Assembly: GCA_963842525.1 (NCBI GenBank)
Contig: CAWJGT010000001.1
Location: 1 to 64,000, forward strand
Source: an uncultured Holophagales bacterium
GTDB lineage: Bacteria > Acidobacteriota > Thermoanaerobaculia > Multivoradales > UBA5704
Length of the DNA stretch: 64,000 nucleotides
Reading direction: 5' to 3'
A program made the translations under genes and the position numbers. Every line of letters starts with the position of its first letter. Position 1 is the first letter of the stretch. Below are positions 1-64,000 of this stretch, in pieces. Below the pieces are notes generated by a model. It worked only from the letters and a program-made list of their open reading frames with translations, was not told where the DNA came from and did no database searches.

Positions 1-255
1 CGGGATCCGGGGACTGCAGCCCGTCCGGCTCGATCCCGTGGCCGAGGATGGGATCCGAGGACTGCAGGCCGTTCGGGTCGATCCCGTGGCCCGAAAGCCC
101 GAAGACACTCCGGAGCAGGCTCCGGATCTCTCCCGCCACCGCCGGGAAGACCGGGCTAGCCTGCGGCAGGCGATCGCCGGCCGCGAGGGCAAACGGAGGG
201 GCCGCGACCGCCACAAGGAGGAGGCGAGCGACGGCGCGGACCAGGGATGGCGCAT
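1..255 (-). CDS. Secreted repeat-core peptide, copy 1 (apparent -1 frameshift near 245; runs off the window start)
   Basis: Homologous to 668-955; GGG vs GGGG after the start; encodes ...GHGIDPNGLQSSDPILGHGIEPDGLQSPDP. Confidence 0.55.
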   Translation of the reverse strand, partial: MRHPWSAPSLASSLWRSRPLRLPSRPAIACRRLARSSRRWRERSGACSGVSSGFRATGSTRTACSPRIPSSATGSSRTGCSPRIP

Positions 256-559
256 GATCAGTCCCTTTCCGGGCGCGGCGATCGCGGCGGTTCCGTCCAA
301 GGGGGACCTCGGGGCCGGCCCTACAAGGAAAAGTGCGGTGGATGCCGGATTGCCGGCCACCTCGGGATCTGATGGGGGGCGGGGAGGGGCATATCACCGC
401 GTAGAAGGCACCCGGGATAAGTCGTCCCCGCAGGGCGGATGAAACAGAGATGCGTCGAGATCGGTCAGTTTTTTTCCGCCGAGACCGCGGGCGCTTATCT
501 GACGATCTTCGACGGCTAAGCAGCCCAGGAGTTGCTTTTATCGCCCTCCGCTGGTCGCG

Positions 560-588
560 TTGACTCCCTGGAAGCGGAGGCGTATGCT
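560..588 (+). promoter_or_regulatory. sigma70 promoter TTGACT-N17-TATGCT (copy 1)
   Basis: Near-consensus -35/-10 with a 17-bp spacer. Confidence 0.7.
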
Positions 589-667
589 CTTCTAAGTTGA
601 GGGAGGACAGCACGTTAGGGCCGGCAGAACGAAGAGCGCCGATGTGCTTAGCCGGCGCGTAGAAGCC

Positions 668-955
668 CTAAAGGGCGTCGCTCCCCGTGGCGGTTATTCG
701 GTAATCCTGGACCCGCAGCCCGTCCGGCTCGATCCCGTGGCCGAGATCGGGATCCGAGGACTGCAGGCCGTTCGGGTCGATCCCGTGGCCCGAAAGCCCG
801 AAGACACTCCGGAGCAGGCTCCAGATCTCTCCCGCCACCGCCGGGAAGACCGGGCTAGCCTGCGGCAGGCGATCGCCGGCCGCGAGGGCAAACGGAGGGG
901 CCGCGACCGCCACAAGGAGGACGAGAGCGACGGCGCGGACCAGGGGATGGCGCAT
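668..955 (-). CDS. Small secreted peptide with repeated GHGI[DE]PxG cores, copy 2
   Basis: MRHPLVRAVALVLLVAVAAPPFALA signal peptide, amphipathic EIWSLLRSVF, then GLSGHGIDPNG and DLGHGIEPDG. Confidence 0.7.
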   Translation of the reverse strand: MRHPLVRAVALVLLVAVAAPPFALAAGDRLPQASPVFPAVAGEIWSLLRSVFGLSGHGIDPNGLQSSDPDLGHGIEPDGLRVQDYRITATGSDAL

Positions 956-1255
956 GATCAGTCCCTTTCCGGGCGCGGCGATCGCGGCGGTTCCGTCCAA
1001 GGGGGACCTCGGGGCCGGCCCTACAAGGAAGAGTGCGGTGGATGCCGGATTGCCGGCCACCTCGGGATCTGATGGGGGGCGGGGAGGGCATATCACCGCG
1101 TAGAAGGCACCCGGGATAAGTCGTCCCCGCAGGGCGGATGAAACAGAGATACATAGAGATGGGTCGTTTTTTCCGCCGAGACCGCGGGCGCTTATCTGAC
1201 GATCTTCGACGGCTAAGCAGCCCAGGGGGCGCCTTATCGCCCTCCGCTGGTCGCG

Positions 1256-1284
1256 TTGACTCCCTGGAAGCGGAGGCGTATGCT
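1256..1284 (+). promoter_or_regulatory. sigma70 promoter TTGACT-N17-TATGCT (copy 2), Pc-like promoter for the downstream cassettes
   Basis: Near-consensus promoter ~105 bp upstream of the cassette crossover GTT at 1389. Confidence 0.72.
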
Positions 1285-1389
1285 CTTCTAAGTTGAGGGA
1301 GGACAGCACGTTAGGGCCGGCAGAACGAAGAGCGCCGATGTGCTTAGCCGGCGCGTAGAAGCCCTAAAGGGCGTCGCTCCCCGTGGCGG

Positions 1390-2381
1390 TTATGCCGCAA
1401 GCACATCTCTAGTAAGACATGCGCTTTTCACAACGATTGGGACTGACACCCGTCCGTGCTGCCCTTCAAGGGCGATCTCTCGATTCGGGTACGCGAAACC
1501 GGCTCTGGAGCGTTCTTGCGCAATGCATTCCCGTGCCACCTCCAACGATGCCACTGAATAAAACTTGGATGGGCGCGTTGTACCGGGAGCTTGGGGCTGA
1601 CTTTTTCAAGGATCTTATGGATGAGTTTCCGAACACCGATCAGGAAATAAGACGGCAGCTGAAGAATCTGGTGCTCAACGCTGAGTGGTACGAGGTCTAT
1701 GACCTTATCGAATTTCTCGTCAACTCCCCCAACAACTCCAATCGCGAAAGCCTACGCGAGTCTGTGAATGCAGTACTGTCGCAGGAAATGGCAGGCTTCA
1801 GATTCGGCGAGGGTGTGCTCGTCGAGATCACCGATGAGAGAGAGATAGCGGCGATTGAAGACGCGCTCGCGCAATCGAGCCTCGATCGTTTCAATCCAGC
1901 CCGCTTTCACCTGTTGACGGCGTTAGAACTCCTATCGGACCGCCGAGCCCCTGATTACCGCAACTCAATCAAGGAATCTATTTCGGCCGTTGAGGCGATC
2001 GCGCAGATCCTGTCAGGTGATCCGCAGGCGGAACTTGGGAAGGCGTTGAAGTCGATGAAGACAGGGGTGCCAGTGCGCGGTGCCTTTCGATCAGCCCTTA
2101 TGTCTCTGTACGGCTACACGAGCGACGCGGAAGGCATCCGGCACGCACTCACGGACGAACCCAGCTTGGACGCGGCCGATGCGAAGTTCATGCTCGTCAT
2201 CTGCTCTGCGTTCGTGGTCTACCTGATTCAGAAGTCGGCAGCGCCTCGTCCGGCTTCCTGAAGCAATCGGCGAGCATTGTGGCGGTTACGGCATAACCAA
2301 TCGTTGCAGCTGACGAAGCCGCTCACCGTTCCAGCCGAGTCCATAGCTTCATCCCCGCGGCTTCGCAGCTGAACTCAAGCG
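1390..2381 (+). mobile_element. Integron gene cassette 1
   Basis: Starts G/TTATGCCG (1389-1397); the complementary CGGCATAAC (2289-2297) opens an attC; lower GC than flanks; single promoterless ORF. Confidence 0.8.
1419..2261 (+). CDS. AbiJ-NTD4-like domain protein, putative abortive-infection/anti-phage
   Basis: N-terminus MRFSQRLG...LDSGTRNRLW, WYEVYDLIEF; C-terminal DYRNSIKESISAVE...LYGYTSDAEGIRH with an RxxxxH-like region. Confidence 0.7.
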   Translation: MRFSQRLGLTPVRAALQGRSLDSGTRNRLWSVLAQCIPVPPPTMPLNKTWMGALYRELGADFFKDLMDEFPNTDQEIRRQLKNLVLNAEWYEVYDLIEFLVNSPNNSNRESLRESVNAVLSQEMAGFRFGEGVLVEITDEREIAAIEDALAQSSLDRFNPARFHLLTALELLSDRRAPDYRNSIKESISAVEAIAQILSGDPQAELGKALKSMKTGVPVRGAFRSALMSLYGYTSDAEGIRHALTDEPSLDAADAKFMLVICSAFVVYLIQKSAAPRPAS

Positions 2382-2386
2382 TAGGC
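2291..2386 (+). other. attC recombination site
   Basis: R'' GCATAAC; arm GTTGCAGCTGACGAAGCCGC (2303-2322) pairs with GCGGCTTCGCAGCTGAAC (2357-2374), leaving two unpaired bases (G2306, A2313); R' GTAGGC lacks one T of GTTAGGC. Confidence 0.85.
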
Positions 2387-2417
2387 GCCAGCAAGACCGA
2401 CACGGAGTTGAATCGGA

Positions 2418-3098
2418 ATGCCAGGAATCGGCCTGCTGAACGAGAAGGCGCTCCACGCATCACTGAAGCAGTGGTACGCATGCCCTGGAGATCGATTTGA
2501 GGTCACGGTCGGCGGTTTCGTAATCGATATTGTTCGAGCAGAACTGCTGATCGAGATTCAGACGGGCAGTTTCGCATCCATCAAATCGAAGCTCACTAAC
2601 CTGGTGCAATCACATCAGGTACGGTTGATCTATCCGATAGCCCAGGAGAAGTGGATAGTCCGGTCAGCGACAGATGATCTTCGTCGAGTCGTTCGCCGGC
2701 GGTCGCCCAAGAGAGGGCGGTTGGAGGACCTGTTCTGGGAATTGGTAAGTATCCCGCAGTTACTGTCGAACAGCAACTTCTCACTCGAAGTGTCGATGAT
2801 TAGGGAAGAAGAGGCGAGGCGCTACGAGGGGAAGCGGCAATGGCGCAGGCGAGGATGGGGTATTGAAGAACGTCGGTTGCTGGAGGTCGTGGACCGACGG
2901 TTGTTCAAGGACACGACGGATTGGCGAGGGCTTCTTCCCGAGGGCCTGGAGTCATTCATTACGGCAGATCTCGCCACGGCCACGGACACGGGAGCGGTCT
3001 TGGCACAGAAGATGGCGTATTGTCTACGAAACGCGAGAGTAATCGAGGTGAGAGGGCGGCGGGGACGCGCGAATCTGTATCGAGTGGCTGGCGCCTGA
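2418..3098 (+). CDS. Hypothetical PD-(D/E)xK nuclease-fold protein with a C-terminal wHTH-like region; cassette 2 ORF
   Basis: NEKALH...FVIDIV...LIEIQT motif; the stop overlaps GCTGGCGCCTGAC, complementary to the cassette start GT-AGGCGCCAGC. Confidence 0.6.
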   Translation: MPGIGLLNEKALHASLKQWYACPGDRFEVTVGGFVIDIVRAELLIEIQTGSFASIKSKLTNLVQSHQVRLIYPIAQEKWIVRSATDDLRRVVRRRSPKRGRLEDLFWELVSIPQLLSNSNFSLEVSMIREEEARRYEGKRQWRRRGWGIEERRLLEVVDRRLFKDTTDWRGLLPEGLESFITADLATATDTGAVLAQKMAYCLRNARVIEVRGRRGRANLYRVAGA

Positions 3099-3189
3099 CG
3101 TCGTTCCACCCGAACATCGCGTAGCGGTCGGCAACGGGATGATGCGGCCATTCCTGCTCGTGGGGACGATAGACAGGCCGGACACTGCC

Positions 3190-3815
3190 TTGGGGAGCTT
3201 GTATCGTCTTGGCGGAGCTCACGGCGTCTCCCGGGCAAGCTTGCGTTGCCTTGGCCGAGCTTGCGTTGCTTCAGCGGAGCTTGCGCCGTCTCGTCGCAAG
3301 CTTCTGACGCCTTGGCGGAGCTTGTGTCGTCTTGGTGGAGCTTGCCGCGTCTCCGGGCAAGCTTGCGTTACCTTGGCGGAGCTTGCGTTGCCTCAGCGGA
3401 GCTTGTGCCGGCTCGTCGCAAGCTTCTGGCGCCTTGGCGGAGCTTGTGTCGTCTTGGCGGAGCTTGCGGCGTCTCAGTGCAAGCTTACGTTGTCTTGGCG
3501 GAGCTTACGTTGCTTCAGCGGAGCTTACGCCGGCTCGTCGTAAGCTTACGCTGGCTCAGCGTAAGCTCCGCTGGCCCGATGTAAGCTCCGCTACGCCAGT
3601 GTAAGCTTACATCGGCTCGCCGTAAGCTCCGCCAGGCCGTTGCAAGCTCCGCTGGCTCGATGCCAGCTTACGCTGGCTCAGCGTAAGCTCCGCTGGCCCG
3701 ATGTAAGCTCCGCTACGCCGGTGTAAGCTTACATCGGCTCAGCGTAAGCTCCGCCAAGCCGTTGCAAGCTCCGCTGGCCCGATGCAAGCTCCGCCACGCC
3801 GATGTAAGCTTACGG
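3190..3815. repeat. Degenerate 21-bp tandem array arranged as two opposed arms
   Basis: GGCGGAGCTT cores every 21 bp up to ~3540, then complementary AAGCTCCGC cores; centre GTAAGCTTAC (3540-3549). Confidence 0.85.
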
Positions 3816-3915
3816 CGGCTCGCTCGAGGCTCACGACGCACACACCGTCTCGCGCGCCAGGACGACGCCGGTCGTCGCCACGCCGACGTGCCAATTTGCG
3901 CCAGCAGAACTAGAC

Positions 3916-4890
3916 TTGGGGGCTATGAATGAGCGGAACGAGATGCTCCTCGAGCTTTCGTCGCACCTAAAGTCTATGCGTCTCAAGCGCGGCTGGAGTG
4001 AGGCAGAGCTGGCGCGGAAAGCCGACCTGCCCGAGCAAACGATTCGGGAATACGAGGCCGATCCTTCAAAGCTCACGGAGGAGGTGGGCTGCCGGGCAAA
4101 TCACGCGCTGACGCGGTGCCGTGCACCCTGGCGTCCACCCACCCAAAGCGAGCAGCAGGCCAAGCTGCACCAGGTCGAGGCGGCTTTAAACATCGACCAG
4201 AAGGTCCTTCGGGAGGCGCTGAAGGTCGTTGATAAAGCCTTGACGCCTGATCTGAGCCCACAGTGGACTGGCCGCCTTCTTCTCACCAAGGCGGCGGTTC
4301 TCGGCGAATTGGGCCGAGAGGAGCGGGCCTTGGAAGCCCTGCAGCAGGCTGAGCTTTGCCTTGGTCTTGAGGAGAAGGAGCCGTCGATCTGGTTGCGCTT
4401 GCGGCTGGATCAGCTCTATTTTCTCTGCAACGCGGATCGCTTTAGCGAGGCTGACGCTCTGTTGGCTGAGGCCCGAGAGCTCGCGGCCGACGAAGGGAAC
4501 GCTGCCGAGCGGCTGGAGCTCTCTTGGCTGGAAGGGCGCATCTCCGCCGGGCTCGGCAGATTGGCTGAGGCTTTGGATACCCTCCAGCGTGTGCGGGCCG
4601 AGCATCTTGCCGCCGGTCATCTCTTTGAAGGCGTCAGCGCCACGCTCGACGCAGCGGCGGTGCTGGCTGCGCAGGGCGAGCTCGCGAGCGTTGAGGAGAT
4701 CGCTCGGGAGCTGGAGCCATTGGCGCAGAAAAAGAAGCTGGCGGATGTGTCCCGTTCGACTCTCAGGCTGTTCTGCAGGGTGGTGGGGCACGGCGGCTTG
4801 AGGCCTGAGACGGGACGGAGATTCGCGGCGGAATTTCGTAGGACCGACACTCGCTTGACACGCCCTTATCCGATTCCGGGTTGGGAGTGA
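3916..4890 (+). CDS. XRE-family HTH regulator with TPR-like C-terminal region
   Basis: LKSMRLKRGWSEAELARKADLPEQTIREYE; C-terminal WLEGRISAGLGR...EALDTL shared with the 43523 and 45550 paralogs. Confidence 0.75.
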   Translation: MGAMNERNEMLLELSSHLKSMRLKRGWSEAELARKADLPEQTIREYEADPSKLTEEVGCRANHALTRCRAPWRPPTQSEQQAKLHQVEAALNIDQKVLREALKVVDKALTPDLSPQWTGRLLLTKAAVLGELGREERALEALQQAELCLGLEEKEPSIWLRLRLDQLYFLCNADRFSEADALLAEARELAADEGNAAERLELSWLEGRISAGLGRLAEALDTLQRVRAEHLAAGHLFEGVSATLDAAAVLAAQGELASVEEIARELEPLAQKKKLADVSRSTLRLFCRVVGHGGLRPETGRRFAAEFRRTDTRLTRPYPIPGWE

Positions 4891-5007
4891 GCGACTCATT
4901 CCGGGCGACGCCGGCTTGGCTGTGCAGTTGCGCAAGGCCGGAACCTGTGATTGAAGCGTCTCCCAAACTGTAGGATGGTCCATTCGGAAGCCCAGGGTGT
5001 AGCCCTC

Positions 5008-5400
5008 TCAGGGAAGCTGCACGTCCGTCTCGACGCCGGGCGTGACGACGACGGAGGTTTCCCACGCCTGGCCGTCGGGGGCCGAGACCTTCACGGTCCA
5101 TGGGCCTGGCGGCAGACCGTCGACGGTTCCGCTCCCTCCGACGAGAGGCCATTCCTGGCGCAACACGCCGATCGCATCCAGGTCCTGGAAGGCCTGGCCG
5201 GCGGGATTGAGGAGGACCAGACGCGCTACGAGGTTGCGCTCGACCAGGGCCGGCACGCGGACGCGCAGCCGTCCCGCGACCGGCAGGACGACGCGTACGG
5301 GCGGCCCCGGCACGGTCGCCGGGACCCGTACCGCGACGAAGGGGGGCACGGAACCCGAAGTGCCAGTCCACTTCCCTATCTGCCGGCGATCAGGGTAGGC
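5008..5400 (-). pseudogene. Probable C-terminal fragment of a carboxypeptidase-regulatory-like (beta-sandwich) secreted protein
   Basis: VDGLPPGPWTVKVSAPDGQAWETSVVV; no credible start or signal peptide. Confidence 0.4.
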
Positions 5401-5413
5401 TCGGCGGATCGTG

Positions 5414-6142
5414 ATGGGCTCCGACGACGACCGCACCTACGGCGAAGTCTGCGCCGATGTCTATGACCAGTGGTTCGGCTCCTGCGAGGAGGCGGCCATC
5501 GATGCCCTGGCGGAGCTGGCCGGGTCCGGGCGCGTCCTGGAGCTCGGCATCGGCTCAGGTCTGATCGCTCTGCCCCTGGCGGCGCGGGGGATCGACCTGC
5601 ACGGCATCGACTCCTCGCCCGCCATGGTCGCCAAGCTGCGCGCCAAGCCTGGAGGCGATGCGATTCCCGTCACCATGGGGAATTTTGCCGATGTGGCGGT
5701 CGAAGGCGAGCTCTCGCTGATCTTCGTCGTCTACAACACCTTCTTTGCCCTCCAGACCCAGGACGAGCAGGTGCGCTGTTTTCAGAACGTAGCGGCGCGT
5801 CTGACCCCCGGCGGGGTGTTCGTTCTGGAGGCTTTCGTGCCGGACAGCGCCAACTTCAGAGAAGGGTTGAAGGTCACTGCGGTGACGGACGAGCGGATCC
5901 GCCTGAAAGCTTCGGAGCACGATCCTGTGCGCCAGCGGCTGAAGAGCCAGCACATCGTGATCCGGAATCAGGAGATCCGGCTCTTCCCGGTCGAGGTCCG
6001 CTACGCCTGGCCGGCTGAGCTCGACCTGATGGCGCGGATCGCCGGCCTCCGGCTCCGCCATCGATGGAGCAACTGGAATCGGGACGAGATCCGGGCGAAC
6101 AGCGAGAAACACATTTCCGTCTACGAACGGATCGGTTTCTGA
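5414..6142 (+). CDS. Class I SAM-dependent methyltransferase
   Basis: VLELGIGSG motif I, GIDSSPAM, LTPGGVFVLE. Confidence 0.9.
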   Translation: MGSDDDRTYGEVCADVYDQWFGSCEEAAIDALAELAGSGRVLELGIGSGLIALPLAARGIDLHGIDSSPAMVAKLRAKPGGDAIPVTMGNFADVAVEGELSLIFVVYNTFFALQTQDEQVRCFQNVAARLTPGGVFVLEAFVPDSANFREGLKVTAVTDERIRLKASEHDPVRQRLKSQHIVIRNQEIRLFPVEVRYAWPAELDLMARIAGLRLRHRWSNWNRDEIRANSEKHISVYERIGF

Positions 6143-6149
6143 AAGGCCC

Positions 6150-7259
6150 CTACTTCCAGCGGAAGATCTTGAGGGCGACGGCGAAGCTGACGACACCCCA
6201 GGCGGCGAGGATGGCGAGGCGGGGAGCGATCTCCACCAGGCCGGCGCCTTCGTTCATGACCGCGCGCAGCGCCTCGTTGAGCGCCGTCAGGGGCAGGACG
6301 CGGATCAGCGGCTGCATGGCGTCCGGAAACCTTTCCGAGGAGAAGAAGACCCCCGAGAGCAGCCACATCGGCAGCATCACGAAGTTGCCGAGGCCGCTCG
6401 CCCCTTCGATGGTGCGCACCCGGGAGCCGATCAGGAGCCCGAGGCCGCAGAAGGAGACGGCCCCCAGCACACAGACGGCGACGAGCAGGAGCAGCGAGCC
6501 CCGGATCGGCACGTCGAAGGCGAGCCAGCCGACGCCAACCAGGATCGCGATCTCGGGCGGCAGGAAGGTCAGCCGTCCCAGGATCTGCGACAGCAGATAG
6601 TCGCTGCGCCGCATCGGGGTGGCGATGAGGCGCTTGAGCAGGTTGCGGTTGCGCGACACCGTGATCGAGAAGGCGAGGCTCCAGATGCTGGCGCCCATGA
6701 GGTTCATTCCCAGCAGACCCGGGACCAGGAAGTCGATGTAGCGCGAGCCCTTCTCGGTGACGCGCTCGGCGCGCACCGGCAGCGGATCGGCGCGTCCGGC
6801 GGCGCGTTGCAGGACGTCGTCGGCTTCGAGCCGCGCGATGTGCGAATCAGGGCGGGTCTCGTCGAAGCGAAAGACGACCGGCGGGCCGGGCTCGACGAGC
6901 AGCGAGATCTTGCCGGTGCGCAGGGCCTCCCGGCCCTCCTGCGCCTCGTACAGCCGCGGCAACAGCACGGGCGAGCTCGCCAGGGCCGCCAGGATCTGCT
7001 CGGCGTTGGACTCTGGCGCGGCGACCACTCCGGCCGGGATGCGGTCGGGCGGCTTCTGGCGGAAGGCGAAGCCGAGCACGGCGGCGAGCAGCAACGGAAA
7101 GATGAAGACCCAGAAGACCGCCTCGGGCTCGCGCATGAACTCTCTGATGCGGCAGGCGGTCAGCTCTTTCAGGGCACGCAGCCTCACCCCCCTGGCCCCC
7201 CTCTCCCATCGCCCCCCCGCCGTCCGGGAGAGGGGGGAAGAAGATAGCGTCTCAGGCAT
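6150..7259 (-). CDS. ABC-2 type exporter permease
   Basis: YIDFLVPGLLGM, LKRLIATP, LSGVFF, LPLT; multiple TM helices. Confidence 0.9.
   Translation of the reverse strand: MPETLSSSPLSRTAGGRWERGARGVRLRALKELTACRIREFMREPEAVFWVFIFPLLLAAVLGFAFRQKPPDRIPAGVVAAPESNAEQILAALASSPVLLPRLYEAQEGREALRTGKISLLVEPGPPVVFRFDETRPDSHIARLEADDVLQRAAGRADPLPVRAERVTEKGSRYIDFLVPGLLGMNLMGASIWSLAFSITVSRNRNLLKRLIATPMRRSDYLLSQILGRLTFLPPEIAILVGVGWLAFDVPIRGSLLLLVAVCVLGAVSFCGLGLLIGSRVRTIEGASGLGNFVMLPMWLLSGVFFSSERFPDAMQPLIRVLPLTALNEALRAVMNEGAGLVEIAPRLAILAAWGVVSFAVALKIFRWK
7182..7239. repeat. REP-like palindromic element inside the permease 5' coding region
   Basis: CCTCACCCCCCTGGCCCCCCTCTCCC...GGGAGAGGGGGGAA; same family as 44969-45035. 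Confidence 0.65.
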
Positions 7260-8202
7260 CGCGCAGCTCCCGGCCGGTCAGGGACACGAACAGGTCCTCC
7301 AGGGTGGCGCGGTGCGTCGACAGATGCGCCAGGCGCGCGCCGGCCCGCTCGACCACGGCGAGCAGGGCGGGCACGCTGTCGGTGACCGAGGTGACGGCAA
7401 GCGCCCAGTTGGGACCACGGCGGTGAACGTCCGACACGCCGGGCAGGGTCAGCAGCTCCTCTTCGGAGAGCATGGGCTCGGAGAGGAATTCGATCACGTC
7501 GGCGGCGTGCAGCGAGCGGATCAGCTCGGCCGGCGTGCCGAGGGCGATGACGCGGCCGTGGTCGACGATCGCCACCCGGTCGCACAGGCGCTCGGCCTCG
7601 TCCATGTAGTGTGTGGTCAGCAGCACCGTGCCGCCGGTCTCGCGGAAGGCGGTGACCTGCTGCCAGAGCTGGAGGCGGCTCTGCGGATCGAGGCCGGTGG
7701 TCGGCTCGTCGAGGAACAGCATCTCGGGATCGCCTACCAGGGCGCAGGCCACGGCCAGGCGCTGCTTCTGCCCGCCCGAGAGCTTGCCGACACGGGCGTC
7801 GCGCTTCTCTTCCAGGGCGAGCGCAGCGATCACCTGCTCGGGGTCGCGCCCCTGGCGGTAAAAGGAGCGGAATAAGCGCAGCACCTCGGCGACGGTGAGC
7901 TTGTCGTTGAGCTGCGTCTCCTGGAGCGAGACGCCGAGCCGCTCGCGCAGGCCGTGGCCATCGCCGCGCCAGGTCTCCCCCAGCACCACGACCTCGCCCT
8001 CGTCCGGCTCGGTGAGGCCTTCGAGGATCTCGATGGTCGTGGTCTTGCCGGCGCCGTTCGGCCCGAGCAGGCCGAAGCACTCGCCGCGCCAGACCTCGAG
8101 GTCGAGCCCGGCGACGGCGGTGACGTCGCCATAGCGCTTGACCAGGCCGCGGCAGAGCACGGCGGTCGGGGTAGGCGCGGGGGTGGAGACGGCGGCGGAC
8201 AT
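7252..8202 (-). CDS. ABC transporter ATP-binding protein
   Basis: GPNGAGKTT, LSGGQKQR, LDEPT, TTHYM. Confidence 0.95.
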   Translation of the reverse strand: MSAAVSTPAPTPTAVLCRGLVKRYGDVTAVAGLDLEVWRGECFGLLGPNGAGKTTTIEILEGLTEPDEGEVVVLGETWRGDGHGLRERLGVSLQETQLNDKLTVAEVLRLFRSFYRQGRDPEQVIAALALEEKRDARVGKLSGGQKQRLAVACALVGDPEMLFLDEPTTGLDPQSRLQLWQQVTAFRETGGTVLLTTHYMDEAERLCDRVAIVDHGRVIALGTPAELIRSLHAADVIEFLSEPMLSEEELLTLPGVSDVHRRGPNWALAVTSVTDSVPALLAVVERAGARLAHLSTHRATLEDLFVSLTGRELRDA

Positions 8203-8294
8203 GGGGGAGGAAAAGTAGCACATCCGAAGAGGGGTGAGGTTCCCGTGCTATTCTCGCCGTCACATCTTTTCTCTACTGCCAGGAGGCGAGGTCC

Positions 8295-10187
8295 ATGCGT
8301 CAGGTCCGGTTCACCGATCGGCTTCGGTATGCGTTCGACAACAGCATGTCCCGGGGGGCGATCGCTCTGATCGGCTATCTCGGTCTGGCCTCTCTGGCTC
8401 TCATCGGCCTTGCGGCGCTGATAATCGTCCTCTTCAACATCGCGCCCGATGGGGAGGGCCAGCCCGGGTTTCTCGAGGCCGCCTGGCTGAGCCTCATGCG
8501 CACGCTCGACTCGGGCACCATGGGCGGCGATGCCGGCCAGGGGTTCCGGGGGGCCATGCTGTTCGTCACCCTGGGCGGCATCTTCATCGTCAGCGCCCTG
8601 ATCGGCGTCATCAACAACGGCATCGAGGACAAGCTGACCGAGCTGCGCAAGGGGCGGTCGTTTGTGCTCGAGCGCGACCACACGCTGATCCTCGGCTGGT
8701 CGCCCAAGGTCTTCACCATCCTTTCCGAGCTGGTGCTCGCCAATGAAAACCGGACCAAACCGCGCGTCGTCATCCTCGCCGAGAAGGACAAGGTCGAGAT
8801 GGAGGACGAGATCGCGGACAAGGTGGGGTCCACGGGCAAGACGCGCATCATCTGCCGGACCGGCACGCCGCTCGACCTGAACGACCTCGAGATCGTCAAC
8901 CCGCATGCGGCGCGGTCGATCATCATCCTGGCGCCGGAGAGCGAGGAGCCCGACTCCGAGGTCATCAAGTCGATCCTGGCGATCACCAACAACCCGCACC
9001 GCCGGCCGGAGCCGTACCACATCGTCGCCGAGATCGACGAGCCGCGGAACCTGGAAGTCGCCCGCATGGTGGGGCGCGACGAGGCCCAGCTCGTGGTCAC
9101 CGGCGACCTCATCTCGCGCATTATCGTGCAGACCTCGCGGCAGTCGGGCCTCTCGGTGGTCTATACGGAGCTGCTCGACTTCGGCGGCGACGAGATCTAT
9201 TTCCAGGAGGAGCCGCAGCTCGTGGGCCGCACCTTCGCCGAGGCTCTGCTCGCCTACGAGGATTCGGCGATCATGGGCCTGCGCTTCCGCGACGGCCGCA
9301 TCCAGCTCAATCCGCCGATGGACACCCGCATCGCGGCGGGCGACCAGGTGATCGCGATCGCGGAGGACGACGACACGGTGCGGCTCTCCGACCGGCGCCT
9401 GGAGATCGACGAAGGCGCGATCCAGAGCTCGCGGCCGTCGGATCCCCGGCCCGAGAAGACGCTCCTCCTCGGCTGGAACGAGCGCGGCGCCACGATCCTC
9501 GAGGAGCTCGACCGCTATGTCGCGCAGGGCTCGGAGCTGGTCCTCGTGGCCGACATCGAAGGGCTGGAAGAGCGGCTCGCCCGCGATATCTCCCTCCAGA
9601 ACCAGCGGCTCACGGTGCGGGAGGCCGACACCGCCGACCGCCGGGTGCTCAACGGGCTCGGGGTCGAGGGCTTCGAACAGATCATCATCCTCTGCTATTC
9701 GGACGTGCTCGGGATCCAGGAGGCGGACGCGCGGACGCTCATCACGCTGCTCCACCTGCGCGACATCGCGGAGAAGGGAGGCCACGATTTCCGCATCGTC
9801 AGCGAGATGCTGGACGTGCGCAACCGCGAGCTCGCCGAGGTCACCCAGGCCGACGACTTCATCGTCAGCAACAAGCTCACCAGCCTGATGCTCTCGCAGA
9901 TCTCGGAAAACAAGGAGCTGAGCGCCGTCTTCGCCGACCTCTTCGATCCCGAGGGCTCCGAGATCTACCTCAAGCCGGCGGCCGACTATGTCGAGACCGG
10001 CCGGTCCGTGACCTTCTACACCGTGGCCGAAGCGGCGCGCCGGCGCGGCGAGGTGGCGATCGGCTACCGCCACCTTGCCCTGTCCAAGGACGCGTCGCAG
10101 TCCTACGGAGTGGCGGTGAATCCGAAGAAATCGGACAAGGTGACCTTCGCGGCCGAGGATCAGATCATCGTGTTGGCGGAGGAGTAG
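8295..10187 (+). CDS. CASTOR/POLLUX-like ion channel with RCK domains
   Basis: Two TM helices with a [10 protein letters not shown] pore loop; HTLILGWS; [12 protein letters not shown]; [13 protein letters not shown]. Confidence 0.85.
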
Positions 10188-10373
10188 CAGGGCCTGCATC
10201 GGCGCGCGGAGCAAGACCACCGAAGCGGCCGGCGCAGAAGGCGGCTCGCTTTCCCGTCTTCGAGGTACCTGCGGGCGCCCGGATGATTCCAGCCTCGCTG
10301 ATCCGGAAAGCCCTTTGACGAGGATGACACCGTCTGACAGGGCGTCTCGAAAGTCTCTGGACGAAGAGTTTCT

Positions 10374-10489
10374 CCCTGGGACCGCGGGCGTCTCGCCCGC
10401 CCTCTCCTCACGCTCGGGCCGGCGTCGGGTTGGCGGCAACGCCGCGGTCGATGAAAGCCTGTGCGGGCGAGACGCCCGCGTTCCCAGGG
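10374..10489. repeat. Inverted pair of REP-like palindromes
   Basis: CCCTGGGACCGCGGGCGTCTCGCCCGC ... GCGGGCGAGACGCCCGCGTTCCCAGGG. Confidence 0.75.
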
Positions 10490-10604
10490 GCCCCCACCAC
10501 GCAACCTGTTCACCTGCTCGGCCTCCTCCAAGGCAATCCAGTGGGTGGTCTCGTCGAAGAGGACGAGCCGGCCCTGATCGCAGAGGTCGAGGGATACAGC
10601 CCTT

Positions 10605-10838
10605 CTAGGATTCGAGGTCGAGGGGATCGTGGAGCTCGCGCGAGGGCAAGTCCAGGTCGGCGCCCCGTGCGGGCCCGAAGATCTTCAGAAACAGATCACC
10701 CAGCCTCTCCGGCGATGAAACGGCTCGCGTGAGGATCTGCCGGGCTTCCTCCTCCATCGACACCCCGCGCCGCGCCGCGCGGTCGCGGAGTCGATCATGG
10801 ATTTCGTCGTCGAGCTTGCGGATGCTCAGGCTGGCCAC
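10605..10838 (-). CDS. FitA-like ribbon-helix-helix antitoxin (orphan)
   Basis: GTG start after AAGGAGG; [35 protein letters not shown]. Confidence 0.8.
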
Positions 10839-10864
10839 AGAGACCTCCTTGCCATAGCGCCGGT

Positions 10865-10890
10865 CCACTGCTAGCACATGCTAGCAGTGG
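10865..10890. promoter_or_regulatory. Palindromic operator CCACTGCTAGCA-CA-TGCTAGCAGTGG
   Basis: 12-bp inverted repeat just upstream of the RHH gene; TGCTAGCA resembles the FitA-type TGCTATCA half-site. Confidence 0.65.
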
Positions 10891-10972
10891 CTGCGGACAG
10901 AGTATGCTGGGAGTGGCAGCGCTTCCGGCGGGATGATGCCACGAACGGACACCGGGCCGGCGAGGAGGACCC

Positions 10973-11463
10973 ATGAGATATGTGATGAAGGAGAAGCTTT
11001 TCGACTTCGGGGACGATTTCGTCATCCGGGACGAGGACGGCCGCGAGGCTTTCTATGTCGACGGCAGGGTGCTGGCGATCGGCGACAAGCTGGTCTTCAA
11101 GGACCGCGCCGGGCGTGAGCTGGCCCGGATCGAGAAGAAGCTCCTCTCCTGGGGGACGACCTACGAGATCTACCGCGACGGCCGGCATGCCGCGACGGTC
11201 AAGAAGTCGCTGTTCAATTTCCTGCGGTGCACGTTCACGGTCGACGTCCCCGGGCCGGGCGACCTGGAGGCGCGCGGCGATTTCCTCGATCACGAGTACA
11301 CCTTCACCCGCGGGGACGAGGTCTGGCCCGCGTCTCCAAGAAGTGGTTCTCCTGGCGGGACACCTACGGCATCGATATCCGGGAGGGCGAGGACGAGGTC
11401 CTCCTGCTGGCGTGCGCGGTGGTGATCGAGCGGTCCTGCCACGACAAGGAGGATGGCCATGAC
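10973..11463 (+). CDS. LURP-one-related/scramblase family protein (frameshift ~11330)
   Basis: MRYVMKEKLFDFGDDFVIRDEDG...GDFLDHEY continues in another frame as ARVSKKWFSWRDTYGIDI. Confidence 0.8.
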
Positions 11464-12878
11464 TAGGGCGTCGGCCCTGGCCTTCGGCCTCCTGCTTCTC
11501 GCGCTCCCGGGAGCCGCCGCCGAGCCGCCGGCAGCTCCGGTGCCGGGGCTGCCGGAAGACGTTTCGCCGCTGCCGGCCGAGGCCGCGCAGCGCATGGACG
11601 AGCTGATGAAGGCCGCCGAGAAGTACCGTGGGCTCAAGGCGAAGCGGCCGGTGGCCTCGGGCGTGATCGAAGAGAAAGTCCTGCGCGGCAAGGTCGCCGA
11701 GGAGCTGCAACAGGATCTGCCTGCCGAGGTGCTGCGGGCCCTGGGCGCCGGCCTCCAGGCGTTCGGCCTGCTCCCGGCGGACCTCGACCTCGCCCGCTAC
11801 TACCCGGAGCTGCTGACCAGCCAGGTGGCCGGCTACTACGATCCGGAGCGTAAATACCTGAGCATGGTCCACCGGGACGGCAGCCTGCTGGGTCCGGCGG
11901 CCGACGGGCTCGGCAAGCAAGCCGAGCAGCTCGAGGAGATGCTCCTCGTCCACGAGCTGACCCATGCGCTCCAGGACCAGCACTTCGACCTCAAGACCTT
12001 CGTCGAGGCCGCTCCGCTCTCGGACGCGGGCGTCGCCCGGCTGTCCCTGGTCGAGGGCGACGCAACGCTGACGATGTTCAATTTCTTTATCGGGATGCCG
12101 ATCGAGGCCATTCCCGGCGCTGGCCAGGCTCTGAGCTCACTCGATTCCGAGAAGCTCCTGGCCGCGGGCATGGACCTGCCCGGCACCCGCGAGCTGGCCG
12201 GCGCGCCCGCCTGGCTGCGCGATACGCTGCTCTTCAGCTATCTCGAAGGGTATTCGTTCTGCGTCAGCGTGCGGCAGAAGGGCGGGCAGGCGCTCCTCGA
12301 CTATTCCTTCAACCAGGATCCGCCCCGCTCTTCGGAGCAGATCCTTCATCCCGAGAAGTGGCACACGCGGCGCGACGATCCGGTCGTCCTGAGCTGGCCG
12401 GACCTGTCGGGCCGGCTTCCGGGGTTCCGCAAGGTGACCGAGGGGGAGCTGGGGAGCTGGGATCCGTACCCTCCTCCGTGGAGTCTTGCAGGATGCCGGC
12501 CGGGCCTCGGCCGCGGCGGCCGGCTGGGGAGGCGACCGGTTCGCCCTCTATGAAAAGGACGGCCGCCGCGTCCTGGCGTGGATCACGGAGTGGGACACCG
12601 AGGCCGATGCGAAGGAGGGCCTCGCCGCGGCGGAGCGGCTGGGCGAAGGGTGGCGGGTGGATCTCGTCGCCCCGCGCCGGATGGTGGCGCTGCGTTGGGC
12701 CCGGCGCGGCGAGGTTGCCGGGCTCAAGGCGGCCCTGGCCGCTGTTCCGGCCCCCCGGCCCGAGAATCGGGACCTCGACCTCGCGGCGCGCGGGATCGGC
12801 AAGGAAGGCGACCCCTCGAAGCTGCTCCAGAGTCCGATGGCGCAGCAGCTCCTCAACCGGGAGAAGCCTTCCGGTTGA
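11459..12878 (+). CDS. Secreted zincin-like putative metallopeptidase (frameshift ~12465)
   Basis: Signal peptide; AGYYDP, HELTHALQDQHF, EGDA, PPRSSEQILHPEK; AAAGWGGDR in the downstream frame. Confidence 0.7.
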
Positions 12879-12947
12879 CGGGAAAATGATCGGACGGGAG
12901 GGCCCTCGCGGGTATCCTCCCGTCGATCTCCCGCGGATTCGGGACCT

Positions 12948-13394
12948 CTACCGCACCACTTCCATCAGCCGGTCCAGGGTCGGGATGTGCCCGCGCTGCT
13001 TCTCGAGCAGGCCGCGGAGCATGGCCTGGCAGTCGGCGGGGAGGTTCTTGTCCTCCAGCGCGTCCTGGTAGTCCTTGAGGCCGTGCTCCTCCCCCTCCTT
13101 CAGGGCCTTGAGCGCCGCCTTGTTGCCGAACAGCTTGGCCGTTCCCTCGACCGCCTTGGCGAACGTGCCCCAGGGGCCGGAGCCTTCCGAGGGGCGGCCG
13201 CCGTGCTGCTCGATGTGGTGCCAGAGCGCGTCGGCCGCATCGCGGTGGTCGCGCTGGAGTGCCAGCAGGTCCGCCACCCCGGGCTCGTCGCTGTCGGCGA
13301 GCTTCTCCAGGGCCTGGCGGTAGGTCTCGATCGCGGACATCTCGCCTCGCAAGAGGCTGTTGAGGGCGGTGATATCGATCGTTGTCGTCTGCAT
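12948..13394 (-). CDS. DUF2383/PA2169-like ferritin-fold four-helix bundle protein
   Basis: LNSLLRGEMSAIETYRQAL...LKEGEEHGLKDY. Confidence 0.75.
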   Translation of the reverse strand: MQTTTIDITALNSLLRGEMSAIETYRQALEKLADSDEPGVADLLALQRDHRDAADALWHHIEQHGGRPSEGSGPWGTFAKAVEGTAKLFGNKAALKALKEGEEHGLKDYQDALEDKNLPADCQAMLRGLLEKQRGHIPTLDRLMEVVR

Positions 13395-13490
13395 TGCATG
13401 TCCTCCTTGACAAGCTGTGATGACCAAGTAGAAGGGCTCTCTCGGCCCTGCCCCGGCAGGGCCTGCAAGCGATGTGCCGGAGGGGGCTAT

Positions 13491-14867
13491 TCAGACCTCG
13501 CCGGAGGGGACGGTCGCCGTTCGGGCGGTGCGGATGCGGACGTTCTTGATGCGGTTGTTCTCGGCGTCCAGGATCTCGATCGAGACCGGCCCGAGGTCGA
13601 TCCGGTCGCCGACGGCCGGAGCGCGGCCGAGCTCGGAGAGGACCACGCCGCCGATCGTGTCCTCATCGCGGTCGGACAGCTCGATGCCCAGCTCGTCCTC
13701 GAGGTCCTCGACGAGCATGCCGCCGGAGACCTCGTAGACCCCCTCCTCGGTCTCCCGCACCTCGGGCTTCTCGACGTCGAACTCGTCCAGGATGGGGCCG
13801 ACGATCTCCTCGATCACGTCCTCGAAGGCCACCACGCCCGAGACGCCGCCGTATTCGTCGAGGACCGCGGCAATGTGGAAGCGCTCGGTGCGCATCCGTT
13901 TGAGCAGCCGGTCGAGCTCCAGGCTCTCGGGGACCATGGCGATCTCTCGCGCCACCTCGCGCAGGGACGCCAAGGGGCGCTCCCGGCGGAAGATGTCCTT
14001 GATGTGGACGAGGCCGACCACATGGTCGAGGTCCCCATCGCAGAGGGGGAACCGCGTGTGGCCGCTGCGGCGTGCGATCCGCAGGTTCTCGGCCACGGAG
14101 CGCGTGGTCGAGAGGTAGACCACGTCCTGGCGGGGGATCATGATCTGCCGCGCCACCCGGTGCGACAGCTCGAAGATGTTGTCCAGCCACTCGCGCTTCG
14201 TCTTCGAGACGTGCGCGGCGTCGCTGGAGGCCAGGAGGAGGCGCAGCTCCTCTTCGTCGTGCGCCAGCTCGCCCTCGCTCACCGGCGCGATGCCGACCAG
14301 CCGGAGCAGGAAATTCGCCGTGTGGTTGAGCAGCCAGATCGCCGGGTAGGTGATCTTGTAGAAGACGATCAGCGGTAGCGCAACTGCCAGCGCCGTCGGC
14401 TCCGCCTTGCGGATGGCGATCGATTTGGGAGCCAGCTCGCCCAGCACGATGTGCAGGATCATGATCACCAGGAACGCGGTGGTGGCCGCGGCCGAATGGA
14501 GGATCTGCGGATCGCTCGTGAACGGCCGGACGACCGGCTCGATGATCCAGGCGAAGGCCGGCTCGCCGATCCAGCCCAGGGCGAGGCTCGCCAGGGTGAT
14601 GCCGAGCTGGGTCGCCGACAGGTAGGCGTCGAGGTGGCGGACCATGTGCCGCGCCATCTTGGCCCGGCGCAACCCTTGCTGGACGAAGGGCTCGAGCTGG
14701 GTCGGCCGCACCTTCACCAGGGCGAACTCGGCGGCGACGAAGAAGCCGTTGAGCAGCACCAGCAGGAGCGCCAGGAAGAGCCCCAGGACGGGAGAGTCGT
14801 CGAGGGGAGTGCCGCCCGGGACGGACGCGGCGAGGAGGAACGGGCTCACCGGCGCACCTCTGCCCAC
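13491..14867 (-). CDS. Hemolysin-family CNNM-CBS-CorC transporter
   Basis: NGFFVAAEFALV, QLGITLASL, GELAPK, HTRFP, DEYGG. Confidence 0.92.
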   Translation of the reverse strand: MGRGAPVSPFLLAASVPGGTPLDDSPVLGLFLALLLVLLNGFFVAAEFALVKVRPTQLEPFVQQGLRRAKMARHMVRHLDAYLSATQLGITLASLALGWIGEPAFAWIIEPVVRPFTSDPQILHSAAATTAFLVIMILHIVLGELAPKSIAIRKAEPTALAVALPLIVFYKITYPAIWLLNHTANFLLRLVGIAPVSEGELAHDEEELRLLLASSDAAHVSKTKREWLDNIFELSHRVARQIMIPRQDVVYLSTTRSVAENLRIARRSGHTRFPLCDGDLDHVVGLVHIKDIFRRERPLASLREVAREIAMVPESLELDRLLKRMRTERFHIAAVLDEYGGVSGVVAFEDVIEEIVGPILDEFDVEKPEVRETEEGVYEVSGGMLVEDLEDELGIELSDRDEDTIGGVVLSELGRAPAVGDRIDLGPVSIEILDAENNRIKNVRIRTARTATVPSGEV

Positions 14868-15040
14868 ACCTCTTCCGGGAGGGGCTTGGGGCGGCCTGGC
14901 AGGATGGAGTGGAGACGGGGACTCGGAGGGTCTTGACTCAAGGCGGGACGTATTTTAACACACCCCCGCCCGGACGTTTTTACAAGGCTGCGGAGCCGCC
15001 GCGGGAGCCGGAAGCCCTCGCGGCGGGAAGTGGGACTGGC

Positions 15041-15652
15041 TCAGAAGCGGGCGCGGAGTCCGAGGTAGACCTTGCTCTGCACCTCGTCGGCCGTATCCTG
15101 CACGAGGTCGAAGCGGCCGGCCCCGAAGGCGCTCAGGGAGCGGGTGAGGCGGAGGTCGAGGCCGAACTGGGCGTTGGCCCCGAGCTTGGTCTCGCTGCCG
15201 CTCTCGCGCGGATCGCCCGTCGCCAGGGCGGCGTCGATGAAATGGACGCCGAGGCCGACGCCGAGGAAGGTCTCGGCCGCGGCGAAGGGGAAGGCGCCGA
15301 CCAGGTTGACGCCGAGCAGCAGGTCGCTCCCTTCGATCTGGTTGCCCGACGACTCCCAGTAGCCGATCTCGGGCTCGAGATAGCCCTGGATGCTCTTGTC
15401 ACCCCGGCCCCGGTCATACCCCTCCCCCCCGTTCTCTTCGTCGTCGTAGCGTCCGACCCGTATGCGGAACGCGGCCATCAGATACATCTCCGTCTCGTCC
15501 GCGGGCTCGACGAGGCCGACGCCCACGGCCAGCGCCCAGTTGGAGACATCGGCCCCTTCGTCGTCGTAATTGTCGTCCTGCTGTGCCCAGGTCGGGCCAC
15601 TGCCGAGGAGCAGGGCACCCGCCACCATCGAGGTCGTCAGCCAGCGTCTCAT
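15041..15652 (-). CDS. Outer-membrane beta-barrel protein
   Basis: Signal peptide, alternating beta strands, C-terminal LGLRARF. Confidence 0.7.
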   Translation of the reverse strand: MRRWLTTSMVAGALLLGSGPTWAQQDDNYDDEGADVSNWALAVGVGLVEPADETEMYLMAAFRIRVGRYDDEENGGEGYDRGRGDKSIQGYLEPEIGYWESSGNQIEGSDLLLGVNLVGAFPFAAAETFLGVGLGVHFIDAALATGDPRESGSETKLGANAQFGLDLRLTRSLSAFGAGRFDLVQDTADEVQSKVYLGLRARF

Positions 15653-15740
15653 GTCATCTCCTCTCGCGAACGCGGATTTCTGTGCTTTTTAGATGCCTTA
15701 TCGTAGCATGGGCCTTGGCCAGTTCCCAAGGAAACCCTCG

Positions 15741-16190
15741 ATGCCGCCGTCCGGAAACAGCCTCCGCCGTGCCTTACGCCGCAGTCCCCGCGAATGGGGT
15801 CTTTTCGCCCGGGCCTGGCTCACCTTGCTCGTCGCGGATCTCTGCCTCCGCTGGCTCTCCTTCCCCCGCGTCGAGCGGCTGTTCGCGCCGTCTCCGGCAC
15901 GGTCGAGGATGCAGGCCGACGACGAGGCAGTGCGGCTCCGGGTCTGGGCCGTCGACGCCGCGGCCCGGCACCATCTGCGCCCCATGACCTGCCTGCCACG
16001 CACGCTCAGTCTGCGCTGGCTCCTCGGCCGGGCGGGCATCCCGACGGACCTCAGGATCGGGGTCGCACGCCAGGGCGGCCGGCTCCTCGCCCATGCCTGG
16101 GTGGAACGGAACGGACAGTCGATCGGTGAGCGCGAAGGGGAGCTGTCGGCCTTCCATCCCCTGCGCGAAGCGTCCTCTTTGCGCCGCTGA
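15741..16190 (+). CDS. Lasso peptide leader peptidase B2 (transglutaminase-like)
   Basis: TCLPRTL, LRIGV, AHAWVE (Cys-His motifs). Confidence 0.9.
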   Translation: MPPSGNSLRRALRRSPREWGLFARAWLTLLVADLCLRWLSFPRVERLFAPSPARSRMQADDEAVRLRVWAVDAAARHHLRPMTCLPRTLSLRWLLGRAGIPTDLRIGVARQGGRLLAHAWVERNGQSIGEREGELSAFHPLREASSLRR

Positions 16191-16191
16191 G

Positions 16192-16519
16192 TCACGGTGC
16201 CTCCGGCGGTCGCTCGGTCTCGCCCTGCAGGCGAAGGAGCCGGCGGGAGGCCAGCGTCTGGACGAACCGGACCAGGTCGGCCTCCAGTTGCTCCGGGGCG
16301 ACGTCGTACTCCTGGAGCAACTGGCGATACGCGGCTCCGACGTTGCCATGCTCCTTCAGGAGGAGCCACATCCGGGTTCCCACCTGGTCGAGGCCGAAAT
16401 AGAGTCCTGTCTCGGTATCCAGAAGGACCGTTTCGCCTTCGATCTCGTGGAAGAGGACGGTTGACGGCACGGACAGGCGCGTGGCGAGGTCGATCGTCCG
16501 AGGCGCGGAGCTTCTCCAT
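16192..16519 (-). CDS. PqqD-family RiPP recognition element (lasso B1); probable frameshift near the 5' end
   Basis: VLFHEIEGETVLLDTETGLYFGLDQVGTRMW...LLQEYDVAPEQLEADLVRFVQTL. Confidence 0.88.
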
Positions 16520-16527
16520 AGGCTGCG

Positions 16528-17499
16528 TCAGTCCAGGACCGGCGGAACGGCGCGCCGGACACTCTCCACCACCCGCGGGAGGTGCTCGAATCCGGAAGGA
16601 TAGGAGAGCCGGTAGAGCGGCACCGCCCCGGCCACGCGCGCCAGCGTGTCGAGGCGGACGGGCTGGAGGCCCGCAGCTTCCACCATGTGGGGGGTGAAGG
16701 AGTGCCGGAGCAGCTCGATGACTGCTGCCGCCGGCGGAATGGGACGAATCTCGATCTCGGGCTCGTTCCTCCGCTCGGGGAGGAAGATCGCCGCGAGGGG
16801 CGCGGGCGAGCCATGGAACCGGCCGAGACTGGCCGGCCCCCCGGAGAGACCGACCGGCACGCGTCGCTTGGAGAGCCGCGGGTGGACGAGCGGCAGGTGC
16901 TCGAAGGCGCCGAGGAAATGCCCGGCCGCGTCCGGCCACATACGCATCTGCGGGTAGCCGGGCCGGACGAAGAAGACGCCTTCCCGCTCCTCCAGAGCCG
17001 CGATGTCGTCCGTCAGCAGCGGACAGCCGGCCTCCTGCATCAGCGCGGCAGCGATGCCGGTCTTGCCGCCCCCCTCCGAGGAAAGAAACGCCACAGCCCG
17101 GCCGTCTACGATTACGGCCGAGGCGTGCAGGGCAGGATGGCCGAGGCGTTCGAGCCAATAGGCCAGGACGGGGCCGAGAAGGCGGATCTCCACCACCGCG
17201 AGATGGTCAGGGCTCACCGCCGGGCTCCCACAGGCGATCCAACCTGGACGGAGATGGAAATCGGCGAGACCTGGGAAGCACAGGAGCTCACAGGTGTCCT
17301 GCCGGTAGAGCAGGGCCGCGGGCTCGCCGTCCGCTGTGCGGAAGGGACTGCGGTAGACCAAGTGCTCCCGGCTGGCTGTTGCGAGCGGCTGCCTAGTGAG
17401 AGTGATGGTCAGCGCGGCGGGAGGGCTCCCCGGCACGAGCGGGCTGACGAAGGGGAATTCGCTTGCCAGGTCGAGGCCGAAGAGGTGGTAGAAGCGCAA
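16528..17499 (-). CDS. HPr-kinase-like (lasso-associated) kinase
   Basis: LHASAV..DGRAVAFL..GGGKT, LLTDD, PGYPQMRMWPDA. Confidence 0.8.
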   Translation of the reverse strand: MRFYHLFGLDLASEFPFVSPLVPGSPPAALTITLTRQPLATASREHLVYRSPFRTADGEPAALLYRQDTCELLCFPGLADFHLRPGWIACGSPAVSPDHLAVVEIRLLGPVLAYWLERLGHPALHASAVIVDGRAVAFLSSEGGGKTGIAAALMQEAGCPLLTDDIAALEEREGVFFVRPGYPQMRMWPDAAGHFLGAFEHLPLVHPRLSKRRVPVGLSGGPASLGRFHGSPAPLAAIFLPERRNEPEIEIRPIPPAAAVIELLRHSFTPHMVEAAGLQPVRLDTLARVAGAVPLYRLSYPSGFEHLPRVVESVRRAVPPVLD

Positions 17500-17558
17500 G
17501 GACGTCGACTCCTCCGATCGCGGGAGAGAGTCTATCTTCAGCCGGCGCGAGAGGCAGG

Positions 17559-17586
17559 AAAAGGGGAGGGCTCCAGAGCCCTCCCC
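17559..17586 (-). terminator. Rho-independent terminator after the large SdrD-B protein gene
   Basis: On the minus strand GGGGAGGGCTC-TG-GAGCCCTCCCC followed by TTTT. Confidence 0.75.
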
Positions 17587-17602
17587 CCATGTGTCGATCC
17601 CG

Positions 17603-20600
17603 TTACTGGCAGGAGGCGTCGATCTTCACCCAATCCAGCTTGAAGAGCTCGTTGTCGGCGCCGTAGTTGCTGCTGACCCGGAACCGGATCCGGGTGTTGC
17701 TCGCGATGTAGCTCGAGATGTTGTAGCTGCGCGAGCCGGTGTACGTACCGGTGAAGCCGGAGAGCGTCTCCAGCACGGTGTAGGTGGAGCCACCGTTCTT
17801 CGACACTTCGATGACCACCGCATCGTCAGGGTCGACCTCGGTGCGGACGTGGAAGCTGAAGCTCAGCGTCGCGGAGGCGAAGCCCGAGAGGTTCGCCTGG
17901 CGCGCCGCGCTCGGCTGCGTGCCGGTGTCCGGGTTGTCGCGCAGGAACAGGTAGCCGCTGTACGGGCTGCCCACGGTCACATTGCCGCTGCTCACGCCCA
18001 CACCCGCGCTGTCGGACTCCACCCACGCGCCGGCCCAGCTCAACGTGCCGTCGTTGTTCGAGAAGCTCGCGTTGTTGAAGTGATCCTTGAAGTATCCGGC
18101 CGCCGTGCAGGCTGGCGGTGTGCGGTAGCCGAAGTCGACGTCGGTGCGGTTCTGGCCGGCGCTCAGAGTGAAGGTCGCGATGTGCGCCGTGCCGGTGCCG
18201 TCGAGGTCGTAGGTCTGCGTCATCCCGGCCGGCAGGGTGCTCGACACCACCTGCACCTTGTAGGTCCCCGCCGCGAGATTGGTGAAGCTGTAGTTGCCGT
18301 CACCGCTCGTGGTCTGGGTCGCGAGCACGGTGCCGCTCGAATTGAGCAGCTTGACGGTGACTCCGTTGAGCCCCGTCTCGCCGCTGTCCTGCACGCCGTC
18401 GCCGTCGGTGTCCTTCCACACCCGGTTGCCGGCCGAGGCGGTCTCGGGCGTGTGCCCGCCGCAGGTGGTGTCGATGCGCACCCAGTCGACCTTGAAGTAC
18501 TCATCGCTGGCGCCGTAGTTGTTGCTGATCCGGAACCGGATCCTGGTGTTGCTCGCCATGTAGGCCGAGATGTTGTAGCTGCGCGAGCCGGTCTGGTTGC
18601 CGGTGAAGCCGGTCAGGGTCTCCAGCACGGTGTAGGTCGAGCCGCCGTTGTTCGACACCTCGATGACCGCGGCGTCGTCGGGGTCGGTCGCCCGGACGTG
18701 GAAGTCGAAGGACAGCGTCGCGGAGGCGAAGCCGGAGAGGTTAGCCTGGCGCGCCGCGCTCGGCTGCGTGCCGGTGTCCGGGCTGTCGCGCAGGATCAGG
18801 TACCCGCTCACCGGATTCCCCACGGTCACGTTGCCGCTGCTCACTCCCGCCCCGGCGACGTCGGACTCCACCCACGCGCCGGACCAGCTCAGCGTGCCGT
18901 CGTTGTTCGAGAAGCTCGCGGTGTTGAAGTGGTCTTTGAAGTAGCCAGCCGTGCAGGAGACCGGCGGCGTGCGGTAGCCGAAGTCGACATCGGTACGGCT
19001 GGCAGTGAGGTTGACGGTCGCCTGGTGGGCGCTCGCCGTCCCGTCGAGGTCATAGGTCTGCGTCATGCCGGCCGGCAGGGTCGCGGTGTCGATCTTCACT
19101 GTATAGGTCGTCTCAGGCAGGTTGGTGAACGTGTAGTTGCCGTTGCCCGAGGTGACCGTGCTCGCCACCTGGGTGGTGCCGATGAAGAGGCGCACGGTGA
19201 CGCCGTTGATCCCGGTTTCACTGCCGTCCTGGACGCCGTCGGCGTCTGCGTCGTTCCACACCCGGTCGCCGAGGGACCGCGTGCCGCGGTAGCCGAAATC
19301 GACATCGGTGCGGTTCTGGCCGCTGTTGAGGGTGACCGCGGCAGTATGGGGAGTCCCCGTGCCGTCGAGGTCGTAGGTGGGCGCCAGGCCGCCGACCGGC
19401 AAGGTGGAGGCGACGACGCGGACGGTGTAGGAGCCGGCCGCGAGGCTGGCAAAGGTGTAGTTGCCGTTCGAATTGGTGGTCGTCGTGGCGATGACGGTGC
19501 CGCCGCTGTTGAGCAGCTCGACCGTCGTGCCGCCCAATCCGGGCTCGTCGGCATCCTGGGACATGTCACCGTCGGTGTCGTACCAGAGGCGGTCGCCGAT
19601 GGAGCCGGTCTGGGGCGGCGTGCAGGAGGCGTCGATGCGCACCTCGTCGACCTTGAAGAAGTCGTCGTCGCCGCCGTAGTTGTTGGCGATCCGGAACCGG
19701 ATCCGGGTGTTGCTGGCCATGAAGGCCGAGATGTCGTAGGTGCGCGAGCTGATGTACGTGCCGGTCAGGCCGGTCAACGTCTCCAGCACGGTGTAGGAGG
19801 AGCCTCCGTTGTTCGAGACCTCGATGACCACTGCATCGTCGGCCTCGACTCCCCGGATGTGGAAATCGACCGTCATCGTTGCGGAAACGAAGCCGGTCAG
19901 GTTCGCCTGGCGCGCCGCGCTCGGCTGGGTGCCGGTGTCGGGGCTGTCGCGCAGGATCAGGTAGCCGCTGACCGGGGTCCCCACGGTCACGTTGCCGCTG
20001 CCCACCCCCGCCCCGGCGGTGTCGGACTCCACCCACGCGCCGGACCAGCTCAGGCTGCCGTCGTTGTTCGAGAAGCTCGCGGTGGTGAAGCGGTCCTTGA
20101 AGGTCCCCGGCGTGCAAGGTGGCACGCGGTAGCCGAAGTCGATGTCGTCGCGGTTGGCGCCGGCATCGAGGCTGAACGTCGCCGTGTGGGGTGTGCCGGT
20201 GCCGTCGAAGTCGTAGGTCGGCACGAAGCCCGGGGGCACGGTGCTGCTGACGACGCGGACCGTGTAGTTGCCGGCCGTCAGGTTGGTGAAGGAGTAGCTG
20301 CCGTCGCCGGAGGTCGTGGTCGAGGCGATGACGTTGCCGCCGCTGTCGAGCAGCTCGACGGTGACGCCGTTGATCCCCGCCTCGCCGCCCTCCTGGATGC
20401 CGTCGCCGTCGAGGTCGTTCCACACGCGGTCGCCGACCGAAGCGGTGCCGCGGTAGCCGAAGTCCACGTCGTCGCGATCCTCGCCGGCCGCCAGCGGCAC
20501 CGTCGCGCTGTCGGGCGTGCCGGTACCGTCGAGGTCATGGGTCTGCTCGAGTCCGTCCGGAAGGGTGGAGGGCACCACCCGTACTGTGTAGGTGCCGGGG

Positions 20601-22271
20601 AAGAGATGGTCGAAGGAGTAGTCGCCGTCGCCGCTCGTCGTGGTTGAGAAGAGGACGTTGTCGTCGCCGTCGAGGAGCTCGAGGGTGACGTCGTTGATCC
20701 CATCCTCGCCGGAGTCCTGAACCCCATCGCCGTTGCGGTCGAGCCAGACGCGGTCGCCGATCGAGCCGGTGCCGCGGTAGCCGAAATCGTAGGTGAGGAC
20801 GTTGTCGTCGATCACCGTCTCGGTGAGCTGGACGGGCGTCGTCGCGATGGCGCCGTCGAGCGGCCCGCCGGGATCGGAGTTGCTGGCGGCCACCCGCACG
20901 GTGTAGGTGCCGGCCTCCACCGGGAACGAGTACTGGCCGTCCGCATCCGTCGTCGTCGTCGCGATGACGACCCCCGTGCTCCCCACGAGCTCCACCTCGA
21001 CGCCGGCGATCCCGGTCTCGTTGCTCCCCGACTGGATGCCGTTGGCGTCGAAGTCGCGGAAGACGGTGTCGCCGACCAGGAACGGGCGCAGGGGCACGCA
21101 AGGCACGAAATCGTCGGACACGCACAGCGCTTCGGACGGCAGGCGGACGGCGTTCAGGTTGCTCATGTCCGCACCCTGAACTCTCAGCTCGTAGGTCCCG
21201 GCCGGGACGCTCGTCGTCGTAGCGTCCATGACCGAGGCGTTCGAACGGGTCCGTCGAGATCCGGAACTGCTCCCATTCCTGATTGCCGGACGGGTTGGGG
21301 TTGGTGAAGCTCTGGCTGTCGGGGAACAGGAGCTGCTCAAAGATGGAGGGGGGCCGCAAGAACAGCGCCGCGGCCGGGTTGAGGTCGTCTGGGGGGTTGC
21401 CCGTGCTCAGCCCAAGCCCCGTGGCCACCCCCTCCGGGACTGCGTCGCCCGTCGCCCAGGGGGGCAGGAAGGGAGCGTTCGGCGTGTCGGGATCGTCCGT
21501 GTCCCGGACCACGCCGGAGAAGTCGCCGTGATCGAAATCGCCGTCCCAAACGAAGATCTCGGTCCTCGGCTCCAGGATGTTGAAGAAGAAGCGGAACGTG
21601 CCGTCGTAGGTGGTGGGGACGAAGACCGGGAAGAGGGGATAGATGATCCGCGCCTCGTCCAGGTTCGACAGCGAGGCGATGTAGGAGAAGGGCTGATCTG
21701 CCAGCCGGATGCTGACCACCCCGTCGGTGCGCAGCTTGAAGGCGTTGTAGGACGCGACCGAGTTGTCCAGCAGCTCGATCACCAAGCGGTAGAAGTAGTT
21801 GCCGCTCGGTGCCTGGGCGCCGACACTGGTGTTGATCGGGTAGTCGATCCAGGCATTGCTCGGCATGGTCGAGGAGCTGGTCACCGGGACGCCTGGCGAC
21901 ATCTCGACGACGGTCGCCCCGCTGCCGTCCGCCAGCGGATCGGCGTACAGCGTGAAGCTGTACGGGATGCTGGCGCCGAGGTCCCAGTGCCTCCTGCCGG
22001 TGCCGTCAACTTCGCCGCCGTCGCCGTCGAAGACTCCGAGCGCGAACGAAGTCGCCCCGGCGGGAACCGCGAACTGTACCTCCAGGCGCTCCTCGCTCAG
22101 CGTCACCAAGCCGGTCCCGGACGCGATGACCAGGAACCGCCCATCAGTGGAGCTGCAGCTCGGGAAACATTTGAACTGGCCTTCTGCAGATTGTGCCGCG
22201 AAGGTCCACCCCAGCAGCAGGACCGCTGCCAGGACGAACTTCCTCACCTCTCTATACCCGGGACGGATCAT
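17603..22271 (-). CDS. Large secreted protein (~1550 aa) with multiple SdrD-B-like repeats and three Cys-bounded ~165-aa beta-rich repeats (one-base insertion ~21240)
   Basis: Signal peptide; repeated GDRVWxDxDGDGxQD...DFGY; an extra T relative to the paralog joins ORFs 20535-22307 and 17603-21340. Confidence 0.85.
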
Positions 22272-22444
22272 TGGGAAGCCCTCCAAAAGATTCACTGACC
22301 TGGCCATGATTTCCCCCGAGCGTCAGGAGAGCGTCAGGTCGTGGCGGGGAACATCGCGCCAGGGTGCGGCAGAGGGCTCGGGAGGCGGGAGGGGTGGGCC
22401 CGCGCCTCGCGGCGCGGGTCCGTCTGCCTACGGGATGACCCGGC

Positions 22445-24637
22445 TCAGTCGCGGTGCGGAGCGCAGAGCTGGCCGTTGTTGTAGTTGTCGAGCTGCGTGT
22501 GCCAGGGCGAGGCCTGGGCCCACGCGGAGCTCGAGCCGCCGACGTTGCTGCCCGGCGGATGGGCTGCCATCCAGGCATCCGCCGACGCGGCGGTCTGGTA
22601 GATGCAGGATGGATCGTTGCCTGCGATCAGGCTGAGCTTGGTGGCGACGAGCTGCTTGAACAGGTCGATCGACTTGTCGCCGCGGCTCGGAGTGCCCAGG
22701 AGGACGATCGCCTGGTCGCGCGTGTAGACCACGCCGCCGATGGTGATGGTGCTCACCGGCCAGGCCGCGGGGTGGTTCTTCCAGTAGCCGATGGTGGCGG
22801 TGCCCGGAGCCGGCGGGCGGTAGCCGAAGTCGGCGTCCGTCCGGCTCTGGCCGCCGTTGACCGCCGCGGTGGCGATGTGGGCCGTGCCCGAGCCGTCCAG
22901 GTCATAGGTCTGGGCCATGCCGGCCGGCAACGTCGAGGAGACGACCTTGACCTTGTAGGTGCCGGCCAGGAGGTTGGGGAAGGTGTAGTTGCCGTCCCCG
23001 GCCGTCACCGCGGAGGCGATGACGTTGCCGGCGGTGTCGAGGAGCTGCACGGTGACCCCGTTGATCCCCACCTCGCCGGCGTCCTGGACGCCGTCGCCGT
23101 CGTAGTCGAGCCAGACGCGGTCGCCCAGAGAGGCGGTGCCGCGGTAGCCGAAGTCATAGGTCAGGACGTTGTCGTTGACGACCGTCTCGGTGCGCTGGTT
23201 GCCAGTCGTGGAGATGGTGCCCGCGAGCGGCCCGCCGGGGGCGAAGTTGGAGGACGCAGGCTGGATGGTGAAGGTGCCGGCGTCCACCGGGAACGAGTAG
23301 TGGCCGTTGGCGTCCGTGGTCGTCGTCGCGATGACGGTCCCCAGCGATCCCAACAGCTCCATCACCACGCCGGAGATCCCGGTCTCGCCGGCGCCCGACT
23401 GGATGCCGTTGGCGTCCGGGTCGCGGAAGACCGTGTCGCCGACCAGGAACGGGCGCAGGGGCACACAGGGCACGGATTCCTCCGACACGCACAGCGCCTC
23501 GGACGGCAGGCGGAGGGCGTTGAGGTTGCTCATGTCCACGCCCTGGATCCGCAGCTCGTACGTCCCGTCCGGGACGCTCGTCGTCGAGGCGTCCATGACC
23601 GAGGCGTCGAACGGGTCCGTGGAGATCCGGAACTGCTCCCACTCCTGGTTGCCGGACGGGTTGGGGTTGGTGAAGCTCTGGCTGTCCGGGAAGATCAGTT
23701 GCTCGAAGATGGAGGGTGTGCGCAGGAACAGGGCGGCGGCTGGGTTGAGGTCGTCCGGGGGATTGCCCGTGCTCAGCCCGAGCCCCGTGGCCACCCCCTC
23801 CGGGACGGCGTCGACCGTCGCCCAGGGGGGCAGGAAGGGAGCGTTCGGCGTGTCGGTGTCGTCCGTGTCCCGGACCAGGCCGGCGAAGTCGCCGTGGTCG
23901 AAGTCGCCGTCCCAGACGCTGATCTCGGTCATCGGCTCGGCGACGTTGAAGAAGAAACGGAACGTGCCGTCGTAGGTGGTGGGGACGAAGGCCGGGAAGA
24001 GGGGATAGATGATGCGCGCCTCGTCCAGGTTCGACAGCGAGGCGATGTAGGAGAAGGGCTGATCCGCCAGCCGGATGCTGACCACTCCGTTCGTGCGCAG
24101 CTTGAAGGCGTTGTACGACGAGAGCGAATTGTCCAGCAGCACGATCTCCAGGCGGTAGAAGTAGTTGCCGCTCGGCGACTGGGCGTCGACGCTGGTGTTG
24201 ATCGGGTAGTCGGCCCAGGCGTTGCTCGGCATCGTCAGCGAGCTGGTCACCGGGACGCCCGGCGACATGTCGACGATGGTCGTCCCGCTGCCGTCCGCGA
24301 GCGGATCGGCGTACAGCGTGTAGCTGTAGGGAATGTTGGCGCCGAGGTCCCAGTGCCGCTTGCCGGTGCCGTCGAGCCCGCCGCCGTCACCATCGAAAAC
24401 GCCGAGCGTGAACGAGGCCACCCCGGCCGGGACCGCGAACTGCACCTCCAGGCGTTCCTCGCTCAGTGTGACGAGGCCGGTCCCGGAGGCGATGACCAGG
24501 AACCGTCCATCGGTCGAGCTGCAGCTCGGAAAGCACTTGAGCTGACCTTCTGCGGGCTGCGCCGCGAAGGCCCATCCCAGCAGCAGGACCGCTGCCAGGA
24601 CATACCACGTACCCTTTGTTCTCACCGGACAGATCAT
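22445..24637 (-). CDS. Secreted SdrD-B-like repeat protein, paralog of 17603-22271 with a different C-terminal TIGYWKNH domain
   Basis: GGAGGA RBS; N-terminal domain nearly identical to the neighbour; two SdrD-B repeats. Confidence 0.85.
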   Translation of the reverse strand: MICPVRTKGTWYVLAAVLLLGWAFAAQPAEGQLKCFPSCSSTDGRFLVIASGTGLVTLSEERLEVQFAVPAGVASFTLGVFDGDGGGLDGTGKRHWDLGANIPYSYTLYADPLADGSGTTIVDMSPGVPVTSSLTMPSNAWADYPINTSVDAQSPSGNYFYRLEIVLLDNSLSSYNAFKLRTNGVVSIRLADQPFSYIASLSNLDEARIIYPLFPAFVPTTYDGTFRFFFNVAEPMTEISVWDGDFDHGDFAGLVRDTDDTDTPNAPFLPPWATVDAVPEGVATGLGLSTGNPPDDLNPAAALFLRTPSIFEQLIFPDSQSFTNPNPSGNQEWEQFRISTDPFDASVMDASTTSVPDGTYELRIQGVDMSNLNALRLPSEALCVSEESVPCVPLRPFLVGDTVFRDPDANGIQSGAGETGISGVVMELLGSLGTVIATTTTDANGHYSFPVDAGTFTIQPASSNFAPGGPLAGTISTTGNQRTETVVNDNVLTYDFGYRGTASLGDRVWLDYDGDGVQDAGEVGINGVTVQLLDTAGNVIASAVTAGDGNYTFPNLLAGTYKVKVVSSTLPAGMAQTYDLDGSGTAHIATAAVNGGQSRTDADFGYRPPAPGTATIGYWKNHPAAWPVSTITIGGVVYTRDQAIVLLGTPSRGDKSIDLFKQLVATKLSLIAGNDPSCIYQTAASADAWMAAHPPGSNVGGSSSAWAQASPWHTQLDNYNNGQLCAPHRD

Positions 24638-24793
24638 TTTAAGTCCTCCATTGCAAAATAAGAGTACTTCCAGGCAAGCAGAGGGACGTCGCTCCAGACC
24701 AACGCCGGAACCCACCGCGTCCGCCTGCAGATTCACTTCGAATCGATGCAGTGGAGTCTGGGGAGTCTGCGTCAGGAAAACGTCAGGGACGGA

Positions 24794-26035
24794 TCAGGAG
24801 GGCGGCGTTCTCGCGAAAAGGCCACGCTCTTGCAAGGTCTTGAAGAAGCGCGAAAGGTCCGTAGCGAGGGTCTCGTCCGGGACGTGGTAGCGCGCGTGGA
24901 GAAGGCGGAGTGCGGGAGCCAGATCGCCTCCCCGGAGGAGCGCCCACCACATGGCATGGGCCGTCCCGAGCAGGCGGAAGACCTCCCCGGTGTCGAGCCG
25001 ATGGACGATCGTCTCGCCGCGGCGCCAGGCGAACAAGACCGCGGGCGCGGGGCGCCAGGGTCCGGTGCCCCGCGGCTGGACCTGGATGCGGGAGCGCGGC
25101 ACGGCGGCCTGTCCCGCGCCCCGCTTCAGGCAGCGCTCCGGCGGCACCAGCTTCCAGCCAAGCTCCACCTCCGCAGTCTCGGGGTTCCAGACCACGCGGT
25201 CGGGTTCGTTCCAGGGGAAGGCAATGCGCTCGCAATCGCCGAGCCAGTACCGGCCGGGGCCGAGCCGCTGCTGCCAGCGCTCCCGGGCCTCGGCCCAGGC
25301 TCCGGCGAGGCGGTCGGGTCCCTCGTCCCGGAGGTCCTGGCCGGCGATGCAGACCAGCACCCGCGGCTCCCGGGCCTGCAACGCTTCGCGCAGAGCCGGA
25401 TGGGAGTAGAGATGGGCAAAGATCACTCGCGGGGCGATGCAGCGGCCGAGAAAGGCGGCGAACCGGGCGCCACTCAAGGAGCAGTCGTCAACGACGACCA
25501 AGGGCTCTTCGCCGTCCTCTGGAGCCGCGAGCACCCGGTCGGCCGGCACGTCGAGGTGAGCGGCCAGCAGGCCGAGGACGATCAATCCTCCCCGCGGGAT
25601 CGCCGTATAGCGGAAGCCCCGGACCTGCGTGATTCCGTACTGCCGGATGAGCTCGCCGGCAAGCCGCCTGACCGCCGTCTCCACCTCCGGGTATCCCACG
25701 CAGCGAAGACGGCCGGGCGCGCTTTCGAAAGCGCGCGCCTGGTAGAGGAGATGGGCCGGATTCATTCCGGTCTCCCCGGCGATGATCCCGATCACCGGGT
25801 CGGGCGCGGGACGCAAGGCGAAGGTGATCCCGGGGAGGCTGCGCCATGGCTCGCTGCCGGCGAGAGCCCGGGCGAGCGCGATCAGCGCGGAGCGATCGCT
25901 GCGCAACCCGAGGCTGCGACGATAGTGTCGAAGGGAGGGAGTGTCGAACCGGAGGATGCAGACGAAGGAGGGTTCCTCACCGCGCTGATCAGATGGCGGC
26001 TCCCGCTCAAACGGCCTTGGTGGTGAGGAGGTCAT
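24794..26035 (-). CDS. Phosphoribosyltransferase-like domain fused to a C-terminal PqqD/RRE
   Basis: AIPRGG and LVVVDDCSLSG (type I PRTase motifs); C-terminal LDTGEVFRL...MW...LHARYHVPDETLATDLSRFFKTLQERGL. Confidence 0.75.
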   Translation of the reverse strand: MTSSPPRPFEREPPSDQRGEEPSFVCILRFDTPSLRHYRRSLGLRSDRSALIALARALAGSEPWRSLPGITFALRPAPDPVIGIIAGETGMNPAHLLYQARAFESAPGRLRCVGYPEVETAVRRLAGELIRQYGITQVRGFRYTAIPRGGLIVLGLLAAHLDVPADRVLAAPEDGEEPLVVVDDCSLSGARFAAFLGRCIAPRVIFAHLYSHPALREALQAREPRVLVCIAGQDLRDEGPDRLAGAWAEARERWQQRLGPGRYWLGDCERIAFPWNEPDRVVWNPETAEVELGWKLVPPERCLKRGAGQAAVPRSRIQVQPRGTGPWRPAPAVLFAWRRGETIVHRLDTGEVFRLLGTAHAMWWALLRGGDLAPALRLLHARYHVPDETLATDLSRFFKTLQERGLFARTPPS

Positions 26036-26198
26036 AGTCCACGGCAGCCCCGGCGCCGCCGCGCGTGAGCTCCAGGAGCGAGCCCCACTCGATGAGCTGG
26101 GGAGCGCTGTACTTCTTGCGCGGGCGCCGTCCCGGGCCCGGGCCCGGACCAGCGTCCGGCCTGGGCCATGGACCGTGGCTTGCCATATCCTCAGACAT
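26007..26198 (-). CDS. Lasso peptide precursor (63 aa); predicted core GGAGAAVDYDLLTTKAV
   Basis: GAGGAG RBS; leader KKYSAPQLIEWGSLLELTR with YxxPxL and Thr(-2); core G1 with D8 acceptor. Confidence 0.9.
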   Translation of the reverse strand: MSEDMASHGPWPRPDAGPGPGPGRRPRKKYSAPQLIEWGSLLELTRGGAGAAVDYDLLTTKAV

Positions 26199-27957
26199 CT
26201 CTGACTCCTCTCGACACCCCGCTGAAGGATGACACCGGCTCATCCGAAGCCGTTGGATTCGACACCTCTTCCCGCGAGCGCAGCCAGGATTCGGCACAGA
26301 GAAAACCGATCAGTCGATGCGGCGGCGCGAGCCGGTCCGTGCTCGACCAGTACGCCTCCCACTCCGCGCGCAACCCGTCGCCGGACGCCAGGCCGGACTG
26401 GACGACCCGCGAGCCCGCGAGGAGGCCCAGCACCCGGCTCTTCTCGCGGTCGCGCAGCCCGCGGTGCTGGAGCTCCGCGAAATGGGCCAGGCTCGTCCGT
26501 TGCCGCACCTCCTCGGGGAGGATCCCCCGCATCGACTCGCGCAGGATCCACTTGATCCAGCCGTCGCGGAAGCGGACCCGCGCCGGCACGGCGAGGAGGA
26601 AGTCGATCACCCGCCGGTCGAGGAAGGGGAGGCGGACCTCGACCCCGGCATGATCCGCGGCGATCCGCAGGGCCGCGAGCTTCGCCGAGAACGTCCCCTC
26701 GGTCAGATAGCGGAAGCTCTCCTGCGCGGCGAGCGTCGGCAGCGGCGGCATCACCTGGGGCCGGCCCGCGCGGGGTGTTCGGGGGGCGCGGCGGGCGAGC
26801 CGGCGTACCGCCTCCGGCACCGCCGGCCGGACATAGGCGTCCAGCAGGAGCCCCGCGGTTGTCCGCCGGCTGTAGCGCCGGAAGTGGGGAAGCTCGGCGA
26901 GCAGCCGCCGCGCCTCCACGTCGCGCAGCTCGAAGGGCTTGTGGTAAGGCTCCCCGCTCAACACCTGGTCGCCGCCGATTCCGGCGAGCACGATCCGGCA
27001 GCCGTCTTGGCGGGCCTGCCGCAACGGCCGCAGGAGCAGGGCGCGGGTGATGCCGACCTCGGGTTCGGCCTGGGGATAGCCCTCCTCGCCGCCGAGCTCG
27101 CGCAGGCCCCAGCAGTCGTCGCTGGGGATGCAGGTCATCCGCGCCCGCGGGCAGCGGCGGGCGACCGCCTCCGCAAACTCCCGCTCCTCGGCTCCTGGCG
27201 TTTCGGCAAACACGGAGGAGTAGAAATGGAGGTCGATGTCCGATTCCAGGTGATGGGCCGCGCAGGCGATGGCCGAGGAGTCGAGACCGCCGCTCACCAG
27301 GAAACCCACGGGGCCCGGGCCGCGCAGACGGCTGCCGACCGCGGCGAGGAAGATCTCGCGGAAGCGCTCCACGTACTCCTCGTCCCGGCGCAGCGGAGGG
27401 CCCGGCTCGGCGCCGAACGTCCAGTAGCGCGACAGGACGAGCCGCTCGCCCTCCACAACCATCCAGTGGGCCGGTGGCAGCCTCTGGACGCCGTGGTAGG
27501 GCGTCTCCGCGATCCAGCGGTCGAAGCGCCAGGCAAGGAGGTCGCGCAGGAACGGCTCGTTCACCGCGGGAGGAGACTCCAGGGCAGCCAGCACGGCGTC
27601 CAGGGTCGAGGCGGCGGTCAGCCGGCGGCGATCCAGCGCGTAGTAGAACGGACGGACCCCGAGGGGGTCGCGAGCGCAGAAGAGGCGCCGCCGGCGCGCA
27701 TCCCAGAGAGCGAAGGCGAAGTCGCCGATCAGCCGGCGCGGGCAGTCCTCCTCCCAGCGCTCATAGGCGGCGAGGACGATCTCGGCATCGGTGGCCGTGC
27801 GCTCGTCCACCGCACCCCCGAGCTGGGCGCAGAGCTCCGGCCGGTTGTCGAGGCGCAGGTCCGCGGCGATCCACAGGCCGCGGCCGGCAAGCCCGACCGG
27901 CTGGCCGGGCTGGACCGCGGCCCCGTCGCGCGCGAAGACCGCGGCGAATCCGCTCAC
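26191..27957 (-). CDS. Lasso cyclase (asparagine-synthetase-like C protein)
   Basis: GDFAFALWD, ARDPLGVRP, SGGLDSS, GIGGD, RLPFLD; no N-terminal catalytic Cys; overlaps the precursor start. Confidence 0.9.
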   Translation of the reverse strand: MSGFAAVFARDGAAVQPGQPVGLAGRGLWIAADLRLDNRPELCAQLGGAVDERTATDAEIVLAAYERWEEDCPRRLIGDFAFALWDARRRRLFCARDPLGVRPFYYALDRRRLTAASTLDAVLAALESPPAVNEPFLRDLLAWRFDRWIAETPYHGVQRLPPAHWMVVEGERLVLSRYWTFGAEPGPPLRRDEEYVERFREIFLAAVGSRLRGPGPVGFLVSGGLDSSAIACAAHHLESDIDLHFYSSVFAETPGAEEREFAEAVARRCPRARMTCIPSDDCWGLRELGGEEGYPQAEPEVGITRALLLRPLRQARQDGCRIVLAGIGGDQVLSGEPYHKPFELRDVEARRLLAELPHFRRYSRRTTAGLLLDAYVRPAVPEAVRRLARRAPRTPRAGRPQVMPPLPTLAAQESFRYLTEGTFSAKLAALRIAADHAGVEVRLPFLDRRVIDFLLAVPARVRFRDGWIKWILRESMRGILPEEVRQRTSLAHFAELQHRGLRDREKSRVLGLLAGSRVVQSGLASGDGLRAEWEAYWSSTDRLAPPHRLIGFLCAESWLRSREEVSNPTASDEPVSSFSGVSRGVRDV

Positions 27958-28053
27958 TTATTAAATTTCCCCCTGAGGTGTGGTTTCGCCATGGCGTTGG
28001 TCCTGGGTCCTTCTGAGCAGGGTCGAGGCGTTGGATGCCCCGGCGCGCTCCAC

Positions 28054-28338
28054 CTAGGAGCGCTCCGTCCGCGGGGCGCCGCCCTCCGGGGCGGCCTCCT
28101 GCTGCGGTTCCTTTTTATCTCCAAGGTGCTGGCGGACCAGCTCTCCGATCTTGCCGGGATCGTTCAGGTAGTGCTCTTGACCGGTCTGGAGGTTCTTGAT
28201 GCTCCCTCGGAGCGCCTGCTCTCCGGGGGCGGCTTCCGGCTCCACCCAGAAACGCACCAGGAAGGACCCGGACTGATGGTTCCGGGATCTCTTCTTGCCC
28301 CGACCGGTCTCGCCGGTTTTCTCTTCGTTGCTCTCCAT
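28054..28338 (-). CDS. Small hypothetical protein
   Basis: SFLVRFWVE...LRGSIKNLQTGQEHY; divergent from the SARP gene; start uncertain. Confidence 0.55.
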   Translation of the reverse strand: MESNEEKTGETGRGKKRSRNHQSGSFLVRFWVEPEAAPGEQALRGSIKNLQTGQEHYLNDPGKIGELVRQHLGDKKEPQQEAAPEGGAPRTERS

Positions 28339-28462
28339 GACCGCGTTCATCATTATCATCCTATTCGGGACTTTTGATACTTTCAGCATGAAGATGAGGC
28401 GTCAGGGAAGCGTCAGGAAGCGTTCGGGGGAGCCCGGGGACCCGGGATCCGTGGAGGCCGGC

Positions 28463-30818
28463 ATGGCTCCTGCGGGTGCGGCGGCGGCCGGTCCTGCGCC
28501 CGGGTTGCGGGTACGGCTGCTGGGCGGATTCGAGGTCTGGCACGGCGACCAGCCGGTCGGCGGCTTCGAGTCGCAGAAGGTGCGGGCCCTCCTCGCCTAT
28601 CTGGTCAGCCACCCCGACCGCGGCTTCAGCCGTGAGAGCCTCGCCGGGCTGCTCTGGCCGGACCGCGACCCCGAATCGGCCCGCCACGCCCTGCGCCAGG
28701 CAGTCTACAACATGAAGGCAAGCCTGCCGGACAACAGCCCGGGGGAGCCGCCCATTCTCAGCGACCATCTCGGCCTGCGGTTCAACGCCCGGTCGGGTGT
28801 CTGGGTGGACGTGGCGGCCTTCGAAGACGCCCTGCGCCGGGGCCGGGAGCAGGACAGCGTGGACCCCCACCACCTCTCGGCGGCCGTGCACCTCTACCGC
28901 GGCCAGCTCCTTGCCGGCTTCTTCCTCAAGGACAGCGAGTCGTTCGAGGAGTGGCTCGTGGCCGAGCAGGAGCGGCTCCGCGAGGCGGCCCTCGACGGTT
29001 TGCGCACGCTCATCGAGGTCTACCGGCGGCGCGGCGAGCACCGCCTCGGCATCCACTATGCCCGCAGGCTGATCGCCATCGAGCCGCTCTCGGAGGAGAC
29101 CTGCCGCGACCTCATGCGGATGTGCGCCCGGGCGGGCCGGCGCAGCCTGGCCCTGGCCGAGTACGAGCGGCTGAAAGGCCTGCTGGCGCGGGAAGCTCGG
29201 CGTGGACCCCCTGCGGGAGACGCGGGACCTCCATCAGTCGATCCTCCTCGACACCGCCGAGGAGGAGGTCCCCTTGCGCGACGACGCCCCGATCGGCCCT
29301 CTCGTCCCGCTGGCCGGCCGGGTCGAGCCCCTGGCCCTGCTGCGCACCGCCTGGAAGCGGGTGCTCGGCGGCGCGGCGCAGCTCGTCCTGGTGACCGGCG
29401 AGGCGGGGGTCGGCAAGACGCGCCTGATCAAGACCTTCCTCGACGTCGCAACGTCGCAGAAGTGGGCCGCGGTGCTCAAGGGGAGCTGCTTCGAACGCGC
29501 GCCGGTGGTGCCCTACCGGGCCGTGGCGGAGATGCTGGCCAGCGTCGTGGCGGACCCCACTGAAGCCGCCGAGCGGGTGCTGGCCCTGGCCGGCCCGGAG
29601 CAGCTCGCCGACGTCGCCCGGCTCTGCCCCGCCCTGCGCGACCTGCGCCCGGACCTGCCCGTTGCCGCGCCGCTGGCCGGCGCAGCGGACTGCAGCCGCT
29701 TCTTCGCGTCCGTCGCCGGCTTCGTGGCAGGCCTCTGCACCGGCGGCAGGCCGTCGTCTCCACAGCCGGTCATCCTCTTCCTGGATGACTTCCACCTGGC
29801 CGACCAGGACACCCGAGCGCTCCTCGACCACCTCGTCGTCGATCTCGCGGACCTCCCTGTGCTGGTGGTCGTCGCCAGCCGCTCCGCCGGGGCGGGGGAG
29901 GCCTTCCTGCTGCAGTCGGCCGGCGCCGGGGCTTCCCGGATCGACCTGGGGCGCCTCTCCGCGGCGGCGGTCCAGGAGATCGCCGGCTCCCTGGTGGGCG
30001 AGGAGCAGTTGGCCGTGCTGGCCCGCCTCCTGGACGAGCGCGGCAGCGGCCTGCCCCTGGCCGTGGCCGAGCTCATCAACCACTTCTGGGACGAGGGCCT
30101 GCTCATCCCGCAGGGCGGGTCCAGGTGGCGGCTGGCCGAGGCGCTCGACGAGCGCCTCGTGCCCCGCGGCGAGCCCCTTCAGGAGCTGGTCGCCGCGCGC
30201 ATCCGCCGCCTCCCCAGCTCGACCCGCCGGCTGACGGCCCTGGCCGCGGTGGCCGGTCACGCCTTCGACTCCGGGCTCCTGGAGAAGGCTGGGGACGAGC
30301 ACGCCGCCGTCGTCGAGATCGGCCTCGAGGTCCTGCTCCGGCGCTGGCTGATCCGCCAGCGCCTCCAGCACTGGGCGAGCGGCCGGCGGCAGCGCGACAT
30401 CGTGCTCTGGAGCGAGGGCGCCCGCCGGGGCAGCTTCGAATTCGCCCATCCGGTTCTCCACGACCTGATCTATGAAGAGATCCACCCGCTGCGGCGGCAG
30501 GTCCTGCACGGCGAGGTCGCCGCCGCCCTGGAAGACCTGCACGGCGGCCAGGTGGACCGCGTCTGCGAGGTCCTGGCCCACCACTACACGGCGGCGGGCG
30601 TCTGGGGCAAGGCCTGGCTCTATCTGGAGATGTCGGCCCGGCGGGCCCGCGACCTCCTGGCCCGGGACGCCGCCCGCCACCATGGCCGTCTGGCCCTCCA
30701 GGTCCTCGACCGCCTGGAGGCCGCCGCCCCGGGCGACGGCGCCTGGCGCGAGGCCCGCCGGCTTCTCGAAGACCTGCTGAGCGAGATGTCCGGTCCGGAT
30801 CCCGAAGCTGCCGCCTAG
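28463..30818 (+). CDS. SARP/AfsR-type regulator (wHTH-BTAD + AAA ATPase), frameshift ~29195
   Basis: LLGGFEV, KVRALLAYL, LYRGQLL, FEEWL, EPLSEE; GEAGVGKTRL, LDDFHLAD, FAHP. Confidence 0.88.
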
Positions 30819-31717
30819 CCGCACTTGCCGGGATCCGGGTCGAGGAGCTCGCGGTAGGGCTCGCCGCGCGCACAGCCGAACCGGGCGGCGAGCTCCGACA
30901 ATCTTGTTTCGAGCGCCTCCCGGTGCAGCGGGCTGAGCTCGCGGCCGGATCCGGCCTTCCCCTGGCGGATCACCCCCGGGAGACCCGGCCGGGCGTCCAG
31001 GAAACGGCTGTCGAGCTTCTCCTCATGCCGCTTCATGAAGCCGAGGCCGCACCGCTCGACGATCCGCGCCAGATCCTCCTCACGCAGGGGAAGGCCGCAG
31101 AAGCGGGCGACGCGGCGGGCGGTGCCCGCGAGGTCGGCGACGATCTCCTCGTAGCTCAGGAAGAGGACGTTCGGGTCGTGGCGGTGGGGCCACCAGGACC
31201 GCAGGTGCTGGAACCAGGTCGAGGAGGCGCCCCAGCCCTGGCGCAGGAACTCCTCCGTGAATGCCTCCAGGCTGGCTGTCTTGCCGAGCAGGCGCGCGTG
31301 GTGGAAGGCCGACACCGCCACGTCCCGCACGTCGCGCACGACGTAGATGAACCGGCCCTGGCGCGGGAGCTGGCGGCGGAGCAGGTGCGTCTTGAAATAC
31401 CGGGGAGAGGTGAGCGCCTCCAGGCGGTCGGCGCCGTTGCGCAGGAGCTCCCGCTCGATCCAGGGGCAGACGTCGTCGATGTGCGCGATGTCGTCCATGC
31501 CGCCGCCGGTCGTAAGCTGGTACAGCATCATCTGCATCAGCGTCGTGCCCGACTTGGGATAGGTGACGAGGAAGACGTCGTCCGGCCGCGGCCGGCAGAT
31601 CCCCCAGCCGATCCGGTACATCAGGGAATGCTGGAGTGCATGCCCGGTCCGCAGGAGGAGCGCCGGCACCGGCATCAGCGCCCTCCAGACCTTCGTCGAG
31701 AGCTTCCGTCGACCCAC
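30815..31717 (-). CDS. PAPS-dependent sulfotransferase (Sulfotransfer_1 type)
   Basis: TYPKSGTT, KTHL, RDVRDVAVS, LSYEE. Confidence 0.9.
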   Translation of the reverse strand: MGRRKLSTKVWRALMPVPALLLRTGHALQHSLMYRIGWGICRPRPDDVFLVTYPKSGTTLMQMMLYQLTTGGGMDDIAHIDDVCPWIERELLRNGADRLEALTSPRYFKTHLLRRQLPRQGRFIYVVRDVRDVAVSAFHHARLLGKTASLEAFTEEFLRQGWGASSTWFQHLRSWWPHRHDPNVLFLSYEEIVADLAGTARRVARFCGLPLREEDLARIVERCGLGFMKRHEEKLDSRFLDARPGLPGVIRQGKAGSGRELSPLHREALETRLSELAARFGCARGEPYRELLDPDPGKCG

Positions 31718-31754
31718 GCCGAAAACTTAGCACGCCTGTGGGGGTTGACAGGGC

Positions 31755-31783
31755 TTGACAGCCCCTCTCCCTCTGCCTACACT
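31755..31783 (+). promoter_or_regulatory. sigma70 promoter of groESL (TTGACA-N17-TACACT)
   Basis: Consensus -35, 17-bp spacer, directly before CIRCE. Confidence 0.85.
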
Positions 31784-31784
31784 G

Positions 31785-31811
31785 TTAGCAGTCACCGGCG
31801 ACGAGTGCTAA
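31785..31811 (+). promoter_or_regulatory. CIRCE element (HrcA operator)
   Basis: TTAGCAGTC-N9-GAGTGCTAA, one mismatch from consensus. Confidence 0.93.
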
Positions 31812-31871
31812 CAACGCGCCGGCGACCTCCACAGCAATTCTGGTCAATCCACCGTTGAAGGAGGTAGAGCC

Positions 31872-32174
31872 GTGAACATCCGTCCGCTGCACGATCGTGT
31901 CCTGGTCAAGCGCGTCGAGACGCAGGAGCAGGTCCGGGGTGGGATCATCATCCCCGACACCGCCAAGGAGAAGCCGCAGGAGGCCGAGGTCATCGCCGTC
32001 GGTCCGGGCAAGCTGACCGACGACGGCAAGCGCTCGCCCATGGACGTCAAGGAAGGCGACAAGGTCCTGATGGGCAAGTACTCCGGCAGTGAGATCAAGA
32101 TCGAAGAGAACGACTACGTGATCCTGCGCGAGGATGAGATCCTCGCCGTGATCGGCAACGGCCATCACGCCTGA
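31872..32174 (+). CDS. groES: Co-chaperonin GroES
   Basis: [12 protein letters not shown]...[15 protein letters not shown]. Confidence 0.98.
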
Positions 32175-32204
32175 GCTGCGGCTCCGCCGACAACAGATTC
32201 CTGA

Positions 32205-33878
<1,674 letters not shown>

Positions 33879-33924
33879 ACAGCCGCTCCCTGCCGGCGGT
33901 GCTCCCGCCGGCGTGAAGATCAAG

Positions 33925-33966
33925 ACGGCCGGTTCCGGGTTTCCGGGATCGGCCGTTGGTGTTTTT
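33925..33966 (+). terminator. groEL terminator hairpin
   Basis: ACGGCCGGTTCCGG...CCGGGATCGGCCGT followed by a T-rich tract. Confidence 0.6.
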
Positions 33967-34198
33967 GGGGCGACGCCCTGTCCCCCCCGGCGGGGGGAGC
34001 CGCCCCCTCGTTGGTAGTGTCCTAGTTTTTCAAACTAGGACACTACCCCCCTCGTTGGGGAGGACGCCCCCCTCCCGTCGGGAGCCGGCCCCCCCAGCCG
34101 GGGGGAGCAACCCCCTGTCCGGGGGACCTTCCCCGCTCCTGGGCGCAGATGAGACCGCCGGGGTGGCGAGGGACACGACTCCTGCATGTCCGTGCGTC

Positions 34199-34436
34199 CC
34201 CGCGGGACCACTGCCAGCCACCGCGGCGGGCGTAGATGGTCCCGCGGCGAACACTGCCGGCCCCGCGGGACCACTGCCAGCCGCCGCGGCGGACGTACAT
34301 GGTGCCGCGGGGAACCTTGCCGATCCCGCGGGGTCACTGCCAGCCGCCGCGGCGGACGTAGATGGTGCCGCGGGGAACGCTGCCGTTCCCACGGGACCAA
34401 TGCGAGCCACCGCGGCGAATGTTCATGGTCCCGCGG
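34199..34436. repeat. 21-bp tandem array (CCGCGG core, 63-bp higher-order unit), split by a transposon and resuming at 42221-42256
   Basis: Eleven 21-mers; CGCGGGGAACCTTGCCGATCCCGCGGGG occurs both here and after 42221. Confidence 0.88.
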
Positions 34437-34635
34437 GGTAGTGCTGCCCCTAGACAAGTTACACCCGCGCCAGCACCCCTGCCACCGCCTTGCGGGGCCG
34501 GAGGGGAGCCGGTGAGACACCGGGCCGATCGGGGGCCGGGTACCCGGCCCGAGGGGCGGGGGTGGAGCGGAAGTGATCGCCAGCACCTTGACATGGCCCT
34601 ACCGGTGGCAACAGCATCGCCGGCATGTCCCCTGA

Positions 34636-36213
34636 GAGCCTGTGAAAAAATCCCGGTAAGCGGTTCGTAGCGGAGCGTATCCATGAGATACTTACTGCAT
34701 GAGCGACACTCTGTTCCCTATCCCTGCGCCGGAAGTGAGTGCTGAGCCCGCCAAAGCGAAAGGGGTTCCTCGTTTGGTGGTTCCTAACCGGTCGCAGATG
34801 GAACTGCGCCCCGTGGACCTGGAAAGTCTTCTGCCGCCGGATCACGTTGCGCGTGCCGTCTGGGAGTTCGTGGAGTCCCTGGATCTGAGCCCTCTGTACG
34901 CGGAGGTGCAATCGGTGGAGGGGGGTGCCGGCCGTCCAGCCATCGACCCGCGGATCTACATGGCCTTATGGTTGTACGCCACGATTGAGGGCGTGGGCAG
35001 CGCGCGAGCCCTGGAGCGTCTGACGCTTCAACACGATGCGTATCGGTGGATCTTGGGGGGTGTATCGGTGAACCACCACTCTTTGTCGGACTTTCGGGTG
35101 CAGCACGAGGAATTTCTCGATCAGGTGCTGACGCAGAGCGTGGCGGTGTTGATGGAGCAGAAGCTGGTGACACTGAACCGTGTGTCGCAGGACGGCATCC
35201 GTGTGCGTGCCAGTGCCGGTGCGGCCTCGTTTCGGCGTCAATCGAGTCTGGAGCGCTGTCTACAAGAGGCACAGGAGCAGGTCGAACGCCTGCGCGAGGA
35301 GCTGGAGAAAGACCCGGAGGCGACGAATCGTCGTCAGACGGCAGCCCGGCAGCGCGCGGCGGAGGACCGCCAGCATCGGGTCAAGGCGGCGTTGGCGCAG
35401 ATGGCAGAGGTTGCGGCCAAGAAGCCAGCGGAGAAGAAAGACCAGGCGCGGGTGTCGACGACGGATGCCGAGGCACGGGTGATGAAGATGGGGGATGGAG
35501 GATTTCGTCCAGCGTACAACGGTCAGTTTTCGGTCGACGCCGAGACGCAGATCGTGGTGGGAGTGGATGTCAGCAACAGCGGCAGCGATCAGGGTCAGTT
35601 GGTGCCGATGCTGGAGCAACTGGAAGAGCGCTATGAAGTGATTCCGCCAGAGAGCTTGGTCGATGGTGGTTTTGCCGGTTTGAAAGATATCGAGAAGGCC
35701 AGCGAGTTGGGCACCACGGTCTATGCGCCGGTCGCCAAGCCGAAGGACAAGACGCGCGATCCGTATGTGCCTCTGTCGACCGATTCACCGGCAATCGCGC
35801 AGTGGCGCCAACGCATGGGCACACCGGAGGCCAAAGAGATCTACAAGCAGCGGGCGTCGAGCGTGGAATGTGTCAACGCTCTGGCTCGCAACCGCGGGCT
35901 GCAACGTCTGTTAGTGCGAGGCCTGCACAAGGCCCGAGCGGTGCTGCTTTGGTTCGCCATTGCCCACAACCTGATGCGCACCCTCTCGCTGGGCGCGGGC
36001 TGCGTCGCATCGGCATAAAGGTCAGGGCCTCGCGGCGAAAAGGAGGGTAATTCCCCTGTCCAAGTCTGTTTTCGACCGCTTGTCGCTGCCTTAGCTCGCG
36101 TCGGATACGATGTGGCCCCTGACCGCGCACGCTTTAGGATCCTCACATCTATTATGCGCCTTGTTACCGCCCTCCGCCTTCCAATCTCGGACCCGCGATT
36201 CCTTCACAGCCTC
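34636..36213 (+). mobile_element. IS1182-family insertion sequence
   Basis: Imperfect 21-bp TIRs GAGCCTGTGAAAAAATCCCGG / GAGGCTGTGAAGGAATCGCGG; TGA duplicated on both sides. Confidence 0.85.
34699..36018 (+). CDS. IS1182-family transposase
   Basis: LPPDHVAR, GRPAIDP, QDGIRVRA, STTDAEAR, AYNGQ, VDGGF, YKQR..VE. Confidence 0.92.
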   Translation: MSDTLFPIPAPEVSAEPAKAKGVPRLVVPNRSQMELRPVDLESLLPPDHVARAVWEFVESLDLSPLYAEVQSVEGGAGRPAIDPRIYMALWLYATIEGVGSARALERLTLQHDAYRWILGGVSVNHHSLSDFRVQHEEFLDQVLTQSVAVLMEQKLVTLNRVSQDGIRVRASAGAASFRRQSSLERCLQEAQEQVERLREELEKDPEATNRRQTAARQRAAEDRQHRVKAALAQMAEVAAKKPAEKKDQARVSTTDAEARVMKMGDGGFRPAYNGQFSVDAETQIVVGVDVSNSGSDQGQLVPMLEQLEERYEVIPPESLVDGGFAGLKDIEKASELGTTVYAPVAKPKDKTRDPYVPLSTDSPAIAQWRQRMGTPEAKEIYKQRASSVECVNALARNRGLQRLLVRGLHKARAVLLWFAIAHNLMRTLSLGAGCVASA

Positions 36214-36921
36214 TGACGCTAAACAATTCATCCTCAACGTCGTCACGGCGGTTGTCTCGGTGGTAATCGTTGCCGCCCTCGGCGCCGCATTCGGTTGGTG
36301 GCCGTTGCTTTGGGGGTGGCTCCAGAGCGGCGAGGGTGAGGTTGCTCACCGCCTCGCTTTCTTGCTGGTCGTCGCCTTGCTTCTCTATCGCCACGTCGCC
36401 CCGCTCCGGCCGCTGCCGGTTATCGTTACTCCTGTATCAGAGCCAGGCAATTACGCAGTCTTGACGGTTCGCAACCTTGGGCACGGCGGCGACTTCTACG
36501 CTACTGCCGAAATATTGGATGTCCGGCAGCCAGGAGTGAGCGGCGGGTTTAGGCGCCTCACCATGCGTCCTAAATGGGGGATGGACCGGAGAGGAGGATT
36601 CTCTTCTGTTTCGATCGACCGCCGGGGAACCGGCGACCTCTGTCTGGCAAAGATCTTTTATGATGAAACAACGAGCGGCATGATAGAAGTGCACCTAACT
36701 GATGAAGGCAAAAAACAAGAATGGTATTGCTACGAAAGAGGAGATCCGGCCGGCGGCGTAGAGATCGACTTGGAAGTCACTGTGATCAGGAAGGAAGCCC
36801 GCGAGTTCTTTCGCTTCCTCCCCATCCCCCGCCCCTACGTTGGAAGGTTTACCGTCAAAGGTAAGCCAGACGGAATCGCCACGTTAGAAACTCCGCCGGC
36901 TCATTGGTGGTCTCGATTCGT

Positions 36922-37935
36922 CTAAGCCGCCTTAGATTCGATCGCCACGGCCCCCGCCCCGTTCCCCGTCCGCAGCTCGGCTTCCCGCAGGAGGTCTTCC
37001 AGGGTCCAGGGCTTGCGCTCGATCTTGGCGGCAACGGCCGGGGGCATCCGGAGCGACTTGTGGAATTTCACGAAATTGTAGTAGGCCACGAAGACGCTCA
37101 CGGCCGCCGCAAGGTTCTCCCGCTTCCGAGAGAAGCCGTTGGACAGCAGGACGAACCGCCGGAGCCCGGTGCGCAGGGTCCAGTTGAATCGTTCAATGCG
37201 GGAGGTCCCTACGCGGTCCTCATCCGGGGTGCCAGAGATCCAAAACTTTTCACTGCCTATTAAGCGAGGCGGCGCATATCGCCGCCCCTCTTTCCCTCCC
37301 ACATTGCCGAATTCTTTGACGAGCATGCCGTAATCAACCCGAGCACCAAGGTGCTCTTCAACCGCGTTCGGATAACCGTCGAAACCGTCTGTGCTGATCT
37401 GAAACCGGCCATCCGTGGCACGTGCCAGCCGGGCCATGAAAGCGTTCGCATCCGCTGAGGTGCGCCGCCCGACGTGGTGAGCGAGCAAAACCTTCGTACT
37501 CCGCTCGATGCCGAGGAAGACGTAGCAATCGCCGGCCACCGCCGTATCGTATTGCCGCTTGCGGCGTACGGCTTCCTTGCAACGCACGAACGACCAGATC
37601 TCATCGCACTCTACGTCTATTACTTCAATGCCGCTGATCTTCTCTTCCAGGAGCTTGGCGCATCCTTCCCCGAGGTCCACCAGGAGCCGGAGAATCGCCC
37701 GCTGCGTGACACACGTAAGCCGCTCAATCGCCCGGATCGATGTCCCCTCGCAAAGCAGACCGAGGATGCGAGCGGCAACGTCATCCGGGAGCCGGCGGGA
37801 ACGGCGAGCAGCTCGGGGTAGCTTGGACTCGACCCAGACCCGCCCGCAGTCACGGCACTTGAAGCGGCTCCGGCCGTCCTGGGTGTGGCCGTAGGGGCGG
37901 TGTGACTCGCTCTGGCACTCGGGGCAGGTAGACAT
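36922..37935 (-). CDS. IS1-family transposase (single ORF: Zn ribbon + HTH + DDE)
   Basis: CPEC...RFKCRDC, GTSIRAIERL, ECDEIWSFV, STDGF, IERFNWTLR, FSRK. Confidence 0.88.
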   Translation of the reverse strand: MSTCPECQSESHRPYGHTQDGRSRFKCRDCGRVWVESKLPRAARRSRRLPDDVAARILGLLCEGTSIRAIERLTCVTQRAILRLLVDLGEGCAKLLEEKISGIEVIDVECDEIWSFVRCKEAVRRKRQYDTAVAGDCYVFLGIERSTKVLLAHHVGRRTSADANAFMARLARATDGRFQISTDGFDGYPNAVEEHLGARVDYGMLVKEFGNVGGKEGRRYAPPRLIGSEKFWISGTPDEDRVGTSRIERFNWTLRTGLRRFVLLSNGFSRKRENLAAAVSVFVAYYNFVKFHKSLRMPPAVAAKIERKPWTLEDLLREAELRTGNGAGAVAIESKAA

Positions 37936-38132
37936 GGGCGGGCTCCTTGCGGTAAGCCCGGCCGGAAGCCATAATCAGCGTGCTGGTCTGCTCGGCTTCG
38001 GTCGGGCGGGCAAGGCCCTGGGGGTCGTTGACGCGACTTCCAGGGCCGTTTTCATGCTGTGAGTATAGCACAAGGATATCCTCTGTCAACCCCCTATGTT
38101 GACTCGGAGAATCTTTCTGGTAGACTTAGGGC

Positions 38133-38357
38133 ATGAAAGACACTAGGCCAACGGACACCCCTCCCCACCGCCCCCAAGGTCGGACCCAGACGGAGCCGGT
38201 CCTCCTGCGTTTCGAGCCTGCGCACCTGGAGATGATTGACGCTGCGGCCGGGCATCTCGGGCTTGCCCGGGCTTCCTGGATACGCTCAACTTTGCTACAG
38301 GCAGCGAGGGGCGTACTTAAACAGGCAACTACTGTATCTTTACTAAGTCCTGCTTGA
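38133..38357 (+). CDS. Small ribbon-helix-helix DNA-binding protein (3' end runs into the IS66 remnant)
   Basis: VLLRFEPAHLEMIDAAAGHLGLARASWIRSTLL; divergent from the IS1 transposase. Confidence 0.6.
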   Translation: MKDTRPTDTPPHRPQGRTQTEPVLLRFEPAHLEMIDAAAGHLGLARASWIRSTLLQAARGVLKQATTVSLLSPA

Positions 38358-39521
38358 CCTTCTCCAGCGCCTCGCCGCTGAGCTTGCCCGCGTCCCGCTG
38401 ATCTCGCGCCTCCAAGGCGGCCTGCAGGATCTCTTTCACCGCCCGAGGAAAGCGCACCGCACCCCCTGTCGCCTTCTCCAGCAGCTCCTCGCAACGGCGC
38501 AACAGATGCGCCAGACAGGTCTGATGAGTCGCTTCTTCAAATTTCTGATAGGGAGCCCAACCATCAGCCACCAGCACGCCGACAAAGCCCTCCCCCAGGA
38601 CCTCAGAGGCCTCGGCATAGCCACGACCCGGCTGGATGCTGTAGACCGTCTCGCTGCGATTGGTGAACACCCACAACCACACGCTATAGCCCCCCTCCCG
38701 CCAGCCCGTCTCGTCCGGGTACACCACAGGAGAGCCTCCGGATCTTCGCCTTCAGCTCCTCGTACAAGGGCTCCAGCTTCTTACTCATGCGAAGCAGCGC
38801 GCGGCACAGGGCCGAGCGCGACACAGACAGTCCAGCCAGCTCCTTCAGCAACGCGGCGATCTTGCCGTAGCTCAAGCCTCCGACCTTGTTGAGCCAGGCG
38901 GCGAGCCCCAACACGTTTGGACCGAGTTGCACGTTGCCGACCCGGAACGCCTGGGAAGTCTGGCGCGGGTGACGCCCCACAGCTTCCCGGCCACATGCCG
39001 AGCACTTCCCATAATGGAGGATGAACTCCGTCGTCACCGGCCGAATCGGCGGCAGATCGGTCTGATACTGGCGAGCTTCGCCCTGCGGAATGACCTGACC
39101 CCCACAGTGCTCACAATACAGCGGGCACTCCACCACGATGGTTTCGTCGACGTGATCGGGCACAGCTCGAGTCGCTTGCTGACCATATTGATCCCCGGCT
39201 TTGCGCCCTGGAGACTTGGGATCCTCGCTCGGATCTCCCTTCGAGAAGGGGGCAGCCTGGCGTTTGCCCCGGCGCCGTAGCTCCTCGACAAGTTTCTCCA
39301 GATCGACGATTCGGCGCTTCAGGTGCGCAATCTGGCGCTCCTGCTCCTCCACCCGCTGGCGAAGCTCACCGTTGTCTTGGCGAAGCTCAGAGTTCTCTTG
39401 AAGGAGTTCCTCGTAAGTCGGCATGCCTGAAAGACATTAGACCATGCCGAGAAGAGAACTTCAAGCCCTTGCGGACGTGCCACCGCTCGGGGAAGGCGGC
39501 ACTAGGGCGGTAAACAGATAC
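38334..39521 (-). mobile_element. Truncated single-ORF IS66-family (ISBst12-like) element; transposase 39424-38329 is frameshifted and lacks its C-terminus
   Basis: Coiled coil, CEHCG...CSACG, DETGW, LVADGW, QTCLAHLLR; end GTATCTGTTTAC at 39521. Confidence 0.8.
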
Positions 39522-39587
39522 GCTAGCTGAAAGACGCGGACACGGCTCCTATCCTTGTGCTTTGGCGTCAAAGGGGGTAGCATTGGC

Positions 39588-40043
39588 ATGATCTTACCGG
39601 AGGCAGAATTGACCGCAATCCTAGAGGACCCCTCGAAAGCGATTGACGGCGACCTCTACTGGACGCTTCGCAACGATTTTGGCCCATTCGCGTTTTTCCA
39701 GGCTCGTGTTGACTCCTCGGAAGGTTGGCCTATCTTTATTAAAGGCAGCCATAATCACGAAGCATCAAAGTTGGCTTTCGCCATCATTCACCAAGGCTAT
39801 GGCCGCAGGATATATGGTCTTTGCCTCGGTTACGGACATACCAATTTAGACAGGAGTAGAGCGGAAAGCCCGCACAAGCATCGCCCAAGAGAGAGCGACG
39901 ATAAGTACGCCTATGCTGCCTCCGACATCACGGCGACAATTCTCGACCCGCTAGACGTGTGGAGCCAATTTTGCCGCGAAGCACGGATCACCCATCGGGG
40001 AAGGCTTCATCGCCTTCCCTCCATCCAGGCGGAGCTTCTATAA
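39588..40043 (+). CDS. Hypothetical protein (DUF6978-like), coupled to the next gene
   Basis: GHTNLD...PHKH...FCREARI; TAATG overlap with the next ORF. Confidence 0.55.
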   Translation: MILPEAELTAILEDPSKAIDGDLYWTLRNDFGPFAFFQARVDSSEGWPIFIKGSHNHEASKLAFAIIHQGYGRRIYGLCLGYGHTNLDRSRAESPHKHRPRESDDKYAYAASDITATILDPLDVWSQFCREARITHRGRLHRLPSIQAELL

Positions 40044-40810
40044 TGCTTGCACCGTGTGAATGGATCGCCGCCTCAATGGGTAGCTTGTTTGAGTGTGAAC
40101 CCTTGGATAACTACATCCGAATTCGCACTCCCTTTATGTATCCGGACGGAGATTCAGTTGACTTGTACCTGAAGGAACAAGGCGCTATCTTGATGCTCAC
40201 TGATTTAGGCGAGACCCTCCAGTGGCTATGGATGCAACAGGTAGCAGAGCGTCGCACGAAGAAACAAGAGCGGCTGATCCAAGACATTGCGGCAGGCGCG
40301 GGCGTTGAGTTGTTCCGCGGGATGTTAATTGTAAGGTTGCGAGACCAGCAGGAGATGGCACAAGCGGTTACCGTACTTAGCCAAGCGGCGCTTCGTGTGT
40401 CTGATATCTGGTTTACGTTTCGATCGCGAGCCGGCGAAACTGTCGTCGATGATGTAGCGGAATTCCTAACCGAGAAACACTTCCGGTTTGATCAGGAGCC
40501 TAAATTCATTGGGCGCTCTGGTCGGGTATGGCGGGTGGACTTTCAAGTACGGCACCCGAGACGCAGCTCGTTAGTGAAAGTGTTGAGCACCGGCAGCAGG
40601 ACGGCGGCAAAACAGGCTACTGATACGACGGTCGCTTGCTGGCATGATCTAAGCAATCGGCGGGAAGGGCCGGAAGCTTTGCAATTTGTCTCTCTATTAG
40701 ACGATGCCGTGGATGTTTGGGCACCAGAGGATATCCGGCGGGTTGAAAATATTTCTGAGGTTGCGTTTTGGTCTAGGCCGGATGAATTTGCGGAGAAGCT
40801 TGCTGCATAA
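40043..40810 (+). CDS. DUF1828/DUF1829-like protein
   Basis: IRTPFMYPDGDSVDLY...LTDLGETL; GRSG..WRVDF nuclease-like C-terminus. Confidence 0.75.
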   Translation: MLAPCEWIAASMGSLFECEPLDNYIRIRTPFMYPDGDSVDLYLKEQGAILMLTDLGETLQWLWMQQVAERRTKKQERLIQDIAAGAGVELFRGMLIVRLRDQQEMAQAVTVLSQAALRVSDIWFTFRSRAGETVVDDVAEFLTEKHFRFDQEPKFIGRSGRVWRVDFQVRHPRRSSLVKVLSTGSRTAAKQATDTTVACWHDLSNRREGPEALQFVSLLDDAVDVWAPEDIRRVENISEVAFWSRPDEFAEKLAA

Positions 40811-40855
40811 TGAAGAATACCGGGCTAGCGCTGCGCTCTAGCCCGGCTTGCGGCT

Positions 40856-41347
40856 CTATATAGCCTCTCGTTGAAAACGATTTACGATCGGCGCAGGATC
40901 TTCGGCGGGCTCCCTTCCTCCCCAACGAACCCATAGGCGCGCCAGCTCGGAGGCGAGGGAGCGGCAGAGTGCGGCACGGCGGAACGTCGCGAGCAGCCGG
41001 CCGTCCGGGATGTACACCAGGGAGTAGATGTGGCATCCGTGGTAGCCAGGGCCGGCAGCGTCGCCACGGAAGTAGCCGAACGGCTCAGCGACCCACCCCG
41101 GTAACTCGGGCTCTGTGCCGTCCATGAGATGGACCCGGAAGCGCCTTTGCCGCCATGCCAGGGGCAGTGGCTTCCCGGCTCGCCTGATATCTTCCAGGTG
41201 GCGGTCTGCGGCTTCCGCCAGCCAGGACCCTACGGATCTGTGGCCGTGAGCTTCTGCCGCTTGCTTCCACCTTGCCGACTGCCGGACATCGGCCCGGACA
41301 GAGAAGACGGCAACCTTCACCGCATTACCCTTTCCCGCGCCTGCCAC
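40856..41347 (-). CDS. Hypothetical protein with an RHH-like N-terminus
   Basis: FSVRADVRQSARWKQAAEAHGHRSVGSWL; transposon passenger. Confidence 0.5.
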   Translation of the reverse strand: MAGAGKGNAVKVAVFSVRADVRQSARWKQAAEAHGHRSVGSWLAEAADRHLEDIRRAGKPLPLAWRQRRFRVHLMDGTEPELPGWVAEPFGYFRGDAAGPGYHGCHIYSLVYIPDGRLLATFRRAALCRSLASELARLWVRWGGREPAEDPAPIVNRFQREAI

Positions 41348-41676
41348 TTCCGATGGACATCTGCCGCCTTGCCGAAGTCGGGGCCAGTGACGAGAAGGGG
41401 ATCAGCGGAGTCCCAAGCAAGATCCAGAGCCGCCAGCTCAGCCGCCGCCTCACGGCATAGGCTCTGCCGCGGGAGGGTGAACATGGCGGCTTGGGATGCA
41501 GCGTGAAATAGGGTGTAGCACCCGCCGGGCTCCAGGGAGTGGCGGGAGCCGCGGACGATGCAGAATGGACCAGCCACCAGGACGGAAGCGACCTCTGCCG
41601 CGGGCCTAGAGCTCCCGGCAGGCCAGAGGAGCACAGCCAGGATGCGACGGCGCCAGCGAAGGGGGAGGGCGATCAC
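41317..41676 (-). CDS. Hypothetical protein
   Basis: GTG start overlaps the stop of 41673-42041; its last part resembles the C-terminal part of 40856-41347. Confidence 0.35.
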   Translation of the reverse strand: MIALPLRWRRRILAVLLWPAGSSRPAAEVASVLVAGPFCIVRGSRHSLEPGGCYTLFHAASQAAMFTLPRQSLCREAAAELAALDLAWDSADPLLVTGPDFGKAADVHRKWQARERVMR

Positions 41677-42041
41677 GACTGGCCCTCCTTCTCCTCCTGC
41701 TCCTCCTGCCGCTCCCGCCACTCTTCGTACAGCTCGGCCGGCGCCAGATCCCCGGCCTCGTCGAGAGACTCGATAGCCGGCTCGATGTCATCTGCGAGGA
41801 TGCACTCGATTGATCCAATCAACGCGAAGGTGAGGGACTGCGGCTTCCGGTGCTCGCCCTGGGCTTCCGCGTCTTCTGCGGTGTACAGCTCCGGGAGAGA
41901 GTGACGGACGCCCCTGAGGACCATGGCGACCTCGCGCAGCTTGCCGGCTGCACAACGGATCAACCGTTGCGCTGCAATCTCGTCTCGGGTCTTGGGGGTG
42001 AAGGTGGGTCGGGTGGGGTTAGACTTCTCGGGCCTGGGCAT
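41673..42041 (-). CDS. Hypothetical helical protein
   Basis: GAGGAG RBS, 122 aa; first gene inside the right TIR. Confidence 0.55.
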   Translation of the reverse strand: MPRPEKSNPTRPTFTPKTRDEIAAQRLIRCAAGKLREVAMVLRGVRHSLPELYTAEDAEAQGEHRKPQSLTFALIGSIECILADDIEPAIESLDEAGDLAPAELYEEWRERQEEQEEKEGQS

Positions 42042-42287
42042 GGGACTCGCTCCTCTGCCTGGGTAGGCTCGGGCGGGGTGGTCATAACACCCCGTTCGGG
42101 CCGCTACGGTGGGTCTGTGGGTGGGAAGATGCGCTCTCCCCTCCTGGAGAGGGGAGGTTAGACCGGTCCGGTAGGATTGTGGACCGGTCCGGGCGTAACT
42201 ATTCTAGGGGCAGCACTACCTCCCGCGGGGAACCTTGCCGATCCCGCGGGGCCACACGACGACGGCCTCTTCGGCACGACTTGGACG

Positions 42288-42833
42288 CTATGCTCGGAGA
42301 TGACCGGCCTCGCTCGCGCTGTGCTGACGGCGCCGGCGTCTGCCGAGCTTCTGCTCCAGGACGTCGCCCATGACACCGAGTAGGCCACCAATGCCCACCA
42401 CCACGTCGAGCAATCTCTGCTCCGATGGTTTCTTGGGCCATCCAGCGCCATCGATGAGCACGCAGACACCCTCGACATAGCGCAGGTCGGCCAGCAGCCT
42501 CTTGACATCCCCTCGCACGGAAACTTCCGGGCTCCCCATGGGGCCGTCCAGCAGCTCGGGGTCGGCAAACACGAGCTTCCACAGGAAATTGCCCAGGTCA
42601 CGGAAATTGACCTCTTGGGCAGGCGGTAGATATTGCAGAAAGCGCTCTCTGAACGGTGCGAGCTCGCTGAAGCTACCCGGACTGGTCCGGACGAGGTGAT
42701 CCACAAGTGCGGCGTGCTGGTCGACTTCGACCTGCTCGCGAAGCAATGCCAAGACCGCCTCGACCGACTCGCGGAGCTCAGGGAGATTCTCAACACGTGG
42801 ATTCTGAGGTGCCTCTATGGGATTGCCGCTCAT
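42288..42833 (-). CDS. Hypothetical helical protein
   Basis: ATGA overlap with the upstream ORF; last gene of a three-gene operon. Confidence 0.5.
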   Translation of the reverse strand: MSGNPIEAPQNPRVENLPELRESVEAVLALLREQVEVDQHAALVDHLVRTSPGSFSELAPFRERFLQYLPPAQEVNFRDLGNFLWKLVFADPELLDGPMGSPEVSVRGDVKRLLADLRYVEGVCVLIDGAGWPKKPSEQRLLDVVVGIGGLLGVMGDVLEQKLGRRRRRQHSASEAGHLRA

Positions 42834-43054
42834 CGGGCCGCCCTTTCCTCAACCCTCCGTACCTCAGGAGACCGTGGCCGGCGCCGGCGTATGGGACGTA
42901 TGGGCTTGGGCGCCAATGCCTTGCGGGCGATCTTGGCGCAGCGGGGACAGTCCAGCAGGTGGAGGACGAAACCGGCGTCGGAAGTCGGCAGGGCCCGCAG
43001 CATCTCCCGCAGATCCCCTGCCTTCGGATGCTTCCATCCCTGCCTCTCAGCCAT
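42830..43054 (-). CDS. Small zf-HC2/anti-sigma-like zinc-finger protein
   Basis: HPKAGDL...HLLDCPRC. Confidence 0.5.
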   Translation of the reverse strand: MAERQGWKHPKAGDLREMLRALPTSDAGFVLHLLDCPRCAKIARKALAPKPIRPIRRRRPRSPEVRRVEERAAR

Positions 43055-43277
43055 GCAGAACATCCTCCGGATCGAGCCGGTGGGTGCGCGGGCGGTCCGC
43101 CAGGCTCCAGATAGGCGCGGTGACCGCCACACACACCCGGCAGCCGGTCAACAGATGACGCACGACGGCACGCCGTTCGGGGTGGTCGGACTCCCCGCGC
43201 AGGAAGCGTTCGAGCTGCCCCTCTCCGGGATGCCTGGTCGACCGGTCCGCCTGCGCGGCGGCTCTCTCCTTGAACAT
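43047..43277 (-). CDS. Small zf-HC2/anti-sigma-like zinc-finger protein
   Basis: GAGGAG RBS; HPGEGQLERFLRG...VVRHLLTGCRVC. Confidence 0.6.
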   Translation of the reverse strand: MFKERAAAQADRSTRHPGEGQLERFLRGESDHPERRAVVRHLLTGCRVCVAVTAPIWSLADRPRTHRLDPEDVLHG

Positions 43278-43522
43278 CGCGCCGTCTCCTCCTCAGGGGC
43301 GAAGCCCCCATCGCTGGAGCGAGGCTACGGGAGCCCGCGCCCGTCTCCAACAGCGGGACAGCAATCGACGAAAAAGCCGGTTCTCTTTCCCAGGGAACCG
43401 CAGGATTCTGCGCCCCGATTTCGTCCCGGCACGAGAGGAGGGAGCATTTTCATTCCCTGGTGTCACGCATCCTGCGCCGCCCGGCACTCTTAGTCTTTAG
43501 AATGCGCGACAAAGGAGGGAGC

Positions 43523-44964
43523 ATGGCGGACGAGATCCCATTGGAGTCCCGGGCGTTGCGGCAGATGCGGGAGGCCCATGGTTGGAAGGGCTACCAGTTG
43601 GCTGCGGCCCTCGGCATGACGCCGGAGTCGCTGTACCACTATGAGGCAGGGGACACGATGACGCCGTCGCCGGAGCTTCTGGAGCTGGCTGCTGCGAAGA
43701 TGGGCTACTCGGAAGCCATGGTGGACCGCACCTTCACCTATCTGCGGCTCGCGGACGCCGACCTGGCCCTGGGCGCGTCCGCCGCCGGGCCAGCGCACCG
43801 GGAGCTGCGGCAGGCCGCCGCCGAGATGGGCCTGCTCTGGGAGGAGGTCAACGTCTCGATGGGGCTGCGCGCCGGGATCCGGCTCGACGCGCAGATCGAG
43901 CGGCGGCGCGCGCCGGACCTGTGGGAGCGCCTGAAGAAGCACACGTCCGCGCAGCGGCGGGCGGTCTATCAGGAGGACGAGGACTACCGGAGCTGGGGCC
44001 TGATGGAGGTCCTCTGCCAGAAGAGCCTGGACGCTGCGCGGGACAACGCCCAACGGTCCCTGGAGCTGGCCGAGGAAGCCCTTTTCCTCGCCCGCCTCGT
44101 GGACGTCCCCGAGCTCTTCCGGCTGCGCCTGGAAGGTTTCGCCGGCATCCACGTCGGCAATGCCACCCGCGTGGGGGGCCACCTGCCACCGGCCGCCGCG
44201 GCGTTCGACGAGGCGCTCGACCGCTGGAAGGCCGGCGCCCCGGGCGACCCCGAGGGCCTGCTCGACGAAGTCTCGCGTGCTCGATCTCGAGGCGTCGCTG
44301 CGCCGCGACGCAGCGACGCCTGCCCGAGGCGCTCCACCTCCTCGAGCGTGCCCTCGCCGCCGACCGTACCGGCACCCGAGCAGGCCACATCCTGGTCATT
44401 CGGGCCAAGACTCTCGAAGAGATGGGAAGGAACGACGAGGCCGTCGCTACCCTCCAGCAGGCCCTGCCGCGGATCGACGCCCTTCGCGAGCCCCGGCTGC
44501 TCTGGGACGTGCGCCAGAACCTGCTGGTCAACCTGGGACGCATGGGCCGCGCCGCCGAGGCCGAGGGGCCGCTGGAGGACCTGCGGAAGGAGGCCCTCCG
44601 CCGCGGCAACCGGCTGGACTTGACGCGGCTCGTGTGGCTTCGCGGGACCCTCGACGCCGGCCTCGGCCGGCCCACGCAGGCCGAACGCGCGTTCGAGCAG
44701 GCGCGAAAGGAGTTTCTGGCGAGCGGCATCGCCTACGACGCCGCCCTGGTCTCCCTGGAGCTGTCCGTCCTCTACCTGGGCCAGGAGCGGACGGCGGAGG
44801 TGAAGGATCTCGCCCGCGAGCTCGCCCCGGTCTTCCATCTCCAGGGGGTCTCGCGCGAGACCCTGGCCACCGTCAAACTGTTCCGCGAAGCCGTGGAGAA
44901 GGAGACGATCACGATGGAGCTGGCGCAACAGCTCCTGGCCGATCTGCGCCGTGCAGGATCTTGA
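43523..44964 (+). CDS. XRE-HTH + TPR regulator (frameshifts ~44270-44315)
   Basis: ALRQMREAHGWKGYQLAAALGMTPESLYHYEAG; TPR-like helices; YDAALVSLEL. Confidence 0.8.
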
Positions 44965-44968
44965 GCTG

Positions 44969-45035
44969 TTTCCCCCTCTCCCGTTCGGGGCGGTTGGCCG
45001 GTGGCCGTCCGGGAGAGGGGGCCAGGGGGTGAGGG
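44969..45035. repeat. REP-like palindrome between convergent genes
   Basis: CCCCCTCTCCCG...CGGGAGAGGGGGCCAGGGGGTGAGGG. Confidence 0.65.
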
Positions 45036-45037
45036 AT

Positions 45038-45424
45038 TCAGTCGATGCACCGGCCGAACGGGTCGACCGAGCATCCAGCATCGCCCGTCGTGGGAGCACC
45101 GGAGGTGCCTTCGCCCGTGCCCGGGATGCACCGCCCGTTCGGGTCGACTGAGCATCCAGCATCGCCGGTCGTGGTGGCGCCGGAGGTGCCGCTTCTCGTG
45201 CCGGGGATGCACCGGCCGAACGGGTCGACCGAGCACCCGTTCTCACCCCACAGGGAGGTGAGCGCGTTCCAGAAGCGGGTGAGGAGGTCGAGCCGGGCCC
45301 ACTCGAAGGTGCCGGCGCGGTCCGGGCCGGGGAGGGTCCGCGGCGGCTCGGCCAGCGCCCACGAGGCGGCGAGAGACCCGGCGAGCAGCAGGACCGCGAT
45401 CTTGCGGCGGAAGGACGTGCTCAT
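45038..45424 (-). CDS. Secreted peptide precursor with three GxxGCSVDPxGRC cores
   Basis: AAGGAG RBS; signal peptide ending ALA; FWNALTSLW helix; three repeats at 27-aa (81-bp) spacing. Confidence 0.85.
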   Translation of the reverse strand: MSTSFRRKIAVLLLAGSLAASWALAEPPRTLPGPDRAGTFEWARLDLLTRFWNALTSLWGENGCSVDPFGRCIPGTRSGTSGATTTGDAGCSVDPNGRCIPGTGEGTSGAPTTGDAGCSVDPFGRCID

Positions 45425-45549
45425 GCGCAGCTCCTTTCGGGGCTGCCGCCGGCCCGGGCCGCCATGGCCACGGCGGCGGCGCCCGCAGAATTATGGTGCG
45501 ATCCAGGAGCCGGCACCGCGACAACCCCAGGTTTTCGGAGGAGACGACC

Positions 45550-46987
45550 ATGAAAACCCTACGCGGGCGGCCCGGCCTCGGCGCCGCCCTGGCCGCGGTC
45601 CGGATTCTCCAGGGAAAGAGCCGCCCGGAGGTGGAACGGGACGCCCGCCTCAAGCCGGGCACCCTCTCCACCTATGAAGAAGGCCGGACCACGCCGCAGC
45701 CGGCCACGCTGGAGCGCATCGCCGCCGCTCTCGGCGTCTCCATTCCGGTGCTGATCGCCCTCGGCGACCTCCTGGCCGCCTTTCACGGGCTCCTCGGCGG
45801 CGCCTGGATCGCCGGCGTCATCCGCTCTGCGATCCGGCTTGCGCGGGCCGTCCACGCCGCGCTGTCTGCGCGGGTCGAGGCCATACCCGTGGCACCTCCT
45901 TGCGTCAGCCTGCTCCCCGCCGAGGAGGAGCGGCGGCAGGCTGCGGAGCTGTGGCAGCGGCTCGAAGCGTACACGGCCGACCAGCGGCGCGCGATCTACC
46001 AGGAGTCACCGCGCTTCCAGAGGTGGGGCCTGGTGGAGATCCTCTGCCAGAAAAGCCTGGACGCCGCGCGGGACAGCGCCCAGCGGTCCCTGGAGCTGGC
46101 CGAGGAGGCCCTCTTCCTCGCCCGCCTCGTCCCCGAGCCCTTGCGCCAGCGACGTGGAAGGCTTTGCCAGCATCCATATCGCAAACGCCACCCGCGTGGG
46201 GGGCCAACCGCGAGCGGCCCGCGTCGCGTTCGACCAGGCCCTGGACCGCTGGCAGGCTCGGCGCTCCGGGCGACCCTGAGGGCCTGCTCGACGAATCTCG
46301 CGTCCTTGATCTTGAGGCGTCTTTGTGTCGCGCGGAGCGCCGCCTCCCCGAGGCGCTTGACCTCCTTGACCGCGCCCTCGCCGCCGACCGCGGCGGCGTC
46401 CGGGCGGGCGCATCCTGATCATCCGAGCCAAGACCCTGGAAGAGCTGGGCAGGAACGAGGAGGCCGTCGCCACCCTCCAGCAGGCCGTGGCGCGGATCGA
46501 CGCCGAGCGTGAGCCCCGGCTGCTCTGGGACGTGCGCCAGAATTTGTTGGTCAACCTTTGCCGGCTCGGCCGCCATGCCGAGGCCGAGCAGTCGCTGGGG
46601 GACCTGCACATCGAGGCGATGCAACTCGGCAACCGGCTGGACTTGACTCGCGTCATATGGCTCCGCGGGACCATCGACGCCGGCCTCGGCCGGCCTGAGG
46701 CGGCTGAAGCAGCCTTCGAGGAGGTGCGGAAGGATTTCCTGGCAGACGGCATCGCCTACGACGCCGCCCTGGTCACCCTGGAGCTGGCCGTTCTCCATCT
46801 GAAGGAAAGGCGCACGGCCGAGGTCCAGGAGCTGACCCGCCAGCTCCTCCCGGTCTTCAAGGCCCAGCAGGTCTCCCGAGAAGCCCTCGCTACCGTCAAG
46901 CTGTTCTGCGAGGCCGTGGAAAAGGAGACCATCTCCGTGGAGCTCGCGCAGGGCTTTTTGGACGACCTCCGCCGGGTTGGGGCGTGA
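45550..46987 (+). CDS. XRE-HTH + TPR regulator, paralog of 43523-44964 (frameshifts ~46150-46415)
   Basis: GGAGGAG RBS; TLSTYEEGRTTPQPATLERIAAALGV; WGLVEILCQKSLDAARD and EPRLLWDVRQNLLVNL shared with the paralog. Confidence 0.8.
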
Positions 46988-47005
46988 CCGTGGGGGAAGG
47001 AAATC

Positions 47006-47881
47006 TCAGAAGCGGAAAAGGACGCCGACCTCCGGGGCCACGTCCGGAGCCTGCTCGGTGAGGCCGACGCCGCAGTTGAGCTTGAGGAAGGCCCGTGGGG
47101 AGAAGAACCACTGGGCCTCGCCGATCAGGAAGACGTCTTCGGTCTCGCCCTCGACCGCCGCGACGAGGCGCCAGCCCGGCGAGACGCGCTTCAGGTACTC
47201 GACGGCGTACTCGCCCAGCTCGACCTGGCTTTCCTCGCCGTCGTAGGCGATCGTCGCGCGTCCCGTGATCGTTCCCCAGCGATAGCCGCGGATCACTCCG
47301 AAGCCGAGCTTCCCCTCCCAATCGTGGGTGCCGATGAGGACCTCGTTCTTCTGGAACGGGAAGACGACCTCGAGGAAGCTGAACAGCTCCGGGCGATCCG
47401 CGGTCTCCTCCTGCCAGCGCCAGCGGAGCTGGGCCTCGACGTCGCCCAGCCCGGACTCCTCGAGGTGGGCGGGAACGGCGCTCGGGTCGTCGGCGGCCTT
47501 GTCGAACGTCGCCTTGGTGTAGACGGCGCCTTCGAGCTCTACCGCGAGACGGTCCGAGATCCCGTAGGCGAGGAAGAGCAGGTATTCGTGCTCGACCAGC
47601 TTGCCGAGGAAGTCGTCGCTGCCCACGAACCCGAGCTCTCGTGGCTGATACTCGAAGGCGGTCGTCTTTGAGTACTCATAGAACGGATAAACCAGGATCT
47701 CGCCCTTTTCGACAAAGGTGCCGAAGGAGGACGTCGAGAGACCCCGGCCCCGGTCGGAGAGGTATTCCGGCAGCTCCGGATCCTGGGCGCCGAGCGGCGC
47801 ACCGGCCGCGAGCACTGCAACGGCCGCCAGTACCATCCGGCAGGCAGACCGGGCTCCGCACTTCGAACCGGACCGGCGCAT
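47006..47881 (-). CDS. Putative outer-membrane beta-barrel protein
   Basis: Signal peptide, SGLGDVE, terminal GVLFRF. Confidence 0.65.
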   Translation of the reverse strand: MRRSGSKCGARSACRMVLAAVAVLAAGAPLGAQDPELPEYLSDRGRGLSTSSFGTFVEKGEILVYPFYEYSKTTAFEYQPRELGFVGSDDFLGKLVEHEYLLFLAYGISDRLAVELEGAVYTKATFDKAADDPSAVPAHLEESGLGDVEAQLRWRWQEETADRPELFSFLEVVFPFQKNEVLIGTHDWEGKLGFGVIRGYRWGTITGRATIAYDGEESQVELGEYAVEYLKRVSPGWRLVAAVEGETEDVFLIGEAQWFFSPRAFLKLNCGVGLTEQAPDVAPEVGVLFRF

Positions 47882-48056
47882 GGTGAGGCTCCTTTCTCCG
47901 AGGCTGCCGCTGCATTGCGCACCTCCTCTTCCGTTGGATGCACGAAGCGAGAAAGTCCTTCGCGGAGGAAACCTCGATTCGGCAGGATCTCGCAGCCGGA
48001 TCGCGCCGGGGCCGGGTGCGGTAGACTTATCCTTTCGACGCGAAACGAGGTCTACC

Positions 48057-49508
48057 ATGCTCCAACGCACCCGCTTGCACGGACCGCTCGCGGTCCTGTT
48101 GCTGTCAACCCTGTCCCTGAGCCTCGGCTGCTCGGTCAATCCGGCGACCGGCAAACAGCAGCTCAACTTCTACAACGAGGCGGAAGAGATCGAGATGGGC
48201 CAGCAGGCCAACGCGGAGATCGTCACCTCGGTGGGGCTCTATGACGATCCCGAGCTGCAGGCCTATGTCGAGGATCTGGGGATGAAGATCGCCGCCGCCT
48301 CGGAGCGGCCGCATCTGCCCTGGAGCTTCAAGATCGTGGACGATCCGGCGGTCAACGCCTTCGCCCTGCCCGGCGGCTACGTTTACATCACCCGCGGGCT
48401 CCTGACCCACCTCGAATCCGAGGCAGAGCTGGTCTCGGTCCTCGGCCACGAGGTCGGGCACGTCACAGCCCGCCACGGCCTCAATCAGCAGAGCAAGCAG
48501 GTGCTTGCCATCGTCGGCATCGGCATCGCCGCGTTCCTCGACCCCGACCTCGAGGAGCTGGCCGGAGTCGCCGGCCTCGGCATGTCGCTGCTCTTCCTCA
48601 AGTATGGCCGGGACGACGAGCGCCAGGCCGACGACCTCGGGCTGCGCTACATGGTGCGCACCGGCCACGACCCGCGCCACATGCCCGAGCTCTTCTCCGT
48701 CCTCGAGGGGGTGGCGAAGGTCGAGGGGGTGGGCCGGCTGCCGAATTGGCTGTCGACCCATCCGAACCCGGGAGCCCGCCGCGAGCGCATCCAGAAGGAG
48801 GTCGACGCCCTGCCGGGGGATTTCAGCCAGGCCGTGGTCAACCGCGACGGCTACCTGCGCCGGCTGGATGGCGCGGTCTTCGGCGACAACCCGCGCGACG
48901 GCTTCTTCGAGGGCAACGCCTTCGTGCATCCGGACCTGCGTTTCCGCATCGAGTTCCCCGACGGTTGGGAAACCGCCAACGAGACAGCTTCGGTTTCAGC
49001 GTCGCAGCCGGGCGGCAACGCCGTGGTCCAGGTCGCACTGGCGGAGAAGGGCACGCCGAAGGAGGCCACGGACGAATTCTTCGCGGCAGAGGGGGTGACC
49101 CGCGGCGAATCCTGGGAGAAGCGGGTCCACAGCCTGCCGGCCCAGTGGAACCGTTTCGATTATTCGGACGGTGACAGCGAGCTGCACGGCACGGTCGCCT
49201 TTGTCCAGCATGAGGGAAAGGTCTTCCAGCTCCTTGCGCTCGCCGCGCCGAAAGAGTGGACAGACAACCAGGAGTCCATGGAGGAGGCGCTCGCCACCTT
49301 CTCCCGCCTCGACGATCCGGAAGCCCTGAAATCCCAGCCGAACCGCCTGAAGCTGGTCGAGATCCGCAAGGAGATGACCCTGGAAGAGTTCAACCGCCAG
49401 TACCCGTCCGCCGTGGAGATGCCGACCCTGGCCCTGATCAACCACGTGCAGCCGACCGATCCGATCCCGGCGGGGTCGCTGGTCAAGCGGGTCGTGAAGG
49501 CTCCTTGA
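48057..49508 (+). CDS. M48 family metalloprotease lipoprotein
   Basis: LGC lipobox, NAFALPGG, HEVGH, ERQAD, LSTHP. Confidence 0.92.
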   Translation: MLQRTRLHGPLAVLLLSTLSLSLGCSVNPATGKQQLNFYNEAEEIEMGQQANAEIVTSVGLYDDPELQAYVEDLGMKIAAASERPHLPWSFKIVDDPAVNAFALPGGYVYITRGLLTHLESEAELVSVLGHEVGHVTARHGLNQQSKQVLAIVGIGIAAFLDPDLEELAGVAGLGMSLLFLKYGRDDERQADDLGLRYMVRTGHDPRHMPELFSVLEGVAKVEGVGRLPNWLSTHPNPGARRERIQKEVDALPGDFSQAVVNRDGYLRRLDGAVFGDNPRDGFFEGNAFVHPDLRFRIEFPDGWETANETASVSASQPGGNAVVQVALAEKGTPKEATDEFFAAEGVTRGESWEKRVHSLPAQWNRFDYSDGDSELHGTVAFVQHEGKVFQLLALAAPKEWTDNQESMEEALATFSRLDDPEALKSQPNRLKLVEIRKEMTLEEFNRQYPSAVEMPTLALINHVQPTDPIPAGSLVKRVVKAP

Positions 49509-49510
49509 TT

Positions 49511-50200
49511 TTATCCTTCCCTGTGCTCCAGCCGGTAACGCCACGGAAACGGAGGTTGGCTGTACCGGATGAGACGGAAGGACCGGCCCAGCACGGGGGA
49601 TCGGAGCCAGCCTTCGGCATCGGGAGGGACTGCGGCGTAGCGGTCCCCCTGAAGACTGAGAACATCGAAGCGGAGATGCTTGCCGCGGGCGTCCACCTGC
49701 CAGAGCTCGCGGACACCCGCCCTGGCGTAGTGCCCGGGCAGACGCTTCAGATCCTTGTTCACCGAGGAGTCGCTCACGATCTCGACGATCAGGTCCACGG
49801 CTCCTTCGAAAGCCATGATCTTCTCCGAATCCTTGCGGACCGAGGGAGCAAGACGGACCCGGCCGCTCTCGATCGACTCTCGGAAAACGACGATCACGTC
49901 CGGCTCCGTGGAGACAGCGGCGAACGGGGAGTTGAACCGGGTGGTGTCCGATTGCACATCACCGAGGTCGCTATCGAGGACCAGGTCCCCCAGCTTCCGG
50001 ACAATGGCGATCTTCGGTGAACCGTGTGTGTAGATGGCCTCCGCGCACATGTCCGCCTCTATCTCCCCCGCGAGAAAGTCGATGCGCCCGGATTCGGGGA
50101 ACTCGTCCGATTCGATCCAACGCAGGAAGCCCTCGTACGTATAGGCCTCGCTGGGAATCGGGAAGTTCTCCTCGGACAGGACGGCGTGTCGTCGGGCCAT
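49511..50200 (-). CDS. Uma2-family endonuclease
   Basis: EPDV, LIVEIVS, YARAGVRELWQVD. Confidence 0.88.
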   Translation of the reverse strand: MARRHAVLSEENFPIPSEAYTYEGFLRWIESDEFPESGRIDFLAGEIEADMCAEAIYTHGSPKIAIVRKLGDLVLDSDLGDVQSDTTRFNSPFAAVSTEPDVIVVFRESIESGRVRLAPSVRKDSEKIMAFEGAVDLIVEIVSDSSVNKDLKRLPGHYARAGVRELWQVDARGKHLRFDVLSLQGDRYAAVPPDAEGWLRSPVLGRSFRLIRYSQPPFPWRYRLEHREG

Positions 50201-50224
50201 GGTGGAATTCTACCTCCGGAGGGT

Positions 50225-51970
50225 CTATCCCCGCAAGGCCAGCGACAGGATCCCAGGCAGCTTTGCGAAGGACGGGCTGGCCTCGAAGGCCACCAGCTTG
50301 GGTGTCAGCCGGTGGGCGGTCTTGTGGGTGATGAACCACGCCGGCTTGGGGATGGCGCGGAACGGCGCCCGCACGACCGCCTTCTGCGGCCGGTCGAACA
50401 TCAGCGTGTTGTGGACCCAGCCCGTGCCGGACTGGATATCGGTCCGCGTATGGCCCGGGAAGGCCCCCCATGGAGTGATCACGAGGCCATAGCCGATGGC
50501 CGCCCAGTGGTTCACCGAAACGGTGCCATAGCGCAGATCGGCGATGGCCTTGTCGACCGCCTCCGCCACCGACGGATCGCGTAACGCGGCCGGATGGACG
50601 ATCAGGGTGGCGTTCAAGGTGCCCCAGAGCGTGTCGTTGCAGAAGGCCACCGCGCGCTCCAGGTACTCGGGGACGGTGGCCGCGCCCAGGACCGTTTCCG
50701 CAAAGAGGCTGCAGAAGGCTTCCGTCCGGAAGCAGATGTCCTCCCGGTAGCCCGAGTCCACACCAGGCACCAGCATCCAGGGGAGACGGTCACCGGACCG
50801 CTCGCCGAATGTTTCGGCCTCGGGGTGCGCGGCGAGGAAGGCATCGAAACGGTCGCCAGCCCCGGTGTACCAGGCCCGGCGCGGCGGCGTCGTGCGCAGC
50901 ACGTCACGCACGGAGTCGAGGAGGGGCCGGCGCTGCGGCGAGGCGGCGTGCTGGATCACCAGACGCAGGGCATTGCAGTTGAATCCGGCGTTGTTGACCA
51001 GCATCGTGGCGATATTTTCCGCCTGGTAACGGAAATCGACCTCGCTCCATGAGCCCTTGGGGCCGGGAACCACGATGACCGGGCTCACATTGCCCAGCTC
51101 GGAGGTGAAGCGTTTGGTGTTGACCGGCTCGTCGCGCTCCTTGCGCCGCCGTCCTTCCTCGCCGGGACCGAAGACGATGGCCTCGTACGTGCGGTCCGAC
51201 CCGGTGATGTGGATCTCGTCGACGCCCGGGTGCTCGACGAGGTAGGCGCCCTCCTCGCCGCCGCCGTACACCACACGCAGGAAGCCCTGCTGGATCAGGG
51301 GACGCATGCCCTCTTCCATCAGCGGCCCGAGGTAGACATTGATTGGGTGGGTCTTGAAGAGGACCACCCGGTCCTCGACGAAAAGCTTGTACAGGGCATC
51401 CATGGGGCCGATCGAGGAGACGTTGCCGGCTCCGAGAACCAGGGAGACGCCACCGGCGTTCTCCCGGAGCGGCTTGGCGTGGTAGGCCACGGCCTGGGTC
51501 TCGGCGAGCCCTTCGGCCGTCACTCCGGGCTCCATCCAGACGTCCGCGGTGACTCCGCCATAGAAGATGCTGTCCCAGATGTCGTAGGGGAAGATGCGGG
51601 CCGTGACCTGTCCGTCCGTCCGCGTCCGCACCGAGCCGGGGATGCGCGGCCGGCCGTGCTTCTCGATGTCCGCCAGGGAGAGCCGGAGCAGGCGCAGGTT
51701 GCGCAGGATGAAATAGGGGCCGGTCAGCGACTCCTCGGCATGCCCCCGCTCGGGGTCCAGACCCTCGGCCGCGATGCAGGCAGCGGCCCAGCGGCCGGCG
51801 ACAGACAGGAAGCTCCGGGTCAGCTCCTCCAGGAGCCGTATGCGGTCGCGGACGCTCGTCTCCACCCAGGCGCGCTTGCGCTCCTGCAGCGCGGCAACTG
51901 CGGCGTCCATGGCCTGGCGGGAGGACGGAGGATGGTTGGAAGCGGACGGGGGCGCGAGGGCGATCGTCAT
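50225..51970 (-). CDS. Aldehyde dehydrogenase-family protein
   Basis: LGAGN, HITGS, SELGNV, NAGFNC, EAFC. Confidence 0.85.
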   Translation of the reverse strand: MTIALAPPSASNHPPSSRQAMDAAVAALQERKRAWVETSVRDRIRLLEELTRSFLSVAGRWAAACIAAEGLDPERGHAEESLTGPYFILRNLRLLRLSLADIEKHGRPRIPGSVRTRTDGQVTARIFPYDIWDSIFYGGVTADVWMEPGVTAEGLAETQAVAYHAKPLRENAGGVSLVLGAGNVSSIGPMDALYKLFVEDRVVLFKTHPINVYLGPLMEEGMRPLIQQGFLRVVYGGGEEGAYLVEHPGVDEIHITGSDRTYEAIVFGPGEEGRRRKERDEPVNTKRFTSELGNVSPVIVVPGPKGSWSEVDFRYQAENIATMLVNNAGFNCNALRLVIQHAASPQRRPLLDSVRDVLRTTPPRRAWYTGAGDRFDAFLAAHPEAETFGERSGDRLPWMLVPGVDSGYREDICFRTEAFCSLFAETVLGAATVPEYLERAVAFCNDTLWGTLNATLIVHPAALRDPSVAEAVDKAIADLRYGTVSVNHWAAIGYGLVITPWGAFPGHTRTDIQSGTGWVHNTLMFDRPQKAVVRAPFRAIPKPAWFITHKTAHRLTPKLVAFEASPSFAKLPGILSLALRG

Positions 51971-52643
51971 CGGCGAGCCTCCTGGGCCGGAGCGTGAGCA
52001 ACGATAGCACGGCTGTTTCTCTACTGAGCACGGCGCAAATCGAGCCTCATCACGCTGCTGTACGCGTAAAGAGTCGCACTGAATCGATTCGCTGCGATCC
52101 TGAACGCGTTCGGAGTCGCAATAGATCCCTTCAGAGTTGCATTCAAGATGTTCTTTGCGACACTCAATCCATTTTTGCCAGCGGGAAGCAGCCTGCGCAG
52201 AGGAGCCAGAGGATTCTTTGCGACGCAATGTCGATCTGAAGGCGCACAGAAGGGCTTGGCGGCGCGATTTATCGCAAGACTGCGACGAGAGATCAATTGC
52301 GAGTCGCGCTTGGCATGTGCGCAGTCGCAAGAATGGCGCGCTAAGTCGCAGGCAGGCTCCAGGAGGTGCGGAAGATGGATTGTGAGTCGCTCTGTACGTG
52401 CAAAGAGGCGTGCTGAGCATCTGGCTTGTCGCACTGTGTCGACCTTGCGTCTCTTCCAACGCAACGAGGCAGGCCCGGAAGGTAGGCAAAGTCGCACTGA
52501 ACGCGTACCATGTGACGTGGCCTGGACAGAGGACCCGCTTGGCGCTAGCGTTGGCGCAGAGCTCGACGTCGTGCGACGTCCATGCGACCGACTGCGACGC
52601 GGCTCAGGACCTTTGCGACTCTGAATCGGCCAAGGAGGTCACC

Positions 52644-53156
52644 TTGAGCACCAAGCTGTCCGTCGAGCAGTTCCTCGCGGAGCTGAAAGCGGAGGTCGAG
52701 CACCACCGCGCCCAGGAGGCGTTGCATGCTCAGCAGGAGGTCTTCCACCGCGAGCAGCGGGCCCTCCACGCCGAATCCCTCCAGGTCGCCCAGGAACGAC
52801 TCGCGGCTTTCGAGCAGGCCACGCTGGCGGCGAACGAGTTGGTCGAGCGCCGGCGCGAGGCCGCCAAGCCTCCCAAAGTGGACGAAGAGGCCGCGACCAG
52901 CCGGCTCACCACGATGACCGATTTCGTGGCGTACCTGATTCAGGGCAAGGCACCGGAAGAGACCTTTGGTCCAAGCAGTCTGGCGCGCGAGGTCGATCAA
53001 CGCTTCCGTACGCGGCTCAAAGCTCTTGTCGGTCCGCGCAACGTCTCCGCCGCCCTCCGCCGCTTTGCCACGGCCGGCCGCATCCACCTCATCCGCAAAG
53101 GCAAGGGTCCCATCGAGGCGCTCTACGCAAAAGCACGCAAGCCATCGCCTGCGTGA
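52644..53156 (+). CDS. Hypothetical coiled-coil + wHTH-like protein
   Basis: AAGGAGG RBS before TTG; VSAALRRFATAGRIHLIRKG. Confidence 0.6.
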   Translation: MSTKLSVEQFLAELKAEVEHHRAQEALHAQQEVFHREQRALHAESLQVAQERLAAFEQATLAANELVERRREAAKPPKVDEEAATSRLTTMTDFVAYLIQGKAPEETFGPSSLAREVDQRFRTRLKALVGPRNVSAALRRFATAGRIHLIRKGKGPIEALYAKARKPSPA

Positions 53157-53472
53157 CACCCCGGCTACCTGCCCGCCCCGGAAAATCAGAACCTCTGCTT
53201 TGCGGGAGAACGTGCCTCCGGGGTTCTGCCTGTCCTTGTTTTAAGACGCTCTTGGCATGTCCGGCATAGCGCTGCACCGGAAGTAGGTCTCTCTGGACAA
53301 ATCTGAGGTCGCCGGCATGCGAAATCCCCGGAGCCCCTTCAAAAAAGCGGGTCTTTTGCCTGCCGCCCTGCAATATTTCCGGCCTGTCCTCCAAAAGTCG
53401 CCTGAGCCTGGTAAAACGGCCTGAATCCCATCTATTGATCGTCTGCACGGGGGCTGACTACGATCCTCTTCG

Positions 53473-53874
53473 ATGGCGACCAGGAAGAGAAAAGACGAGA
53501 TCTTCAAGGATCTCAAGCTGTATTTTGGCAAGGCGCTGGCCCGGCTCCGCGGCAACAGATCGCAGGAGGCGCTGGCCAAGCTCGCCGGCATGGATTCGGG
53601 AACTCTGAGACGTTTGGAGAAGGGCGAGTCTCCTCTTCGACAGGATTATGTTTCGAACATCCTGCGGAGCCTGGAGGTCACACTCGTCGACCTCCTGAGA
53701 AGTGTCGCCGACTGCTACGAGGAGGCGGAGAGGGCTCCGTATCACGAGATGTCGCGGGACGAGCTGCTCCGCAGCCTGCGCAAGCTTCATGACGCCAGGG
53801 CCCGCTGGGAAAGGGAAGCCTCGGAGATCGATCTCGAGATCAAGCGCCGCCAGATCCCCGACGTCCAATCGTGA
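53473..53874 (+). CDS. XRE-family HTH regulator
   Basis: LARLRGNRSQEALAKLAGMDSGTLRRLEKG. Confidence 0.85.
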   Translation: MATRKRKDEIFKDLKLYFGKALARLRGNRSQEALAKLAGMDSGTLRRLEKGESPLRQDYVSNILRSLEVTLVDLLRSVADCYEEAERAPYHEMSRDELLRSLRKLHDARARWEREASEIDLEIKRRQIPDVQS

Positions 53875-53926
53875 ATACCGTCAAATCTTCCTGATAAGAT
53901 CCCGGTCTACACCGGGAGGAAAAGCC

Positions 53927-54148
53927 ATGGGAGATCTGACGGGGCGGCTGCGCGCGGAGTTGGAAAGTTGGACCGAACGTCTCCCCTCGGCCTGGCAGCC
54001 GCTGTTCGCAGGCGTCGAGCTGGGCTTCGCCGCCCTGGCTCCGGCTTTTGCGCTCGGCGAGGACGACAGGATCTGGCCGCAGGAGACCAACGACGGCACG
54101 GTCACCGAAGCGCTCGGCGACTCCGGTCCGCCGATCCGCTGGACCTGA
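53927..54148 (+). CDS. Short hypothetical protein, possibly a truncated gene
   Basis: GGAGGA RBS; ends 9 bp before the amidohydrolase. Confidence 0.4.
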   Translation: MGDLTGRLRAELESWTERLPSAWQPLFAGVELGFAALAPAFALGEDDRIWPQETNDGTVTEALGDSGPPIRWT

Positions 54149-54157
54149 GGAGTCGAC

Positions 54158-55789
54158 ATGCTGCAGGGATCGGACCGTCCGCTGCTTCTCCGCGGCAAGA
54201 TCGTCCAGCCGGACGGCACGGCGCCGGACCGGTATGTGCTGGTGCGGGACGGCCGGATCGTCTCGATCAGCCGGCAGCGTCCGCCGTTGACGGAAGGCGT
54301 CCCCTACGTCAAGACGGAGAGCGAGGACTGGATCTTCCCCGGCCTGCTCGACCTCCACACCCATACGACCTACAACGCCCTGCCGCTCTGGCACTCCTGG
54401 CGCGCGCCCTTCGACAACCGTTTCGAATGGCGCGGCGATGCCGGCTACAAAAAGGAGGTCAGCGGCACCTCCCGAACCATCAATACCGAGGAGAACCGGA
54501 AGATCCTGGAGGTCTTCGCCGAGCTGCAGGCCGTGACGGGTGGCACCACGGTCCTCCAGGAGTCCCAGCGTCTCGACCAGGAGATCTCGGGCCAGCGGCT
54601 CCTGCTCTGCCGGGACACGGCAGATCCGGCGGAGCTGTTCCTGAACGAGAACGGCGTCATCCTCTCCGTGGTCGACTTCTTCCGCCCGGGCGACGACGGC
54701 CGGCCGGCTCCGGTCCAGAAGGTCCTCGACGAGTATGTCAAACACCGGAGTGAAGGCACGCTGCTGGCGACCCTGGCCCATCTGGCAGAGGGGCGTTCCG
54801 GCTACGGCACCCACCGCGGAGCAGACCCCTATTCACGACGGGAATTCGAGGCCTTCATGGCCCATCCGGCCTTCGCCGATGCCGAGGCCGTCCGTTCGAG
54901 CCCGTTGACCCTCATTCATGGCTGTGGGATCGACACGCGCAATCCGCAGCACCTCGACTTCCTGCGGGAGCGCAATATTTCGATCGTCTGGTCGCCGGTC
55001 TCCAACCTTTTGCTCTACGGCGATACGCTGGACGCCGAAACGCTCCTCGCGAAGGGGATCAACGTGGCGCTCGGCTCGGACTGGAGCCCCAGCGGCTCGA
55101 AGCACGTCTGGGAGGAGGCCAAGTTTGCCCGCTTCTACCTCGACGCCATCGGCGCCCAGGTCAGCGACCAGCAGATCTTCCAGATGGTGACCCGCAATGC
55201 CGGCCGTTGCCTGGCGCTGCCCTCCTTCGGCTGCATCGAGCTCGGCGCACCAGGCGACTTCTTCATCCTGCGCAGCCCGCTGGAGACCGACGATCCCATG
55301 GAGGTCTTCCTGGCGACCACCGACCGGCACGTCCGGGCGACGATCCTCGGCGGCCGGCCGCTCTACGGCGCCCGCGAGTTCCTGGAACAGTTCGAGGTGG
55401 ATCTGCAGGGTCTGCCGCCGGAGGAGGGCTCGGCGGTGAAGGACAAAGCGGTCCACCTGCCGGCGGCCCTGGGAGTGGACGTTGCCCGGGACGTCAAGCG
55501 GATCGAGGACGCGCTGAAGGCCCTGACGCCGCCGGTCAAGCGGAGCAACCTGCTCGCCAGCTCGGACGCCGGAGGCCGTCCAGGTCTGGCGCGGTTTTCG
55601 TGCGGCGGGACTCGATGCCGGCAGCTTCCGTCGCGCCCTCGGCGAGGTGCTTCTTCCTGCCGCGGTGCAGACACAGGCGCCTCTCGGGCTGGCCGCGTGC
55701 CTGACCGCCGTGCTGCCCGACGACCGGCCGGCGCACGTACCGGACGAGGTGGCCCTGCTCGTCTACGAATCGCGAGAGGCCTGGGATAA
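54158..55789 (+). CDS. Amidohydrolase-family protein (C-terminus probably disrupted after ~55570)
   Basis: PGLLDLHTH, HLAEG, LIHG, WSPVSN, ALGSDW. Confidence 0.85.
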   Translation: MLQGSDRPLLLRGKIVQPDGTAPDRYVLVRDGRIVSISRQRPPLTEGVPYVKTESEDWIFPGLLDLHTHTTYNALPLWHSWRAPFDNRFEWRGDAGYKKEVSGTSRTINTEENRKILEVFAELQAVTGGTTVLQESQRLDQEISGQRLLLCRDTADPAELFLNENGVILSVVDFFRPGDDGRPAPVQKVLDEYVKHRSEGTLLATLAHLAEGRSGYGTHRGADPYSRREFEAFMAHPAFADAEAVRSSPLTLIHGCGIDTRNPQHLDFLRERNISIVWSPVSNLLLYGDTLDAETLLAKGINVALGSDWSPSGSKHVWEEAKFARFYLDAIGAQVSDQQIFQMVTRNAGRCLALPSFGCIELGAPGDFFILRSPLETDDPMEVFLATTDRHVRATILGGRPLYGAREFLEQFEVDLQGLPPEEGSAVKDKAVHLPAALGVDVARDVKRIEDALKALTPPVKRSNLLASSDAGGRPGLARFSCGGTRCRQLPSRPRRGASSCRGADTGASRAGRVPDRRAARRPAGARTGRGGPARLRIARGLG

Positions 55790-56303
55790 AACGGACCAGA
55801 CCACCGCGGGACGGCTCTGGCCCCGGCTGCGGGGCGCGCACTTCGGACCAGCCAGCCAGAGCGGCTTCGCGGAGAGGCTCGACGGAGCCCTGGAGCCGGA
55901 CCGCCCGTGCTTCCTCTTTACCGACGAGGCGGACTGGCTGCACGGGCTGACGAAGGTCCTGGTGGCGACGACCGCTTCCGGGCAGACGGGAGAAGCCTTT
56001 CGTGCCGCCGTCCAGAGCGCCCTCGCGGCGCTGCAAGGAAATCGTCCTGCGGGTCTCGACGGCGCCATTGCCGTGGTTTCCGCGGACGGCGTCCTTATCT
56101 ATTGGGAGCACTGGACCGACGCAGCATCAGCAGGCAACAGCCGGATCGCAAGCCTGGCGGCGCTCGGCACGCCGGTGCTCCTCGCCAATGCTGTCCCCAC
56201 CAAGGTGGCGGCCCATCCGGCGGAGCTCCATCCAGGCCTCGAAATCAAGGGAGGGGAGTGCCTGAGCCTTCGCTTCGAACGGCGGAGGCTGTACCTCTAT
56301 TGA
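55647..56303 (+). CDS. Hypothetical protein, perhaps the frameshifted continuation of the amidohydrolase
   Basis: Plausible coding frame (PDEVALLVYES) without a clear RBS. Confidence 0.45.
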   Translation: MLLPAAVQTQAPLGLAACLTAVLPDDRPAHVPDEVALLVYESREAWDKTDQTTAGRLWPRLRGAHFGPASQSGFAERLDGALEPDRPCFLFTDEADWLHGLTKVLVATTASGQTGEAFRAAVQSALAALQGNRPAGLDGAIAVVSADGVLIYWEHWTDAASAGNSRIASLAALGTPVLLANAVPTKVAAHPAELHPGLEIKGGECLSLRFERRRLYLY

Positions 56304-56336
56304 AAGACGTCAGCTATTCCCGGACGCAGCTCAGGG

Positions 56337-58046
56337 TTACACGAACAGCGGCACGACCTCGAACCGTTCGACGTCCACCAAACCCACGTCGGTCAGCTTG
56401 AGCTTGGGGATCACTTCGAGGGCGAGGAAGCTCATGGCCATGAAGGGGTCGCGGAGGTGCGCGCCGAGGCCGTGGGCGGCTTCGAGGAGAGCTTTCATGC
56501 CGTCCCGCACTTCTTCGATCGGCCGGTCGGACATCAACCCGGCGAGCGGGAGAGGCAGGACGGAGAGCACGGACTCACCTTCGGCCGCTGCCAGCCCGCC
56601 GCCGGTCCGCGCCACCGCCAGGGCGGCTGTGCGCATCGAGGTGTCATCGGCGCCGATCACCACCAGGTTGTGGTGGTCGTGGGCCACCGTGCTCGCGATC
56701 GCTCCACGCCGCAGGCCGACGCCGTGGACGAAGCCGAGCCCGGCCTGGCCGCTGCCGCGGTGCCGCTCGACCACGGCCATCTTGAGGAGGTCCCGGCCGG
56801 GATCGGCCGCGGCCTGGCCGTCGCGCACGGCCGTTTCCATCACCAGCGCCTCGGTCAGGAGCTGGTCGGGGATGGCGCCGATCACCCGCACGTTCCGTCC
56901 CTCGGCCCGGATCGCGAAGTGGAGCCGCTCGGGGTCGATATGGACCGTGGCCGGGAGGCTGGCGCTGTAGGAGTGCCCGTGGTGGTCGTGGATCAGCCGG
57001 CCGTCGCGTGCCACCAGGGCGCCTTGGCGGACGACCATCTCGGCCTGGGGTGCGGTCAGGTCGGAGAAGACCACCAGGTCGGCGCGCCGGCCCGGGGCCA
57101 CGGCGCCGCGGTCGCGCAGGCCGTAGTGCTCGGCCGGGTTGAGCGTCCCCATCCGGATGGCGACCACGGGGTCGATTCCTTCGGCAATGGCCATCCGGAT
57201 CAGGTGGTCGATCGATCCCTCTTCCAGGAGGTCGGCCGGTTGCCGGTCGTCGGTGCACAGGCAGAGCCGCCGCTCGTTCGCCGGCGTGACGAGGGGCAGC
57301 AGCGTCCGCAGGTTGCGGGCGTTGGTGGCTTCCCGCAGGAAGATCGTCAGGCCGGCGCGAAGCTTCTCCCGGGCCTCCTCGACGGACGTGCATTCGTGAT
57401 CGTTGCCGATGCCGGCTGCCGCATAGGCGTTCAGGAGATGCCCCGAGAGGCCGGGGCAGTGACCGTCGATCGGCCGGCCGCGGAAGGCGCGGAGCTTGGC
57501 GAGCACCTCCTCGCTGCCGGCGATCACCCCGGGAAAGTTCATCACCTCGGCGAGGCCCAGGACCCGCGGATGGCCGAGCAGCGTGGCGAGGTCGTCCGCC
57601 TCCAGCCGTGCGCCCGAGGTCTCCAGGTGGGTGGCCGGCACGCAGGACGGGGCGTTGACGAGCACGTCGAGCGGCGCCCCCTCGGCATCGTCGAGCATGA
57701 AGTGGATGCCGGGGAGCCCCAGCACGTTGCCGATCTCGTGCGGGTCCGTGATCACGGTGGTCACCCCGCGCGGCACCACGGCGCGGGCGAATTCGGCCGG
57801 CGGCACCATGGAGCTCTCGATGTGGACGTGGGCGTCGAGGAAGCCGGGAGCGACGAAGCAGCCGTCCAGGTCGAGGACCTGCCGCGCCTCGTAGCCTTCT
57901 CCCAGGCCGGCGATCAATCCGACCGCGACAGCGATGTCCGTCCTATGGATCTCACCGGAGAGCACGTTGACGAGCCGGCCGCCGCGCAGCAGCAGGTCCG
58001 CGGGCTGATCGCCGCGGGCGACGGCGAGGAGATGGGGAAGGTCCAT
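56337..58046 (-). CDS. ade: Adenine deaminase
   Basis: DAHVHIESS, DPHEIGNV, LAEVMN, DGHCP, DHEC, CTDD, AHDHHN. Confidence 0.95.
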   Translation of the reverse strand: MDLPHLLAVARGDQPADLLLRGGRLVNVLSGEIHRTDIAVAVGLIAGLGEGYEARQVLDLDGCFVAPGFLDAHVHIESSMVPPAEFARAVVPRGVTTVITDPHEIGNVLGLPGIHFMLDDAEGAPLDVLVNAPSCVPATHLETSGARLEADDLATLLGHPRVLGLAEVMNFPGVIAGSEEVLAKLRAFRGRPIDGHCPGLSGHLLNAYAAAGIGNDHECTSVEEAREKLRAGLTIFLREATNARNLRTLLPLVTPANERRLCLCTDDRQPADLLEEGSIDHLIRMAIAEGIDPVVAIRMGTLNPAEHYGLRDRGAVAPGRRADLVVFSDLTAPQAEMVVRQGALVARDGRLIHDHHGHSYSASLPATVHIDPERLHFAIRAEGRNVRVIGAIPDQLLTEALVMETAVRDGQAAADPGRDLLKMAVVERHRGSGQAGLGFVHGVGLRRGAIASTVAHDHHNLVVIGADDTSMRTAALAVARTGGGLAAAEGESVLSVLPLPLAGLMSDRPIEEVRDGMKALLEAAHGLGAHLRDPFMAMSFLALEVIPKLKLTDVGLVDVERFEVVPLFV

Positions 58047-58088
58047 GGGGGGAGGATATCGCTCCTCCCCCCGATCCGGGAGTGTGGG

Positions 58089-58292
58089 CTAGGTGGCCCA
58101 GCCTTCGCGCGGCGCCTTGGGCATCACGAGCCAGAGGATGAGATAGACCACGATGCCCGGGAAGCCGGCCGAAAGGACCGAGACCAGCACATAAACGACG
58201 CGCATCGCGGTGGGGCTCCAGCCGAGCCAGTCGGCCAGGCCGCCGCAGACTCCGGCGATGATCTTGTGGTGTCGAGAGCGATACAGAGCCAT
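58089..58292 (-). CDS. PspC domain protein
   Basis: LYRSR..KIIAGVCGGLA...YLILWLVMP. Confidence 0.9.
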   Translation of the reverse strand: MALYRSRHHKIIAGVCGGLADWLGWSPTAMRVVYVLVSVLSAGFPGIVVYLILWLVMPKAPREGWAT

Positions 58293-58374
58293 CGTGTCCT
58301 CCTCTTCGAACCGGCTGGGCCGGCCCACCCTTCCCTACGACGGTGGGCCGGCAGGGTTTCGCCCGGCGAGCGCC

Positions 58375-59974
58375 TCAGGCCTCGCCGGTGGAGTCGACTG
58401 CAAGCTCCTGGCCGGCCCCGTGCCGCGCAGCCACCACCGCGGCGGTCATCAGGCCGCAGGTTGCTGCAAAGATGAGCAGGCCGGCCAGGGTGATCCATCC
58501 CGCATTGTCCTCCGGCCGGGCTAGGGTAATCAACGGCGTCCACATGTCAAACACCGCCCCAGGGTTGTCCTTCAACAGCTTGAGAGCATCCAGGAAGGCG
58601 AGGAGCAGCGCGGCGAAGGCGAACCCCACCGTGCCGCCGGTGAGGCCGCGGGCCACGAGCTGGCCGCGGGTCAGCGGCTCGCGGATCCTCGGCGGCTCGA
58701 TCTTGAACTCGACCTCGCGGGCGTTCCACGGCACGAAGCGGGCAAGCATGATCATCCCCGGGATGCCGAGTGGGAGCGTCGCCCAGAAAAACGGCGCCCA
58801 GCCCACCGCATAGGCCGCATACCCGGCGATCGGTCCGGAAAGGATGCGCGGCAGTCCGAAGAGGCTGGAGAACAGGGCGTACTGGGTCGCCGAGAAGCGC
58901 TTCTGGGTCATGCGCAGAAGGAGCACGCTGAAGGCGCCGCTGCCCAGGCCGGAGCAGAGCTGCTCGAAGGTGAAGGCGGCCCACATGAGCGGCCGGTTGA
59001 GCTCCGTCTGCTGCGCGAGGAGGGCGTAGCCGGCGTTCGAGAAGATCTGGAAGAAGCCGAAGATCCAGAGCGCACGCCCCAGTCCGAGCGGCGCCGTCAA
59101 GAGCCCTCCGATCAGCGTGCCGATGATGTTGCCCCACAGGCCGAGGGTCCCGACGACGAAGCCGCGGTCGAAGCTCGTTGTACCCCATGTCGTTGAGAAA
59201 GGGGCGCTGTAGCGCCTGCACCAGGTTGTCCGCCAGCTTGTAGAGCACGACGAAGGCGAGGATCTCCAGGGCCCGGTGGCGGGCGAGGAAGCCGAGGAAC
59301 GGATTCCAGACCGCCTCCTTGAGCGTCCTCGGCGCGGCCCCTACAGCAGCCGGCTCCGGGGCTTTCCACACCACCAGGATCATGGGCAGATAGAGGCAGG
59401 CCAGGAGGACGTTGACCACGGGCCAGCCCCACATGCCGGCGAACGTGATGGAGAGGCTGCCCGCGAGGAAGTAGCCGATGCGCCAGAGGAAGTTGCGCGC
59501 ACCCACCGCGACCGGCTGCTCCTCCTTGTGCAGCACGTCGACCGCATAGGCGTCGATGGCAACGTCCTGCGTGGCGCCCGCAAAGGCGATCGCCAGGGTC
59601 ATGGCCAGGACCACCCAGGGGGTGTCCGGATGGTTGCCGACGCCGGCCAGGGCGAACATCGCGATGAAGAGGCCGATCTGGGCGATCATCGCCCACCCGC
59701 GCCGCCGGCCGAGCTTCGGCGGCACGAAGCGGTCCATCAACGGCGACCAGGCGAACTTGAACGTCCACGGGATCTGCGCCAGGGTGAACAGTCCCACGAT
59801 CCGGATGTCCACCCCGATGTCGCGCATCCAGTCGGGGATGGCGATCCATGCCAGCCCCAGGGGCATGCCCGAGGCAAAGGACATCAGGACCACGGACCAG
59901 GTGCGCCAGGAGGTGAACGCCCAGGCGAGGCTCTGGAGGGTGGTGGGCTTCTTGGGCTTGACCGGTTCGCTCAA
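58375..59974 (-). CDS. ampG: AmpG-family muropeptide MFS transporter (frameshift ~59170)
   Basis: FASGMP, PWTFKFAWSPLMD, GRRRGW, ATQDVAIDAY, ATQYALFSSL. Confidence 0.85.
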
Positions 59975-59996
59975 TGGGATCTCCCGTGCATCCCCA

Positions 59997-61734
59997 TCAC
60001 AGCGCCTCCACGCGCGCCCGCAGCCGGACGAGTCCCTCGTGGACCTGTTGGAGCTCGCTGTGGACATCGTTCAGCTTGTCGCGCTCGGCGCGGACGAAGC
60101 GGGTATAGGGGCCGATCGCCTCGTCGATCCGCCGCAGGCTGCTCTCGATCTCGCGGTCGAACTGGCTGGTCAGACCGGTCATGAGCTGCACGCGCAAGAG
60201 TCTCGATCTTCTGCCGCAGCTCCTTCTTGGCGTCGTGGCGGCGGTTGGGGATGATGAAGAAGCCGAGCACCGCGATCGTGCCCGCGGCGAGGATGCCGGT
60301 GACGTCGGCCGCGGCCGTCACTGCGATGTGGGTGAGGACGGCGCCGAGACCGATCGCCCCGACTTCCACCAGCGCCGTGCCCGCCACCGCCACCTGGACC
60401 GACTCGGCCAGCCGGTTCGCCTCGGCCTCCTTGTCGTAGCTCGCCACCGACTTCTGGGCCTCCCGCCCGGCGCTGTCGAGCAGGCGGGTGCGGCTGTAGT
60501 CGAAGCTCCGCCCGACCTGCCCGACGATGCGGTCGGCGTGCTCGTGCCGGCGCTTCTGGAGGTGGTCCATGACCGCCTGCCATTGCCGCAGGTCCGCGGC
60601 GACCATCCAGTCGATCACCTCCGACACCCGCCGCTCGATGAGCTGCGGCGCGTCGCCCACGACCTTCTGCTCGAAGTCCGCCTTCATCTTGGACTTGTTG
60701 AGCAGGTCGAGGAAGCGCGCGAGGCGCATGGTCTCGTCGAAGAAGGCCTCGCCGCGGTTCTCGAACTCGTGGAGGACGTTGTCCACGTCCGAGAGCCGGA
60801 AGCGGAACTCCCGCTTCATGTCCTCTTTATAGAGGGCGAGCTGGCGCTCGATGTCCTCCAGGGTGGTGAAGTCTTCCTTGAGGAGGTCGAGCCGGCCGTT
60901 CGGTTATCTGCAGGTACTTGCCCGACAGGTGGGCGGCCACGCCGAGCGGGTTCATGAGCTTGAGCCGCACCCGTTCCTTTTCGTCCAGGGTCTCGACGAG
61001 GTAGTGCTCCAGCTCCTCGAACCGGCTGCTGGCGAGGAGGGCCGCGTCGCCGTTAGTCTTGGCGCGCAGGGCCAGCCGGGCGGCCACGGGGAAGATCTGC
61101 GGGTGTGAAGCCCAGGAGGGCCTGGGCGTTGTCGGCGATGAAGGCGCGGATCCGCTCGACGTCCTGCGGGTCCTCCAGGATGTCGATCTTGTTGAGGACG
61201 ACCACGATCTTCTTGCCCCACTCGCGGATGCCCTGGAGGAAGGCGCGCTCGCTCTCGGTGAACGGGCGGTCGGCCGAGGTGACGAAGAGCACCATGTCCG
61301 AGCGGGGGACGAACTCGCGGGTGATCGCCTCGTGCTCGCGGTGGATGGCGTTGGTGCCCGGAGTGTCGACGATGTTGATGTCCTGGAGGAGGTCGACCGG
61401 CGCGGTGACGCCGGTCGAGGGCCGGCTCGAGGGTTTCGCGGGTGACCTCGGGGCCGTGCTGGATGAGGTGGATGCGGGTGGTGGTCGGGGTGACCCCCTC
61501 TTCGAGGACCTTGCTGCCGAACAGGGCGTTGATGAAGGCGCTCTTGCCGGCGTTGAACTCGCCGGCGATGACGAGGAGGAAGAGCTCGTCGAGCTGCCGG
61601 GCGGACCCCTGGAGGGTCTCCTGGTCCTCGGCCGAGGCGTCGAACCGCGCCAATGCCTGCCGGAGAGCTGCCACCAGCCGGCGGTTCTCGGCCAGCAGCT
61701 CCTCTTCCTTCTTTTTGAGGATCCTCCGCAGCAT
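59997..61734 (-). CDS. Bacterial dynamin-like GTPase (several frameshifts)
   Basis: GEFNAGKS, PTT, DTPGTN, NKID across three frames; helical stalk and TM hairpin. Confidence 0.85.
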
Positions 61735-61867
61735 CGGTCCCCCCACCCGGGGGACGATAGCACGGGGTGTGCCAGGGGGCGGGTGGATGCCTGGGCGAGG
61801 GTAAAGAAGGGGTGAAGAGATCAGCGCACCATCATGCCCGTCGGAGACCCGCCCGGCGACGCCCCGC

Positions 61868-61964
61868 CCGGCGATGAATCGCCGGGCTAGCAACAGCGCC
61901 CCATGAATGGGGCTTGAAGCCGGGTTCACCCGGCGCTGTTCCTAGCCCGGGCATTCATGCCCGG
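61868..61964. repeat. REP/MITE-like multi-hairpin element
   Basis: CCCGGCGATGAATCGCCGGG, GCCCCATGAATGGGGC, CCGGGTTCACCCGG, CCCGGGCATTCATGCCCGGG. Confidence 0.7.
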
Positions 61965-62086
61965 GTGGGGAGGCCGCGCCAGCCCACCCTCGAAACCTCT
62001 CCTCCGTCGCCACGTATTCACGGCCGGCGTTTTCCCTGGGCGCGATAGGATCTCTCTGCTCTGCTCTTTTCAAGGAGGCTGACTGC

Positions 62087-64000
62087 ATGCTCTTGCGTTT
62101 CTTGTCCCGCCGCGCCGCCGCGGCCTTCGTCGCCGTCCTGCTCCTGGCCCTGCCAGGCAACCTGACCGCGGCCGCGAAGCGGCCCATCACAGAGAAGGAC
62201 CTTTTCCAATTCGTCTGGATCGCCGACCCCCAGATCTCTCCGGATGGCAAACAGGTCGCCTTCGTACGGGTGACCGTCAATGCCAAGAAGGACGGCTACG
62301 ACACCGCGCTCTGGATGGTGTCCGCCGACGGCAGCACGCCGGCCCGGCCGTTCACCAACGGGCTGCGCGATGGCGCGCCGCGCTGGTCGCCGGACGGGAG
62401 GTGGATCGCCTTCGTCCGCCCCCCTGAGAAGGACGGCAAGGTCCAGGACCCGCAGATCCACCTGATCTCCGCCGCCGGAGGCGAGGCGTTCGCGATCACC
62501 GACATCCCGCAGGGGGCCGGTGCAGCGGTCTGGTCCCCGGACGGCAAGACGATCGCCTTCGAGGCTGCCGCCAACGAGAAGGACCTGGAGAAGAAGAGGA
62601 AGGAAAAGGACCGGCAGGGAAAGACCGGAGACGCCGCCGAGGAGGAGGAGCGCGCGAGCGACGTCCGCGTGATCACCCAGGCGATCTACCGTTTCAACGG
62701 CGCCGGGTATACCGACTTCACCCGGCATGCCCATCTCTGGACGGTGGACGTGCCCGCCCCTGGCGCCAAGCTCCCCGAGGCGCGACAGCTCACCCGGGGT
62801 GATTTCGACGAGTTCGGCCCCGTCTTCTCTCCCGACGGCTCGCGCCTGTACTACGCGACCGACCGCGTGAAGGAATCGTATTACGTCCTGCCGGACAACG
62901 ACCTCTGGGCCGTGCCGGCCCGCGGCGGCGAGCCCCGGCAGGCGGTCAGCATCAACGGCCCCATCGGCGATTTCGTCTTCTCTCCCGACGGCCGCCGCAT
63001 CGCCTTCACCGGTTTCCTCAACGCGGAGCCCGAGCGCTCCCACAACCAGTTGGACCTTTTCGTGGTCGACGCCCAGCCCGGATCGCAACCTGGGGATCAA
63101 CCGCGGAACCTGACGGCGGACTACGACTTCGACGTTGCCGAGGGGCTGGTGAGCGATCAGCACGCCCCCCGCGGCGGCCGGCCGCAGCCGGTCATCTGGA
63201 GCGCGGACGGCCGGTCCCTGATCGTTGCCACAGGCGAGCGGGGCCGGGTCAACCTGCAGCGTTTCGACGTGGCCACCGGCAAGGCCACGCCGGTCACCAC
63301 TGGGGACCAGGAAGTCGCGTCCTACACCGCGACTCCGGACGGCTCGCTGGTTGCGATGGTCGTTTCGACTCCCACCGTGATCGGCGACCTGTACGTGCTC
63401 GACACTGCCACGGGGAAGGTGAAATCGCTCGTGCAGCCGAACGAGGAGCTGTTCTCGCAGCTCGACCTGACCGCGCCCGAGGAGATCACCTACCCGAGCT
63501 TCGACGGCATGCAGATCCAGGGCTGGATCCAGAAGCCGCCGGGCTTCGATCCGCGGAAGAAGTACCCCTTCCTCCTCCAGATCCACGGCGGACCGCACGC
63601 CGCCCACGGCTACGCCTTCTTCCACGAAGTCCAGTGGATGGCGGCCAAGGGCTACGTCGTGCTCTATCCGAACCCTCGCGGGAGCTCGTCCTACGCGCAG
63701 GACTTCGGCAACGTCATCCAGTTCGAGTTCCCGGGCGACGACGCCAAGGACCTTCTGGCCGGCGTCGATGACATGGTCAAGCGGGGGTACGTCGATCCGA
63801 AGCGGCTCGGGGTGACCGGCGGCAGCGGCGGCGGCATCCTGACCAACTGGATCGTCACCCAGACCGACCGTTTCGCCGCCGCGGTCTCCCAGCGTTCGGT
63901 CTCCAACTGGGTCGACTTCTGGTACACGGCGGACTTCAGCCAGTTCACCAAGTTCTGGTTCCGCGGCGCGCCCTGGGAGAAGCCGGAGGACTTCGCCCGG
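62087..64000 (+). CDS. S9-family peptidase with beta-propeller (runs off the window; absent from the ORF track)
   Basis: AAGGAGG RBS; signal peptide; repeated SPDG; IHGGPH; NPRGS; GVTGGSGGG nucleophile motif. Confidence 0.92.
   Translation, partial: MLLRFLSRRAAAAFVAVLLLALPGNLTAAAKRPITEKDLFQFVWIADPQISPDGKQVAFVRVTVNAKKDGYDTALWMVSADGSTPARPFTNGLRDGAPRWSPDGRWIAFVRPPEKDGKVQDPQIHLISAAGGEAFAITDIPQGAGAAVWSPDGKTIAFEAAANEKDLEKKRKEKDRQGKTGDAAEEEERASDVRVITQAIYRFNGAGYTDFTRHAHLWTVDVPAPGAKLPEARQLTRGDFDEFGPVFSPDGSRLYYATDRVKESYYVLPDNDLWAVPARGGEPRQAVSINGPIGDFVFSPDGRRIAFTGFLNAEPERSHNQLDLFVVDAQPGSQPGDQPRNLTADYDFDVAEGLVSDQHAPRGGRPQPVIWSADGRSLIVATGERGRVNLQRFDVATGKATPVTTGDQEVASYTATPDGSLVAMVVSTPTVIGDLYVLDTATGKVKSLVQPNEELFSQLDLTAPEEITYPSFDGMQIQGWIQKPPGFDPRKKYPFLLQIHGGPHAAHGYAFFHEVQWMAAKGYVVLYPNPRGSSSYAQDFGNVIQFEFPGDDAKDLLAGVDDMVKRGYVDPKRLGVTGGSGGGILTNWIVTQTDRFAAAVSQRSVSNWVDFWYTADFSQFTKFWFRGAPWEKPEDFAR

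What the first reader, a model, noticed from the sequence alone, without database searches (positions are those of the whole stretch)
15741..31717. Complete lasso-peptide cluster with an unusual architecture and tailoring set
Seen: cyclase, precursor, PRTase-RRE, two SdrD-B proteins, kinase and RRE in one orientation, plus a convergent B2, a divergent SARP-AAA regulator and a sulfotransferase. Established: A/B1/B2/C is the minimal lasso machinery, and HPr-like kinases and sulfotransferases occur in paeninodin-type clusters. Inference: this makes a new 17-aa lasso (GGAGAAVD ring, tail YDLLTTKAV, Y9 or L11/L12 as possible plugs) with up to three modifications. Membership of the sulfotransferase is uncertain.
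Basis: partly seen in the sequence, partly recalled or inferred. Interest (0 to 1): 0.85.

Follow-up and report, generated by a model that had tools for sequence, protein, structure and literature searches.

The report
Lasso-peptide regulon with PRTase-RRE and adhesins
A soil-type bacterium carries a real gene set for a knotted 17-residue peptide, apparently switched on together with two large secreted surface proteins, and it includes an unstudied sugar-phosphate-transferase-like enzyme that may add a decoration not yet shown on such peptides.

Summary
Real. All listed genes are present, and the lasso core set (precursor, B1, B2, cyclase) is complete. The predicted ring is Gly1-Asp8.

Corrections:
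- Not paeninodin-type: the core has no Ser. Tail Thr14 is the conserved hydroxyl (Ser/Thr at ring+5..+7 in 48 of 62 related cores; shuffles mean 31.8).
- The sulfotransferase is probably a bystander (3 of 90 loci).
- The frameshifts in SdrD-B #2 and SARP-AAA match the assembly's error rate (18 of 85 places).

PRTase-RRE has a type I PRTase fold plus a lasso RRE and conserved PRPP loops. It is catalogued in print only as an HMM name (RREFam048). This scan reported it, and the SdrD-B neighbours, before on other DNA.

New here: an 11-bp-period SARP-type repeat, 9 bp before a -10-like hexamer, precedes the cyclase-precursor-PRTase run and both SdrD-B genes. It occurs in 22 of 22 SARP-bearing related loci and not in 302 kb of control DNA. 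The surface proteins therefore probably share the regulon.

Best mechanism: the kinase phosphorylates Thr14 (about 0.7), then PRTase-RRE adds ribose-5-phosphate (about 0.4). Both steps are untested.

The parts
15741..16190 (+). B2 leader peptidase, Cys and His kept; converges on B1; no SARP-type repeat
   Evidence: NF033537 over cut-off; alignment
16192..16470 (-). B1, discrete PqqD-type RRE
   Evidence: PF05402 65.8 bits
16528..17499 (-). HPr-kinase-like peptide kinase
   Evidence: H125, K146, D164 and D165 invariant in 65 of 65 aligned kinases; weak TIGR04352
17603..22307 (-). Secreted SdrD-B protein #2: conserved head domain, SdrD-B repeats and reelin-like domains; split by a one-base frameshift near 21240, probably an assembly error
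22322..22338 (-). SARP-type direct repeat 3, before SdrD-B #2 (then kinase and B1)
22445..24637 (-). Secreted SdrD-B protein #1, 730 aa: signal peptide, about 370-aa beta-sandwich head, two SdrD-B repeats, Cys-containing C-terminal domain
24771..24787 (-). SARP-type direct repeat 2, before SdrD-B #1
24794..26035 (-). PRTase-RRE fusion, 413 aa: type I PRTase fold (about 108-305) and C-terminal lasso-type RRE (about 325-410)
26007..26198 (-). Precursor A, 63 aa; YxxPxL leader, Thr at -2; 17-aa core at 26010-26060, predicted Gly1-Asp8 ring, conserved Thr14
26191..27957 (-). Lasso cyclase C (AsnB-like, no N-terminal Cys, ATP loop intact) with an in-frame deletion of about 43 aa in the N-terminal domain, shared with other homologues
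28054..28350 (-). Conserved 98-aa ORF of unknown function heading the C-A-PRTase run
   Evidence: homologues in related loci; no family
28401..28417 (-). SARP-type direct repeat 1, in the divergent gap between the 98-aa ORF and the regulator
28463..30818 (+). SARP (wHTH + BTAD)-AAA regulator; one ORF in relatives, split here by a one-base frameshift near 29195; start codon inferred
30815..31717 (-). Sulfotransferase; neighbour, probably not part of the pathway
   Evidence: PF00685; 3 of 90 and 0 of 20 loci

Best explanation
This is an intact lasso-peptide locus of an Acidobacteriota lineage, run as one SARP-activated regulon with two secreted SdrD-B surface proteins.

Steps:
(1) The SARP-AAA protein binds the 11-bp-period repeats and opens three promoters: 98-aa ORF-C-A-PRTase-RRE, SdrD-B #1, and SdrD-B #2-kinase-B1. 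Sites shown by conservation; binding inferred, about 0.85.
(2) B1 or the fused RRE grips the YxxPxL leader. Follows from fold and motif.
(3) The kinase phosphorylates the internal tail Thr14 on the linear precursor. Inferred, about 0.7.
(4) PRTase-RRE, tethered to the same leader, uses PRPP to put ribose-5-phosphate on the peptide, most simply on the phospho-Thr, by analogy with PsmN sugar-capping of phospho-Ser. Inferred, about 0.4.
(5) B2 cuts the leader and C closes Gly1-Asp8. Follows from family knowledge, about 0.9; threading untested.

The sulfotransferase takes no part. With no dedicated exporter, a fixed chromosomal site and co-regulated adhesin-like proteins, the product more likely serves surface or community behaviour than antibiosis (inference).
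For: Lasso set over or near cut-offs.

PRTase-RRE:
- Model pLDDT 91.9. Best folds are HGXPRT 4z1o (Z 13.6, rmsd 2.3, 121 aligned) and TbiB1 5v1u (Z 13.3, rmsd 1.7, 84 aligned) (same families).
- In 102 homologues, P147, G149, G150, D183, D184 and G189 are invariant, and R148 and R191 are in 100. This is the pattern of kept pyrophosphate and PRPP loops (motif roles recalled).
- 424 clusters at 50% identity score E<=1e-30.
- The kinase gene lies directly downstream in 48 of 62 loci with room and elsewhere in the locus in 10 more. A cyclase is in 38 of 42.

Precursors: ring Asp/Glu in 58 of 62 cores; Ser/Thr at +5..+7 in 48 (shuffle mean 31.8, max 44); Gly-Ser/Thr in 36 (mean 12.9, max 25).

Repeat:
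- 3 of 4 genome-wide matches lie in this cluster.
- It lies within 350 bp of 13 of 13 98-aa-ORF starts and 24 of 40 head-domain starts, against 0 of 8 B2, 0 of 18 kinase, 0 of 8 groEL, 0 of 5 omp and 2 of 22 cyclase starts.
- 45 sites in 600 kb of cluster loci, 0 in 302 kb of control DNA. An unselected A (91%) and T (98%) form a -10-like hexamer 9 bp downstream.
- SARP sites are heptamer repeats with an 11-bp period overlapping -35 (PMC10972967, passages).

Precedents: RRE-assisted kinases on non-terminal Ser/Thr (BsfK, PMC10368454, passages) and sugar on phospho-Ser (PsmN, PMC6993621, passages).
Against: No activity is shown for any protein.

The Gly-Ser/Thr motif is just as present in clusters without PRTase-RRE (10 of 14). 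It points to the kinase and says nothing about the PRTase acceptor.

PRTase folds also serve as regulators or binding modules: PyrR, PurR and PAP39 are in the same hit list.

In this window the kinase lies 7.3 kb from PRTase-RRE. Four of 62 loci show no kinase.

The related kinase LppK did not accept Thr in place of Ser (PMC13381572, passages). Thr13 and Tyr9 are alternative sites.

The repeat pattern was derived from this window, related genomes are not independent, and complete genomes hold further matches outside the locus (G396 2 of 7, G426 2 of 3, G010 1 of 10 and G050 1 of 1 in the locus; G007, without a head-domain match, has 6).

The cyclase scores under the NF033535 cut-off (340 against 525) and carries a deletion.
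Confidence: 0.42

Rival explanations
1. The PRTase domain transfers nothing to the peptide. The fusion is an RRE with a PRPP-, nucleotide- or phosphopeptide-binding domain that stimulates or gates the kinase and B2. The product is a Thr-phosphorylated lasso peptide.
For: PRTase-RRE is dispensable: 14 of 20 other loci have cyclase and precursor without it, with the same tail motif, and its presence changes 7 times on a quick kinase tree (weakly supported). In some loci (L022, L026) the fused RRE is the only one found near the precursor. RREs are known to speed lasso kinases. Regulatory PRTase folds exist.
Against: Most loci keep a discrete B1 as well (window). Both PRPP-site loops and many residues around them are nearly invariant across distant homologues. 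RRE fusions usually mark an enzyme acting on the precursor (PMC12710340, passages).
Confidence: 0.3
2. The PRTase fold was recruited for other chemistry on the phosphorylated residue, such as phosphate elimination to dehydrobutyrine/dehydroalanine or a cross-link.
For: Family-specific conserved residues not expected of purine PRTases (C185 101 of 102, C302 101, K304 93, E277 100). The residue matching the purine-activating Asp is mostly Leu (correspondence recalled). A Dha-containing lasso peptide is cited in PMC13352647 (reference title only; the paper was not held).
Against: The PRPP-binding signature is intact, and I recall no lyase with this fold.
Confidence: 0.12
3. The cluster in this genome is decaying and makes no product.
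For: Two frameshifts, including the activator, and a 43-aa cyclase deletion. The reads available did not bridge either break in the rows shown.
Against: 18 of 85 other-genome-matched gene places in this assembly show frame changes, about one per 7 kb, so about two are expected in 16 kb. Both breaks are one extra base of the same kind. The same cyclase region is missing in 4 other database proteins at 65-82% identity, with two different boundaries. All three repeats and all core ORFs are intact.
Confidence: 0.08
4. The SdrD-B genes are passengers that merely sit in the locus, and the lasso peptide is an ordinary defensive metabolite.
For: Most non-acidobacterial PRTase-RRE loci lack them (head domain in 10 of 90 loci, many short). 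Head-domain genes also occur without lasso genes in view (6 of 20 loci). The head shows no clear enzyme match.
Against: They carry the same promoter repeat as the lasso operon. Kinase and B1 lie behind SdrD-B #2 with gaps of 103 and 57 bp. 18 of the 19 other genomes with a kinase match under 1e-40 also have the head domain (compared by eye).
Confidence: 0.12

Closest known systems
Paeninodin / ThcoK / SyanK / pseudomycoidin phosphorylated lasso clusters (PMC9266682 and PMC6993621, passages)
   Same: Split B1/B2, cyclase, HPr-like kinase with His-Lys-Asp-Asp; a second tailoring gene coupled to the kinase; biological role unknown and often near surface-polymer genes (PMC13381572, passage).
   Different: No C-terminal Ser, and no Ser in the core at all. 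The conserved hydroxyl is an internal tail Thr. PRTase-RRE stands where NTP_transf_5 stands. No ABC exporter. SARP control and SdrD-B genes.
Bradymonas bsf cluster (BsfK, PMC10368454) and the LPP family (LppK, PMC13381572)
   Same: RRE-assisted HPr-like kinase acting on a non-terminal residue; BsfK accepts Thr.
   Different: They modify residue 3 (ring or N-terminus); here the conserved site is in the tail. They pair with a nucleotidyltransferase.
RREFam048 'Phosphoribosyl_Transferase_RRE' (RRE-Finder update, PMC12710340, Table S1)
   Same: By name, the same fusion.
   Different: Only an HMM name and cut-off. The main text has 0 mentions, and no substrate, cluster type or activity is given in what I read.
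Type I purine phosphoribosyltransferases (XGPRT/HGXPRT; 4z1o, 6kp5, 1a98)
   Same: Core fold, pyrophosphate loop and di-acidic PRPP loop.
   Different: Extra N-terminal region, fused RRE, no purine-activating Asp (recalled correspondence), and 16-26% identity.
Streptomyces SARP regulons (AfsR, PimR, ActII-ORF4; PMC10972967, passages)
   Same: wHTH-BTAD-ATPase activator beside its targets; heptamer repeats at an 11-bp period over the -35 region.
   Different: Acidobacteriota host, a different heptamer, and targets that include secreted repeat proteins.
Staphylococcal SdrD/SdrC MSCRAMMs
   Same: SdrD-B repeats.
   Different: Different head domain, no Ser-Asp stalk or sortase signal seen; NF012181 261 bits against a cut-off of 2500.

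Membership tests
Lasso peptide cluster | Precursor with YxxPxL leader and Thr at -2 | tested here: met
   (NF033521 20.8, cut-off 19)
Lasso peptide cluster | Free N-terminal Gly and Asp/Glu at position 7-9 | tested here: met
   Gly1, Asp8; ring acid in 58 of 62 related cores
Lasso peptide cluster | RRE (B1) | tested here: met
   PF05402 65.8 bits
Lasso peptide cluster | B2 cysteine leader peptidase | tested here: met
   NF033537 71.7, cut-off 33; Cys and His kept
Lasso peptide cluster | AsnB-like macrolactam cyclase without catalytic Cys1, next to the precursor | tested here: met
   best NCBIfam hit is the lasso cyclase model but under its cut-off (340 of 525); 43-aa deletion shared with 4 others
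Lasso peptide cluster | Threaded lariat topology of the product | not testable with these tools
   needs NMR or carboxypeptidase and thermal tests
Paeninodin-type phosphorylated lasso | HPr-like kinase with His-Lys-Asp-Asp | tested here: met
   motif from PMC9266682
Paeninodin-type phosphorylated lasso | Conserved C-terminal Ser as kinase target | tested here: not met
   core has no Ser; C-terminal Ser in 6 of the 58 ring-bearing related cores
Paeninodin-type phosphorylated lasso | ABC exporter in the cluster | tested here: not met
   none between 15041 and 33878; nearest ABC-2 pair 7.5 kb away, its permease without a match in 32 related stretches
Type I PRTase | Core fold | tested here: met
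   Z 13.6, rmsd 2.3, 121 aligned to 4z1o
Type I PRTase | Pyrophosphate loop and di-acidic PRPP loop with Ser/Thr-Gly | tested here: met
   motif roles recalled
Purine salvage PRTase | Base-activating Asp three residues after the acidic pair | tested here: not met
   position 187 is Leu 60, Ile 13, Phe 12, Gln 10 of 102; the correspondence to XGPRT is recalled
Type I PRTase | PRPP-dependent transfer | not testable with these tools
   needs an assay
RREFam048 PRTase-RRE | Score over 19 bits with that HMM | not testable with these tools
   model not held; name seen
SARP regulon | wHTH-BTAD activator in the cluster | tested here: met
   PF00486, PF03704, PF13191
SARP regulon | Heptamer direct repeats, 11-bp period, over the -35 region of target promoters | tested here: met
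   definition from PMC10972967; the -10 element is inferred from conservation
SARP regulon | Binding and activation by this protein | not testable with these tools
   needs EMSA or a reporter
SdrD/SdrC MSCRAMM | Whole-protein match including the ligand-binding A region | tested here: not met
   NF012181 261 and 86 bits against 2500; the head resembles only generic beta-sandwich modules, Z up to 7.1

The most novel reading that the evidence does not exclude
Across an order of Acidobacteriota, one SARP activator co-induces large secreted SdrD-B surface proteins and a lasso peptide. The peptide's tail Thr/Ser is phosphorylated and, where PRTase-RRE is present, capped with ribose-5-phosphate from PRPP. 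This would be a PRPP-dependent peptide modification I did not find in print, on a lasso peptide that works with a surface fibre (as ligand, cofactor or signal) rather than as an antibiotic.
Probability: 0.22. Interest if true: 0.88.

Novelty: new variant of a known kind. Interest (0 to 1): 0.63.

Why it matters
The roles of kinase-tailored lasso peptides are stated to be unknown (PMC13381572, passage). This locus offers two handles.

First, it has a large, catalogued but uncharacterised enzyme family (424 clusters at 50% identity) with a defined substrate, a candidate site (Thr14) and a predicted mass (+212 Da). One co-expression experiment could establish new RiPP chemistry.

Second, it has a conserved activator site that ties the peptide to secreted surface proteins. 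That gives a way to switch the locus on and to test a non-antibiotic function.

The score is tempered because the lasso scaffold is ordinary, the fusion already has an HMM, and this scan reported both the fusion and the SdrD-B neighbourhood before.

Tried and rejected
- First frameshift survey: 0 of 26 places, but it missed the known SARP break. Thresholds were too strict, so I discarded it and redid it.
- Sequencing runs: one DNA run, share 0.06, no RNA holder listed. Laid on the locus it gave short identical contigs, one over 25901-26078, and no listed bridge over either frameshift (8 of 44 pieces shown). It may be the source sample, so it is not used as support.
- SdrD-B head as an enzyme (for example an isopeptidase): confident model (pLDDT 93.9), but only weak jelly-roll, GOLD, CBM and collagen-binding matches (best E 6.7e-4; best Z 7.1 over residues 1-159). 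The second half was barely tested, so this is not an exclusion. ESM Atlas gave unnamed clusters and a LipL32 lead.
- The 98-aa ORF had no family.
- Sulfotransferase as a tailoring enzyme: rejected.
- Asp10 as ring acceptor: rejected, because a 10-residue ring is outside the natural range (recalled) and Asp8 is the conserved acid.
- Apparent loss of core genes in relatives: the G002 orthologous cyclase is on another contig, and 5 of 5 genomes lacking B2 in the fetched stretch have one elsewhere.
- Kinase tree: quick tree only; the starred branches force just 1 change, so it does not show repeated gain or loss.
- Complex prediction (PRTase-RRE with kinase) was not available, so their binding is open.
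- Whether PRTase-RRE presence tracks Thr rather than Ser at the conserved position was not tested and stays open.
- Literature: searches (0 papers; 5; 1; 5; 2) showed nothing on this enzyme (listings only). 'Phosphoribosyl' had 0 hits in PMC13352647, PMC9266682, PMC13381572, the main text of PMC12710340 and the readable supplements of PMC7470986 (2 of its files were unreadable; its main text was not opened). Three papers that may bear on it were not held.


Full report
OBSERVATION. The window is the first 64 kb of contig C1 of a 9.95-Mb, 34-contig genome. Sources label the nearest homologues Thermoanaerobaculia or Acidobacteria, and the closest named locus is an Acidobacteriota record (L022). 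An acidobacterial host is therefore inferred. B2 (NF033537 71.7 bits, cut-off 33), B1 (PF05402), the cyclase (Asn_synthase + GATase_7; best NCBIfam hit the lasso cyclase model, 340 bits, under its 525 cut-off) and a precursor (NF033521 over cut-off) make a complete lasso set. B2, the kinase, PRTase-RRE and the precursor are single-copy in the genome. The core has 17 residues: Gly1, Asp8, and hydroxyls only at Tyr9, Thr13 and Thr14.

INTEGRITY. SdrD-B #2 and SARP-AAA are each split by one extra base relative to the paralogue or to relatives. Using 233 ORFs from 24 same-genus stretches, 18 of 85 matched gene places (132 kb, the SARP gene included) change frame in this assembly. Two breaks in 16 kb are what that rate predicts. 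A first survey found 0 of 26 but missed the SARP break and was dropped. The cyclase lacks about 43 residues of its N-terminal domain. Among 27 aligned proteins the same region is missing in the window and 4 others, with two boundary types; 3 rows are too short to tell. The deletion is real and recurrent.

PRTASE-RRE. 331 homologues were found in one search, and 424 clusters at 50% identity score E<=1e-30. The family was found in 8 of 401 genomes of the class, own included. Named homologues include Actinomycetota, cyanobacteria and Desulfobacteraceae. The model (pLDDT 91.9) matches xanthine/hypoxanthine PRTases over about residues 108-305 (Z 13.6, rmsd 2.3, 121 aligned) and the lasso RRE TbiB1 over 327-410 (Z 13.3, rmsd 1.7, 84 aligned). 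Across 102 sequences the two PRPP-site loops are nearly invariant, while the position of the purine-activating Asp is mostly Leu (motif roles recalled). It looks like a PRPP-binding enzyme with a non-purine acceptor, tethered to a lasso leader. I examined 90 loci: the window, 13 genome stretches, and 76 of the 80 metagenome loci (4 left out as duplicates; L025, L027 and L035 not included; near-copies remain). The kinase gene follows directly in 48 of 62 loci with room, lies elsewhere in the locus in 10 (the window among them) and was not seen in 4. A cyclase is in 38 of 42.

PRECURSORS. Of 62 distinct cores from these loci, 58 have a ring acid at 7-9. 48 have Ser/Thr 5-7 residues after it (tail shuffles: mean 31.8, max 44 in 2000), and 36 have Gly-Ser/Thr (mean 12.9, max 25). 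Only 6 of the 58 end in Ser. In the window this position is Thr14. Fourteen cores from loci without PRTase-RRE show the same motif (Gly-Ser/Thr 10 of 14; Ser/Thr 11 of 14, reached by 26 of 2000 shuffles). The motif therefore tracks the kinase and does not identify the PRTase acceptor. The kinase keeps His-Lys-Asp-Asp in 65 of 65. Published lasso kinases act on a C-terminal Ser (PMC9266682, passages) or on residue 3 (BsfK, which accepts Thr, PMC10368454, passages; LppK, which does not, PMC13381572, passages). An internal tail Thr would be a further site.

SDRD-B GENES AND THE LOCUS. Their head domain of about 370 aa occurs in 24 of 401 class genomes. I fetched 20 further stretches around head-domain or RRE hits: 19 hold the head, 14 hold cyclase plus precursor, and 14 hold the SARP. 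The block SARP-AAA / 98-aa ORF / SdrD-B / B1 / (B2) / C / A / (PRTase-RRE) / kinase recurs across several families, often beside groEL, the omp gene or hlyC. Of the 19 other genomes with a kinase match under 1e-40, 18 have the head domain (by eye). B2 and sometimes C are moved rather than lost. GC and GC3 are like the flanking genes. This reads as a long-kept chromosomal locus (inference). The head folds confidently into beta-sandwiches with only weak matches to binding modules.

THE REGULATORY LINK. A heptamer repeated at an 11-bp period occurs three times in the window (0.03 expected). Each copy lies just upstream of a gene: the 98-aa ORF heading C-A-PRTase-RRE (gaps 96, -8 and -29 bp), SdrD-B #1, and SdrD-B #2 (followed by kinase and B1, gaps 103 and 57 bp). 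These are 3 of 4 matches in the genome. The pattern came from the window, so relatives are the test. It lies near 13 of 13 98-aa-ORF starts and 24 of 40 head-domain starts, but near 0 of 8 B2, 0 of 18 kinase, 0 of 8 groEL, 0 of 5 omp and 2 of 22 cyclase starts. Among 39 cluster stretches (600 kb) there are 45 sites: in 22 of 22 stretches that show the SARP and 5 of 17 that do not (cross-count by eye). There are 0 sites in 302 kb of control DNA and 1 in 456 kb of other PRTase-RRE loci. Nine bases past the second repeat, positions not in the pattern carry A in 91% and T in 98% of sites, the ends of a -10-like hexamer. That places the repeats over -35, as described for SARP sites (PMC10972967, passages). 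Against: near-complete genomes have other matches outside the locus, and one without the head domain has six. The bare motif is thus not unique; the position and the downstream hexamer carry the argument. B2 and the sulfotransferase have no site.

SULFOTRANSFERASE AND EXPORT. The sulfotransferase is in 3 of 90 and 0 of 20 loci, faces away from groES, and has a 50% paralogue on C9. It is probably a bystander. No exporter lies in the cluster; the ABC-2 pair 7.5 kb away is not conserved in related stretches.

MECHANISM. Shown: gene content, folds, conserved motifs, conserved tail hydroxyl, conserved promoter repeat. Following from family knowledge: leader binding, cleavage, Gly1-Asp8 closure. Inferred: SARP activation of three promoters (about 0.85), phosphorylation of Thr14 (about 0.7), and PRPP-dependent addition of ribose-5-phosphate (about 0.4). 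The last step is modelled on PsmN, which is needed for hexose on phosphorylated pseudomycoidin (PMC6993621, passages). The main rival is a non-transferring PRTase domain acting as a ligand-gated RRE (0.3).

COMPARISON AND NOVELTY. It is a lasso cluster by every testable feature. It works like the kinase-plus-second-enzyme clusters but fails the paeninodin-type test (no C-terminal Ser, no exporter). The fusion is in print as an HMM name, RREFam048, in Table S1 of PMC12710340 (supplement part 1 of 2 read), with no mention in the main text. A 2026 review's list of lasso modifications has no ribosylation (PMC13352647; passages and part 2 of section 15). Searches showed no characterisation (listings only). 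Subscription papers, three unheld papers, two unreadable supplement files and bioRxiv supplements could hold more. Earlier notes of this scan describe the same fusion and the SdrD-B neighbourhood on other DNA. One is marked as partly fallen, which led me to the supplement search. One says the fusion always sits next to a kinase; here that held directly in 48 of 62 loci.

VERDICT. Real cluster, new variant of a known kind, interest 0.63. Up to two modifications, not three. The most valuable items are the untested PRTase-RRE chemistry and the evidence that secreted surface proteins share the lasso regulon.

Noticed in passing
window 34699-39424: Low-GC stretch right of groEL with IS1182, IS1/IS240-like and split IS66 transposases.
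   Followed up: no
window 1419-2261: AbiJ N-terminal domain 4 protein in a low-GC stretch near the contig start; possible anti-phage gene.
   Followed up: no
window 15041-15652 (-): Outer-membrane beta-barrel-like gene, divergent from B2, kept next to the kinase or B2 in several same-family loci; could serve uptake or display.
   Followed up: partly
window 28054-28350 (-): 98-aa ORF always preceded by the SARP-type repeat (13 of 13); look-alikes are unnamed clusters in Chloroflexota and Pseudomonadota. Candidate small partner of BTAD regulators.
   Followed up: partly
L161, L176: Two precursors from loci without PRTase-RRE have Tyr where others have the conserved Ser/Thr; possible Tyr-directed lasso kinases, both on long branches.
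   Followed up: no
L045, L050, L051, L052, L061: A PRTase-RRE sub-family whose cores have two Cys (positions 3 and about 13) and the Gly-x-Ser/Thr further down the tail.
   Followed up: no
L028:13607-16912: Two S8 subtilase genes inserted between the SdrD-B gene and B2 in a same-genus locus.
   Followed up: no
L031:2470-6441: Two cyclase genes flanking one precursor.
   Followed up: no
L125, L159, L160, L163, L164: SdrD-B genes of 3,700-4,800 codons at the same position in same-family genomes.
   Followed up: no
L023, L024, L030: PRTase-RRE loci that also carry an NTP_transf_5 nucleotidyltransferase and a methyltransferase, so PRTase-RRE does not simply replace the nucleotidyltransferase.
   Followed up: no
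window 11453-12553 (+): Signal-peptide protein with a weak Hvo_1808-family match whose C-terminus looks frameshifted, in line with the assembly's indel rate.
   Followed up: no

Follow-up and report, generated by a model that had tools for sequence, protein, structure and literature searches.

A putatively exported tandem-core peptide between two HTH-TPR regulators marks a lineage-specific cassette of Acidobacteriota with an RRNPP-like layout

The window, a 64,000-nucleotide stretch from an uncultured Holophagales bacterium, carries a small peptide precursor gene flanked by two genes for XRE-HTH/TPR regulators, here called Reg1 and Reg2 (Table 1). The initial annotation had read the precursor as a Sec signal followed by a Trp helix and three C-x7-C cores separated by G/T/S linkers, and the open reading frame bears this anatomy out. 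By inspection, the first 25 residues combine a basic n-region with a hydrophobic core, A-L-A preceding E26; the following helix is abundant in Trp, and the three loops, spaced by the G/T/S linkers, span C64-C72 (CSVDPFGRC), C91-C99 (CSVDPNGRC) and C118-C126 (CSVDPFGRC). The second and third copies of the underlying repeat share 83% and 63% identity with the first 81-nt copy, and GC at third codon positions is 0.90, similar to that of the neighbouring genes. AF2 models the precursor with a pLDDT of 67, predicting helices over residues 3-24 and 40-60 and a beta-hairpin at every Cys loop, with the linkers below 50. Searches of Pfam and NCBIfam matched no family to the peptide, and its relatives in the ESM Atlas are only "hypothetical protein" clusters from Acidobacteriota.

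Table 1. Features of the cassette and its surroundings (positions in the window)
Feature	Position	Strand	Description or basis
Type-B TPR regulator N-terminus remnant	43059..43238	(-)	tblastn with two type-B queries, E 2e-4 and 4e-4
Reg1, XRE-HTH/TPR regulator gene	43523..44964	(+)	convergent with peptide gene; Pfam and paralog frame map
Inverted repeat	44972..45021	unassigned	17-nt arms, 88% complementary, 16 nt between
Peptide precursor gene	45038..45424	(-)	128-aa product, reading frame intact
81-nt tandem repeat	45044-45286		carries the three precursor cores
Cys loops of precursor	45209-45235, 45128-45154, 45047-45073	(-)	C-x7-C
Trp helix coding part of precursor	about 45245-45307	(-)	F40-W59
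Sec-like signal peptide coding part	45350-45424	(-)	residues 1-25, judged by inspection
Conserved element, about 80 nt	45422..45502	(-)	directly upstream of peptide start codon
Reg2, XRE-HTH/TPR regulator gene	45550..46987	(+)	divergent from peptide gene; Pfam and frame map

In both flanking genes, Pfam places HTH_31/HTH_3 at the N-terminus and TPR_12/TPR_16 at the C-terminus, so that the paired HTH-TPR neighbours proposed earlier stand as to domains and orientation, although both genes are frameshifted, which the initial annotation had missed. Frame maps built against intact paralogs divide Reg1 into 43523-44269, about 44270-44310 and 44311-44964, with two +1 shifts between about 44269 and 44311 and with HTH_31 (1.7e-10) and TPR_12 (1.7e-08) matching on its two pieces, and divide Reg2 into 45550-46134, 46154-46260, 46260-46409 and 46412-46987, with three frameshifts, alternating frames and matches to HTH_31 (7.1e-11) and to TPR_16/TPR_12. 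The 73-nt gap separating the convergent stops of Reg1 and the peptide gene holds an inverted repeat, possibly a bidirectional terminator, albeit one without a T tract, which was not among the terminators predicted by our scan.

Since both receptor genes are frameshifted and the peptide gene is intact, the copy of the cassette in the window is probably decaying and its signal gene an orphan, unless errors of assembly account for the shifts. The latter case, in which both receptors would be intact in the organism, strikes us as possible though somewhat unlikely. In its favour, the assembly comprises 34 contigs from an uncultured-type lineage, polishing readily introduces errors into multi-copy families, and two of 24 TonB-receptor loci are likewise split; yet the five shifts fall within 2.9 kb around an intact peptide gene, rpoB (open over 1375 aa) and the two genes beyond the shifts are intact as well, the shifts lie outside long homopolymers, and fragmented paralogs are common in the regulator family, as expected under rapid turnover (roughly a third of the paralogs genome-wide are fragmented or short, by a rough count). 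One soil-metagenome DNA run contains 8% of sampled words, and its six short contigs miss all frameshift sites; among the sequencing runs listed for these words, none is of RNA.

The genome-wide linkage scan proposed with the initial annotation was positive both here and elsewhere. In this 9.95-Mb genome, 62 ORFs belong to the peptide family, and 55 of them have a TPR-regulator paralog no more than 1500 bp away (94 regulator loci by tblastn), against roughly 3.9% of the genome lying so close. Of 27 loci centred on the peptide in 18 other genomes, 16 include a regulator no farther than 1.5 kb off, in the same gene order in all but one (15/16), and a search centred on the regulator, covering 73 loci from about 43 named assemblies of Thermoanaerobaculia, Acidobacteriota and Holophagales MAGs, found a family peptide ORF in 70, including every locus with complete flanks (51/51). 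The pairing of peptide and regulator is thus not due to chance. All named relatives belong to these same groups and not to Bacillota, and the locus in the window is one copy of a lineage-specific Acidobacteriota cassette with relatives named Thermoanaerobaculia. Two scans of viral contigs and a tblastn of deposited phages, searches that reach close relatives only, found no relative of the regulator.

The unit common to the family is x-x-[ILV]-D-P-x-G, present in one to several copies and flanked by cysteines or not, many members being devoid of any Cys, and in 18 of 54 precursors the C-terminal end is exactly [DE]PxG. At the four variable core positions, identity reaches 0.459 within a precursor versus 0.226 between precursors, a value that none of 2000 shuffles attained; such likeness can equally stem from recent tandem duplication. 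Apart from the cores, no part of the precursor is as widely conserved as the Trp helix. Nothing but regulators, small HTH proteins and histidine kinases recurs as a neighbour within 6 kb of 52 cassette loci, and neither a protease nor a transporter appears repeatedly beside the cassettes. The histidine kinases occur near five cassettes, which we take as chance, the family being so large.

Directly upstream of the peptide genes of paralog cassettes, an alignment of 22 upstream regions revealed a common element with the pattern GCACC.T..T ... CGGCC-ATGG-nGGCC ... AAGGAG. A genome-wide nhmmer search with this element returned 24 matches, 22 of them upstream of family ORFs and two upstream of degraded family genes, and the element was found too in four loci from three other genera. 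It is a candidate control site for the peptide genes, and its likeness across paralogs fits a shared controller better than private operators. RNAalifold predicts no pairs in it, Rfam gave no match and a sigma-70 scan returned 0 sites. A sigma-54 -24/-12 site was rejected after comparison by eye with the consensus, as neither the spacing nor the GC element fits.

The regulators fall into two types according to their output domain. In the type A cassettes, HTH_31 or HTH_3 occupies residues about 10-70 in both window genes and in all eight intact paralogs scanned, and the same Pfam scan of three type-B proteins found no HTH. In the second cassette type, type B, the output is a Cys-containing N-domain without HTH, mostly bearing an H-x4-C-x2-C motif; the regulator is preceded on its own strand by the peptide gene, and nine such cassettes have a small separate XRE-HTH gene alongside. 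The window holds a type-B remnant of its own with the H-x4-C-x2-C motif, located in ORF 43047-43277, with no TPR part after it and no Pfam family match. A zf-HC2 (ZAS) anti-sigma identity was considered for type B and rejected, given that PF13490 matched none of three proteins at E<=0.01 (one at E 1.7), that the motif is mostly H-x4-C-x2-C and not H-x3-C-x2-C, and that no sigma factor is among the recurrent neighbours.

AF2 models the regulator with a pLDDT of 91.5 as an all-helical repeat over residues 126-479, with neither signal peptide nor membrane helix. When the TPR part of this model was compared with the PDB by VIA-align, NprR, Rap, RapF and LGN tied at Z 20-21: the NprR structures 5dbk and 4gpk scored Z 21.1 over 300 residues and Z 20.0, the Rap-Phr complexes 4gyo, 4i9c and 8rtc scored Z 20.5-21.0, and the best match was LGN 4wnd (Z 21.4, rmsd 4.3 over 291 residues). 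Because the LGN match is as good as those to RRNPP proteins, the fold alone does not single out RRNPP; TPR superhelices are common. LGN/Pins shares the TPR superhelix, in a groove that takes extended peptides according to PDB titles, and differs in being a eukaryotic scaffold without HTH and without a paired peptide gene. At the level of sequence, the best 60 of 188 matches of the regulator profile in the PDB were only generic HTH/TPR proteins, with no RRNPP member, NCBIfam held no model near its cut-off and Pfam returned generic HTH and TPR families only.

The initial annotation had inferred two core variants (F/N) and two receptors, a proposal that conflicts with the intact loci if each variant is meant for one receptor. 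Five loci with both regulators intact show 70-99% identity between the sensor halves and 31-48% between the N-halves, so the sensor stays matched inside a locus even as the HTH halves drift apart. The HTH classes follow gene position, with 14 of 15 divergent regulators in one group and two label changes versus 9.5 in shuffles. These patterns suggest one signal read by two DNA-binding outputs. Peptide divergence correlates with that of the sensor half (Mantel r 0.67) no more strongly than with that of the HTH half (0.62; n=10), which shows co-duplication only, and a complex prediction joining the TPR part of an intact paralog regulator with the mature precursor, run without controls, gave a score of 0.02 (mark 0.32), which speaks neither for nor against binding.

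In passages of PMC10075063, an RRNPP system is defined by two genes, a receptor gene and a neighbouring gene for an exported propeptide, and these passages together with others in PMC7564271 treat peptide quorum sensing via cytoplasmic TPR receptors as a trait of Gram-positive Bacillota and mobile elements. Like NprR-NprX and PlcR-PapR of the Bacillus cereus group, the cassette described here joins an N-terminal XRE-type HTH to a C-terminal TPR superhelix in a receptor predicted to be cytoplasmic, and a small Sec-type propeptide gene adjoins the receptor gene. Unlike those systems, it occurs in diderm Acidobacteriota and not in Bacillota, its precursors carry several cores in tandem (here with C-x7-C loops), each peptide usually has two receptors with one sensor type and two HTH classes, and the peptide gene lies on the opposite strand behind a shared upstream element. 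The active segment of propeptides of the NprX and PapR type is C-terminal or close to that end. The many diverged receptor/propeptide cassettes per genome recall Rap-Phr of Bacillus and its phages and plasmids. Rap, a TPR receptor that lacks an HTH, targets other proteins as a phosphatase or anti-activator, and in this it parallels the type-B cassettes, the two output types on one sensor type mirroring Rap versus NprR/PlcR; unlike in Rap-Phr, the type-B N-domain has the H-x4-C-x2-C motif in place of the Rap three-helix bundle, and the peptide gene precedes that of the receptor on a common strand. The RRNPP-like layout in a diderm that had been suspected from the locus therefore holds as an analogy, in linkage and in an NprR/Rap-like fold, and does not extend to a detectable sequence relation with RRNPP proteins. 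On these grounds, we see about even chances that the locus is an RRNPP-like peptide/receptor cassette in a diderm phylum.

By analogy with RRNPP systems, the precursor would be exported and its signal peptide then removed, after which the Trp-helix pro-region and the disordered linkers would be cut away, freeing several near-identical cores per precursor. Once these cores had built up outside, they would be taken back into the cell and dock on the concave side of the TPR superhelix, and this binding would alter the DNA binding of both regulators, a single sensor specificity serving two HTH classes. The Sec-like signal, tandem cores, DPxG ends and disordered linkers fit a processed signal. Precursors of the yeast alpha-factor and FMRFamide type likewise hold multiple near-identical short peptides separated by spacers; the Acidobacteriota precursors resemble them in their exported tandem copies, the last of which ends at the stop codon, and differ in being bacterial and in having paired receptors predicted to be cytoplasmic instead of membrane-bound. 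The genome encodes an outer membrane, with 26 TonB-receptor matches, and an Opp/Dpp-like SBP and ABC permease on contig C28 form an Opp/Dpp-type ABC importer. Counting against the signalling reading, the peptide must cross two membranes inward.

The linkage data fit equally a simpler arrangement, which we nonetheless consider unlikely, where the HTH-TPR protein only controls the adjacent gene, the TPR part senses something else, and the repeat protein is not a ligand but an effector, such as an antimicrobial, adhesive or ion-binding protein of the periplasm or surface. The conserved element upstream of the peptide genes agrees with such control, and the DPxG unit recurs by the dozen in the exported 670-780-aa proteins P0147, P0148 and P0157, whose xxDPNG[KR] units give them a polyprecursor-like look. 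In addition, one family of the class has small DPxG proteins with no regulator beside them (10 of 27 loci), so that the repeat is not bound to the pairing. Left unexplained by an effector role are the sensor halves that stay alike within a locus while the HTH halves diverge, a genome's need for about 55 private, diverged pairs serving a single type of effector, and the many precursors ending exactly at the core motif.

It is highly improbable, in our judgement, that the TPR part instead binds the unexported precursor in the cytoplasm, for example through the Trp helix, and that export frees the regulator. Type III secretion TPR chaperones do act as co-activators, as in IpgC-MxiE and SicA-InvF, the wide conservation of the Trp helix would be accounted for, and no import step would be necessary; Sec substrates, however, do not stay long in the cytoplasm, one identical event would be reported by dozens of diverged pairs, and the weak NCBIfam matches that link the TPR part with SctY, a T3SS chaperone (E 5.6e-4 and 1.6e-3, well short of the cut-off), amount to generic TPR similarity. 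The multi-core RiPP matured in trans that was first offered as an alternative can practically be set aside: the tandem cores with conserved Cys and a lasso-peptide-like cluster with Asn_synthase, PqqD and transglutaminase-like members, found elsewhere in the window at a distance of 18-30 kb, speak for it, yet the precursor begins, by inspection, with a Sec-type signal and not a leader, the 52 cassette loci have no maturase or other modifying enzyme as a repeated neighbour inside 6 kb, and many family members have no Cys.

Returning to the RRNPP-like reading, we tentatively propose, with somewhat less than even confidence, that one order of Acidobacteriota, a phylum of diderm soil bacteria, and within it mainly a single family (f1), may run dozens of private receptor/propeptide channels per genome, about 55 here, with prohormone-like multi-copy precursors, up to polyprecursors that string together dozens of xxDPNG units, and paired receptors that pass one signal on to two DNA-binding outputs. 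As they bear no detectable sequence relation to Firmicutes RRNPP systems, the cassettes may have arisen independently. If this proposal is true, peptide quorum sensing by cytoplasmic receptors would no longer be confined to Gram-positive bacteria and would have to involve taking up peptides through an outer membrane, raising the question of how they get back past two membranes; if the peptides are signals, they would constitute a cell-cell language for soil Acidobacteria. The many orthogonal peptide/regulator pairs would also be on offer for circuit design. Our literature search found nothing on such cassettes in Acidobacteria, the papers on a "DPNG motif" concerning GH32 enzymes. The cassettes represent an obligately linked, hugely expanded and unannotated two-gene logic in an uncultured-type diderm lineage, and in metagenomes the peptide family comprises 4400 clusters.

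The peptide precursor gene of the window, flanked by two XRE-HTH/TPR regulator genes (Reg1 and Reg2), belongs to a large family in its source genome (G000), and the pairing of peptide and regulator is a trait of that family rather than a coincidence. A six-frame motif scan of the genome for C..[DE]P.G.C returned 29 open stretches, of which 16 contain two or three loops, and a family HMM built from the true members recovered 63 ORFs at E<=0.01, or 62 after removal of a non-member seed (C9:1572634). Common to all members are the signal peptide, the Trp helix and between one and four x-x-[ILV]-D-P-x-G units; flanking cysteines occur in some members only, and the exact [DE]PxG C-terminal end occurs in 18 of the 54 precursors with an assignable start. 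A tblastn search with four segments of Reg1 and Reg2, each read in frame, located 94 regulator paralog loci. Of the 62 peptide ORFs, 55 have such a locus within 1500 bp, compared with about 3.9% of the genome that is this close. The initial annotation had proposed signalling like that of RRNPP systems, the Firmicutes quorum sensing in which a cytoplasmic TPR receptor is encoded beside a secreted propeptide; the linkage to TPR regulators that this entails is borne out genome-wide, the pairing being real and much larger than could be seen at that stage.

The precursor opens with a Sec-type signal, recognized by inspection from a basic RRK n-region, a hydrophobic core and A-L-A preceding E26, and continues with a proline-rich stretch, an amphipathic Trp-rich helix (F40-W59) and three units with the pattern G-D/E-x-G-C-S-V-D-P-[F/N]-G-R-C-I-P-G-T, joined by G/T/S linkers. 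In the DNA, these units correspond to an 81-nt tandem repeat at 45044-45286, and the third-codon-position GC of the gene (0.90) is similar to that of the adjoining genes. An AF2 model built with 41 relatives, of modest confidence (pLDDT 67), predicts two helices and a beta-hairpin at each Cys loop, with linkers below pLDDT 50. The peptide and the gene layout had thus been described correctly. Cores are more alike within a precursor (identity 0.459) than between precursors (0.226), for which tandem duplication alone could suffice. A Mantel test of peptide against sensor divergence did not discriminate the sensor half from the HTH half. About 40 kb away, a second cassette at the window start holds two peptide-family ORFs and a TPR-regulator paralog. 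Identical cassette copies at contig ends of G000 (C9:3995-4405 = C18:2597-3007; C8:907-1215 = C10:32941-33249) place some cassettes in recently duplicated or repeated, assembly-breaking DNA.

Features of the window and related genes elsewhere (G000, source genome; L022, a retrieved locus)
Feature	Location	Strand	Remarks
Degraded peptide-family copy, second cassette	2-667	(-)	ends in GHGI[DE]P.G-type unit
Peptide-family ORF, second cassette	671-955	(-)	ends in GHGI[DE]P.G-type unit
TPR-regulator paralog, second cassette	3808-4887	(+)	
Asparagine-synthase-like gene beside PqqD-domain gene, transglutaminase-like gene, sulfotransferase	15693-16187; 24797-27462; 30818-31675	(+); (-); (-)	
Large SdrD_B / CarboxypepD_reg repeat proteins	17606-21229; 22448-24637	(-); (-)	1208 aa; 730 aa
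Reg1	43523-44964		convergent with peptide gene; HTH_31/HTH_3 N-terminus, TPR C-terminus
Peptide precursor ORF	45038-45424	(-)	128 residues
Reg2	45550-46987		divergent from peptide gene; HTH_31/HTH_3 N-terminus, TPR C-terminus
Outer-membrane-barrel-like protein	47009-48166	(-)	directly after Reg2; weak Phenol_MetA_deg match, E 1.5e-3
Exported M48 peptidase	47718-49505	(+)	after Reg2
Standalone XRE-HTH, type-B examples	L022:6591-7070; G000 C19:107513-108055	(+); (-)	
SBP_bac_5 genes near cassettes	G000 C9:403483-405072; C1:375095-376558		

Cassettes follow two layouts. In type A, that of the window, a Cys-loop peptide gene runs opposite in strand to one or two adjoining HTH-TPR genes; in type B, a mostly Cys-free peptide gene lies immediately upstream, on the same strand, of the gene for an HTH-less TPR protein, whose N-terminal H-x4-C-x2-C motif was checked against zf-HC2 and not confirmed as such. 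Nine type-B loci adjoin a small separate XRE-HTH gene, whose product (about 150-190 aa) is a possible DNA-binding partner of the HTH-less sensors. By eye only, a similar tail, (A/R)(Q/R)HDPxL(R/K)FE, ends many regulators of both types and is absent from the window's two copies. The genome carries three SBP_bac_5 (OppA/DppA-like) genes: two lie 2-3.5 kb from cassettes, a nearness that may be chance, one of these adjoining a dCache histidine kinase, and the third, on contig C28, is accompanied by the ABC permease.

In both types, every peptide start codon is preceded by a conserved element some 80 nt long (window 45422-45502 and 21 paralog loci). Its nhmmer DNA profile gives 24 genome-wide matches, 22 directly upstream of family ORFs and two preceding degraded family genes, so that all 24 are specific to peptide genes; as 22 of them are training rows of the profile, the new information lies in the extra matches and the absence elsewhere. 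The profile also matches four loci in three other genera (L062, L064, L065 and L084). Neither a consensus RNA fold nor an Rfam family was found for the element, which is a candidate promoter, operator or shared controller site.

The closest intact paralog of the regulators (G000:C9:1870555-1872000) was modelled at pLDDT 91.5, its HTH being connected through two linker helices to a TPR superhelix (residues 126-479). At Z 20-21 (Foldseek, VIA-align), the superhelix matches equally well the eukaryotic peptide-binding LGN TPR domain and several RRNPP receptors, namely NprR (5dbk, Z 21.1; 4gpk, Z 20.0), RapJ-PhrC (4gyo, 20.8), RapF-PhrF (4i9c, 20.5) and a phage Rap (8rtc, 21.0). A search for a sequence relation of the regulators to RRNPP, over NCBIfam models and the 60 best of 188 PDB profile matches, detected none; therefore, the claim is that the cassettes would work like RRNPP systems, not that they belong to them. 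Taken together, the evidence best fits a family of RRNPP-like peptide/receptor cassettes in Acidobacteriota, for which we consider signalling as the mechanism to be an evenly balanced proposition. Its main rival, a regulator plus a regulated exported effector, appears distinctly less probable. We found no description of such systems in Acidobacteriota in the literature, including passages of PMC10075063.

Comparison of the paired regulators bears on how such signalling might be organized. Within each of five two-regulator loci that are intact, identity over the final 300 residues is 70-99% (median between loci, 41%) and over the N-terminal halves 31-48%; between Reg1 and Reg2 the values are 72-74% and 47%, respectively. 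In a tree of 28 HTH domains, peptide-divergent genes separate from the others, with 14 of 15 in one group and two label changes versus 9.5 in shuffles (0/500 shuffles that low). Given this grouping and the within-locus sensor identity, the sequences indicate that the arrangement of convergent regulator, peptide and divergent regulator is old, with sensor halves kept matched inside each locus. This would fit one locus-specific signal read by two outputs, and contradicts the earlier suggestion of two core variants (F/N) for two receptors.

Compared with intact paralogs, Reg1 and Reg2 are both interrupted, which the initial annotation overlooked: Reg1 has two frame changes between about 44269 and 44311, and Reg2 three, near 46134-46154, 46260 and 46409-46412. 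Assembly error is a somewhat unlikely explanation. Splits affect two of about 24 TonB-receptor loci, and the part of the stretch present in the only public run with any of it lies away from the frameshift sites; the assembly is not full of indels overall, rpoB lying within a 1375-aa open frame. Because rpoB, most TonB-receptor loci, the peptide gene and the two genes following Reg2 are unbroken, we read the window copy as probably decaying. Neither of those two genes, for the barrel-like protein and the M48 peptidase, recurs at other cassettes. Elsewhere in the window, the asparagine-synthase-like, PqqD, transglutaminase-like and sulfotransferase genes form a set that we take to be typical of a lasso-peptide cluster, and both SdrD_B / CarboxypepD_reg repeat proteins are probably surface proteins.

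Searched alone, the peptide has few close relatives in a set of 5.8 billion proteins (22 matches), whereas a profile that covers both peptide types matches 4400 cluster representatives at E<=1e-3 (1363 at E<=1e-10); the closest ESM-Atlas clusters are Acidobacteriota "hypothetical proteins". Matches occur in 19 of 201 sampled genomes of the class, counting G000 and the unpublished genome G453, on which none of our conclusions depends, and in all four other genomes of the source's family (17-24 each among the matches listed). Those genomes supplied 27 peptide-centred loci, of which 16 have a regulator relative within 1.5 kb; the others are ten loci of a single other family, whose matches are confined to the repeat part of the peptide profile, and one further locus. 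Conversely, searching the regulator alignment against a species-representative genome set yielded 343 relatives. The best 73 of the 343 loci, from about 43 assemblies counted by accession prefix, are all named Thermoanaerobaculia, Thermoanaerobaculaceae, Thermoanaerobaculum, Acidobacteriota or Holophagales, and 70 carry a family peptide ORF in their 2-kb flanks, as do 51 of the 51 with complete flanks; most commonly the ORF is convergent with the regulator gene end (46 of 74 ORF matches). The large protein set contains at least 424 type A and at least 78 type B regulator relatives, from Thermoanaerobaculia MAGs and named only "helix-turn-helix", "tetratricopeptide repeat" or "hypothetical".

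Three metagenome representatives (P0147, P0148 and P0157) are exported proteins of 670-780 aa, matching no Pfam family, that carry dozens of xxDPNG[KR] units in their middle portion, after an N-terminal domain and ahead of a C-terminal region of VDEWDxEVVKR repeats. Such proteins may be polyprecursors, or they may instead show the unit to be a structural repeat.
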